NCBI GenBank assembly: GCA_051362555.1
Contig: CM120640.1
Coordinates: 17,732,001-17,796,000, forward strand
Length of the DNA: 64,000 bases
Reading direction: 5' to 3'
Origin: Lingula anatina
Lineage: Eukaryota; Animalia; Brachiopoda
A program made the position numbers and the translations under genes. Of the stretch, positions 1-64,000 are shown piece after piece. A model generated the notes under the pieces. That model was not told where the DNA came from. It was given only the letters and a program-made list of their open reading frames with translations, and ran no database searches. How positions within the stretch are numbered: position 1 is the stretch's first letter; every line of letters starts with the position of its first letter.

Positions 1-1735
1 TAATTCAAAGTCTCTATCCCAGCATAGCTGTCAAAACTACAAAAAAAGAATTAAAAAAATGCACAAAGTAGGTAACTGTCAATACTGATGCAAAATACAG
101 TATGCTTAACAGGAAGTCGAACAGCATTGCAGGTATATGTCTGTTAGGAATATGTTACTAGCAGACCCATGTCAGTTCAAATTCACAGTTAAAATATGCA
201 AGCAAGAGAAATATGAACATTCAAATAAAAATGCATAAATTTCAGAAAAAAAAACAATCAAGCTGGGTTCCCAATTTGATCTGTGCTTAAGAATAATTAT
301 TGGATTTTCAAACTAATATGTCACTGTTTTTTCTTTATAATGTTACTATTGGCAGTACACAATTTGTTTTGCCAAATCTGATACAATTTTACGTAATGAT
401 ACAACCTTGAACTGTCTATCATAATAGTATAATGTATAAAAGGTCACTGCCATTTGACTTCATGCCTTTGGGGGTTAAATCCCTCAATAAAAATGCTAAT
501 ATTTAAAAAATATTGAACGCACATAAAAGGCAGTCAAACTGGTGCAAGTCTAGGTACAATTCAGACCAAGAACCCTTTCAGTAGGTTTGAGAGCCACGAG
601 TAGCATGACGTTAATGGCCATTAAGGTGAGAGTGACCAAAATTTATTTTCCCTCACCTTTGATGCTATATTACATAATGCTTAAGAGCATAATCACCACC
701 AATTCTTAATTATGCAATGCAGTTAAAATGGTATTTATAAAAAAATTAATTAGCAAAGGTATTCAGGCCCATGATATTTGAAAATTCCACTATGTACACA
801 AGTGAGAACTATAACTAATGAGTTTACTTCCATTTTCAACAATTAAGTCAATGATAAAAACAGCACAACTTTAATAAAATTGTCCTATCATTTTTAATTA
901 CCAGTTTGCTCCTTCCTATTCAAGTTCAGTAGTAACAATGGGTGTATCTCTGCTAATTTTGGTGTATTTTACATTTTATTTTCACATCTGAATATTGGAT
1001 GTTGAACTATTTGATACAGAACAATGCCCGAGCCCTAACGAAAAAAATAAAAAATACAAAAAAAACCTGCAGTGTTGCGCATGCAAAGCTCTACAAAATG
1101 AAAAAAAACAAGGTCTCTAGCAATGATGGTTCCAGAATTAGAGAGTTTTTAGTTTGGCATCTAATAGCCACTACTCGTCTGAAAATGCCCCAAATGACCC
1201 CAAACTCACGAAGATCAAAGATTACCCTAAGGGTAACACCTGCCCATTGTATTATAGATTAGATCTGTTTAGTTTCTGAAAATAGACAATAATAACTATT
1301 TTTCACAAGAAAGTTAGCAATTTTAGAAAACTGTGACCTGTTTGACCTTGAAATAATGCGCTCTAGGAGGAGAAGCGGTAACGGTGACTTGTAGTTCACG
1401 ACACCCTGCAGAGCCATATGAGATAGGTCGGGACTAAAGCCATGAATACTGCCAGCGTACATGCTGGTGGTACTAAAGAGTGTTTTTTAAATATTCTAGC
1501 TCCATAAAATCCCTTCTCATCGTGGCATTGGCCTAGCATGGAGCCAATATCCCAGGCTGTTGGGCGGTTTTCCCTTTACAAATGACATCCTCCTCTTCAT
1601 GTTCGGTGCAATGTCGGCATTTTGAACAGCCCCTCCCTGCCTCATTCGCCAATGCTTTTTTCTTTCTCGCACTTTCTCGCGAGATTTTGTGTTTTTTTAA
1701 AATTTCATCTTGAAAATGAAACACGATTGATCTCT

Positions 1736-1795
1736 CGGGATTTCGCGCGACCACGCGGGATTACGCGCGATCTCGCGGGATTACACGCGATCTCG
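1736..1795 (+). repeat. Three 20-bp CpG-rich tandem units (CGGGATTACGCGCGATCTCG) followed by poly-T/poly-A runs
   Basis: Directly visible; followed by T/A homopolymer blocks at about 1806-1902. Confidence 0.85.
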
Positions 1796-2576
1796 CAAAT
1801 TTCGCATTTTTTTTTCAAAAAAAATTTTTTTTTCAATTTTTTTTTTTTATTTTTTTTTTCAAAAAAAATTTTTTTTTCAATTTTTTTAAAAAAATTTTTT
1901 TTCCGCTTGGCCCTCCTGGGATTCCATACAGCACAGAGCAAAGCCTAAGACAAACATATCAGCCTCAAATCAAAATAGTTAGCAGTTGCGTGGTATAGCA
2001 TAATAGGTCAGAGCCGGAGTCATCTGGTCGCCGTGTGAATGGCCTTAGCGTTCTGAGCAGGGCCTGCAGGTGAGAGGGTCTGGAAGCTTCAACCGCAGTT
2101 TAATCACTGCAGCTTATCACAATAAACTACCAAAGGTGCATTTACCGGAGTATATTATACCTCTCCAACTCAGCCCTCACCTTAAGGCATCCAGCTTTGG
2201 CTTTAACCATCATATTCACATAGCTACTGGGCCCAGACGTAAATGTTTAATGTAAGACATTTACCCTACAACCTCTATTTATTTATCGTTCTTAATTCGA
2301 CGATGAAATAGATTATTCCATCTCACAAAAAACGATTTTGACATTTCAATGAATACCTTATGTACACATATGAGAAAAAATATGTTATTGCTGTTTCCCG
2401 TACCGAACACGTCTCATTGGCAGCATTATCTTGATTTTTTAAAATATTCTTTCGATATAGGAAAATATATCTCCGGGAAAATTAGGTATTCATTGTCTTT
2501 TACATACTTCATTCGAATGTATATCCCTTAACCTATGCCACAACCATCAGATATTCATTTCTTGATGTGAACTTAA

Positions 2577-2588
2577 GCCACCTGCTGG
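2577..2588 (-). promoter_or_regulatory. Candidate CTCF site (CCAGCAGGTGGC) in a GRIK intron
   Basis: Exact match to the CCASYAGRKGGC core; motif only, no binding data. Confidence 0.4.
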
Positions 2589-3465
2589 CGTGAACCCTCA
2601 GACGCTAACCCCAGTAGTGAAACAAACGCGCAAATGGCGCGCACTTGTTTTTTTTTTTTCACTATTGAATGTTGGCAGTGTCACGCGTAGGTATGAGGTG
2701 AATTTATGCACCTTAAGGCTCATACCGATGGTATCTTTTTATATGATTCCTTGGCAAGATCAGATAAATATACACCTCCACCCCCTGCGTCTTCCATGCC
2801 GGATGTGGTGCCAGGTGTGATATGATGATGGTGGAAAAAAATGAACAAAAAAATTAGTGCGCTACACTGCTCTCTCCATAGGTGGTCTTCAGTCTGTATA
2901 TAAAGCTTATTTCTAATGAAATGAAATGAAATATGAAATAGACACTCTCCATCTTTCATATTTGTCAATGCCCTAAGAGCCAAAAAACAATCTCGGTATT
3001 TAGATTCCCTAAATACACTTAAGTTCTGAACTATATTCTCTGAAATTTAAAGAACACAGTGTTTTGTTTTTCCTCCATTGTCGTAAACACGTTTCGTTTT
3101 CCGTTTGCATCATTGTTTTTATTTCAAAATAGGTCCTGTTTATTAATTATTTATTTATTTGCAAAGTTCATCCAATTTTTCCATTGTGTTAAACGAGACA
3201 AAACACTTTGATACTTAGCGTCTAAACTGAGCAAGAAAGGTGCAGCTATACGTACAGAGTGAGGTACATCCATTCAAACTGGATTCAAAATAGACGCGCA
3301 ACCTATTCATGCTTTTGTTGACATTACCATAGTTAAGCTCGTTTTTTAACAATACTGTTAATGGCATAGTTGAAAGTACTTTCTAATGACTAGTAAGATC
3401 TATAAAATGGTGTATTAAATCTAATTATAAAACGTCATCGGATATATATAATCACTTTATTCTAG

Positions 3466-6400
3466 TATGTCGCCTACTAAAAGACGGAAATGGAGTGGGT
3501 GCCATATTTGGTCCTATGGCCACCATCTCGGCCTCTCACGTACAGTCAATCTGTGATACTTTAGAAGTCCCCCACATAGAGACGCGTTGGGATTACAAAG
3601 AATTCAAGGATTATTACTCTGTGAATCTTCACCCCCATTATACCTCCATTGGGAAGTCACTGCTGGATTTGGTGACGCACTGGAAGTGGGGTGCCGTCAC
3701 CATTCTGTATGAGGACAACAATGGTGAGAGACGTTATGTACTTAATGCCAGAGAGAGAGAGAGAGAGAGAGAGAGAGCAGGATAAACAAAAAAATATTAA
3801 TGCTGTTCAGCGTTACTTGAATTGTGCAATAGTTGTGTTTGGTATGTATTGGTGCGTATGTTTGCAGTTGAACTATACACTTTGAAATACCATAAATAAA
3901 AAAAGAAAGAAAATAAACCAATAAAAGAAATGCATATGTTCACTTAATCAGCCCTCAAAATATACCAAAGATACAATTCATCAGAATTCTTCTTCCTTTT
4001 TATCAGGATTATTGAAATTGCAAGATTTGCTCCGAGTTCCTGGAAAGAAGAAATCTTTGCAGACGACCATTCGCAAACTCGAGGCATTTGAAGATGGCGA
4101 CTATAGACCTCTGCTCAAGGATCTTAAAAGTCAAAACCAGTTCCGATTTATAGTAGATTGTGACTATAAGAAGATACCCACTTTGTTGGCACAGGTAATT
4201 TTCCTCATTGCTCAGTTACTGTTTACAATAATAATATTAATCTGTTATAGTCGTAACTTTCATTCCTCTAGTATAAAATTACATATAAAGTAGGTGCAAT
4301 TAGAATAATTGAATATCTTAACCATGACTGATTATTATATTTCAGGCGATGTCTCTAAGCATGCTGTCACAGTATTATCATTTCCATTTTACAAGTTTGG
4401 TGAGTATCCCGGATATTTTTTTTTAATTGTGGCTAGATATGTAGCGCCATATAAATAATCGTCTTCAGGGCGCGTCGCACTGCAACATTTAGAATGAATG
4501 AATAAGGTGAAGATTAGCCCAAAGTCCCTTCAGCTTTTTACATACCTTGCTCCTTGCCTCATCAGAATTGCTCTCGACAGTTAAAAATATCACTTATGTA
4601 GCCATTGTTTGTCTTTTAATCTTTATAGCAGGCCCTTCTCCAAATATAGAAACAGATTATGTCCTTTGAAAGTGATGACTTACGGAGATAATAAAAAGAG
4701 ACATGACTTGACGTTTCTGACATGATTATATTGCAAGACATGCATTTGCCATTCACATGTTTTAAAATAAATGGAGTACAGATGAAATTGCAAAATAGAT
4801 TTGTGTCGTAAAACCGAAATGTTTTCATATTCTTGGATAGGCTGCATCAGTTGAGTGAAGACGTACAGCCCATGACTTAACGTCCAATTAATTCGTCCAT
4901 TCCCATTGTTTCTTTTCAAAGGCTACTTTATGCATATTTTTATGATCTATTTATCAGATGCATCTGTAGGGCTACAATCAACCAAACTTTTATTCAAAAA
5001 GAACCCCAAATTTATGAACCAGTCTTTTTCAAAATACAAATAAACATGCATTAATCGTCATTTGCCATCGTCATAAGCTAAGTAGATAGTGTATATTTTC
5101 AAAGCCCCGCTGGTAATGTATTGTTGATGCTATGCACCCTCTGCGCGCATGTCCTGTATTGCTTGTTGCACGTGGGCTGGCGCCTCGAGGTCCCCCTCCG
5201 GCAACAAGCCCACCATCAGTTTGACGTCCATGCCAAATACCTCTTCCATTATATTAAACACAACGTCATCTAGCTCTAACATTTGTTGCAAAAAGTTGTC
5301 CATCAACTCTGGGTCTTCTGTGACTATTGTTGTGAGCCCTGCTAATTCAGCGTCCTCAAGATCCGACTTCTTCACTGATGAGTCGCCATTGCTCTGGGGA
5401 CTGGAAGCTGGAGAGGTCCCGTTTTCCGTACCGTTGTCCCGCCTTAGGCTCGCCGATTCGAGAGACTGCGAATCCCCATCACCATCAGCCCCTAGCAGAC
5501 GCTCAACAATAAACTGTTTCAGTCTTTTTCGGATGAATTCGATCAATCGTCCTTCAAGTTTCTGGTTGGTAGTTTCCTGATTGTTGTGAACGGTACCATT
5601 TTCAGATCTTCCAAACTGGTTCCCATGATGGTTTCCAAAATGGTTGTGTATCCCATTAACTTGACCAGTATTAGTGCTGTTGTCGCCATCATTGTTGCTT
5701 GAGTATTGGTGACTGTCTCCACTTTGAGCGTGGAGAGAGTCGTAAATATGTCCTTTTTTCAAAAGCAAGATTCTAAGCAATGACTTAATGAGTTCTTTAT
5801 GGCCTGGGTTGGGATGGTGGTGGTGGTGATGGTGATACTTGTGATCATATTTCTGAGTGGTCGTCTCTGCTATTTCAGTGGTGGTGTCTGTTGAGGCAGA
5901 CGTGCTGACCGTAGAAAGAATTGTGCGAGCGGTAGGCAATGTATCTGTGAGGGTCCTCACTACTGTCGTTGCCGTGACAGTACTTGTTGTTCTTTCGAAA
6001 GGTTTCCTCTCATATTGCTCGCACAGGTGCCCACAGGGATCGCCGTAAGCGTCAGGAAGCATAAAAATTTCGTCATAAAGATCTGGTGGAATGATCAGAC
6101 GATCTATGGTATGAATTACGCCATTGGTTGTACAAATATCTGTCGTCTGCAGGGTCGCACCATTAACTTGGATGCTGCCGTTATCTTTAGAGAAAAAGAA
6201 GATATTGATTTATTTAAACATTTTAATAATATGTGGCTCATTATTTATTATCATGAGTTCACCGGCAATAAAGACATGAGGGCATATTTTTCTCCACATG
6301 GTTGATTGAGGACTTTATAAGACGGAATAACATTTATAATATTTAATTCATCATTATCATTAGTTCATTGGAAATATAGGCACACTTTACTCCATCACAA

Positions 6401-9400
6401 TGTAGATAGTGGACTAAGTATTTAAAATTGGCCAAACATAACATATATTTCGTTATTGCCATTGGCTGACAGAATCAATTGGACGCGTAACCAATTTGTT
6501 TGTTGTTCTGTTTGATCAAGAACAGAAACTTATGAAACAAGTTTTCAACTTACAAGCCTTCGTGATCCAAAGCTTGAGTCCGCACTTCGTCTTCACTGCC
6601 ATGTCGTAATGCAGGGACTTCTCATAAAAAGTCCCAATTATTTTATGACATTTGGCCAACTCTGTAGATAAAAAACATGAGATAGTTTAATGATTATAAA
6701 TATATCACTTCTGGTAACAAATTGACAAGTCACCCTGTTTTGAAATATTCTATTTTATGCAGGAGAAATAAAACCAAATGGTGAAGAAAAAGTGATAACA
6801 TGGCATTTTCCTTACAATCACTAAAGAGTTTTAAGTTAAATCATTGCGAATATGCTAGCAAGTTCATTTGCCTAAATAATTATTTTGCTTACTGAAGAAA
6901 AGGTAAAAATATATACGACTTATCTGAAATATAAAGGGCTCAGGTAAATATGCCCTAATTGATGTAAATATAAATAATTGGTAACTGTGAAAGATTTGTG
7001 TGCAACGCAAATTCAAATTTTTCTACATACCCCTTTTTGGTTAAAAATAGATCCATGCAGTGATATATAAAAAGGGTAAATCTAAAATAGGAAGAAAAAA
7101 CATAATATGAAATATTTACCTTTTAAGACATCTGAGTTTTCGCTGGCCATTAGAAAATTTTGAACTTCTGTTGGGAGATTGTTGAAAGCGTCATCTGTGG
7201 GGATTAAGAAAGTGCAACCCTTCCCATACCCGCTGTAGTATCCGTGGTCGTTGTAGTCGTCTGCGTGGTCTATGAAAAAAAAACCAATTATTTGTTGTCT
7301 TTCTCTGTTTGTTTGCATGGTAATTAATCAATTACTTCCTCCAAAGAGGTTATGATTTTGCCTTTGTTGGTTTTTGACACCATGCAGTGACAGTACTGCT
7401 TTGACGCATTTCGTATATTAATCATGTGGGAACGAGAAACATTCGAGAACTGTGGAATATTGTCAAATAGTGTCCATTTTTAGAGTTAAACAACACAACT
7501 ACAAAAATTCCCCTTACCTGTGTGGTCAAAGAGATCCACTCCATTAAATAGATCAAAGAAAATCTGGAAATTGTTATCGCTGGCAATACTTTGGGCTTCT
7601 GTCGTGTTGGAAAGGTCCAAGAATGGGAAACATAAGTAACAGTCGACCAAATGAACGACGCCATTTTTGGCCCACAGGTCTCTTTTCAATATCTTTGAAC
7701 CGGAGGCAATAGTAGCCTAAGAACAACAACGAAAAAAAAAAGAAAAGAAAAGAAATATTCATTTGATACGAAGAAAATGAGTTATTATCTGACATTTCAA
7801 TGATATAGTGCGTTCATTGCATCGATTGAAATATCAAGTACTTCACATATTTAAATACCCATAGAGATATCTTTAAGAGTACTAAAGTTTGACCATCTAT
7901 CCTGTAAAGCATTTCAGTACGTACATAACCATCGTTCGTTACGCGAATCCTGTCGTTATTCAGAGTCAGGAAAGAAGCTTCGTTCTTGAATTCCTTGCTC
8001 ATCACAAACCCGCTCACTATGTGGTTCCGCAGAAAGTCGATGGCGGTCTGGTTGCATTCTTCCAGGGCGGCCTGCAGGTCGTCTGACAGCTTGTCGAACG
8101 CATAGTCGGTTGGGGCAAACACGGTAAATGGACCTAATGGTTTTAATAAATTCGGGATTTTAAGTAGTTTGGCGTGTTTTTATTCATCATTGTATTTTAA
8201 AAAGTACAAAAACTTTAAACAACACGCCCGCGACATCTTCCATCTTCGTAAGCGAGTGGGAATTCTGATGAATCATATGGAATAAGAACAGAAATCCATG
8301 GCACTGTACGGAAGTACATACATTTATAGCTTATAGAAAACAAAACATTACCCGCTCCATACGTGCAGACCTCTTCCAATGTCGAATCATTGCTTGAACA
8401 TCTGAGAAGAATGGTGGCAAACTTTGAAGCTTTGATAAAAAGCAACTGCTTTATATTCGGTTTGAATTCCTTCCGGTAGTTTCTAGAGGATTTGTATCCT
8501 CTTCTCTTCGAACCGTAACCTCCACCTCCGTGTCGAAATTCGAATCCATCGTGCCCACCATTATACCCGCTGTCATCATCATATCCGCCATGAGACGAAC
8601 TATAGAAACTGTGGGAATCATGATGGCGAATATATCCACTCCTGCCATTCTGCCCATGGTGTCCTCCGCCATACCCATGAGCATTATGATCTACGTCGTA
8701 TCCATGGGAACTACCACCGTGTCCATGCGAGTCGTGACCACCGTTGTAACCACGGTAACCATATTCATCACCATGACTAGGATGATCACTGTAATGGCTG
8801 TCGTCGTACCCGCCATCATCCTCGTACCCATCATACCCACCAAAATCACCGTGTCCATAATTACCATGGTCATGACTGTGAACCCCAGCGTTTGCTTGGT
8901 GCAAGAAGTCTACTGCTTCAAGTGCAGCAATGATTCCAAGGAATAAGATATATCTAAAAACCATGGTGACAAGGGGCTCACGTACGTCCCCTCCTCGCCT
9001 ATATTTGTGTGAAAGCGCTATGTGAGTTTAGGTCATAACAAAGAACAGTGATGTTGAGATCGTGGCGTTTACACCAAGCTTTTTCACCTTCCATTGTCTG
9101 ATTTTACAGTAAAGTTTCGTATTCGTGTGTCGTTAACTCTTGGTGAGTCATTCTGCTCACTGTTTGTTTTCTGTTTTTGTCATAAAGGATGCACGTTATC
9201 TTCTACATATATGGGCATTCAATGTTTAAAGCTGTTTAATCGGAACTAACTATGCAGACATTGCAATGCTCACTATTTAATGACAGCCCTCAAGCATGCC
9301 GCTTGCGGGGTAAGTAGAACAAGGCGAGGTGTTTTCAACTGTTTCGGATATTTGGTGTCACAGATATTATTTCCTATTCAGGTAGTCTGTACTTGGATCC

Positions 9401-12400
9401 CTTCACAGACTGGCTAGTTTCCCCACATTGCTTCTTACCTCAAGTATTTATTATATGCTTCCTGCTTATCAACAAGATCTATCCTGTCTTTTTTTTTTAC
9501 ATAAGCATATTTTGAAGGCGAATATACAATCAATGCATCCAAAATATGCAATAAGCTCAAGTCGGTCGAATCTTTAAAAAATAGCATATGGGAATATTCA
9601 TGCCCATAAAAGATATTAGGCATTATATTATGAAATTGATCCAAGACCGCGGGGGAATTAGTTGTGGTATTATTTCCCTCCAAATCAAAATTCTTAATCA
9701 GTAAGCATGGTTTGGCAAAATAAAAAAAAAACTTTAAATTAATTTTTACACTCTGTATTTTTGCACGTAGGACTTGGACCTTCTGGACCTAGGAGACTAC
9801 AGGTATGGAGGTGCCAATCTGACGGGCTTTCGGCTGATAGACTGGGACGATCCCGAGGTGAAGATAGCCATGCTTGATCTGGCCAGTCCCAAAGCTCTCC
9901 CGGTAAGCACGCCTAACCTTTTCTCACTTTGTTACATAAAAAATAGCCTGCGGTTCAGTACACATTACCGCCTCGCTGTCTAGCCTTGTTGCCTGCAATA
10001 TATATATTAATGTATATTTGAATGCCACTAGGTAGGTTTTAAATAATTTGCAGGAAACTGGGAGGAAATTGGCACAAATAAAGAATGACTATCGTAAAAT
10101 AAGGCATAAAGTGCCTCCTTATTTTTCTCCATTTTTATGTTAAGTAATGTCCATATTTTCTAGATAAAGCACCACGAAGGATGCTAGTTCACCTAAAGAT
10201 TGTTAGTAAAGGATACGATATTGAAATGGCAACAGCAAGAACTTGTATAATACTAAACATTATAATTAAATTAACCAAGTTGGTGACATCCCAAAATGGC
10301 GCTTTAATTCTCAGGGAACACCTTTCGTCGGCGCTGTCCAAACAAAGACCAAGGTAACCGTAGGGCGCCAGAGAGCACCCTGTATACTGGCTTTACAATT
10401 AACCATTGTAGTTGGGATGTTAAATCTTTCTCTCTTTTTCTCTCAACTAAATAAGAGCATAAAGTGCATCATCTATAATTTATGTATCGACTTTGTGTCT
10501 CGTCTCGTGTTTTGGAAGTGGCATCTGTTTTTCATTTCGTGGCAGCTTGATATTTTAGGTCGTCCGAGAATTCATTTTCTTTCAAACGTTTATTTCCAAA
10601 TGAATAATGGATAGTTGTAGATCTGAAATCAAATTGATCCTCAGTAAAAAAAAAAATCAAAGTGTCGCTCTTTTCTTGTGTACGCTTATTCTTGGTCAAA
10701 CAACCCCTACACCAAAACTTTATTTGAAGCCAGCTTTTTTAAATCAAAGTCTGCTTTCCCTTCAAGCCAGACCTAGCATCGATTCAATCCATGTTTTCAG
10801 TTTTATCAACTATATGAATTCTGTCATCGATCCGAATCACCCCTTTGAAAGCGTTGTCTGGTCCCAAAAGCGTGACATTGACCCCGCTTCACGCGAGCAA
10901 GCACCACCCAAATTCAGCGAGCCGCCACATGTTTGACTTCATTTTGCTATCCCTTCTTCACTGACCACCTTCACTTCACGATTTTCGTACTCTTTTCTTA
11001 ACCAGGACGATAATGCAGAGATAAAGAGCAATGTTACGGTAGGTATGGCCTTCGGCAACATCGTTCACTATATGTAGTTCTCTATATGCTGTGACTGCCT
11101 GGGAATGCATTTCAAAGCTTGCAAACCGTACCATTCATCTACAGTGACACCTGCCTTTTTGGGGACTCTAGTATAGACACCTGTACAGAAACATAGTTGC
11201 GTTTGAACTTGGAACCTAGGTACACATAGAAACCAATATACGGTAATCATATTGGTTTCTATGAAAAAGGAAACAGTTTGGTGGTTTGACTACATGAACG
11301 GACGTTAGGTGCAGTGATTTTTTAATCTGCTTATTGCACGCCTTGGGCTTGGTTTTGACAGTCTCCCTGCATGTGTCGCCAGTGGCAGCATGTGGACGAC
11401 ATTTTCTCTCCATATTTCACTTGCTTTTGCCTCCCATATTTATTTCCTGATATTCTTATATGCTAGTGAATTTTGGAATAATAATAATTAAAGAAACATT
11501 AACTTGTTTCTTTTTAGAAAAATCATGTTCGGGATATATCTTTTGCAATCTTTACCGACTTGTTTTTATATATTAACATCTCACTTAGGAATAAGGCTTT
11601 TTTCCTTGTGATCATAATCCCTTTATAATCCCTTTACCCCTTTACCTCTGTGCGATAGAGCGAAATTAAAGGTAATTTAAGTAAGTCTAAGAACCCCATG
11701 TTCGCGTAGAACTATGAACACATCGTAGTAGATCTGCGAGCACTTTAAGGTGACATCCTGACAGCAAGTCTTGCAATAGACAATATTTCAGTATTACGCA
11801 TGACCATGTTTGACCTCTATGACGACCGCAAAAAAGAGGCGGTTCGTTTAAATGCATGCTCTGTCCCGAATTCAGGAATGCTGGGAAATTTACGTAGCGT
11901 AGCGAGTGAAAGGCAACCAAAAAAGTAGATAGCTCCTCAGAAATTCCGACCAGAATGCTGGTAGTGTGTGAATAGAAAGGATAAAAGAAATATAGATATC
12001 TATATATAGGGTTGACCCAAAAAGATAAATATGCCCGTTTCCATCACTGATGACTATTACAAATAACAGTGATGCTAGGCATTCGCCGTGTATCTCAAAA
12101 CTTACACTTACTTCGTTCTTGTTGCTGTTTTCATTCATTGTCTTATATTACAGTTTATAACGGTGGAGGAGAGCTTTAATTTTTGAGGGAGAAGCTTAAT
12201 TTCTTTGCAGTTTTTTTCTTTAATATATTGCTTGAATTATTTTTTCTCTTATTTTCCCCAATACTAGTTGTCTAGATTGAATATTTATTAAACGTGTATT
12301 TGAACGTATTTTTCTTATGTACAGGTACGTATCATACAGGTTTATATATTTAACAAGAGTTTTGCTTTAAAAGTTGCCTTATAACCTTTTCTGCCAAAAT

Positions 12401-15400
12401 GCTATCAATATAAATACCAATATTGCATCAAACAAGATTCACACCAAACGGCATATTCATGATCAGTTAAAAATATTGTAGAATTGACCTCTGGTTTTCA
12501 GGTACAGGCTGCCGTGATGGTAGACGCCGTGATGGTCTTCGCACGAGCAATTACAGACCTGTCGCGCTCACAGACCATCCAGACTCGCAGTTTGGGCTGC
12601 TCTAATCCCGGGCAGACATGGACTCAAGGCAGCAGCCTGTTCAATTTTCTTACAAGAGTGAGGGCTACTAAGCTTTTTAATTCTCCTAAATTTCCATGGC
12701 TGAGTACTTTGTAAACATACCGTTAAAAAGAGTTGCATTTGAGTATTTTACATGTTAGAAATGACATTGATAAACAGTCGGGTTGCCGATGAATCAGTGG
12801 TGGATTTTAGTTTTGAGATAACAAATACATATGAACTGATTGAAAGTCCATGTATTATTTGTAATTAATAAAAAATGCCCCGTTTCCAGGTAGGGTTGAC
12901 TGGTCTGACAGGCAGGATTAAATTTGATGGCGACGGAAAGAGAAGAGACTTCGACTTGGGGATTGTTAAAATGGGGAAAAGGACTCTAGAAAGGGTATGT
13001 ATGAAATTTCTGGCAACTTTCAAGCGTTCAATGATTCGTAATTCCTAAAAAAAAAAAAAAAAAAAGCAAAATCCAAGCTACACATGTAACTGAAGTTTAA
13101 AGATTAATTCAGAAATCAGAAACTTGACATTTGAGCAAACAGTACTAGCCTATTTCATTTTCGTTTGTAGCTTTTATATATTTTTTCCTTTAAGTGAGCT
13201 ACCGAAACCATGTGCGCTTAAACGCTGCCATTACTGTAATTTACCAGCATCGTAAGGGCTTTTTTAATGGGAGATCCTATAATTCTCGTTTAGAGTTATG
13301 CTGGTTTATTTGTCACACGCGTTCAATATGTCTAATGGCCTGAGCGGGTCGCTTTCAGTACAAAAATGAAATCTAAAGACTTGTTAAGTGATATATCGGT
13401 AATTTACTCTTTTCTTTGACCGCTCACATCTTGTCGAAGTGCGCAAACCTTTATCTCGCGTTCTATAACACTCTGGTCACAATGGTACCCACTTAACGTC
13501 TCCTCCATTTCGAGAAATGCGTGTGTCCATTAAAGAGATAAATTACAAACACAATAGGAATATAAGCTGATTGATGCTTGCTTGGTTAAATATAAGTAGC
13601 CATTATTTATTTTTATAAAGAAGACTAAAGATTTAATTCAGAAGTTACTTCATTTTACTGGATTATTACGGATTTATATTGAATTGAAGTAGACCAAATG
13701 TTCTGTCTTATTTTTGCGAAATCCTTGATGAAATTATTTTCTTATATCGTCTTATTTTCCTACAGATTGGTTTCTGGACTCTGGACGGAGGTGTGAATAT
13801 CACAGCAAACTTCACAGAGCTGAAGGATCAGCTTCATGACACTCTGCAAAACAAAACCCTTATTGTCACCACCATTCAGGTTAGTTTGATCTGTAAAAGA
13901 AAATAAACTAAGAGACATTGAAAGTAGTGGTTACGCCAAAAACGCAACCGCCACTCATGCTCCTAACACAAGGATACACCAAATACACCAGCGTATTGCA
14001 GGGATATATTATGTCTATCATGAGAAAAAATTAATGAATATTCGCATTATTAGTATTTCGTGCCATTTAAGAGAAAATACTAAAAAGATGCCACTTTTGT
14101 AGGAGCCACCGTATTTGATGCTTCGCAAGGCTCAGCCTGGTGTGGAACTGAAGGGCAATGCGCGTTTTTATGGTTACTGTGTCGACTTGCTGGCCGAGAT
14201 CTCCAAGCTGTTGAATTTTAACTTCACCATCAAACTGGTAGACGATGGAAACTACGGGGCACCTGTTGGACCAAATGGAGAATGGAATGGTATGGTGCGG
14301 GAACTAATAGACATGGTAGGTAGCAAATCCCTCGAATTGTGTTAGGTGTGACTTGACGTTAACACCATGCACAGTATTGTGTTGGTTGTGATTGGGGCTA
14401 ACTCACCAAATTAACTGACATTTACAGAAAACTAATATCAAACGAATATTCATTACATTGGTGCTAGAGCGGCTTTTTACTTAATTGTATTCACTCAGTG
14501 AGTCAGTGAGTGCACCAAATAATAAAAAACCTATTTTAATTTTTTTTAATTTACTTAAAAGTACATAAAAAACTAAATCACTAAAAATTATCAAATAATA
14601 CAATTTAAAAACAACATTTTTTGGTATTTATTTTCAGAAAGCAGATCTAACTGTGGCACCCATGACAATCACATATGTCCGTGAGCAAGTGATAGACTTC
14701 ACCAAGCCATTCATGAACCTTGGGATCAGCATCCTGTTCAAGAAACCAGAAGCTTCAACTCCAGACCTTTTCGCCTTCATGTCCCCTCTTTCTTTCGAAG
14801 TGTGGCTCTACATGTTGGCTGCCTATGTTGGAGTCAGTATAACTCTCTTTGTGTTGGCCAGGTTCAGCCCATATGAGTGGTACAACACGCACCCTTGCAA
14901 CCAGGAATCTGACATTGTAGAGAATCAGTTCAACATGCTCAACAGTCTCTGGTTTACCATCGGCTCTCTTATGCAGCAAGGTTAGTACAGCTGTCACAAT
15001 GTGTGCATTATCCACTGGTGGATCCAGGATTTTGATGAGGGTTGGATAGAAGAATGAAAGTTTTTGCTTCCCTTTTCTTGGCAAATATGAACAGTATATG
15101 AGAACAGGGATGAAAATTGCTTGTTTTGTCTCACATTGCTCATTGTACTGCTTTTTATTTATTTATTTATTATTTGGGGAGATGGGAGAGTTGGAGAAAT
15201 GGGTGCCAGCCCTCCACCCCCCCTACTCCCCCCAAAATCTGCCATTGATTGCTCTCAACATGATGAAATCAATCATTGGGAAGGACTTTGACAAATCCCA
15301 CTTGTTACAAATGTCACTGTTATTAAATTTAAAAAAAAAAATGAAATGATAATATTCTTCAAAACAATATTTTATTAGTAATAGTCTACACTGTACATGA

Positions 15401-17426
15401 AAATGTCCAAGTAAGCTGGCTTCAAAACAGAAGTACTTTTCGTAAGTAACTAAAAATATAAATCTTGAAAAGGTGAAATGCTGGAATGAGTGAGAAAAAA
15501 AATTAAAGTTATTACTGTTATGCTATGTATAACACTGTACATTATGTAAGCTGTCTAATTAGCATGGATTCCCTTTTTCAGGTTCTGATCTTGCCCCTAG
15601 AGCTCTTTCCACTCGTATGATAAGCGGCATCTGGTGGTTCTTCACTCTAATTATGATTTCCTCGTACACTGCTAACCTTGCCGCTTTCCTCACAGTGGAG
15701 AGGATGATCTCTCCCATTGAAAATGCAGATGACCTGGCAAAACAGACCGATATCAAATATGGCAGCCAATATGGCGGTTCAACCATGACTTTTTTCAAAG
15801 TAAGAACTAATATGTAATTTTTTTAAAGTGGACTTGGTTTTGGAAAAATTACAAAGATTTAGATACTTGGCAAGCATAGAAAACCAGACAAATGATAAGT
15901 TGTAAATCAGCAGGGTTTTTTCCCAGTAGTTATTTTTTTCAGTTTTCATTGAAGCTTCAGCACAAAAAAAAAAAAAAAATAATATTAATAATAATGTATC
16001 AAAAATCTAGAAAGTTCCAATTATTCCAAATATTCCTACCTGTTTGAATTTTTCTTTAAATTTTAATAACTTATTCATCAATTTTACACGGATATGCTCT
16101 TAAACCATACATATGTTGCTTTCAAGGATTTGTTTACCATTTTTTCATCCAATTTTTTTTTTTCAAATCTATTTTAATTATATTTAGACCTCCAAAATTC
16201 CAACATATGAGCGTATGTGGAACTTCATGTCCAGCACTGAGCCCAGTGTTTTTGTGAACAGTTCCAAAGAAGGAATTGACCGTGTGATGAAGGGGAAGTA
16301 TGCCTACCTCATGGAGTCCACAATGATTGAATACACTGTGCAGAGAAACTGCAAGCTGATGCAAGTGGGAGGCCTACTGGATTCCAAGGGTTATGGAATA
16401 GGAACACCAAGAGGTGGGCCTGCTATATAATAATAATAATAATAATAATTTATTTTTCTATGGCGCCTTCCATTAAAAATCTCAATGCGCCTTACAACAT
16501 TCACTTAAAAGAGCTAAATAACACAATACTAATATAAGAACACATTACAATTTTAAAGGACTAAGAACTAATTTAAAGAACCAATTATTCATATTCTAAA
16601 ATGATAAGAACCTAAAGTGACAACATTTAAAATTAATCATAAAATTACAGTACACCTTATTAAAAACTAAAATTAACTATATGATAGCTACTGATAGGCT
16701 ATTCTAAAAATATGAGTTTTCAAAAGCTTTTTAAAAGTATTATTATATAATGTATTTATCAGTGTGTAGAAAAAAGTATGTAATTGTGAATGCCCGTGTG
16801 TGTGCAATTGTGTGTGTGTGTTTGTATGTGTGCGTTCTTAGTGTTCCTATACCATGTATCTTGGTATAGAAACATAATAGGTAAATTCAAATTGGGTAAT
16901 TACCTCAAAACCTGGAGACAGATTATTGAATCATCATATGCTGTGTGGATAGACAAATTGTAGCTGCTTTAATTCCATGTTCTGGTTGTGACCCTTTAAA
17001 TTCACAAATATTTTTCAATTGTTCCCCAGGATCCCCTTATACAGAGATTTTGTCAGAGGCCATCTTGAAACTCCAAGAGCAACAGGTCCTGCAGGTCCTG
17101 TACACAAAATGGTGGAAGGAGAAAGAGGGTGGAGGACAGTGTGAGGAGGCACCATCAAACAAAGCCAGTGAACTGGGAGTTATACATGTGGGTGGAGTGT
17201 TTGTAGTACTGCTGGCAGGACTGGGACTGGCATGTCTGTTTGCCTTGGGAGAGTTCATCTACAAAGCAAGGCAAAATGCTGATGAAGACAGGGTAGGTGG
17301 AACTAAGTGGACATGTTCAAATGGTCTTTTCACCTAATGTTTCTCCCCTTTTAAATTATTTTGAAAGTACTTCAGCTTTATATCTGTAACTCTTAATGTA
17401 ACTATAAATATAAAAGCAAAAAAAAA

Positions 17427-17457
<31 letters not shown>

Positions 17458-17477
17458 TAAATAAATAAATAAAATAA

Positions 17478-17508
<31 letters not shown>

Positions 17509-17870
17509 TCAAGAGTGAATTTGATAAAATTCTGTACAATTTAGGTACTGTTTAAACATATATTGATTGATTAAAATATTATTTCAAAGTAATTAACTTT
17601 TGTTTTGTGCATTTTGTTTATAGTCAATCAGTTGGAAAGTTTAATTAATAATTGATACAAATAACAATCTAGCTTCATGGTTTTCAGCAATCCATATGTT
17701 CTGAGATCATAGAAGAATTGCGTTTTGCCATAAGATGTTTTGGATCTTCTAAAAAGCCTGCTGTACACAAATCCAACCATAGGAAACATGACAATGGCCT
17801 CATAGACAATGGGATGACAATGGTTCCCCTGACAGCCAACAATTTCCCAGGCAAGGAGTCATTTGCTTGA
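3466..17870 (+). CDS. GRIK: Kainate-type ionotropic glutamate receptor subunit (GluK1-3-like), 5'-partial. Exons: 3466-3723, 4007-4194, 4346-4399, 9771-9902, 11006-11038 (microexon), 12502-12657, 12890-12994, 13766-13879, 14103-14315, 14638-14980, 15582-15799, 16188-16413, 17030-17292, 17688-17870
   Basis: All introns are GT-AG and phase-compatible. Motifs: ATD 'GAIFGP...[18 protein letters not shown]'; S1 '[35 protein letters not shown]'; kainate-typical '[14 protein letters not shown]'; M2 '[12 protein letters not shown]'; '[14 protein letters not shown]'; S2 '[12 protein letters not shown]'; M4; C-terminus 'FPGKESFA*' (GluK2a ends LPGKETMA). The signal-peptide exon(s) are not in the window. 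Confidence 0.96.
3750..3777 (+). repeat. (AG)n microsatellite
   Basis: Directly visible; it produces the spurious ERERER in the ORF track. Confidence 0.9.
4989..4994 (-). terminator. Polyadenylation signal (AATAAA) of the nested FAS1 gene
   Basis: TTTATT on the + strand, about 135 nt downstream of the stop codon at 5130. Confidence 0.6.
5130..8964 (-). CDS. Nested secreted fasciclin (2x FAS1) domain protein, 777 aa, with His/Gly/Tyr/Asp-rich N-terminus and Thr-rich/poly-His/acidic C-terminus. Exons: 8964-8352, 8133-7925, 7716-7518, 7269-7120, 6661-6554, 6184-5130
   Basis: Signal-peptide-like start [20 protein letters not shown]1 H1 motifs '[13 protein letters not shown]' and '[11 protein letters not shown]'; H2 motifs '[10 protein letters not shown]' and '[13 protein letters not shown]'. 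Six exons joined by GT-AG introns total 2334 nt, in frame to TAG. The gene lies wholly inside GRIK intron 4400-9770. Confidence 0.93.
15013..15247. mobile_element. Degenerate MITE in the intron following the Q/R-site exon
   Basis: CACTGGTGGATCCAGG ... AAATCTGCCATTG resembles decayed CAGTGGCGGATC/GATCCGCCACTG termini, with a C-rich subterminal run. Confidence 0.45.
16428..16740 (-). mobile_element. 3' tail of an L2/CR1-group LINE (or a SINE derived from one)
   Basis: The minus strand reads TGTAAGGCGCATTGAG...AAGGCGCCATAGAAAAATAAAT(TAT)n, the typical L2-type 3' stem plus microsatellite tail. The inner boundary is approximate. Confidence 0.6.
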
Positions 17871-19286
17871 TCATGGTACAGAACATGTACATAGCAGCAA
17901 ATCTATTTTCCTAGCAGAGGTTTACAAAATCATTTTAGTGCCTGGTTACAGAATGCATGCAATTTACCATGCAGCAGATGCCTTGTGGCACAGCCAGTGG
18001 CAGCCATTTTGGGTCTTGCCAATTGTGAAGAGCTGTTGCCCTTGTTGCCTGCAGAGCGACCAGGTGCAAAACTCCCTTGTGAGTGATGCATGTTGGTTTA
18101 CATTTTGATCTATCATGTTGGCACATGATGAAAGGCATTGGTTGAACCAATTGCAAAGGACACACTATTATGAACAGCTTGATCTGCGTGGGACATAAAC
18201 AGACATTTTTCTGGAGTTTTTGTAGATGAAAAAAATAAGAACTGTATACATAGATATAATGTCTTCCAGATGGTGCAGTTTTATACAGTGCCTAGTCTAT
18301 GCAAATATAACAGTAATACAACAAAGGAGTGTGTATGAAAATGAAAACACCCATGACAACGGAGGCCTGGTGTTTAGAAAAATAAGCAATGTTGCCACAT
18401 ATTTGTATATTGCTCTTTCATTCTTTGGGTAATGATTTACAGTTGTTTTGTTTTTCACTATTTTATAATCAGAATCATTTTTCTATAGAAGACATTTAGT
18501 CACAGAGTGAAGCTTCATTTTTTTATTTTTATTTTTAATTCATTTTTGTAGTGTTGATTGCAGCACACTTATTGGTATTTTCATTTGACTAAAAACCACT
18601 GTATATATATTGACCAAAAGTGTATAAATTTGGTGCAGATTTGTAGACCACTTGTAGCAGAGCAAGCTATTATAAAACTGAAAGTTACATATTTTGCAGT
18701 TTGGTTGAATTCGGAAAGGTTCAAATATTTTCAGAAACTTATATAACTGTATATTGATACTGTACAATAGCCATAATACATACCAATACAAAATAGGAAA
18801 CTTTACTTTGTAAATGAATTTGTCCATGACTCACACAAAAAAACCAAGCATATAAGTATAACTTTGGTATGACATAGCATTATTTTTGGAGTATAAGCTG
18901 TACAAAATACATGTAGCACATTTTTGACTGAAAAGATAATGAATTTACAGCACATTAGTAATTTTTTCTGATCTGCTGTCACTTAATTCAAAACTAAGTC
19001 TTTTTTTTTTAATATGCTTTTCATTCTTTTAAAAGATTATTTATTTTATTAATTTTTTTGTTAAATAAGAAATGCAACAGAGAGATTTTCATCATTTTAA
19101 AAATGTTTCACCCTTGCCAATCATTGTTTCATATCATCCTTCACGCTTGCTTTAGTTTATGCAGTCATTTGTAGTTACTATATGCAAAAAGTGATTTTAA
19201 TTCTACTTGTTTTCTTGCCATGTGTGGACTCCAGTGTATAAAAACAGTCAACTACGGCAGTTGGTAGAACACTTGGGTTTTCTTGG

Positions 19287-19292
19287 AATAAA
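19287..19292 (+). terminator. Candidate polyadenylation signal of the GRIK gene (~1.4 kb 3' UTR)
   Basis: AATAAA followed by T/GT-rich sequence (ttttgtttactttac). Confidence 0.5.
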
Positions 19293-19410
19293 GAATTTTC
19301 AAGACTATTATTATGCTCATTTTGTTTACTTTACTTCAAAAGAGAAGAAAACGAAAATAACTTGTAAATAAAAGAAAAAGAAAAACAAATGGGCAATTAA
19401 GAGACTAATA

Positions 19411-19623
19411 CCCCCTTTACACGGCGTCCTTTCTGCGTCCTTTCTGTGACCATGAAATTTGGAATCGCTGTGGTCTTAATAAGGAGGCACAAGCATCGAT
19501 TTTGTATCAGAATTAATGCTCAATGATCGGCCAGTTATCGGCCGTAAAGTATTATAATTTTTTAACTCTCAAATGGGGCCGTACTGCTGGATGCAGAAAG
19601 GACGCCGTTCAGTGTAAAGGGGG
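19411..19623. mobile_element. MITE with CCCCCTTTACAC termini
   Basis: Left CCCCCTTTACACGGCGTCCTTTCTGC is the inverted counterpart of right GCAGAAAGGACGCCGTTCAGTGTAAAGGGGG, with a small indel. Confidence 0.75.
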
Positions 19624-21778
19624 CTTAAGGAAAGCAATTGAAAGTTTTTTTGTAAAGAAGCATATTTATTTTAAAGCAAAGGTTTATGCATGTAATGTAA
19701 AAAGGTCAAAACAAAAGAAACTAAGCTATTTAACAATTTATCAAATGAGGTACTTTTGTGAAAATATTTTTCCTCCAGATAGTGCCATAGTGCAGTCTGG
19801 TCTGTCAAAGGTTGGTAAAAACTGCTCAGATAAAAGCATGCAGTTGACCATGTTAGGATAGCCAGTGACCTACATAGTGTCGTCACTTTTGGGATGGGTT
19901 GGGGTCTGGCATTATTTTTCAAATATTTTCAGATATTTTTCCAAATTTTGAACACTTATGCACACTATGCATTGTGTCTTTTTTATTTTTTGTGCATGAT
20001 GTTCCACCTATTAGATAAAGATGAGGGTTGAAAAAAAAAGCCCCCACATCACCCTGACCCCTCCCCCATGAATCTAATTGAACCTAACTGGGTAAGAGAT
20101 GTCACTTTTTGTTTAGTGTTGCGCGAGCCGGGAGTGGACGTAAGGCGGCCAAGATGCAAAATATATACGGATATTTTGATTCCAGCCGATACGGTATACT
20201 TAGAAAACTTATAGATGCTAAGCATTTGATGATAAGTTAATTGTGATATGTTTTCAAAAAACATTTTGATGTCTGCATGATTTAAACTACATGAAGTTCT
20301 GGGCATTCCCATATTTTCCCCGCGTAACCTTTGCTACGTCCATTTAATTTTCATATCTTCATTGTCAATGAAAATGAAATGTTCTTTTACTCCTAATGTT
20401 AACTTTTCTTAAATCCGTTGGTAGAAATAGCAGTGGTAGTTCAAGTTTTGCGTGAGCCGTAGCCAAGAAGGGGAAAATGCTGTGGAATGACCTTGATTGA
20501 ACACCTAGCTGTTGGTATGTTGATATTTATAGAGTCGAACTCATTCAACTCAAGACCAGTAACAGGTTTCCATTTCCGAATTAAAGATCATAATGATACT
20601 CGTAGGTATACATGTAGCAATATAATTTCATTTTCAATTTTGGGACGGTTTCAAAAAGTAAATGTAAAACTTAAATATTTCGTGACAGGTTAGATCAACC
20701 TTTGAAGGCATAGGGGCAAATTGAAAGCGCAAAATACTGTTTGAATCTGATTTTGATCGTACTCAATACTTCTATTCATTCCTAACATGTTAACGTCAAA
20801 CTGTTCATTCAAAACGTTCTGTCCAAATAAAAGACATTTTCCATATGATCTTAACGAACGCGACATCTGGACTTTTGAAGTCTTTACAAATAAAACATTT
20901 CATATTTGACCCCACTGTAAATCCGCCACTGGTTACCATTTCGGGCTCTTTACATAATGTGAAGACATGGTAAAAATTAAAAAAATAAATTAAAATAGAG
21001 ACAGTGGTGGATTTTTGTTCTATGCACATATATGTTTTAAAAAATTGAATACAACTTTGAATTCATTCAATTTTATTTTTGGACACTACAGTATGTAAAA
21101 TACACCTCTATATTGGGTTTGGGTGTAAAACGTTGTCTTCAGAGCAGATTCCAACAAATAGACCATTCACGAATGTAGTGCTGTGAGAAAAATTAATGAT
21201 TTTTTCCCAATTTTTTCCTGACATTTCTTGTGAGTTTTGCTAGAGTTAATTCTGGTGTCAACTAGCAGGCTAAGGTGTTAACTATGCATATTTTTTCAGG
21301 ACCAGACACGGGTGTCGTGCAGTGTGGGGAATCACTGGCGGAGGACTGAGCGGTGCAGTGGTTTGTTTACAAACAAGAGGGGTCCACGTGATAAGAAAAG
21401 AAGCTTTTCAACAGTAAATCTTTGTGCCATTGGAAGTTATGTCAGGTCCATGGTGTTAGGAAATGTTTCATTTAATCATTTTGTTCATGCAGTTTTGCAG
21501 GCATTTCTTAGTATGGGCGTCAATGGGAAATTATTTGGTGGTTTCTGCCCTGAATTCCAAGGGCGTGATGCATAGCAATAACATTCAATAGTATGCATAA
21601 TTACGATCCACAAATGAAATGGGTTGTCTTTTCATATGGTTTTTAATCAAGATATTCCAAAATGTCTTCTGCATATTTTGATGAAATTTTCAAGACGCAC
21701 AGTTATTCAGATGGGAAAGAAATTATTACAATTTCGACTGAATCTGGGTTTCCTCGTATTTTTATATTTATTATTATT

Positions 21779-21942
21779 CAGGACCGTAGCCGGGGGGTTC
21801 TGGGGGTTCGAAAGAACCGCCCCCTTTGTCAGGAAAAGGTCCATTTTGGGTAAAATTTGATCTAGGTACACATAAGTTTCATAGTAAAAGGTCCACTTTT
21901 TCAGAAAAAGAACCCCCCTTGTGATTTTGCTGGCTACGGGCC

Positions 21943-21944
<2 letters not shown>
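21779..21944. mobile_element. hAT-like MITE
   Basis: TIRs CAGGACCGTAGCCGG and CTGGCTACGGGCCTG; the 8-bp flanks are TTATTATT on both sides. Confidence 0.8.
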
Positions 21945-21983
<39 letters not shown>

Positions 21984-23144
21984 TACCATTACATGATGGT
22001 CTGCATTCTAGGAGTATTCTCTAAGCATGTTATTAATTCATTTTGGACCATGTTTAACATAAGACAACCTCGACTTATTTCCTGCTTGCCTATATTTTGG
22101 ACATGCCAATGCGTGCTTAAATCACTCTATCCCGTGTGATATATCATTCATTAGTAACAATTTAAGAGCCTGTCAGTTTAACTCAAAAATTGCAAAAATA
22201 ATTTTCTCTTTTCAGAAACCCACCGAGGTACAGCTCAACATGCGCCTGCTAGCAGCCTTACCTTTGGTTCACATCCAGGAACTCTACGCCTATTCAGGCA
22301 TTTATTTTATGAGAATTGAATAAATATATTTGTCTGGGATTTTTTTATATTTTGATATGAAAAATTATGATAATGATAATGATAATAGATAGATAAGGAG
22401 AATGAAGATATAAATATAATAACTGTTTCAGCAGTTTCAAATTCAATCTACCGAATATAATCTGTAAATATTGCCCTTGGTATTGCTTTGACGATTTGCG
22501 TTGGTACATGAAAATATTGGAAATGGAAATGAAATGGTTTAAAAGCTTTGCAAACGTACCTTGTATTAAAAAAACGATTGTATTTGAGTACTTAAAAATC
22601 TAAAGTCTGCTGCGAGGCTGTAGGCGAATCAAAAGATTTCAAAACTATAAACGCACATTTATAAAGTGTAATTACAAACCTGCTTTTTGGAGTTCAATTT
22701 TGTTTCTAAATTTTGTTCCATGTCATGACATTTTCAATGTACTTTAGAACAAATTTGTCTATCCTCCGGAATGTCATTTCCTCACTTTTAATAATGTAAT
22801 TCATCGCTTTTTTATAGGACGTTTTTTTTTTTTTTTGCTACCGCCAATTTGACTATTTGAATACTTGCATATTTAAGTCTATTACAAATCTGAATAAAAT
22901 TATCAAGTGAAAAAGATTTTGCCGCTTTTTAGTAAATGACATCGGAATTGGGCCGTTTTATTTTGATGATATAGTATTGATCACATGCCTCCTAGTCCAT
23001 TTTTTTAAATTTATTTATTTGTATACATTTTGCTTGGTCTATTCGAAATAATATTCAAATCATGTACAATTCCTTCATGTATTTGCAAACCAATTTTGAA
23101 TTCCAAGTAGTCCTATGCAGTAAATGCTCTTACAATCTTTTATC

Positions 23145-23512
23145 GTCTCACTTATCACCCCTAAAATGTAATCGATTGGCCCCACCTGTCACCCCTCAAG
23201 ACGTAATGGACTCTTCCCACCTGTCACCCCTTATATTTAAATGGACTCGCCCCACCTGTCACCCCTATAAATTGAATGGACGCGCCCCACACCCCTCAAA
23301 AACAAAATGGACTCTTCCCACCTGTCACCCCTAAAAAACAAAGTGAACTCTTCCCACCTGTCACCCCTTAAAATTGAATTGACTTGCCCCACCTGTCACC
23401 CCTCAAAAACAAAATGGACCCTTCCCACCTGTCACCCCTTAATTTTGAATAGGCTCGACCCACCTACCTTCCCTCAAAAACAAATGGGGCTCACCCAACC
23501 TATCACGTTCCA
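23145..23512 (+). repeat. Minisatellite, ~35-bp period, ~11 units, core CCCACCTGTCACCCCT
   Basis: Seven exact cores plus four degenerate ones, separated by AT-rich variable spacers. Confidence 0.9.
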
Positions 23513-26500
23513 AATAGAGTACGTTATTCTTAAAATCCAGAATATTACTTTCACTTCTGTATCTTTAGGATCAAACAGAAAACGTATTCAAAAAGCGTAT
23601 TTATTCAGGTAAAAATGACTGTCATTCACAAATGGCAGAGTACAGTTACAAATGATAAAATAAAATATTTCTGTACAATGTACATCATCATAACGAATAA
23701 TAAAGTAGTGAATTATAATAAATAATTGTACTTTGAGATTATATTATGGCTTTTCATAGTATAGTATAGCTTTATTTTATGAAACTATGGCATAACATGA
23801 GAAAATTGAAGAGAAACTGACCGGTCAAGTGGAATCAAATTAAATTAAAGTTTTATCATATAATTATATTTATTTTATTATTTATATCGATCAATCCTTA
23901 TGGCATAATTTGATAATTAAAATAATTGATGTCTGATTTTAAGGAAAATGAAACACGATCATTGATTCAATCTTAGTACGCCGTGTCAGTATGCAGAAAA
24001 TTTAATATAAAACTAGCGATTTGAAAATCATGAACGATTGTCAACATGTAACTTTTGCATGTGCCAGTCCGTGTCCTGTTCCAAAATACGGAAGACTACG
24101 GCAGCTTCTTTCAGCCGTATGTGCATTTTGCAGTATCTTGGCAAAGGAAATGGCAGTGTTCTGAAATATGAAAATAACACACGTTATTGGCATAATTAAA
24201 TATCCCCATGTCATTTAAACTTAGCTTAGGTAAAATGATAATGGAAGAGGCATGCAGTCCAAGATCCCAAATTATCCGATATTTCACAAATTTCAATGGA
24301 TGTTGTACATCCATTTCTATTACACTACGAGAATGACATGGAAAAACGCGACAGTATTATTAGAAAGCGTTCTCAAAGTAAAGGTTTAAACGAATACGAA
24401 TTATTCCGTCAAGGAACAGAATTCATTACTGAACTGAATAAAGATTTTATAGAAGGCAAATGAAACAATGCGTAATTTAGTTTTCTCGTGAACAATTAAC
24501 AGATCTAATAATGAACAGCTCAACATTCATATAGTTCAGGAATACAACAATCGAAATAATACTAGCCAGAATTGAAAAAAAAATTAAACTCGTGACTAGA
24601 ATTAATTGATTGGAAAGCGAGTCATTCTACTTGGCAATTTTTTGATATTTGTTTAGTGGTCTTGCAGCTGATCTCAAATTTCATTGTGTGACATTTTTGT
24701 TCAAATTTGATAGCGTGAGCAATACTGAAAATTCAAAATGAATACAATATCATGTTAGCGTTATCCCCGCACGAACGCGCCTCGCTCAATATCGTCGTGC
24801 TGTTGTGCGCACAAAAAGGTAGCCAAAAATAATTAATTAGGTAAGATTCGTATGTGTTTTACTCTTCGATAGATGTAGCTAAAGTTTTACAGCATTTGTT
24901 TTCTTCACTTCTTATGATTTATCCATCCTAAAATCGGTAATTTTGAGCGATGACTATTTGAAAGTGCAAAACGTGCGAATGGGGCAGGCATAACCCTTGG
25001 CCATGGTCAGTATACAAACTTGTCCAAGTCATGGTAATTTTTAAGAATGATATGCGAACAAAACAGAAAACGTAACACAACATGAGTTCCCTTGTATTAA
25101 CTTAACACATTCTTTCAGAAAATGCTGAAAATTAACTTTGTTCTCCGGTATTCAGTGGTCAATCAACCCTAGGGAAAAAAGCCACACAGGATGTGAAAGA
25201 CCGACATCTAATCAGGCCTTGTCTTCTCAGTCAAATAATAGAATTCAGAAAGTGCCAATTACACAACCAACCTTAAATAAAACTCCAACCTGCAAATGTT
25301 TTTTACAAGTTTTGATAACCAAATTATCAAGCCAGTTTTGATAATAAAATTTCAAACGGATCTGCAACAAATTGTATATAATAAGGATTTTTCGAACATT
25401 TGAAATAAAAAAAGATAAAGATGAACGTCAGTCCTGCAAAGACCTCTTTAATGTAAAATGCCGAAATCAAACACTTTCAAACACTTTTTTCTTTTATGAA
25501 CATTTACCATATCTGCTTTGGAAAATTGGTAGAAAGCAAAAGCAACGCACAAATGGGCTCAATGCCGATGATGAAATTCTGGTTGCAACCGTTTACCTTA
25601 TCGAGTACGCAAAAAATTATCCTATGCAAAAGAAATTGCACGTCAATTTTGTGAAAAATCCACCCTACCCGGTTTCCTTTTCTTAAAACAAATATTTTGG
25701 ACCCCTCCCAGCAGTAATAATAAGGGTATTTCATTGATCAGATGCACAATGTCAAAACACCGAGAACCAAAGAAAGTTTAATCATAACTTGCGTCACAAT
25801 CGCATATTCACAGTTTTAGAAATAACTTTTCAATGCGTGTGGGCAATTCCGCAATAACTTGAGTACATTCTGTCTGTTTCATCATGCTGTAACTGTTGTA
25901 ATTTAGATTACCAAATTGTAGTTTTCCTCTTCAACCGAACAGGCAGTTTCTCTCCCGAAAGAAGTTTTCTCTTTGCATTTTACGTGATGGGGTTGCCACA
26001 ACTTTTTATCTGATTCGTCATTATGTCCAAGCTTCTATCAAGAACGTCCTTGCTACTATTTACAGTGAATTAATATGATACCAATAACATAAATTTTATT
26101 CCAAGGAACCAAAATGGAATGTTTTCAAGTTCAGGACAAACCTTTTAAATTTTAATGACCTTATACCAGACGTTTTAATTGTTATATTTAGAAGCGAATA
26201 AAAAATATCTTGAGCACTGAAACTGAGTGAATTTGTTCTTACCTGCATGCTCAAAAAAGGTTAGTTCGGTAGAGAAACATTTATATGTTATCAGTTTCTT
26301 TAATAAAAGTGGTATTTTTGTTTTAGAAAACAAATCGCTGTGGTTGTGATATAAAAGAGCCTAACAATTTGCAAATAAAGTTACCTACTAAAATCATTTA
26401 AGTCGGAAGCAGCGTTGGGTATTTTTAACAGCGGGAATTAGCCTCTAACATCTTTATTGGGAAACGAGTTCCCTCTGGAAAAATAACAGATGATAAATTA

Positions 26501-27241
26501 TTTAAACTTCAAATTGATTATGGAAGTTTATGGGAAAGCATCGTTCACGTCAATAAACTGTCACCATGCTCGTCATACTAAGAGTGCGAAAGGTATCATT
26601 TTGGACAAATCTCATTAACGCAAAGAAAAGCAATGTTATCTTACAACATTTATACGTACTGCTGTCGTTTTTACTGGCAAATTTTCGGCTAACATGTAGA
26701 AATATTGAAGCAACGTGGCATGTGGCTTCCTTCCATCTTCTTCTGACCTTGGTCATATATGAACACCTCTCACCTAAAATGCTCACCTGATTTACATAAT
26801 CATATTCAGTTCACTCACTTTCCGTACCGAAGCCTCGATGTAAAATTTAGTCTTTAATATTATAAAGTGCAAAGAATAGCAATCCCGGGAAAGAGATTCG
26901 CATTTGCTGAAATCATATTAAAATGCCAAAACAAGGTCGAATGAATGGTTCCAAAAACAAGATGCAATTTTACCAATTTTACCATCAGGTTTCCGTGTAA
27001 TCATATCAGAAAGGTTAATTTTTTTGATGTATGAAATATTTATAAGCTATAATCTCTTTTATATTCGTAAAATAAAGAAATGTACAGTTCCTGGAGACAG
27101 TTTCCCAGCAGAACTCGGGGAGGAAACAAGAAGAAGTAACCGGCTTTTTAACGCATTCGATCAATATGTGCAAAATTTCCCATTGATCTCAGGGGTACCC
27201 ATTGCGATGGGGATAATCGTTTACTTTATTGTACGTTAGGC

Positions 27242-27279
<38 letters not shown>
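27242..27279 (+). repeat. (AAT)n microsatellite
   Basis: Directly visible. Confidence 0.9.
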
Positions 27280-27280
<1 letters not shown>

Positions 27281-29948
27281 CTTCTCTGTCGCAATTCGTG
27301 TGCCCAAAACTTCCCTGCCTCGTGAGTCTGATAGAAAAGGAAAACCAGTTATCAAGCTCTATACGGGTGGCAATTGCATTTTCTTTTGGATAAAAGATAG
27401 GGTTGCATACAAATCGAGTCAAAAGTACCTTAAAAGCAAAAGTCAAAACCCGTAAAAAATTTTAAACTGCAGTTTTTGGGCGCTTGTACATTGTTTAATG
27501 TTCGGACTTATAAGCTTAAAAAATAGCACGTGTGAAAATATGCTCTTCCAAGTGAATGCAAAAAAAAAAAAATAATAATAAAAATAAAAAAAATAATAAT
27601 AATAATAAAAATAATAAATAAAAAAATAATAAATAAATAAAAAATGAAATAAAAATTCATCTTGAAAACCAATGTTGAATATTTCTTTTTAAATGTTTGA
27701 AGTGCAACCAGAAAACACTGTTTTGTCTGGGTCCATTTTTAAATGCCTTTATATTTTGGCCAAAATACTAAGAGATCTGTCCAATTTGAGGCTTCTGGCT
27801 TCCCCAGAAACCATATAATAATCAAATTTGACAACAAAAACAAGTACTTCCAGAGAAAAATAAACACTTTTTTGGAGGGGGGAGGGGGGGGGGAGAGATT
27901 CCAAGTGAAGTGCATCTCTCCGGATAAATGAGGAGAAAAATCAAACTCTGAACCATGTCCGAATATATTTTATTCTTCCAGACCTCTGCTCTTAATGTTT
28001 GCTGAAGTAAAGCATATCCAAAAAAATATATAAAGCATTTAGAGTTTGATTTTACTGCCAAGTGTTTGGACTTCAGTTTCCTTTTCTTAATATATATATT
28101 TATGTATAAGCCGACAGATATACAGAAATATTTTGAATGAATAAGTACCAGCAAACAAAGACTTCTCCCATCACTATACATCATTTCAACTCCAAACTTG
28201 AAAAGAATCCAATAATGCTTTAACTATAAACAACCTTCCTTTGTCATCAACTGGATTTCACATTGAAAAACGACACTTATATAATTTAATATTATTACTC
28301 TACACAGTATACCAGCATTACTTCATATAAAATAATATATTTCAGAGTAACAACTGCATGCAGACATGATAATCAATATATGGAACTTCACACTGTTTCA
28401 TGCATCTTTTCATAATCTTTTGGTGATAAATCTAATAATGTCTTCATATTTCTGTACATGAGAAACAGCCATCGTCATTTCATCAATATAAGCCCATAAG
28501 CTACACTCAGTGACGATGCATTCACATATACTTGTACGATATAATCTATCACAGACAAATGTACACGTAACAGGCAGTCTCCAGCATAACAAGGTTATGT
28601 ATAACCACAACGATATGTCACAGTGATTATGTGTTTTCACTCTTAATACATTTACATGAATCCTCATGATACAATATTGGGCTTATGCGCCTTTCTCATT
28701 AATTGATTACAATAATTAGTATGCCAATTTTAAGAATGTTATGAAGTATTTGATGAGCCAGTTTGTGGGAGTTTTCAGCACATACATAAACACACACTAT
28801 TAAAATAAAAATAAATAAATAAATAAAACTCTACAAATTGTGGCAATAAAAAAGTTCAATCAAAACACAGTAACTAAAAGCTCTAATATTTAAATGCCCT
28901 ATAAATGGTCAAACATTTACACCCTCTGAAATTATTGGACGGACAAAAGTCAACTGACACTTGATTAGTGCCTAAATGTAAAACAGATCTCATATACTTA
29001 AAACAGCTGCTTTAATCTATGAAAGAACCTAATACTTTTGATAAATAAGAATATCTAATACTGTTATTTTGTTCTGCCAAATGTAAAGAGAGAAGGGAAA
29101 AAACTCAACATTTAGGTACAAAGACAACTACCTCTCTCTCTTCACATTATCAAACTAATTGTTGGACTGGGCTCACACTTAAGATCAACTCAAGTCAAAT
29201 AGCCCTAGAAATTTTACCAAATCAAAATTTTGTGTACAATTGAAAACTGGCAAGAAAAGAAAATCTCCAATCATCATTTGTTATCCTTTACCAAGAATAA
29301 AAGGTACTGATATCTATATTTCTAAACTGACCAGGGGAAAGAAACAGTGGACTGAAAAACATGATTTAAAGGAAAATTCTCTTATTATCATTTTAGGGAA
29401 AAGAGATGATGTCCTCTGTTGATACCAGTTATACCATGTCCATCTGTCCTTAACTTCATAGTAGGCACTGTAGGATTATCACAATTTACAAATGCAACAC
29501 AGGCAAATGGTGCCTGGGTCCAATATATAAATAGAACCCAAGATAGTCAATTAACAGCTACTGTTAAATGTACTCTCCCCTTTCATTTAATAATATTTGT
29601 CGACTGTCAACAATACAATTGTCAGATATTAATGGTGTCAAGTATTAAGTAGATTAAAACCCTGTGGAATCTACCCAGAAGTAAAGCTGCATACCCATAT
29701 GAAACTACACAATATGAAAAATCTTACATTTTGAACTGTATTAATAAAATACTAATAATAGATAATAAGTGCTGAACAGTGTTCCTAGAATGACTCCGAT
29801 GTTTATGGTTTTATTTGAATGTATTGCAAGAATGAATACGCTGTTTGAAACCACCACTGTCCCTGAACACCTCAAATCTTACACCTTCCATCCACATCCA
29901 GAGACACTGTCATATGCTGAAGAATCATTTCTCCTTAGTCTAATGAAA

Positions 29949-32900
29949 TCATGCACTGTCCATGAGGTCCAGTAAGTCGTCACCACCACCATTGTCTTGG
30001 TCATCGCTGGCAACATTCAACTCACCCATGATCTTATTTAGCTCTTGATTTTGTTGCTTCTGCAATGCCATGAATGTAGTTTAAACACTGTGACAAGTTG
30101 TAAATGTTATCATAATTTATCATGCGCATATCACGCATGTACAGGAATATACATGCTGTGTGTGTTTGCATTTCAAAATAAAGAGTGATTTAAGATGAAG
30201 CCAATACTTCTCACTTAAAAATGACATGACAAAAACTGGCAACAATGTGTGTTTAATTAAGTCGTACTTAATTATATGTCAGAGGTACCAGAATTTCTTA
30301 CCTTAGTAGCATCTATATTGATAACCTGTGACCCTGGTTCCTCTGCTGGCCTTAGTGCAGCCGCTTCTCTGGAGAAATGAAGATGTAATCACACAAGAAT
30401 GGCACGCATTTCAAACCAAAATACCACACATTTTGGACATCAAAGGAACTTGACAGCAACACACTTGCTTTCTCAATAATAAAAATTGCAAAGATTTCAT
30501 GTTATTTACATTAATCTCCAGACTCGTCCTGAAGTAGCCATATACTTACTCCTCCTCTGCATCAGTGGTGAATAAATTTAATCTGAATTCCGATTTTTTG
30601 GTTGTCTTTTTCTCCCCACCACCAATAAGCCTTGAAAGTAAATCTAGTTGAGCTTTTGCCATTGGATTAGGCCCATGGTCCTGGAAAAGTAACCATATGA
30701 TATTAGCGCAGCTGCAGACAAAGGAAACATGCTGTAATTCTTGGAATAATAGATACTTAGATTGAATCCTATTGAATAAGCCTCAACATGCATCCGTAAT
30801 TAAGCTTATGAGCCTGTGAGGTTGTTCACACACGTGTGCATGTGCTTGCATGTTTGTATATGAGTAGCACATCTTCACATTGTGGTAAGTTTATAACAGA
30901 TAGGGACTAAAGGTAAAAAAGAAGTAAACAGAAATTGCAATACCTAACAATATTACACATATCTCCAGATAGTCTGCTGCATTAATTATTTCAAAGACAT
31001 TAATCGTATCAGGTATGTGAGTGAAAGGCAAAAAAAATCTGAGAATCCCCTTAAAAACCACACTCAAGGCCCAGATCTGGTCAGAATTAAATCTCCCAAC
31101 ATCATGTAATCCAGTAAATAATTTATCAATTACACATCTTATGTATATAGCATACTCCATAATTACCATGTCTGTTGCTGAAGAAGTTGTGGAGCCAGGT
31201 TTTGAAGGTCCACTGCCTGCCATTGCCTCTACACTGCTTTTAGCCACATTGTACCTGAGGGGTAGGTATGATATAAAATATACTTCAAAACATACTACCT
31301 AGTCAACAAAGACATATCTTCTACATCTATGCTTGCAAATACATTAGTGCACATGGTTCATCATATGCAGCACCTATGCAAACAACTCTAGATTACTATG
31401 GAGTCATATTCTAAATTTGAATTCAATTGAAGAAAAATGCTATAAATTAGGCAAGAAGTATGTTCCCAATTCTGAGTTCTCGAAGCTTACATGTTGGTCC
31501 CCAACTTCGTCTCCCTGTTTCCTTTCATATCAGAGCTGCCTTCTTTCTCTGTCAGTTTGTATGGCCCAGCTGCGTAGAATGAACTGGTCTTTACTTGGTC
31601 ACCTTGAGAGTTAAATATTCTGGAGAAAAGAAACACAAAATAAACATAACAAAATATTAGAAAAACAAAATTCTGTGTGCTGAACTGTCTCAGTAAACAC
31701 CCCAGCAGACAAATATTCATTCAAGATTAATCAACTGAGAGTATTAATGAAATAAGGTGACTGTGTTATTTCATCATTGGCTAATCTCATAATGAACTTC
31801 CAGGGAGAATCAATCTCAGCTCAATACAATGTAATACTGTTACATAATGTACAGATCCTGGTGTGTTAACATTGGCAAAATTTATTAAAAGTTTAAACCC
31901 TAAAAACTTATCTCCCATTTTCTCGACGCATTTAAACCTTATGAAAAAAAAAAAAAAAAGATCAAAGTGAAGATTGAAAATCCTGAACTCTGGCATAATC
32001 TTTTTTTTTCAAATGGTCATTTTTTGAATTTTTTATTCTACCTGTGTGTTCAACATGCTCATGTGAAAGGTCTGACAATGCTATGAATGCAAGTGGGTTG
32101 CATGTGATAGGAAGTTGAGTGTGACAGTGTGTTAGTTGTGATAATGTGTCACGTAAGACTTAATACAAACCTAATCGTTCCTGGCATTTCTGTCCCATAT
32201 GGTAAAGCCCCAGAAGTGGACAATACAAACCGCCCATTAGAATTTTGAACTTTGTCTTTTAGGAATATTGACACCTAGAAAAAATCATCCCTCAATAATA
32301 CTGGATCCTTTTATCTGTAATGCTCAACAGAATGAAAATTCCACTGACAGATGAGTGACAATCCATGTTAATCTAGCTAATGTATGCCCTTTGGCAGTAC
32401 AGATCTCAACAATTAAATCAATGATGCGTTAGTGCATTGGCATGGCCCTGGTTGAGGTTTATATAGAAAATAGTTCAATAATACATGAAGCAACAAAATG
32501 GGAACACTTATATGGCTCTAGATAAAGATTATGAAATAGTTTGCTTACATTAACAGCATTACTTCTACTGCAGTAAGTCAATCTGACAAAGGCTGATACA
32601 TTGGCTTGGAATAAGAAAATCAATAACTCCACAAATCTGATGAGTAATTAATTGGAATTCCAATTCTCCTTCTAGTGTTTAACTAGTTCAAGCCTGCTTA
32701 TATTTTTGTGACTTGTATCTTAAAACAAAATTATAACTTACTCTTATATGCATATCTTGGAAGAAAATTAATAACGTCTGCCTAATCAACTGGAATTCAC
32801 CCAAAGACATACTGCCAAAGTTCTGAAGAGAAAAATGAAACAATAAAATACAAATTTTGAAAAATGACTGCTGAGAGGATGTGACAAAGAATTACATAAA

Positions 32901-35900
32901 ATGAATCTGTTTTTACAATTTTTTGTGCTTTATAAAATATTTATGCAATACTATGCATCTGATGAGGTTTTACATTTGTAAGTGTATATAGAAAACCAAG
33001 TATTAAAATGGTTCCAATTACTAAATCAAGATTGCCTATGAAGTATATGGTGATCAGTAATTGCTATGTTACCAGCTTCAACTTGACATTTTGCCTGCTC
33101 ATTAATCAAACGTGATTTCACATTAATGGATAAAGGGAGAACAAAATACCGACTTTATGACAGCAACATTCAAAGAGAGAGAGAGAGAGAGGGAAGTATC
33201 AAAGTATCTTTCAAACCAGTGGTACAGTAATCAATATCATGCATCCAATAAAGATGAATTAATAAAAGTAGCTGTTATCTTTCTGCTAACTAGAGCAAAG
33301 GCCAGCATATCCTGGATACCTGATCAACACTGCTGAACACTAGCAACAATGCTTGACCACTCATCAAACATTTTGTTAACTGAGTCAGACAATTGTCAGC
33401 ATCTGAAGCACACTAGGGTTTGTGCATACAAGATACACTATATGTTGTTCTTTCAGAAATAATAAATCTATGTTGCGAAAAGAGAGTTTGGATTTCTGTC
33501 TGAAACAGACTTGTATTTCTGCATCAGAGAGTCAGTACTAGTACATGTTACTTTTTATAACTTGTATTTATAACTAGTTTTAAATGTAATTAGAGAAATA
33601 TATGGTAAGTGAGGGTTCTGACTTCTAAAAAAATTGTCACATGATCAAACTACCCAAGTTACATACATAAATGAAGGAAATATAGCTGGTGACCATTCCT
33701 GTTTCATCAAGTATTTCAATTCATCATCGCTCACTGAGAATCAAGCACATATTTGATAAAAACAGTGCTCAAATATTGTGAGCACAAATGCCTTTACAGA
33801 TCTAAGGAAATGATACGGAACTGGGGTATATCCTGCAGATATGTACATAAACTAGGCAGAAGAAAAGTGGGTAAATACTGCCACTTCATCAAATATTCGA
33901 TAACTTTGTGCTCGCACCTGACATCTTATCAAATAATGTTTAACAGGCCATAATGCTTCTTTTAAGAAAAAACGAGAGCAAATATAGCACAGCTTATCCT
34001 TATTTTATTTGTTGATATGTGTAAACACACTACTAATGGCATGTACAGAAATATCCCTTAGTGGTTAAAATCATTATCATGGGTTATAGAAAATGAAAAA
34101 TATATATTAAACTGTCTCCATGATTATTTCCCTACAATTATGAAGTAGGGCCAATTTAAATATATTTTATGTTTATGCCCCAATAAATCATTTCAGTGAG
34201 GTCAGTTTATAGGACTCAAGATTTTTTCAGTGATTGCATTTTTGATCACTCATAACGAAAGATGACTTTTTTGTACTTTCCCAACTACTGTGTGCTATTT
34301 AGCTGGGAATGCATCCGTTGTCTCTAAATGTAACATGTGTTATCATGCTGAGTTCTGATATACATCCTGAAAATGTTTATAATATAAAGGAGCTGATGTG
34401 TTTTAAAACCTACCTGTTTAATCAGTGTATATACGTACTCCACCTGTGACTTGACATTGGGTGCATCTTGAACGAAGGCGGCAATGGCATCCATGTGGTT
34501 CAGTGTGATCATGAGGATGTCGCGGGGACGTAGACACAAGGACACTTGGTATTTGAAGGCCATGGTCATCAGATCATACAGCTGCAAAACAAGATAATTT
34601 TCTAAATTGTGTAAAATAATATTTCATATATAGTACAAATTCATTCTCTTGACGAAGAATACAGCCAGCAAATGTAACTAAATCTAAATTAAGTTTTCAA
34701 TTTTACTTATTAAAATATCAAGATATCAATGAACTTGCTGCCAAACTAAGACCCCATTCCCAAAGATTTTAGATCGATCTATCCCTGTGGGGAGTCTAAC
34801 TAGATTACTGTCAGCTTAGCCGGCTTAAGCGTCTGTCCTGTCTACTAAAAGCTCTAAGGGGGTAATTAACTATGGTGTGCGCTCGGCTGACTGCAATTTA
34901 GCGTGAACCCCCAGGGAGTTAGGTCGATCTAAATCTAAATCTCTGGATCGATCTAAATCTCTGGGAATGCACTCTAAGGCTCATTGTGGCAAATAGCAGA
35001 TATATTTAAAACCTGGTCAAATTCTTCAGTATCTTTGGTAAATTATTTCTTTGTGACAGGGTAAAGGTATTATTGTGTGTGTGTATGCATGTGCGTGTGT
35101 GTGTGTGCCTGGGGGGGGGGACTTTTCAAGAAAAACAGGCAATTCACAGGACTGATTCTTTTTCAAATACCTCATAATGTTTAAAATCAATCCCAATGCA
35201 TTTTCTCCCTTTCAACAAAACCTATGTTTAAGGCTCATTCAATATTCTTTAAAGAAATTAAAAAAGCAATAAGCCACAAAATTGCTCTTACACTTGACTG
35301 AAAAACTAAAGCACTCAATGCCACGTCATACATATTTACAAATTCAGAACAATGATCAGTCAACAGTATGCATTAGGGTTTACTGCTAACACCTTGTAAA
35401 CAACTACATCAATATAGGTCACAGAATATTGAATCTCAATAATAAACTCAAAGAGAAGGCCAATCTCTGCATTGTTTTCGGTTAATCTGCCACGAGAGCT
35501 GTGGACTTCAGACACCTCTGATACGGATAAAGTGCATTGATTTTAGGAAATGAACCATGCTGTGAGAAATGATACTTGGTATAATTTCTATCATGCGATC
35601 AACACTTTCCATTTACCAAGGCACTAAAGTACTGCTCACTTTCAATAGCTAAATATACAGATTGCTTGACGTTCAATGTGTTTAAAAGTCCCCATGACTT
35701 TCAGTGTCCCAGAAGTACAACTGACCACATACACTAAATTGAAGTCCAATTTTTTCTTTACCCTTGGGTCTAATATATGTTCAGTACTATATATATTCTG
35801 ATCTTGCAACTGAAGTCTGAATAAATGCAATATTAAGGTATTAAAATGGTTAAGAAAATGTGCATGTGTCCTGCAAAAATATGTACTTGCCAAAATGGTC

Positions 35901-38900
35901 TGAGATGTGCATTCTACTGATTACTGCCAAAGTGAACAACATTTTTTTCTTCAAAATTATTTTCAATGGGGTTATCGAAACAATTCCTTGAGCCCCCCCT
36001 TGTTGACTCATAATACCTTGCTTTCATGAAGTCAAAACAAGAAAATATGAAATTAACACATTCTGTTTATTTGTTGCCCAAGCAGAAGAGTTCATAAATT
36101 GGACTTTTGGATGGGGGCCCGGGGAGGGAGGGAGTCCCTTGGGGTGACATTACTGTAGAGTCTAACACCATTTTGCACATGTGCAAGCATTTCATTTCTG
36201 TGCTGAAATGGCCCTAATGTCATGCTTACACATATGCAGAACTACAGTCCTGAAAAGTAATACGATCATCAAATATTATTATGTAAACAGAGAGCGTAAA
36301 TTCATATACACAGGTTAGGGAGAAAAAAAGAGCATTCATGCTACCACATTCACAGGCATGTTTGAACAAAAGCATTTACATAAATACCTTATCCATACTG
36401 GCTGCATTAAGTCGCATAATAGACGCATGTGCTAGACGATCAAATACCGTCCTCATGGCTTTGCGCGAATATAGCTCCTGTGGCTTGAACAGCTCTTCCA
36501 TAAATCTCTTGTTGAACATTGTGGCAATGATATCATGAAGCACTGAAACATGACATGTTTCATAAATAATAAATAATAATAAAATAGGAAATAAATATCA
36601 AGTCAAATTTTGAGGTGAAACAAATGTGTATGACTTAAATATATGACTAAGCTAAACATAGACTGCATTACAGAGATGAAAGAGGTCCTTTTTTAAAAAA
36701 TCTGGAGACTACAAGTGCCAAAGCCAAGCAAGTCTGTGTGGGGATACTGGGGACATAGATATAATACCCAAATACTGGAATAACCAGATAAACCTTGAAG
36801 ACTTCCATCTCTAAATACATCATGATATCCCTTAATGAGAAATGAAATGAAAACAAAATGCTAAGAACTAAATCATGATCAGGGGCGGATTTAGGGCGTC
36901 TTCTGGGTCTTCCGGAAGATGGTCAGATTTTCAAGTTTACATTGTCGGGCATCTAATGTTTTCTGTCGGAAGACGGTCAAAAATGGAGAATGGATCAACA
37001 AAGATAATTTGGAAGACTGTCAGAAAATATATCTGGATCCGCCCCTGATGATAAGGCTTGTTGATTGGTTTGAAATGCAATGATTCAAGCAATCAAATAA
37101 ATCTTAACTGATATATTGTAAATTTGGTTAAAAATAATCAACTCCTTCATTCAGTGTTTATAAAAAATGCCACAACTATATACATGTTGAGTTACATTGC
37201 TTTTCATATAGCACAAAGTGATTCAAAGTTTCAGGTCAGATGTGGGCAGATGACAACTCAAAACTTCCATTCTTCTTTTCATTTAAACAGAGATAAAATC
37301 ATGGATATAACAACTTCAGTACTGCGGAACACACCAAACCCATAAACATGGTTAGGTATTTATATTATGACCACAGCTGGAGTTGTATTTTTTACCCTGC
37401 TATGACTACCAATAAAATTTCACTGATTGGGCAGCAATCCAATATTGTAATATTTAAAGTAACAGTAACTCAACTACCATTTTTGCTATAGTATACTATA
37501 TACTTTTGAGGCAGATTCAAAAACTTGGGTTTAAACTTTGTTAGAGTTCAGGGATTCATGAAATGTTGAATGTTACAGTAATATAAGTGACTAATTTGTT
37601 AGACTAACATTATCATCTTAATCTAGCAGATAACTTACTTCGGATCATGTTATGAGTCATGACCAAGAGAAATGCTCCAGATTTATCAAATCAGGACTGT
37701 TGGAAATGGGCAATGTTGAGATAAAAACAAACAAATCAATAAAATGCTATTCAATATCAAAGAATAGGTTTAATCTTCATATTATGGTAATATCACCATC
37801 ATAATTACAGATTGCATAACACTTTAACTACCTTTTCCGATTTCCCATTATTTTTATTATATATGTTATATATAATAACATAAACCAACAAGTCATCACA
37901 CTGCTGAAGAGAGCACATTTCTTTTTGTTTGGAGTTGTGCTGACTTCCTGTGTAGCAATTTTAACTAAGTGAACAAAATATTCTTATTATTTGGATTGGG
38001 TTTAGACAAGGAATTAGACAGCATATTTAATTCTTTGGATTAGCCTATGTACAGTTTATTTTTTCCTCTCTGATTTATTTTTGTGTCAATCATTCTGTCA
38101 TGGTGTAAAAAAGGACCATTCACGAGGAATTTTGTCAATCTAGCTAAGTGATTCAAAGTGACTCTTGCTGAATGCAGTCAGATTAATAGACTCACGTCTC
38201 CTCCTGGCATTGAAAAGAACATAGAAAACCTGGCGATTATACAATTAAGTTCTTTTGAAACAAGAGAAAGCCTGTGAGTCCATGAATCTGATTGCATTCA
38301 ACAACAGTCTTCATGCATGGAGTTAGCATGAAAATTCATGCGTTACGGTTAGCACTCCTATTGACGATTCTGATATGTACTGGCTGTGCTGGGGATACTG
38401 GGGACATAGATATAATACCCAAATACTGGAATAACCAGATAAACCTTGAAGACTTCCATCTCTAAATACATCATGATATCCCTTAATGAGAAATGAACTG
38501 AAAACAAAATGCTAACGCACAGACAGTACATATCAGAATCGTCAATAGGAGTGCTAACACATGAATTTTCGTGCTAGCATGGAGTTAGTGTGGATCAGCT
38601 AGGTCGAAGAAATTCATTGTGGACTGTCCCTTACACCATGTTTTGTAAATATATGCATAAATGTAAAACTGGTGCACTAAAAGACAGATTACACCTCCTA
38701 CTGCCTGTCTGTGGAAGACTAGCACTAGCAGTACCGGTAGTTGTTATATTTTATTAGTGCTGTCTATAAAATCCTATTGAAATATAAACAACCTCCAACT
38801 GACCAATACTGCTATGGTTCCGGATAATATTTTTCATTGTCTTAATAGGACTTAACTTGAGTTAACTGTTTGATTTAAGTTTAATACGTATTCTGCATAA

Positions 38901-39094
38901 GGCCGGAATCTTGATCCAAACACGGCAACTGTGGTTCAGTGGCATTGGCACTGCACAAGATTTAAAACCTGTGAATCTTTACCTTTTGCTGCTTTATCCT
39001 GGGGTATATTCTGTGCACGTAGTCTCTGGTCCAATATATACATCATCTCACCACCTAAATTAATGAACAACAAGGATAAACTTTTCAGCGACAT
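29949..39094 (-). CDS. OSCP1: OSCP1 (organic solute carrier partner 1 / NOR1), 381 aa. Exons: 39094-38983, 36542-36388, 34581-34414, 32822-32742, 32274-32171, 31619-31491, 31254-31167, 30680-30550, 30368-30302, 30059-29949
   Basis: MSLKSLSLLFINLGGEMMYILDQRLRAQNIP...LAHASIMRLNAASMDKLYDLMTMAFKYQV...DDLLDLMDSA* matches OSCP1 family signatures. Ten exons joined by GT-AG introns total 1146 nt in frame. Confidence 0.96.
34750..34974. mobile_element. Palindromic MITE, PIF/Harbinger-like (TAA TSD)
   Basis: Long imperfect inverted arms (CATTCCCAAAGATTTTAGATCGATC ... GATCGATCTAAATCTCTGGGAATG) with TAA on both flanks. Confidence 0.7.
36880..37047. mobile_element. MITE (hAT-like CAGGGGCGGAT termini)
   Basis: TIRs CAGGGGCGGAT and ATCCGCCCCTG; internal GGAAGA(C/T)GGTCA repeats; the flanks share only ATGAT. 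Confidence 0.75.
38324..38576. mobile_element. Non-autonomous TIR element (Mutator- or AcademH-like by its 9-bp TSD) carrying a captured 126-bp host-intron fragment
   Basis: TIRs at 38324-38389 and 38517-38576. Perfect 9-bp TSD GCATGGAGT at 38315-38323 and 38577-38585. The interior 38390-38515 copies 36739-36864 with 1 mismatch. Confidence 0.85.
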
Positions 39095-40582
39095 TTTGTT
39101 AGAGTCACCGCTACTTTCCTACTAGTGAATCGCGAAACCTGGGACTCAAACAAAAATGGACGATAGAGGTCAGTGTAGGGCAATGCCAAGACGAGACATG
39201 GCAATGTGGTTTGGTTAAGATCAGTTGTAGGACTAATAACTTAGGTCCTTGGTTAAGAAAACATTAGTTCATTTAGCAAAAGGTATGATGGAACGCAGAC
39301 AAATGTTCAGTGGAACACCAGGGATTTTGTCCTTTTACATTTATATTTAGCACTGCTAAGCAGACAGAAGTTTAAATATAGCTACAGTAGCTGCACTAAT
39401 GGTTTAGAAAATATTTTTGAATTTGATTTTACACTTATTTTGCCAGAAAAGCTTATACAGAAATACACAATTAAAAAGTAAGTCATGTTGTGAGTTGAAA
39501 GTGGAGATTAATGGTTCATTTTTAATAAAGTAAAAATAAAAAATCAGAAATTGAGGTGCAAAATTAATTGCAATATACTCAGTACGGGTGCATTATGTTC
39601 GTTCTTGACAGGGTATTTTTTTCAGAAACTGTTCAAATTTAAAAACACAATATAGTTTTACAGAAAAGGTACATGTAAATTGTTTTATTTATTTTAATTA
39701 ATCAATGTATTTAATTACAACCACAAAGTGCATCACATCTCAACTTTGGTAGTAGTTAATCTAATGAACATCAGATCAAATGATTATAGGAAAGTCTGTC
39801 TTTTAATAATCTAAGCCTTAATTTTGAAAATAATCATCAACGTGGCAATCACTCTGCTTCATGAAAGTGTACAGCACCACAGCAACCAATAACATCTTTT
39901 AGATTTTAACAATGCAACATGATAACATATTTAGGCACACTCAATAGTATTACAGTATTATTTAAAACAAGAAAGGCAACATATTTCATAATATTAGTTT
40001 TTAAGCACAGATCAATGTTAAAGAATGATATTTGATCAATTTCCCTAATGTAGGGACTTTTGACAACAAAAAACTTACTACAGATAAATGTTCTTTTATC
40101 AAACAGTATCACAGGTCAATATACAGTATAGGATTTATAATATCAAAAAGAAAAAACTGTACAGTATGCACTAAACATATAGAAACAAAATTTCTCATGC
40201 ATAAGTGGAATGTATAAACAACAGGGTTTGTTATATCAAAATATTTCATAATCAAAGATTGCACATTTTTAATAAAACAAGTTAGATATCTGTTGTGTGC
40301 AAAACCTTCAGGGCAATTTCAGTAGGAGATATCACTCTCTACATAATATAATGTTTTTATTACTCTCTACATACAATAATGCTTTTTTACATTACTGTAA
40401 CAGCATTTCTTCTTCAATAATGCTCTATTTATATATGGTGGAGACGTTTGTAGCCAGAATTTCACCCTTTTTTCTAAATTCCTTCATAAAAGGATTGAGT
40501 AAAATTAATCAGTTCTTAAAATCTCTTTAAATCTTTAAGGCTGTCATTCTAATATCAGCCTGTCCAGCAGCTAGTATGTGAT

Positions 40583-43500
40583 TCAATCTTCATCATCATC
40601 ATCTGAGGCAACTTGTGGCCCCCGCTTCATGGGGACCATGCTTCCCCCCACCAGGCCATTGGCTGTATTGAACAGATTGATAGGGGAACTGCCATCTGTG
40701 ATCAGAGTGGACTTCAAGCCCAGTGCCTTCAGGAGTTTCACCTGGAATTAGGAATGTGAGGGTTAAAATTATGTTATTAACAATTTCCCATGTCAGTTAA
40801 ATGTTGTTCCTCCCAGTGTTCCGTGACAACTTTACGAAAACTTTCAACCAAACATATACAAAAATACTTCAACACATTGAGAAGAACAACAATTTTATTA
40901 TATGCATAGTTGTAAATCATATAATCAGCATAATCAGAACAAACCATGATAGAACTAGCCATGAATTCTACTTGCCTGCATCTCGGGTCCAGAAGTTGCA
41001 ATGGCTCTGATGGTGTCTGCACCTATGGAATTCACCATGTCTTTAAACTTGCCAGTCTCAATGGCAGTCATCTCCTTGGACTTGGACAGCTCAAGCTCAT
41101 TCTGTTCACGAAGGAACCTGATCTCTGCTTCACGGGCACTGGTAAGGCGTTCAAGTTCTCCTTCCTGTAAGTAACAATAATTCATGTATATAAATAACTG
41201 TCTGTGCAAAATAATTTGGCACCTAGTAGCCCTTTCACACAATTGAGTCAAAGAGCAAACTGACCCAAAAGCCAAAATAATCAACACTATCTTAAGAAAT
41301 TTACACAAATTTATAATCATTACTAGCATTTTTAAAATTAAATATATGTTTAAAAAATGAAAATTTTACAACTGTTTTGCATGTCAATAAATACGTATCA
41401 TTAATATTATCAAAGCCCAGCTTCAATTTTGCTAACATTAGGCATGGGGCCTTAAATAAAATTGCAGACTGAAATCAGTGCAACTTTTTGTATTAACATC
41501 TAGTTCACTAAATACTAAGATATAAAACATAATCATACGTACTGCTTCAATTTTCATAGCCTGCGCCTTCAGTTTGGCTTGCTCCACATTAGCCTCTCCC
41601 TCTATTCTGGCAGACTCTGCCCTGGACTGTGCCTCTGCCTTGGCTTGCCCTGTGCTCTCTACGGCAGCACTCTGAGCCTGGAGTTCTAGAAGAGCGCGGC
41701 GAGATTTCTCAGCCTCAGCTTCATCACTTATCTTTTGACGCTCCAGGCGACCTTTTGCCTCCTGCTCTAGACGCTCTGCTTCATGTCTGAAAATGATCAA
41801 ATACAACATGAGACCTTTCTGTATGCTGTTTGTATAATATTAGTTAAACAATTGTGATAAATTTCTCTCGACTAAAACTAGCTGACCATTCATAAGAATA
41901 TCATACTGTATGTGATCATTATACAATGTAGTTTAAGAAGCACTAGGAGTAGGGCAGCAATACTGGTGGGTGTGGTTAAAATAAAAGCTTCCACAATCTT
42001 CACCCAATCAAAGCCTCTGTTACATATGACATAAGACTACAGTTTACCTGGCTGCTGCCTCCTGTGAGTTGGTGGTAATTTCAATGGCCAGTTGGACAGA
42101 CTTCTGCAAGGCATCTCTAGTTCTCTGGTCCACTGGTTCCACAGACTGAATATCTATGCTGGTGATGATCAAGTTGTTCTGTTTGAACACAAAGCGATCT
42201 CGCACTTTCTTGCTGTCGTCAATTCCAAACACAGACGCACGGATAATTTTGGCAGAGTTCTGAAATGGAAGTTTGTATTCTCAGGCACTGACATTTTAAT
42301 TTTAGTGAAAGTCTATGGTTGGGTGAAAAGACTGCCACTAATTTACAACAATTCACGCACCTATATTAAATTTTTTATCCAATGTCCATTTTTAAAAACC
42401 ACCAACTCAGAAATGAACAACTCAATCATACTTCTTGAGAAGTATGCCAAACACATTGAGAGACTTACAATGGAGAAAATAGTCCAATGAAGTTTACCTT
42501 ATGAAAGTCATCAAACTGAACCTGTGCCACAGCTCCTCTGACTCTAGATGCAATTGCTTTACAAGCATCTCCAACAAAGTCGGGAACACTGAACAACTTA
42601 GCTGCCTCAGTTTCAAAGTCTTTGTCTCCAGCCTTGGTTGAAATTTCGAAGTGCCTAAAACCAAAGACAAATTATAGTGCTCTACAAGTTCTGCTTTCAT
42701 TACAATGTTCATACAAATTTTTTAAAAATCTGAATTGTGCTAAACTGTGATGGTTTTAAACCACGAAAGACCCAACTAAGAAAAACAATTTCCATTACTG
42801 TCTACTATATTGTCAAGCAAGAGTTTTTAAACATAAAAAAACATACATATAAATATAGAATACATACCAATTGTAAGATAGCTGCAGAGAGAGCCTTGCG
42901 TGATCCGCCGTCTCCACCACTATAATGTCTGTGCAGAAGTCGGGACCCATGAGAAGGCACAGTGATTTGATAAGATTGGGTTTCTTGGGTTTACCACCAG
43001 ACAAACTGAGCTGAGTAAACTGTTCATCTGGACCCAGCATCACCAGATCTGGACCAAACACAACTCTGCAAAATTGTGAAAAATTTATTACAAATATATA
43101 ACAAGCAACTGTCCGTCAAGTGAAATTTGAAAACTGTTTGACAAGAAAGTCACAAGACTGACAACAATCCATGAGGCTTCATGGAGATGATTTGTCTGCT
43201 TCAAAATTAAGAAGTCACAAATATAAAATATTATTTGTTGGCAACTCTGTATACATTTATCAATTAAGCATCTGAATGACTGTAGAAATCTCCAAGTCAA
43301 AAATCTTTAAATCAGTTAATCCTCTAAAAAATTCTTGGCATAACAAATACCTTGCTTTTTTCTCCTTGTAATCATATATCTGCACTGCTGCATTGTGTGG
43401 CACTCTGAAGGTGACTACTCTGGTTTTGTCACGTGTTTGGGTGCTTGCCCCTCTGCCGCGCTCTCCTCTATCAGCCAGTGGATCTTTCCCTTGGGCCAGA

Positions 43501-46500
43501 AGTGCCTCCACAGCAGGGGGCAGCTCCTTACACCACAACTCCTCATCTTGGTTCAACATGTAGGTCTCCCCAGTAATGGCTCTTACCTATAATAAAAATA
43601 ATTACACTTTGAATTTCAGCAAGGTATCTCCAGTTATAAATAAATGATGAGTGCCAGCAGGTCTACACCAGTAACTTTTTGCCCAATAAAACAATTTTAT
43701 CTGTATTTTTTAATTTATTAACTATGGGACCATTCAGAATGAGAAGAGCCGAGTGTTAGCTAGGCCAGGACCTAAATATGGCAGACCTACATGAAAGGAA
43801 GACTGCTTAATCCTGTAATGGTATCTCCGCCTCTCACATGCCTCCCCATGCATCGTCCCTGCAGGGGCACAGTAATTTAATCTTGGCTCAATTCAACCTG
43901 TCAAAGGATGACGCGTGGGTAGCCATGTGAGAGGCGGAGAGACCATTACAGGATTCCAAAATGCTTTTACATGCCTCTGTTTTGCAATAATGAAACAAAA
44001 CAACAACTTGTATGGTGGTCCTTGCATTTTCAAATTCAGACAAAAATACACCATAGCAAAAGTGTGACCTTAGTACACATATTTCTATTTTCTTTAACTG
44101 ATAACTTAAAATGACCTTCCAAATAAAAGTGTAACAACTGAGCTAAAGAAATTGATGCCTCCTTGATTAAAGCAAAATTTTCAAGCAAACCCACCTTGCC
44201 AGTTTTGACATTTCTGACATAGATTCCTTCATTTTCATCTAGTGGGATGGCTTGACGTTTGCAGACAACTTCTACTTCAACTGGAGGAACATATTCCTTG
44301 GGGCCTCTGATCATCCAACGATCTCCAGGGTGGCGCTCAATGCCCTAGGTGTAAGATTATGAATAAGTAAATTTCTTGGCAACAATGCTATAAACACTCT
44401 GATAGAAAAAAGTAGGAAAAAACAAAGGCAGTAAACCATCATGTCAAAATTGATTTGATTTCAATTTTATGTTCCTCACTTACCAATATAAAACTTGTAT
44501 GAACATTTTCCTATGTTTGCAAATATGGTTACCAAAAATCACTTACTGCCCCAGCATCCTTGAACAACTCTGTAGATCTGAGGATAAGACCTTCATCTTC
44601 CCCAAGAATGTAGACATCTTGGATTCCTTCCTCCAGACTCTCACCAGGCATCAAGAAGAAAGACTTCTCTCCCTACAATGTAAAAAGTGGAAATTCATTG
44701 TTCTATTAAATTAAATATTCTTGTACAAAAAATTGCATGGAAGGCACATTTGTTTCGTACATCAACAGTGAACAATAAATAATACTGCACTTACAAAAAC
44801 TACAGGTAGGCTTTTTACATAACTTCACTCACCTTCACTAATTTCTTCTTTCCAAGTTGGGGTTTCCCATCGTCATCCACGGGGTCCAGGATGACACAGT
44901 ACTGTCTGCTGCTCAAAGTGGTGATATCAACAACACCAACAACTTCCTCGTACACTTGAGGAATGTGAGTTTCTGTGTCCGACATCTTGATTAACCACTC
45001 CTCTCCATTTTTACGCACATTGCCAAAGTCATCCTTGAATGTTCTTATGGCCCTCATGTGCAAAGCTTTCTATAATTGAGATCAAACAAGGGTTACTTTG
45101 TTGATGAATGGGCTTTCTTTGACATACTGTATTTTTATTAAATACTTCAATAAAGTAAAGGTTATCAAGTTCATACAAAAATATCACATCACCATGGAAA
45201 CTGATATTATCTAACAAGTTCTTTAAGGTCTCATGTATTGCTTAATAAGCACAACTTCAGCAAGCATGTAAAAAATAAAAATAAATAAATAAAAATTCTA
45301 AAGGTTGTATCACACATAAATTCTATATATAATAGAAAACAGATCTTAGCATGCTATTAGCTCCACAATAATGAAGACAACAAGATACCTTTTCTGTAAG
45401 TACAAAGGCATCCTCTACATCCACTACTTCCTCATATGCTCCAGGCAGGTAAGCCCCAGTCTTCTTCACTATCCACTCCTCTCCTGTGACACGAGGGACA
45501 CCATCACGATCTATGCACTCTTTGCGTGCACGTAGTTTGCATGCCTGGTTGGGTTTGATAACTGTGGCACGTATTGTCTCCTCTACTGCTACCTCCTTTC
45601 TGGGAATATAAGTTCCTACAAACAGAGAAAACTTGTATGTAGCAGCATGCTTCCCAAGATGTATTTATCTGTTGTTGGAGATTACCAAAAATGAAGTTTA
45701 GAATAATGAGATAAACAGATTTTTCATCAAAAATTCAGATTACACAGATATAAGAAACTCACACACACATTTAAAAATAATCACTATATTTTTATTAAAA
45801 AAACCCAAAAAAACTCCGCAAAATCAAGGTATCATTTTTTGAGAGGAAAATATTTTTCTTAACAAAAATCAGTATGGGTACTATTGGGCAATACCACAAT
45901 CTTTTAGATCGTAAAAAAAAACTGAATAATCTAAATTATTTTAACTGATTAAAATCACAAATCATTACTCAAGCTGGCTATAACATATAAAATATTACCA
46001 CGATCTAATCTTACCTGGCCCCTCAAACAGCCATTCATCCCCAGCTGTTCTTTTCTCACCAGTCTCATCTTCAAAGTCCAAAACAGCACGCAGGCGTATT
46101 GCTGCATTTGCTGCAACTATTTTCAAGGGTACCACTGGCTGTAAATAAAGAATTTATAAGATACCATCTTCATGAAGAGGATGTATGCAATCAACAAGTG
46201 CCTCTATGATAAAACTGCCCAGGTTTTCTAAATTAGGTTTGCCCATAAAACATAAGTAAAATGATATAATCAATCTTGAAGTAGCTTGTACATTCATTGA
46301 GCCATTACAAGCTTCTGAATCTGTTAGCTGTAGTTTTCAAGAGTATTTTGTGTGACTGTCACTAGCTTTGTACCTGCTTGAGCACCTCCCCTGGATAAAG
46401 AGGGAAAGGATCTTGTGCAAGGCGTATCTCCTGGTCAGCATGCAGCAGCTTGGGCTGTCCACTCTTGTCAAACACACATTTGCCGTCCTTGTCTTTGAGG

Positions 46501-46842
46501 ATAGGGTTTTCAATGACGCAAAAATGCCTAGGGGGCACTGTCACCATCTTCTCAGGCCCCAAAACAACCCTAAACAGGCAAATGACATCATATTTACTTT
46601 TGAGTTAAAATTCCCTTTAAAAATGCAATAGGAAATCATATGGATGAAACTTGAAGCCAAAGTGAAACAAATTTTCTCTGTTAAAGGATGAAAGATCCTT
46701 AATTTTACCTTTCATTGTCCTGTCTGATGTATGTGTTTGGCCCAATCTCCAGTCGTGTGACATTGGTGTTCTGATCCAACACATGGATGTAGAAGTAGGG
46801 AGGAATACGGAACAAAGACTCATCCTTGCTTCTGGATGCCAT
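40583..46842 (-). CDS. MVP: Major vault protein, 862 aa. Exons: 46842-46709, 46569-46374, 46138-46015, 45615-45389, 45069-44833, 44672-44547, 44344-44195, 43586-43351, 43065-42868, 42654-42498, 42259-42048, 41786-41543, 41164-40976, 40741-40583
   Basis: Vault repeats ([19 protein letters not shown]; [10 protein letters not shown]), shoulder domain ([19 protein letters not shown]), cap helix ([47 protein letters not shown]) and C-terminal [15 protein letters not shown]. Fourteen exons total 2589 nt in frame. Confidence 0.98.
43809..43955. mobile_element. Fold-back/MITE hairpin element in an MVP intron
   Basis: Inverted arms of ~50 bp: AATCCTGTAATGGTATCTCCGCCTCTCACATG... and ...CATGTGAGAGGCGGAGAGACCATTACAGGATT. 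Confidence 0.8.
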
Positions 46843-48279
46843 CTTCAAAGCTTTATTCTCAGATCTGTTTAACCTGTAATGAGCAATATGACTAATAAAG
46901 AATAAATTTTAAGGTGACTGACTCATCCCTGTCTTTTACTGGATGAACTTAAATTACCACTTTGTAGTCACCTATAATGTCCCACAGCATAACATACCAC
47001 ACCATATCATAGAGATATAACAGATGAACCAAACTATAAATCATTTTAGATCCTGCTTTTTATATTTGTGCTACATCCATAAGAATATGGTAATGAGATG
47101 TCATAGTTTTCAGGTAGCTGAAGTATAAATTTATCATCACCAATTAAACTCATTAAGAGGGAGCACAATCTTTTAAATAACAGGGACCATGCTTATTAAA
47201 GTTTTTAACATCTATATCTTGGGGTAAGAAGTTATTTTTTCTTTAGCTATTATTATTGTACTAAAGATATGATAACAATTTAAACTAAGACTTGAACTTC
47301 TTATTTTACAGTAAGATAAAATATTTACAGACATTCAAAGATGGTCAATTGTTTTTTTTTCTTTAAAAAATGTTTTCTTTAGAGATTATTACAGAGGATA
47401 GCAATTTATGAAGGTCCACGTAGTCCAGTGGCACACAAAGACTTGGACAATTGTTGCCAAAATAAATGGAAAAAAAATTTGTAAAACAATCTTATCATGT
47501 TGATTTTCAAAAGGAACCTTCCACTTTACCAAACAAAACCAAGTTATATAAAGATACAGTTTGACAGTAATAGGGTGAAATAAAGATGTGTTGGACACCA
47601 ATTGCAACAGCATGATCAGCCACGTGCACAGTGATCAGAATATATACAGACACATACAGTGTCTGCATATAAAAATATCAGCATATGCTATATATGTACG
47701 GATACAGTGTAACATATCTGAATCAATAACACTCATTTTATGCATCTGAATAATATATCTAAGCTCCTTTTAATTTTGCAAACATTTCTATGCAGCTTAC
47801 ATTTTGGATCCAAATGCACGTAATTGTTATCAATGTCACAGAGATATCAATGTCACACAGAACAATAAGTTTGTCATTAAATTATTAATATAAACCATCA
47901 ATGATAATAACAAGAACATTTTATCATCAGTCACAAGATATCTGGTTGCTATGTCAGTATAGTTACATTTATCATGACCCATTTTATGCAGTGCCACCTG
48001 AATTTGGTAATTTCCGTATTTGATATGCACATGTAGTTCTTATTTGCAATTATTCCATTTCCAGTTTAAAGAATATTAAAAAATCTTTTAATATTTAGTT
48101 AATGTAAATTAACATTAATAACAACATTAGGAAATAATAATATTAATAATAATAAAAAGAATACGGATCAATCAACCAGTATTTAGAAAATATTTAAAAT
48201 GTCTATATTTAAATTACAGTATCTATATTGCAAAAAAGTAACCTTTTAACAATGTCACATCACCATTACTGATGTAGTT

Positions 48280-49200
48280 CTCACCTCAGCACCACCAGCC
48301 AACCAGGCCTAGGAATTGAGGATTCTGCTCAAATTTATAAGGTTTTGCACGAGCCAGTTAAATATAACTTGATGAAAAAGCTGATGTAGCAAAAATGGAC
48401 CACCTGCAAACGCATACGTGTTTGGAAAAACCGCTGACGCAAGGCAATTGCAATGAAATAATGGTGTTAGTGATGTTGCACAAGCTGCTGACATCAGCAA
48501 CGCCAAATAGACCGATCAAGTTACAGATATTTGCTTACTCATATTGACCACAATGACGTCAAGGCCTAAGCAGGGAAGCCGGAGAAACATTTACAGGTGT
48601 ATCAATAAATTGTATTATGCCTTTTTTCAAAAAGCAAATTATACTGCGGTTTAATAGATTTTTTAAATAAACCTTTTTTACACTATGAAAAGAAACCACG
48701 CAAGTCCTCAACTTCTGGAAATTTTGTTTACCCATTTACGTCACAAGCTTTCAATTAAAAACACTATGCTACCCAATGCAATGGCACTCTTGTAGAAGAA
48801 GCAAAGCTGGTCATATCTTTACCCTGTTTTCACCATGACAACCCATAATAAAAAAGTCTTTACTTACGCCAGTAAGTGAGTTAGTGAAACGAGGAAGCGA
48901 GCACCTGACCGACAGGAATGCGAAAGAGGTCAATATATACACCTCCAGAGCAACCAATCAGTGTATGTATTCGCTGCGGAGATATAAACCTCAGAAATAA
49001 AAATAAAGATAATCAGTTAAATTGATCATACGTGTGATTATCAGTTTAATAAGATTTACATACTCGTGGTTGATAACGAAAATTTTCAAAGAGTAAAACA
49101 AGTATTACCTCATCTATTTTACCCATTGAAATTTGTGCAATGTGTTTGCTGCACATGTAACTTGCCCTATTTTGAGTTTCTCTTAGATTTCATATTTCAG
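48280..49200. promoter_or_regulatory. Shared (head-to-head) promoter region of MVP and TAF5L
   Basis: The two genes diverge, and both ATG-bearing exons begin just after a splice acceptor, so non-coding first exons should lie here. CRE TGACGTCA at 48554-48561, TTACGTCA at 48736-48743, CCAAT at 48954-48958; locally CpG-richer. Confidence 0.65.
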
Positions 49201-49201
49201 C

Positions 49202-52200
49202 ATGAAACGAGTTAGAAGTGAACAAATTAATAGCTATGTAGGTCATTATTTGAAAAGACGACAATTTAAGGTAGGTATGTCATTTTGGAGTAAATAACAG
49301 AGTGGAAAAGAATCATTATTGGCACAAATGATCGGCATTTCAGAAGTTATGAACTGTATATTGCCTAGGCTGTAGAGAAAGTACATAGAAAATGATTCAA
49401 AGTTATACTTCTATATATATATTTCGTATGCTTGAGTATTCTGAAAAACTACTGCTTTTTCCCAAGTTGTACCGTGAAAACCAGAAAAGTACCTGATATT
49501 GATATTTCCTTCTGAAATGTTAAGAAGACATGGTCTAAATGAAGACTGATTGATCCTGATCCATTAGAACCCAAATGATTTTAAAAATTAGTCTAGAAAA
49601 AGAACTGTTATATTGCTGGGGCAAGTTGAGTGATATTTATTGAACTGAGGACAATTGCTTATTTTTTAAAAGGAAAATTAGTATTGCCACAGAAATCGGT
49701 TACCTTTTATTTCCATTGTTAATAACAGATCTGTACATGCTTCAGTTAAAATTAATCAGTACTGTATAAAAATGGGTAAAGAAATGTAAGATGTAGGTGT
49801 AATATTGTTATGTGCATCAATAGAGACATTTTCTTTTGCCTCCTCTAGAAACCCTGCACCCAACTGAAAATCATAATTAGTAAATTGTCCTTGTCCTTAC
49901 AACTATCACTTTGTGCCATATACTAGTAGGAGTACATGTGCCAGGGGTAGCACTAACACTAGCCAATTTAGGCAAATGCTAAAACTGACTTAGGTTGGCT
50001 AAACAAAAATGGTTGATTTGACTTGTTTTAGTCAAATTTAAACCTTATGGGAAAAAAGGTGATGAAAAAGTAGTGATTTGACTAAAAGAAAAAAATTGCC
50101 AGCACTACCCCATTGTAATGCATATTTATGTGTTGCTTATGATTGGTTTATAGATGTTACATTACCATCTTAACATAAAATTTACAGGGAGACAGTGAAC
50201 ATATAAATAAGAAAGACCTGAAAGTCCAGCAAACTATAGAAGAGATGTCATTGCATGAGGCTTGCAATGCAGCTGTAGGTGTTGACAGTTCTTTCTCATT
50301 TAGCAGCATCACTGGGGATGCTACAGCTTGCGATCAACAGTATGTCAGGTAAGTATTTTTTTGGCTCTGTGTGGCAGTTTATATTAACAGTCATTCCAAA
50401 AACATATGTTTTTCATTGACCTGCGTACAAAGACTACCTTTGGCCTCATATTTATTGAATAATGTTGATCAATATTGATAACTTCAGTATGATGCTCTGA
50501 CTTCAACTGTGCCTGATGGACATGCACTAGTATTCAGAACCCATTTGTCATCCATAGCAGTGCATTAACATTTTTTTCACTATGATCTGTCTATTGGCAG
50601 GTGAAATACTAAGCCATACCCATTACCATAACATGTCCATTTATAACAGTTTTTTTGATACAGCATTTACTGGCCAGTTAATTATTAGATGCAGTGTGAT
50701 GCAGTAGGATAATAAAATTATTTTCTAAGTCAAAGGAATTTTTCACATGCTCTTTGAAGTTTCATGTTTGATCCAATATTGAAAAATTGAATGCAAACAA
50801 CTATGGATGCTTCAGCTATGGATGAAGATATCCAGTTTGATAATACACAAAGTTAACAAATATTTATTAAGGATCTATATGATTATTCTTAATCTCAGAG
50901 TAACAAAAGTAACAGATTGCATGTTATATTGGATAATAATGTATCTAAAAATCTTTAATTCTCTTTCAGATTTCGCACATTTATTCAGGACTCAGTGGAG
51001 CCATACAGGACAGACCTGTTGTTACTTCTGTATCCAGTTTTTGTGCATGTTTACCTCGAGTTAATCTGCAATGGTCACAAAACTCCAGGTGAGACATCTC
51101 CTTGATGCTCTTGATACATTGTAATTTTTAATGTCAGTTCTTATTTAATAGCATATTTTGAGGAACCTTCACCTGTAATTAATACTGACTGAAAGGGATA
51201 AGTATAATCTAAACAACATCAGTTTTTATTTTTGTATATATTTTACATCATTATAATATTAATATTTGAGTGCATTTATGGTATTTTTTTACGGTAGCTA
51301 AAATAAACTGTAAATAAAAATGTATACCAATGATCTGTTGTTTATAAATTGATATAATTGATATTTTCAGCCCACAAGTTTTACAGTCGGCACCACTCTT
51401 ACTTCCTAGAAAACTCAGAGTACAGAATGATTGTAGAGGCACTGGCACAGTTATTTCACAAAGAAGATGTGTACAGCAATGACTATATTAGAAAATTTAG
51501 GTAAAATAACATCTAATCTTTATTTTAAACTGGGGCAATTTTTACTTCTCTCTAAACAAATTATTAACTAGAAAGATGCAATGGATCACATGCAGACTTT
51601 TATCAGTATGAAAAGCTTTAATGTTTGGAAGATATACATGTACCAGTATGTGCAAGTAACAGTGTGTGGGACTTGCCTTTAACCATAAGTATTAACTTCT
51701 TGAAATATGATATGTAGTATTGCCATTCTCTTCTTACTTAGGGAAGATAAATTCAAAGTGGTCCTGTCAGAAGATGCTTTACAATATCTGTTTCGATACC
51801 TCAAGGTAATGATAGGTATATTTTATCAAGGTTTAACGTGTCATTTTTTGATTTATTATTACTTAAATAATGATACTTAAAATGTGGTCAAATGGTTGCT
51901 TAAGTTGAGGTGTTTACATTTCTAGGACCATTTTTAATAGTAAATGATGTAAAACTCTTTTTGTAACATCTTGGTGTAATGACAATGTTAATTACAATGT
52001 TACATTTTACTTCAGAACGAGGACAACATGATTATGTTGCAGATATTCAACCACCATATCCACATTAAAGGTATGTATTGAAAGTATGCTTTGGATATTA
52101 GTAGCTGGAGATTCAAAGTAAATAAGTTGTTATATCTGTTGGCAATTTACTATACTCATTTAAGAATAACTGATATCTAAAACTTGAACAATTGATGTGT

Positions 52201-54508
52201 GGTTAGTAACGGAATATGCCTACAATTTTTGTGTGAATTTTTTAAAAATTGAGTTTATTTAATTGAAACGACTCACTTTAAATGAATATGCATTTGTAAA
52301 TATGTTCTTCACAAATATAAGCTAGTAAGTTATCATTGAGACATTGGGATGTACATGTACTTGGACTAGAGACAACATGAACAGGGACACAACTATTTCC
52401 TGTTGCACTCATTCAGAAAACTGTGATTTTCAACCCATCATTAACTATGATCAAGGATCAACATAAATATTGAAAATTCAGCAAGATATTACAGCAGTTG
52501 GTTTGCAAAATTTCATTAGTGAGAGACAACGTACCCGTGTACTTAGTCATACTAAAAGTGTATGAATTTTGAAACAAATTATGAGAAAAGCCTTCGGTTG
52601 CATTCAGTTATGTTTCTCATTAACAGCAAAGTATGGATTTCTGTGACACTAATTCCCTTAAAAGTACTTAATGAGTGGTTTCCATACACCTGCCTCTTGC
52701 AGATTTAAAGGAACTTGTAATTGCCATTGCATTTTTCACTCAGTAATAGTGTAATTATTGTTAATTAATAGCTATTAGCTATATAGGTATTGAATGGAAA
52801 AGTAGGTGTGCCAGGTACTGTAATTGTGCTCAGTGCAGATCTTCCTAGCTTATGAAATTAACTGAAAGTGAAATTGCTTTATGCTTATTTTACTTCCAGT
52901 GAAGATGCCCACAGATGTGGAGTTAGACCTTCAGGACTTTGTAAACTTCCATGACCTTGTTCTTCCTTCTGCTCCTGACACCCCACAAAACAAAGTGATC
53001 AGGAATGAAGTGTCCCTCAGCTCTCTACAACAAAGTATACAGAAAGTGCGGGATGGGGCACCATGTCTGACTTCCATCTTATTTTATACATTTCTCAATA
53101 CACATCAAGGGTATGAGAAATGTGTTGGTCACCTTTTTACAATTTTGTGATAGGCAATGAGTATGGTTATAAACATTGCTACATAATCTTGTACAGAAGA
53201 AAATTAATGTAAAAAGAAAATGAAAGAAAGATCTTATGTAATTCCATCATCTCCTGGAAATTGGGAGAATCTATAAATCTTCACTAAAACTTGTCACAAT
53301 ACTCATACATGCAACATATTTATAATTTAGCTTAAAAAAGTGAACATTGAACAATTTCTTTTCTCCCCTCTTTAAGAATCAATTTTGATCTTAAGTTAAT
53401 CAGTTAGAATTAAAATGAAACATTTTTATTTTTAATAATTAGATTGTGTTGCACAAGTATTTCACCAAATGAGGCACTCATCTGTGGAGGCTTTGAGGAA
53501 AATTCAATCAAAATCTGGAGTTTAACACCATCAAAATTGCACCCTAAAAAGGCAGTAGTCAGGACAGACAGAATCACAATGGTTGGAGATTATTTGGAGG
53601 ATGTAGAGGAAAAAGAGTGGTAAGAGGATATGTTTTACAAGTAGCATTATAGGTATTTGAGGAACCTTAAATTTGTCATCTATTAAAATATTTTGAGACT
53701 AAGTGTTTCCAGATTTTGTAAAAAATCATCCTTATTGAAAAGTGCTTTTTTTTTAGTTCCAGAACGAGACCAAATGAAGTTATCACAATGAGGGCACATA
53801 GTGGTTCTGTTTATGGAACTGCATTTACTGCTGATTCCAAGTACCTGCTGTCTTGTTCAGAGGATAAATCAGGTGAGCTGCAAGATAAGTCACTGGCAGG
53901 TCTAGTCTCTCGAAGTCAGTTTGGATGCCCTACCATTTATTTCACATTCTGAAATTATCTTTCAAGAACATATTGACCATGTTTCTTTTTTTTCTTAAAG
54001 ACCCCTGAAGGCATCTGAATGTTCTTTGTCTGTAGCATGTTAAGTTTATTAATGCTTTTTGTTTTGTTATTTTTTCAGTACGGCTATGGGATCTTGACAC
54101 TTACAATAATGTTGCACTATACAGAGGACACAGCTATGCAGTTTGGGATATAGATACAAGGTTAGCTTTTTAGATGGTTTCTACCAAACAGAGTTACTTA
54201 GTAGTTTTATTTATTTTTAAGTAGATTATTTTAAATAGCAGCCTTAGCTTTAAAAAGATCAAGTGAGCAAGGGTTACAAAAAATGTAATAAAATGATTTA
54301 CATTTGGTCCTCAGCAGTTTTCTGGTATTTTTGACTTCAAAGCTCAAAGATGTTTTAAAGACCACATGAGTGAACATTTGATTGCATTCCTTGCATTTTT
54401 GCTTTGTTGTCTTTTGGTAGTATTTCCTTACTTAAAAAGGCTGTAATATACTTTGTCTACCAGTATCTGGGTACATTGTGTGGGAAGATTTAAAAGTTCA
54501 CATCCAGT

Positions 54509-54543
<35 letters not shown>

Positions 54544-57038
54544 TTTGCTAAAAATTTGGATTTTTTGTGAATGAACTTAGTGGGCTTTTTATAGCAGGCT
54601 TTGAATAGCCAACACTAGGTTTACCCAGCTAGAAATTTTGGGATATTTGTGAAAAGATTTGTGGTCCTTTTTTCAGCCCCTCAGGCAGCTTCTTTGCCAG
54701 CTGTTCACATGACAGGACAGTAAAGTTGTGGGCAGTTGACAGAACCTATCCTCTCAGAACATTTGTAGGGCACACAATGGATGTGGATGTAAGTGATATT
54801 GACTAAAAAAGTTTTATCTATCACAGAAAAAGCATTTTTGTGTAGAAGAGATCAGGTGGAGACATGATCAGCAGAAAGTGTGACGTGCATTGAGTGGGCA
54901 CCTCATTCACCAGACTTGAACTCCCCAGATTTTTATCTGTGGGGGTATCTCAGGGGTAAAGTAATAGCATAACAGAACAACCCTTAAATAATTGGTGAAC
55001 TGAAGACAACAATCACAGCGAAAATCAGGGAAATTCCTAAAGAGGAATGTGTTCGAGTGTATGACTATTTTGCACTACACATGCAAGTATGCCTATAGCT
55101 AGCATGCCCTGGAGGCCATTTGGAGCATGTTTAAAAAGCACATAACTTTTATGGAAATCTACCAAGTTAACTGAAACTTATGAGAATAATCATACACATA
55201 CTAAAGTTTGAGTTCAGCAAATTTCTTGAAATATGATGGGCCTTGATAAAATTTTTACGGGTTCTCTTTCTCTCTCTCTCTGTTTTTTTTTTTTTTTTTT
55301 TTTTGGGGGGGGGGGGGGGGTTGCAGGCACCCTATACAGTAATAGCCTAGGTTTCAAATCTGATGCAGACCATTCTTCACTTTCAAAAAAATTTCACATG
55401 GAGATTGATTACAAGTGGAGACACATTGGACCTAAGCCTGGGCATTTACATATACAGTGTTACTTTGATCAATATTGTTGGATTTTTCAAATATTAAAGT
55501 ACTGTAGATTATGTATGTCACCTTTTCAGTGTGTGAAATTCCACCCTAACTGTAACTATGTAGCCACAGGATCTGGGGACAAGTCTGTAAGGTTGTGGAG
55601 TGTGCAAGAGGGCAAATGTGTCCGCCTGATGCAGGGCCACAGGGGCAGTATATACTCTCTGGCCTTCTCTCCTGATGGACAGATGCTAGCCTCAGCTGGT
55701 AGGTTCATATCACATTGGCAATTTTTTTGGGATTTTTTTTCAGATTAACTTTAATCCTGAATTAGTATAATTGACATCACAAGACAAGCATTTAGTGTAA
55801 TATAGTATAATACATTCTAAGGTGCGATAGATGGTTAAGTTTGCCTGGTTCTGAATATGGCCTTAACAAAGCTTGCATCAAACTTTTAATGTTTGGATTT
55901 AACTTGCTCAAGGACTTTCATTGATTTTATGCTCTCTCCAGTTGTGTTTCCAATCTGTGACATTTTTCTCAGTCTAACACAATTGCCTGGTTATGCCTGT
56001 TACTTAAGATGCCGCAAATTACTTGGTACTTAATAAGATCATTGGAATAGTCTTAACATTGTGATATATTCAATTTCAGGGAAAATGTGCGTCTGGGTTC
56101 TGGCTCTTGCATAAAAATGTAATTTTGTCACTGAAGTTATGTGAACTTTCAAGATAAGATCATGTTTTTTCAGGCTTTTTTTAAGCTTTTCACATTGTGA
56201 GAGTTGACACATAATGCTATTACACTTTACTTTCTGAAAATTCAGGAGAAGATAGACGTATTAGAGTGTGGGACTTAGGCACAGGTTCTATAATAAAAGA
56301 GCTAAGGGGCCACACAGACATTGTTCACAGTTTGTGTTTTAACAGAGAAAGCAGTATGTTAGCATCAGGTATGTTTATTTTCAGTTGAAGTGCATTTCTA
56401 TTGGAGTACCAGTAGAAGTACGTAGTGAGTTGAGTAAAATTTCAGAAACATTTAAGATCAAAAGTAAAAATTACTTGATGTCGAATCATTAGGTGTTCAT
56501 ACTGCCATGATACAGACTTCCCAAAGTCATGGGCAATTTATATAATTTTATACAATGTTTTACAATTACCAGGTGGTTTAGATTGTATGGTGAGAGTATG
56601 GGACGTAAGAAAAGCAGCCAATTTAAATGCAAGTGTGTAAGTATTTAATATTTTTAGCACCAGAGAATGAGAAATAAAATCAAGTGTTGAATATTTGGTC
56701 AATGATAGCCATTACACCTATTTCATTTTCAACCAGATTCCAATTCATAGAAATATCAACTTCACTAGAAATCACATGAGAAGAAACAGATGATAAAGTA
56801 ATGTAAATAATGCTCTATTACAATTATTTTTTGCATCAAGGTTTAATATGTACAGTTAATTCACTGTGTATGTCGAGTTTGAGTGAAGAATGTAATGTAT
56901 ACACTTGTTTTTCTATTCAGGTCTGAGGGCCACATATCACCAGAACAGCTGGGGTCTTTTTCCACCAAATCTGCAGCAATTTACTACTTACGTTATGGCC
57001 AGCACAGTGTGCTGCTTGGATCTGGGGCTATACAGTGA
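49202..57038 (+). CDS. TAF5L: TAF5-like SAGA/PCAF subunit (WD40), 589 aa. Exons: 49202-49270, 50188-50348, 50970-51088, 51371-51500, 51742-51805, 52016-52070, 52900-53110, 53443-53619, 53757-53872, 54079-54160, 54677-54788, 55530-55698, 56246-56368, 56573-56636, 56921-57038
   Basis: N-terminus [22 protein letters not shown] is TAF5L-type. NTD2 '[14 protein letters not shown]'; WD40 repeats such as [23 protein letters not shown]. Fifteen exons joined by GT-AG introns total 1770 nt in frame. Confidence 0.95.
49942..50115. mobile_element. Degenerate MITE in a TAF5L intron
   Basis: Imperfect inverted ends CAGGGGTAGCACT ... AGCACTACCCCATTG. Confidence 0.5.
54858..55335 (+). mobile_element. Tc1/mariner-superfamily transposase relic (3' part) in a TAF5L intron
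   Basis: Disrupted translation [24 protein letters not shown]...[14 protein letters not shown]...GGHLEHV* matches the WPxxSPDLxPxDF.LWG motif and the GGHxEH ending. It has stops and frameshifts and ends ...CACCCTATA. Confidence 0.85.
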
Positions 57039-57248
57039 GCTGCCACTATGATATTTGAAGATACATAACGAGATAGAAAGCACCAAGATCCAAAGCCATC
57101 TCGCCAAAATACCTTATTTTTATTTAAAAACATGATGACATTTTGTCTGGAATATTGGGTAATATGTGGTTAGCATTTGGGTAGGGTGAGGAATTAAACC
57201 TCTCCCCCCCCCCCCCCCCCCCCCACTCCACCCCCTTGGACAGGAGCC

Positions 57249-57290
57249 CCACCATGAAGGCAGTGATGTTCCACAGAAGGGCCATGAGAG

Positions 57291-57349
<59 letters not shown>

Positions 57350-57404
57350 GGATAGTGACTCACCATGAAGGCAGTGATGTTCCACAGAAGGCCTGTGAGA
57401 GATT
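57249..57404 (+). repeat. ~45-bp direct repeat pair flanking a (TA)n microsatellite downstream of the TAF5L stop
   Basis: CACCATGAAGGCAGTGATGTTCCACAGAAGG occurs at ~57250 and ~57361, with (TA)n at about 57295-57347 between them. Confidence 0.85.
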
Positions 57405-58368
57405 ATGTTATACGAGGATACCGACTCTTAGGCAGGAGAAAGCCCTTTAAGATGAGAAATGATAAAAATATTTCCTCAAAGAATGGAGTATTCACAGAGA
57501 CAGGAACCAATGTTAGCATGCTTTTTTACTCACGACTGAGAAATGATGAGTGTTACATAAATAAAATGAAAAGGATTATTTTTTCACCAGCTCGAGTTTT
57601 TCCTATATATTTTCTAGGTTTATTAAATTATTTTCAGTGCCTCAGAAATTTAGCTGAAAAAATATAACACTAGTCTTATATGTAGTTCATTTTCACTTGG
57701 GAATTAATTCCATCAATTAACTAACCCTTGCATTTCCATAGGAACCATAAGTACCTTAAAAACCAATTCTCTCATGTGTAAATATAATGCCATAGTAACT
57801 GAATCATAAGAGTGAAATGCCATTAAAGCTACATGTATCAGCTTCAGATAATGAATTTTTGCTTTGTTCTGGTAACTGTTGCTGCTTGTATCAGCTAGTC
57901 TGCATGTACCAGCATACAACATAATGATGAAAAATTAATGTTTGACTTTTTTCAATTAGAACAGAAATAACATAAATGTATTTTTAATCTTTCACATTTG
58001 AATCATACAAACATCACGATAAATATTGTGAACACAGACAAAAATAGGTGGCGCTAGTTGTTTTTTTTTTTTTTTTTTAACTGCCATAAAACGTGTCCAC
58101 AGAGTATCAGATTTCTACCCAATTTTACATTGCATGCTGCCAGGCAACTACTGCTTTGGGAACTGAACCTGTGTAAAAACATCACTAAGAACAGCTGGTA
58201 CTACCACATGAAAAATGTTTTGATGATCTAGGAAATGTTGAAAGTGAAAATTTTTAGCAAAACTTTTGAAATGAATTTTTAGAAAGTCTGCAAAGCAGGG
58301 GGCAAGACCAAATTAATGTCATGTATTAGAAAAAGGACTTAAGTTTTTTTCACCATGATCATGCTCAG

Positions 58369-58502
58369 CATGGGTGCAAGCTTTCAGGATTATGCCCGAT
58401 TTCAGGATTTTCATTTTTAACATTATTTTCCCATGGTCTTAATGTGATGAGAAATTGCAAATTACCTTTTCATGATTTTCAGTTTTTACAATTTCACCCA
58501 TG
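58369..58502. mobile_element. Degenerate MITE
   Basis: Inverted ends CATGGGTGCAA ... TTTCACCCATG with internal TTTCAGGATT repeats; no clear TSD. Confidence 0.45.
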
Positions 58503-59279
58503 AGCATGTCAGATTTTTGGGAGAAATTTGGGAAAAATTTTGTTACCTCCTCCTCCTCCTTCGCCCTCTTCATCCCTATTTAGGCAATATTAAAAAAAAG
58601 TAAAGCTCTACTGCATGGCTTTTGACAGATAAATTGTATTAATTTGTATTTCCCATATCGCTTGCACCTGTGGCCCGATATTCTAACACTTTGCCTAATT
58701 CACTACTCTTCTTGGGTAAACCATTAAATCCCAATTAAAAATGTGTCTTTATGCCTAGCTCCTTTACCCATTATAATGTGACAAGTTTCAAGTTTCTCTG
58801 GCATTATCTAAGATAATCAAGTTGGGCATCTTTGGACTCCTTTGTCAAAGAGGCGTATGAATAAAAAAAAAAATAATTAATTTTTATTTCAAGCGTAGCT
58901 TAATTCGAATAAAAAAATCGTTTGGGACCCTACTACTACCGTAGTAGTCCTATAATCACAAAACATTTCGATCTAAAAATTCTCCCCTCTGCTTACAACT
59001 TTCACGAAATATTTTGTAAAAAAATTTAACCAATATACTTTTAAACAAACTATTATTTATATCATTACTGACAATTTTCGTTGAAGTGATTTCACGAAAC
59101 GCGTAATTGAATATTTACATGAATCATTTTAATACCAAATCTAGATCTAACGTTACTACAATATATAAACGCAAATACTAGAATAATTACGCCGGCCTTG
59201 GCATGCATGAACTTCAGTTTTGCCCATTGCCCCTTCTGGCAACTCGTCATTTTAATAGATACAGTTAGAAATTAATTTA

Positions 59280-59438
59280 ACGGCGTCTCTCCTAGCACAA
59301 CCACCACACTTGGTCGGTAGCTGTAAGTGCCTTCCAGCCGAGGTTAAAGGTCAAGCTGAATTATGATGGCGGAATGCAGATGAGGGACAAAAACAAAGAC
59401 GGTCGCGGTAAGCTGGGTTTTATACCTTGATTATACAG
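59280..59438 (+). other. Probable first (5' UTR) exon of an unidentified downstream gene
   Basis: CpG-enriched patch ending in a consensus donor CAG|GTAAGT at 59438/59439. It holds only short ORFs, and no recognisable coding exon follows within the window. The start coordinate is approximate. Confidence 0.45.
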
Positions 59439-62400
59439 GTAAGTTCACTAATTGCATCATGTCCTTGTTTTTAATATATACCCAAAATATTCTAGATAAA
59501 AACGAGCATGTTTATACATCTTTTTCGAAATCGGGATTCACCTTCGTCACTGCATATCTACGACGGCGAAAACCTCGGGCGGTGAACGAACAGTTAAAAG
59601 AGCAATTAATAGTGGGAAAGGTCCTGTGGACTGCTGATAGCTTGCCTTTTAATACGGTAAGGTCGCCCCTCGATCATTCAGTCGATTGTCTTATGGGTTG
59701 TGAGATTTTATGGGCGGTATGGCCTAGGAGTTAAACCCCCTTTCAATCAGAAATCGAACGCAAATACTTGTGCGAGATTTTAAGTGGCAATATATGAAAC
59801 GTATTCCCCGAAAATGGAGAAGTGTAATGCTTCAGAGTGAAGATATCCATGCGGGTAGGTGCCATCGTCATTGGACGTATTTCATGATTGGGATCATCGA
59901 ATTTTTGTTCTATTCATTGGGTTTCTAATCCAGATTTACGAGACAAATCCTTTGGTGCTGTAAGGGCACACTTCAACGTATTGTGGACTATGTTTGCTGT
60001 AAATATTTGTCTATACGGTCGTATAAACACTGGGAAAATGAACTTGTTTGCCTTTGGCAGATGATCTCAAATATCATTCTTTCAGAGTCTTTCAGTACAG
60101 TTGCTACTGTGTGAGAATTGTGGTGGGACTCTCTGCCCTTTGTACTGAGACGGGGAAGTTTTTTATTTTCATCCTTTTAAAGGGGATGGGAGACACACTT
60201 GGTTGGCTGTTATATATAGATCTGCACCTAACGTTCTAAAAATTGGTTGGTGTTAAATTTCTTACTGACTACACAATGTGCGATGAAGATTAAGTTTTTG
60301 TTAAGATTTTTAGCTGTAACATTACGCTGCACCAATAGATATCCATATTCACATTGCTCATGTTTATCCATATTCCTGTGGAAAAATAAATCCTTTAATG
60401 TGAATTAACAGATTGAAAATAAGGTATTGGCTTTTATATTAAAATCATGTTCGATATATATAGCACAAGACGTACGTGGATTTTTAAAGATTGAAATTGT
60501 GGCAAAAGTACTAAGCCTTAGTTAGTTCTTGTTATTGAATTTAAAAACATAATCGTTCTCATGTAGTTTACGATTTTGCCTCCCACACAGGTGACAGGGC
60601 ATCACTAGCTCTTATTTAATCATGACAGTGCAAGTTAATATTTTGCTCTCACATTAGTCACAAGACAAGAAGCACATTTGCTTTACACATTCTGTCTGGG
60701 CAAATTAAGTATGGAAGTTATTTGTCTCCTGATGCGGCAATAGATAGTTATTATACACTATCAGCCAATAGTTGATACCTTGGAGACAAAATTCAGTGAT
60801 CCTGTTTAGAAGTTCAAACATTCCCATGCAATCCAGCAACTTATTTGTAATTTTTTTTAGCAAAAACAAATATTAAGTGTGGTTTTCCTTTCGTCCCTGT
60901 GTAAATTTACCAGATAATGGAAGATTGCTGTAGCTTCTAAATCTCTACCACTGGAGAACAATACCTTCAAGTTTACCTGGATAAGGTTTGAATAGAATTG
61001 TATTATGTCTCATGGATATGTTGCACAAAGGTTGACATTTTTAACGTTCAATGAACCTTTTATCTTCTCATATCAGTAACCAGACCAGTAGAAGACATAA
61101 TTTTGTTATCAATTGTTTGCCAAAGTCATTATTATGTTTATACGAAATGATGCAGTCCCTGTATGTCAAGGTAAAAAATTTCTAAAAAAAAAAAAACGTC
61201 TTTAAAAAATGTGTATCCAGATGTTTTCTTCCCACATCTAGCTCAATATTATTACTAATCGATCCTCACTTGTTTTTAATATCATCATAATAAGGAGAAT
61301 GTGTGATAGACAGAGATGTGGGGTTGTAATTTGTATTTAATCTCCTAGGTGCCTGGATGTAACCTGTTGCTATTTTATCACCTGCCCAATTGCTATATAT
61401 CAAGCAGAATACCTGTTCTGTTCATATTACAATGTAGACCTTGTTGTTTATTTGCCTTTTTCTCAAGGTGTATTCTTTAAATCCACTCAATGTAGGTGGT
61501 CTGCTGAAAAGGTAGCGGTGAATAAAAATGTGGTAGTTCAAATTGATGATGAAATTGCTCCTGTATCGTTGTTATGCCCTGAATAATGGCAAGGACATTT
61601 TTTTAACATGAAGGGAAATACATTGAAAAAATGGGCCAGAGTAGAAACTTTATGCTACTGTTTGTAGAACTGGGTATGAGGTCACAAAAGAATTTAGCCC
61701 GACTAAAAATTTGGTCTAATTTTGTTCATGGTAAAGCCTTACTAGTACTTAGCCCGCTTATTAATAAGGTATTGGTCTGAAACATTGACAATTGTCTTTC
61801 TTGTTACATAACATGCACAGTGATTCATTTAATTAGACTTCTACTAATACTGATTTATATTTGGTCAAAGTAGACGGTGGGTGAGTGGCCTAGTTTGATT
61901 AGTGTACTCTCACATTGTGGTCAATCATCATCAGAATGTAGACATAATATCAGTTGCATGGCTTCTTAGAGGCAGAGATCAAAGCCATTTGGTAATACTT
62001 TAGCCAGAGTATCCAAAACCACACTACAAGGGTACTTTGCTGAAAATGTGCTGCTAAAGTAGTGAAAAAACAACAGCCAATATAACTTTCAGTACTCTCA
62101 TTATGGGGTTTGAACAAAAGTACTACTATTCTGAGTGTTTTCCCATGGACATGGTCAGTGTGGGTTGTCCAGGGTCAAAATAAAACCAAGCAGCTTTTAA
62201 CAATAATGAGCACCAGAGCACTTTGCTGCACTTTACTACAGCTAAAGTAGCTCATCTTAATATTTGGGTAAAGCATGTTCTCATTGTTAAAAGTATTTCC
62301 ATAGTAAGGGTTATTGTTGAAGAGTGTCTGAGAAGTTGATAACTTCAGTCAAGGGGCCTAATGTATGTATAGAAAACCACTATAGATTATGCAACTTGTA

Positions 62401-64000
62401 AGAATTATCGTGACTCTTTGTAGCTTTAATTAGGGTAGTTCAGTGAAAATTAGCTGCCATTTTTCACTGTAACTTGGCATTGCGGGATCTAGACACACAC
62501 TGTACTGTTAATTTGGTGTTAACCTCCTAGTGACAGTCAGTTTTACTTGTCTTGATCTTTATGGCAGTGGTCCTGATATATTTATCCCAGCTTGCTTTTC
62601 ATCTCCAATATTACTACTAGTAGTAATGTTATAACCAATATTCCACTTGGAAAATTGGTTTTAACATAACTAGTACACAGTTGACAAAATAATTTGTTGG
62701 ATGACAAAGTGCGTTATTCGAACAGTCAATTTAAGGAAAGAAAAGGTGTGAGGCTTATCTGGATAGGAAGAAGTAATTAGCACAAGTTTATGTAAATCAG
62801 CATGATATTCTGTCAGGTGTGGACTGCTATCTGGACAGATGGTGAGGTCACTGACAGTAAGATTTAGAAAAATCCTAGATTAATTGATAAATGGGCCTTT
62901 CCATATATTTTAGACAAGATAATGAACAATTTAGAATGTTATATGAAAATGTCACTTTGGTAGATCTGTTGATAGTTATGATTGTGAAAAAAATTGACAT
63001 TGTAACTGAGAAATAAAGCTGTTTTGTTTTCGTTAATGAAATTGTTTACAGTAACATCTGCTGAGTTTGAAAAAGAGCTTCACCCATTTTGGCTCTTACC
63101 TCACTTGTTAGATTTTTACAGTGCTTGTGTACAAATAATGTTTTTTTTTGTTGTTTTTTTTTTTGGGGGGGGGACAATAAATGTATGCTTAGTAAATCGA
63201 TAGATTTGGTCAGAAATATTTTAAGTTTTTACTGTTTTCATAGTAGTGTATTATTTTATGAACCTAGAAGATATTTTAAAATAACAACTGGGACCAAGGA
63301 TCTAGATTACTACAGTACCTATTGGCTCCCACATACATAACCCAATACATTATTTTACTACACACTGTGGGTATTGACAATTCCATATTTGTATACACAT
63401 TATTTTCCTCAGGATGGGTGACCACAACATGTGAGTAATAACAACTGTAGTAACAATACAGATTACGTCCTCACACAAGACAAGACTTTGAGTCATTGTT
63501 CTCAAATATTTCTCTCCAGTTGAAATGGTTCTCTCCATCACCCAGACATGTTAAAAAATTTGTGTTTGAAGTGGTATACACCCCCCCTTCACTCGCCCCC
63601 TTTACAATGATTGATGGTTTGGGAAATAATGATGGAAAAAATTTGCCAAGAAATTTACTTGAGAATCCCTGACACATGTTAGCTGATTCCAATCACATGT
63701 GCTGTAAGTGGGGAGATTGGGTTGTGTTAGTGGCCTCCCGCACTGAGCGTGGTGAAGAAATCTGCTGGATATAATGCTAAGAATTGTGACAAAGTGTACC
63801 AGATGAAAAACACCCTGTGCAAATTGACCTGTTTGTGTAGGAGTGATTCTGGAGGTTGGTTCTGAAAAAAAGAGATAATAGAAGCCAACTGACTCAGACT
63901 GTTAAGGAAATACCGCATACATACATATGTGTGCAGAGAGATCTATTACTTGATTCATTTTCACTAAGGTTGTCCTTCATTTGTGATTTAACCTGTTGAC

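What the first reader, a model, noticed from the sequence alone, without database searches (positions are those of the whole stretch)
5130..8964. Secreted His/Gly/Tyr-rich double-fasciclin protein with biomaterial-like architecture
Seen in sequence: signal peptide; ~140 aa of His/Gly/Tyr/Asp low complexity with internal repeats (GYNGGHD twice, GGYDD twice); a basic linker [14 protein letters not shown]; two FAS1 domains, the second preceded by a further insert [16 protein letters not shown]; a Thr-rich stalk; a poly-His run ([11 protein letters not shown]); an Asn/Gly/His region; and an acidic C-terminal region. Established: FAS1 is a cell/matrix adhesion module (TGFBI, periostin). His/Gly-rich and Gly/Tyr-rich tracts characterise metal-coordinated or DOPA-crosslinked invertebrate materials (Nereis jaw protein, squid beak His-rich proteins, mussel byssus, shematrins). 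Inference: this may be an adhesion-module-anchored, Zn/Cu-binding or coacervating matrix protein. I do not recognise this domain combination from a named family.
Basis: partly seen in the sequence, partly recalled or inferred. Interest (0 to 1): 0.8.

Follow-up and report, generated by a model that had tools for sequence, protein, structure and literature searches.

The report
Brachiopod fasciclin with histidine-glycine tails
This spliced gene of a lamp shell (Lingula), tucked backwards inside an intron of a glutamate-receptor gene, encodes a predicted secreted protein that joins two fasciclin adhesion domains to histidine/glycine/tyrosine-rich tails and likely helps bind or cross-link extracellular matrix, though metal binding and tissue are untested.

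Summary
Six GT-AG exons on the minus strand give a 777-aa open frame with every motif named; 4 of 5 junctions appear in RNA reads. The full-length match is an uncharacterised Lingula anatina protein, XP_013416774. Additions: the gene sits antisense in a 5,371-nt intron of an ionotropic glutamate receptor gene; the His/Tyr insert lies inside the second FAS1 domain, not before it; and a Lingula paralogue (XP_023930659) shares the Gly/Tyr/His/Asp N-terminal tract, the insert, eight cysteines and the post-FAS1 motif. Only these 2 of 348 retrieved proteins have the design, in lists crowded by bacterial FAS1 repeats. The tract (G28, H17) matches a Zn-binding worm jaw protein in composition. Against a bulk material: neither protein is in two Lingula shell proteomes, expression is at most about 2 RPKM in the runs laid (tissue unknown), there are no GHGxY motifs, and the tract is acidic. 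Best reading: a matricellular FAS1 protein with likely metal- or pH-switched sticker tails. New variant of a known design; function untested.

The parts
8352..8964 (-). Exon 1 (aa 1-204): predicted signal peptide, His/Gly/Asp/Tyr tract, basic linker, start of FAS1-1
   Evidence: junction to exon 2 in reads
8914..8964 (-). Predicted signal peptide (about aa 1-17; alternative cleavage after aa 26)
   Evidence: hydropathy; inferred, no SignalP run
8515..8886 (-). His/Gly/Asp/Tyr low-complexity tract, aa 27-150 (G28 H17 D14 Y12 S11; computed pI about 5.5; net +4.8 at pH 5, -15.9 at pH 8)
8470..8511 (-). Basic linker aa 152-165 with KRR and RxxR, a possible convertase site; KRR not kept at the same place in the paralogue
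   Evidence: cleavage inferred
7925..8133 (-). Exon 2, core of FAS1-1 (H1 motif FTVFAPT, NH in place of YH)
7518..7716 (-). Exon 3, H2 motif of FAS1-1 with CxxC, and first helices of FAS1-2
   Evidence: junction to exon 4
7120..7269 (-). Exon 4: His/Asp/Tyr/Gly insert (aa 341-356, to 7223) inside FAS1-2, then H1 motif
   Evidence: junctions
6554..6661 (-). Exon 5, FAS1-2 middle (CH in place of YH; Cys395, Cys417 shared with paralogue)
   Evidence: junctions
5130..6184 (-). Exon 6: end of FAS1-2 (to 6078), Cys motif PDxYGxPCGHxC (6077-6003), Thr stalk (6002-5850), poly-His (5843-5811), Asn/Gly/His region (5729-5568), acidic end (5363-5133), stop
   Evidence: junction
4400..9770 (+). 5,371-nt intron of the host ionotropic glutamate receptor gene that contains the whole FAS1 gene antisense
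   Evidence: joint 4398/9770 GT..AG in reads of 3 runs; flanking exons in frame without stops
3471..4399 (+). Host gene exons 3471-3723, 4007-4194, 4346-4399 (ANF_receptor amino-terminal domain); continues at 9771 and has Lig_chan exons at 14638-14985 and 17023-17289

Best explanation
This is a spliced six-exon Lingula gene, nested antisense in a glutamate-receptor intron, whose product is predicted to be secreted and likely acts as a minor matrix organiser: the two FAS1 domains would dock on extracellular matrix or cuticle and the His/Gly/Tyr/Asp tracts would act as metal- or pH-switched stickers. Shown: gene structure, splicing, FAS1 identity, composition, paralogue, nesting. Inferred: secretion; disulphide stabilisation of the FAS1 pair by eight shared cysteines; docking through FAS1 as in periostin, which binds collagen and fibronectin and promotes cross-linking; near-neutral tract charge at about pH 5.5 turning to about -16 at seawater pH, leaving deprotonated His plus Asp free to bind Zn/Cu/Ca; possible Tyr oxidation by the tyrosinase, laccase or peroxidasin listed in Lingula shell. 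The Thr stalk, poly-His and acidic helices are an add-on of this paralogue only.
For: Open six-exon frame and 4 of 5 junctions; 22 of 37 variant codons synonymous. FAS1 pair aligns continuously with periostin and TGFBI (E 2e-26, 7e-24) and by predicted structure with a molluscan two-FAS1 cluster (TM 0.74). The paralogue, 42% identical over the FAS1 pair, keeps a Gly/Tyr/His/Asp tract (G44 Y14 H11 D11, computed pI 5.7) and a His/Tyr/Gly insert at the same loop although their sequences have diverged: composition, not sequence, is conserved. No substitution in aa 1-167 against the RefSeq protein (one indel) versus 16 of 18 substitutions after aa 487 (weak, no DNA comparison). Composition close to Nai11527. 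Periostin's matrix role and FAS1 plus low-complexity designs from PMC6032426 passages. Oxidases in the Lingula shell list.
Against: No binding, localisation or tissue data. Neither paralogue is in the shell-matrix lists (PF02469 absent from the 2015 domain table; accessions absent from the 2026 list). The N-terminal tract has at most 6 His in 20 residues, under the 8-in-20 cut used for Nereis jaw proteins; only the poly-His patch passes, and the paralogue has no such window. The tract may be cut off at KRR, which would undo anchoring. No RGD; YH is replaced by NH and CH.
Confidence: 0.5

Rival explanations
1. It is a bulk load-bearing or adhesive material protein of a non-shell structure (chaetae, pedicle cuticle or pedicle glue), hardened by Zn-His coordination or Tyr cross-linking.
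For: Composition near Nai11527; paralogue has about 25 GY-anchored 8-residue repeats; fasciclins occur in barnacle adhesive proteomes; His tracts at both ends recall preCol His-rich termini. The runs laid have unknown tissue, so a narrow secreting tissue could have been missed.
Against: At most 2.2 RPKM (upper bound, includes host-gene reads) in 3 runs and at most 0.15 in 3 more versus FPKM 9,672 for Nai11527; no GHGxY or GAGFA; tract is 16% of the chain; absent from shell proteomes.
Confidence: 0.2
2. It is an ordinary secreted TGFBI-like adhesion protein whose low-complexity parts are spacers or a propeptide removed at KRR, with no metal or material role.
For: KRR and RxxR sit just before FAS1-1; low expression similar to the host receptor exons; the C-terminal region has no family or confident fold and varies most; periostin-like core.
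Against: Two paralogues independently keep His/Tyr/Gly/Asp chemistry both at the N-terminus and in a loop inside FAS1-2; the paralogue lacks KRR at this site.
Confidence: 0.17
3. It is an innate-immune protein: the His-rich tracts would sequester Zn/Cu or be released as His/Gly-rich antimicrobial peptides, the FAS1 pair acting as opsonin-like anchor.
For: Sea urchin Sp185/333 proteins pair an N-terminal Gly-rich region with poly-His and acidic patches; dibasic sites flank two basic amphipathic helices in the tail.
Against: No sequence link to those proteins was found or tested; only two paralogues seen, no hypervariable family; tract is net acidic.
Confidence: 0.08
4. It is a mineral-directing protein for apatite shell or for silica, in the manner of glassin's His/Asp and His/Thr domains.
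For: Glassin has His/Asp-rich and His/Thr-rich domains that drive silicification, and Lingula has a silicon transporter; acidic C-terminal region.
Against: Absent from both adult shell proteomes; siliceous larval shells are reported mostly for discinoids; resemblance is compositional only.
Confidence: 0.05

Closest known systems
Lingula anatina XP_013416774.1 (LOC106178210), uncharacterised
   Same: Same gene: 776 of 777 residues aligned, 18 substitutions, same exon product
   Different: Another allele, population or sibling species; no function published in the library searched
Lingula anatina XP_023930659.1 (LOC106168644), uncharacterised paralogue
   Same: Hydrophobic leader, Gly/Tyr/His/Asp tract, two FAS1 at 42% identity, His/Tyr/Gly insert in FAS1-2, eight shared Cys, PDxYGxPCGHxC motif
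   Different: Regular 8-residue repeats, less His; no Thr stalk, poly-His or acidic tail; model carries a 90-residue exact internal duplication
Periostin and TGFBI (betaig-h3)
   Same: Secreted tandem FAS1 matrix proteins; best solved-structure matches
   Different: They have four FAS1 domains and an N-terminal Cys-rich (EMI) domain (recalled); no His/Gly tract; TGFBI has RGD, absent here
Volvox Algal-CAM and plant fasciclin-like arabinogalactan proteins
   Same: One or two FAS1 domains joined to low-complexity matrix tracts
   Different: Their tracts are Pro/Ala/Ser/Thr-rich and glycosylated, often GPI-anchored; here His/Gly/Asp/Tyr, and no hydrophobic C-terminal anchor
Nereid jaw proteins Nvjp-1 and Nai11527; squid beak HBPs
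   Same: Signal peptide and Gly/His-rich composition (Nai11527 G29 H16)
   Different: No folded FAS1 domain reported in the passages read; very high expression; HBPs use GHGxY repeats with His as the only charged residue, whereas this tract is Asp-rich with no GHGxY

Membership tests
FAS1 domain proteins (PF02469) | Pfam Fasciclin above curated cut-off | tested here: met
   149.4 bits, two stretches, cut-off 22; exon-wise hits
FAS1 domain proteins (PF02469) | H1 and H2 motifs in each domain | tested here: met
   Both found twice; definition from PMC6032426 passage
FAS1 domain proteins (PF02469) | Central YH motif | tested here: inconclusive
   His kept, Tyr replaced: NH in domain 1, CH in domain 2
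Periostin/TGFBI | Four tandem FAS1 domains | tested here: not met
   Two stretches only
Periostin/TGFBI | N-terminal Cys-rich EMI domain (recalled) | tested here: not met
   No Cys before aa 189; no such Pfam hit
Periostin/TGFBI | Orthology by tree | not tested
   Animal FAS1 sequences were too few among those fetched to build a tree
Squid beak His-rich proteins (HBP) | GHGxY and GAGFA pentapeptide repeats | tested here: not met
   0 of either in both paralogues; definition
Squid beak His-rich proteins (HBP) | pH-triggered self-coacervation | not testable with these tools
   Computed charge crosses zero near pH 5.5; needs experiment
Nereid His-rich jaw proteins | Gly/His-dominated composition | tested here: met
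   Tract G28 H17 versus G29 H16; true of 124 of 777 residues only
Nereid His-rich jaw proteins | His-rich region of at least 8 His in 20 residues | tested here: inconclusive
   Met only around the poly-His (windows starting aa 531-544); N-terminal tract maximum 6; paralogue none
Nereid His-rich jaw proteins | Very high expression in the secreting tissue and Zn binding | tested here: inconclusive
   At most 2.2 RPKM in runs of unknown tissue; Zn binding not testable
Lingula shell matrix proteins | Detected in shell proteome | tested here: not met
   PF02469 absent from the 2015 supplement; both accessions absent from the 2026 supplement; non-detection is not absence
Fasciclin-like arabinogalactan proteins | Pro/Ala/Ser/Thr-rich glycosylated region with FAS1 | tested here: inconclusive
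   A 51-residue stalk with 49% S+T exists; glycosylation untested; plant-type hydroxyproline glycans not expected in an animal (own knowledge)

The most novel reading that the evidence does not exclude
The two Lingula paralogues form an undescribed family of self-anchoring sclerotisation or glue proteins, in which a disulphide-locked FAS1 pair tethers Zn/Cu-His and Tyr-cross-linking tracts to the chitinous chaetae or pedicle of lingulid brachiopods: a metal-His material built on a cell-adhesion module in a phylum where none is described in the papers searched.
Probability: 0.2. Interest if true: 0.72.

Novelty: new variant of a known kind. Interest (0 to 1): 0.42.

Why it matters
The molecular make-up of brachiopod chaetae, pedicle cuticle and pedicle glue is little covered in the papers found, and both Lingula proteomes cover only the shell. 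A two-member family that couples FAS1 to His/Gly/Tyr/Asp tracts gives named, testable candidates, and a natural design for a matrix-targeted, metal- or pH-responsive protein. If the tracts do nothing of the sort, it is one more lineage-specific secreted fasciclin, of modest interest.

Tried and rejected
No whole genome is held, so paralogue number and the paralogue's exon structure could not be checked. Single-sequence AlphaFold models of the whole protein (pLDDT 33) and of aa 541-777 (pLDDT 41) are uninformative, so no fold search was run. The Dynamitin hit (E 0.043, far below cut-off) was rejected as helical bias. Homologue searches were dominated by bacterial multi-FAS1 proteins: 120 of 290, 120 of 1,606 and 150 of 13,596 hits were listed; two Gly-rich hits (P0258, P0329) have no His tract and two loose motif hits (P0294, P0310) lack the design; P0340 was not read. 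Atlas feature scores stayed under 0.9. The difference in synonymous share between FAS1 (12 of 17) and tail (10 of 20) is not significant (p 0.32). Opposite-strand ORFs 8428-8946 and 5128-5580 were taken as shadows of the coding exons; not tested further. Artefact (unspliced or intronic signal of the host gene) rejected: CT..AC joints and depth confined to exon bins. Earlier findings of the scan: none.
Full report
Observation. Reading the window and splicing by script gives six minus-strand exons, 8964-8352, 8133-7925, 7716-7518, 7269-7120, 6661-6554 and 6184-5130, all GT..AG, 2,334 nt, 777 aa. Pfam Fasciclin hits exons 2, 3, 4 and 6. The signal peptide is inferred from hydropathy: the most hydrophobic 19-residue windows lie at aa 1-24 and the C-terminus is not hydrophobic, so a soluble secreted protein is predicted. 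One repeated 7-mer is unlikely by chance (1.0% of 20,000 shuffles), a repeated 5-mer is not (37%).

The gene is transcribed and spliced. Nine same-label RNA runs were listed and eight laid. Junctions E1/E2, E3/E4 and E4/E5 appear and E5/E6; E2/E3 was not listed. Depth is low and confined to exon bins. Reads of X7-X9 are mostly 95-99% alike, so they come from another population or close species. Counting all laid reads against 2.6 kb gives upper bounds of 2.2, 1.7 and 1.2 RPKM for X7-X9 and 0.10-0.15 for X1-X3; X4 and X5 gave none and are no test; tissues are unknown. Of 37 variant codons listed, 22 are synonymous and none is a stop, well above the roughly one in four expected without selection (own knowledge).

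The gene lies antisense inside an intron of a plus-strand ionotropic glutamate receptor gene: ANF_receptor and Lig_chan exons flank it, reads skip 5,371 nt from 4398 to 9770 with GT..AG in three runs, and the flanking exons join in frame without stops. Nesting is common in animals (own knowledge) and I infer no functional link. No second FAS1 gene lies in the window.

Identity. Exon 6 found a 780-aa Lingula anatina protein, XP_013416774.1, named uncharacterised; 776 of 777 residues align with 18 substitutions, none in aa 1-167 (one indel) and 16 after aa 487. The window is therefore a lingulid brachiopod. The FAS1 pair aligns continuously with periostin and TGFBI; in that alignment the His/Asp/Tyr insert faces a 13-residue gap inside the second domain, so it is a loop insertion, not a linker. 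The Atlas model of aa 165-490 matches a molluscan two-FAS1 cluster at TM 0.74.

A paralogue shares the design. XP_023930659.1 (753 aa) is 42% identical over the FAS1 pair. It has a hydrophobic leader, several dibasic sites, a 250-residue tract of G44 Y14 H11 D11 in 8-residue repeats, a His/Tyr/Gly insert at the same loop, eight shared cysteines and the PDxYGxPCGHxC motif. It lacks the Thr stalk, poly-His and acidic tail. The tracts barely align, yet their chemistry and computed pI (5.55 and 5.73) agree. This is the best evidence that the His/Tyr/Gly/Asp chemistry is selected. Of 348 proteins held, only these two have a His/Gly/Tyr tract with the Cys motifs; the best single alignment to the FAS1 pair drops from 199 bits (paralogue) to 123. 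The lists are crowded by bacterial multi-FAS1 proteins (150 shown of 449 at E 1e-30), so distant animal orthologues may be hidden, and restriction to Lingula is not shown.

Material hypothesis. For: the tract (G28 H17) is compositionally almost equal to the Zn-binding jaw protein Nai11527 (G29 H16; PMC13120676, passages); computed charge goes from +4.8 at pH 5 to -15.9 at pH 8; fasciclins occur in barnacle adhesive proteomes (PMC8371367, passages); tyrosinase, laccase and peroxidasin are in the Lingula shell list. Against: Nai11527 is at FPKM 9,672 and this gene at most about 2 in the runs laid; GHGxY and GAGFA motifs of squid HBPs (PMC9999432, passages) are absent and the tract is Asp-rich; the N-terminal tract has at most 6 His in 20; a KRR/RxxR site could detach it, though the paralogue lacks KRR there. 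Neither protein is in the two shell proteomes: no fasciclin term or PF02469 in PMC4595640 (main-text passages and supplement search), and neither accession in PMC13425148 (passages, section 8, supplement search and part 1), whose list uses the same RefSeq ids. Figures were not visible. Chaetae, pedicle and glue were not sampled in those studies as far as the passages show.

Mechanism. I commit (0.5) to a minor matrix organiser. Shown: gene, splicing, two FAS1 domains, tracts, paralogue. Inferred: secretion; docking of a disulphide-stabilised FAS1 pair on matrix, as periostin binds collagen and fibronectin and promotes cross-linking (PMC6032426, passages); His/Asp metal binding and Tyr stacking or oxidation by the tracts after release into seawater pH. 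Rivals: bulk material of chaetae or pedicle (0.2), ordinary fasciclin with inert or cleaved spacers (0.17), immune protein like Sp185/333 (0.08; PMC3342357, passages), mineral director like glassin (0.05; PMC10772126, passages). The C-terminal region has three helical stretches in a low-confidence model and no family.

Known and novel. It is a FAS1 protein, but not a periostin/TGFBI member by architecture, not an HBP by motif, and not a detected shell matrix protein. FAS1 plus low-complexity tract is a known design in Algal-CAM and plant FLAs. I found no description of a His/Gly/Tyr version: searches gave 0 papers for Lingula + shell matrix + fasciclin, 4 unrelated for fasciclin + histidine-rich + biomineralization, 3 unrelated for fasciclin + brachiopod, 0 for the four accessions, and nothing pertinent among the listings (titles and abstract starts only); subscription journals are largely outside the library. 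Earlier scan notes held nothing.

Verdict. Real, expressed, uncharacterised two-member Lingula family; new variant of a known kind; the biomaterial role is plausible but rests on composition and is weakened by low expression and absence from shell proteomes. Interest 0.42.

Noticed in passing
window 3471-17337 (+): Host ionotropic glutamate receptor gene (ANF_receptor and Lig_chan exons; kainate-like by recall), with the FAS1 gene antisense in its 5,371-nt intron; both are read at similar low depth.
   Followed up: yes
P0004 aa about 500-584 and 590-674: The paralogue model has an exact 90-residue internal duplication that repeats the His insert and half of FAS1-2; may be an assembly or annotation artefact or a tandem exon duplication.
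   Followed up: no
window 40955-45664 (-): Major vault protein gene exons (Pfam Vault hit at 45326-45664).
   Followed up: partly
window 55551-55700 (+): WD40-repeat exon; TAF5-like by recall, not tested.
   Followed up: partly
window 34324-34623 (-): ORF that looks like an exon of an OSCP1-like gene (recalled, not tested).
   Followed up: no
window 6123 (exon 6, aa 447): Reads of run X9 show a change of the Asn in the H2 motif of FAS1-2 to Lys; the paralogue has Asp there, so this position seems relaxed.
   Followed up: no
window 22996-23612 (+): Repetitive ORF-like stretch with recurring HLSPLK units, probably a tandem repeat in DNA.
   Followed up: no
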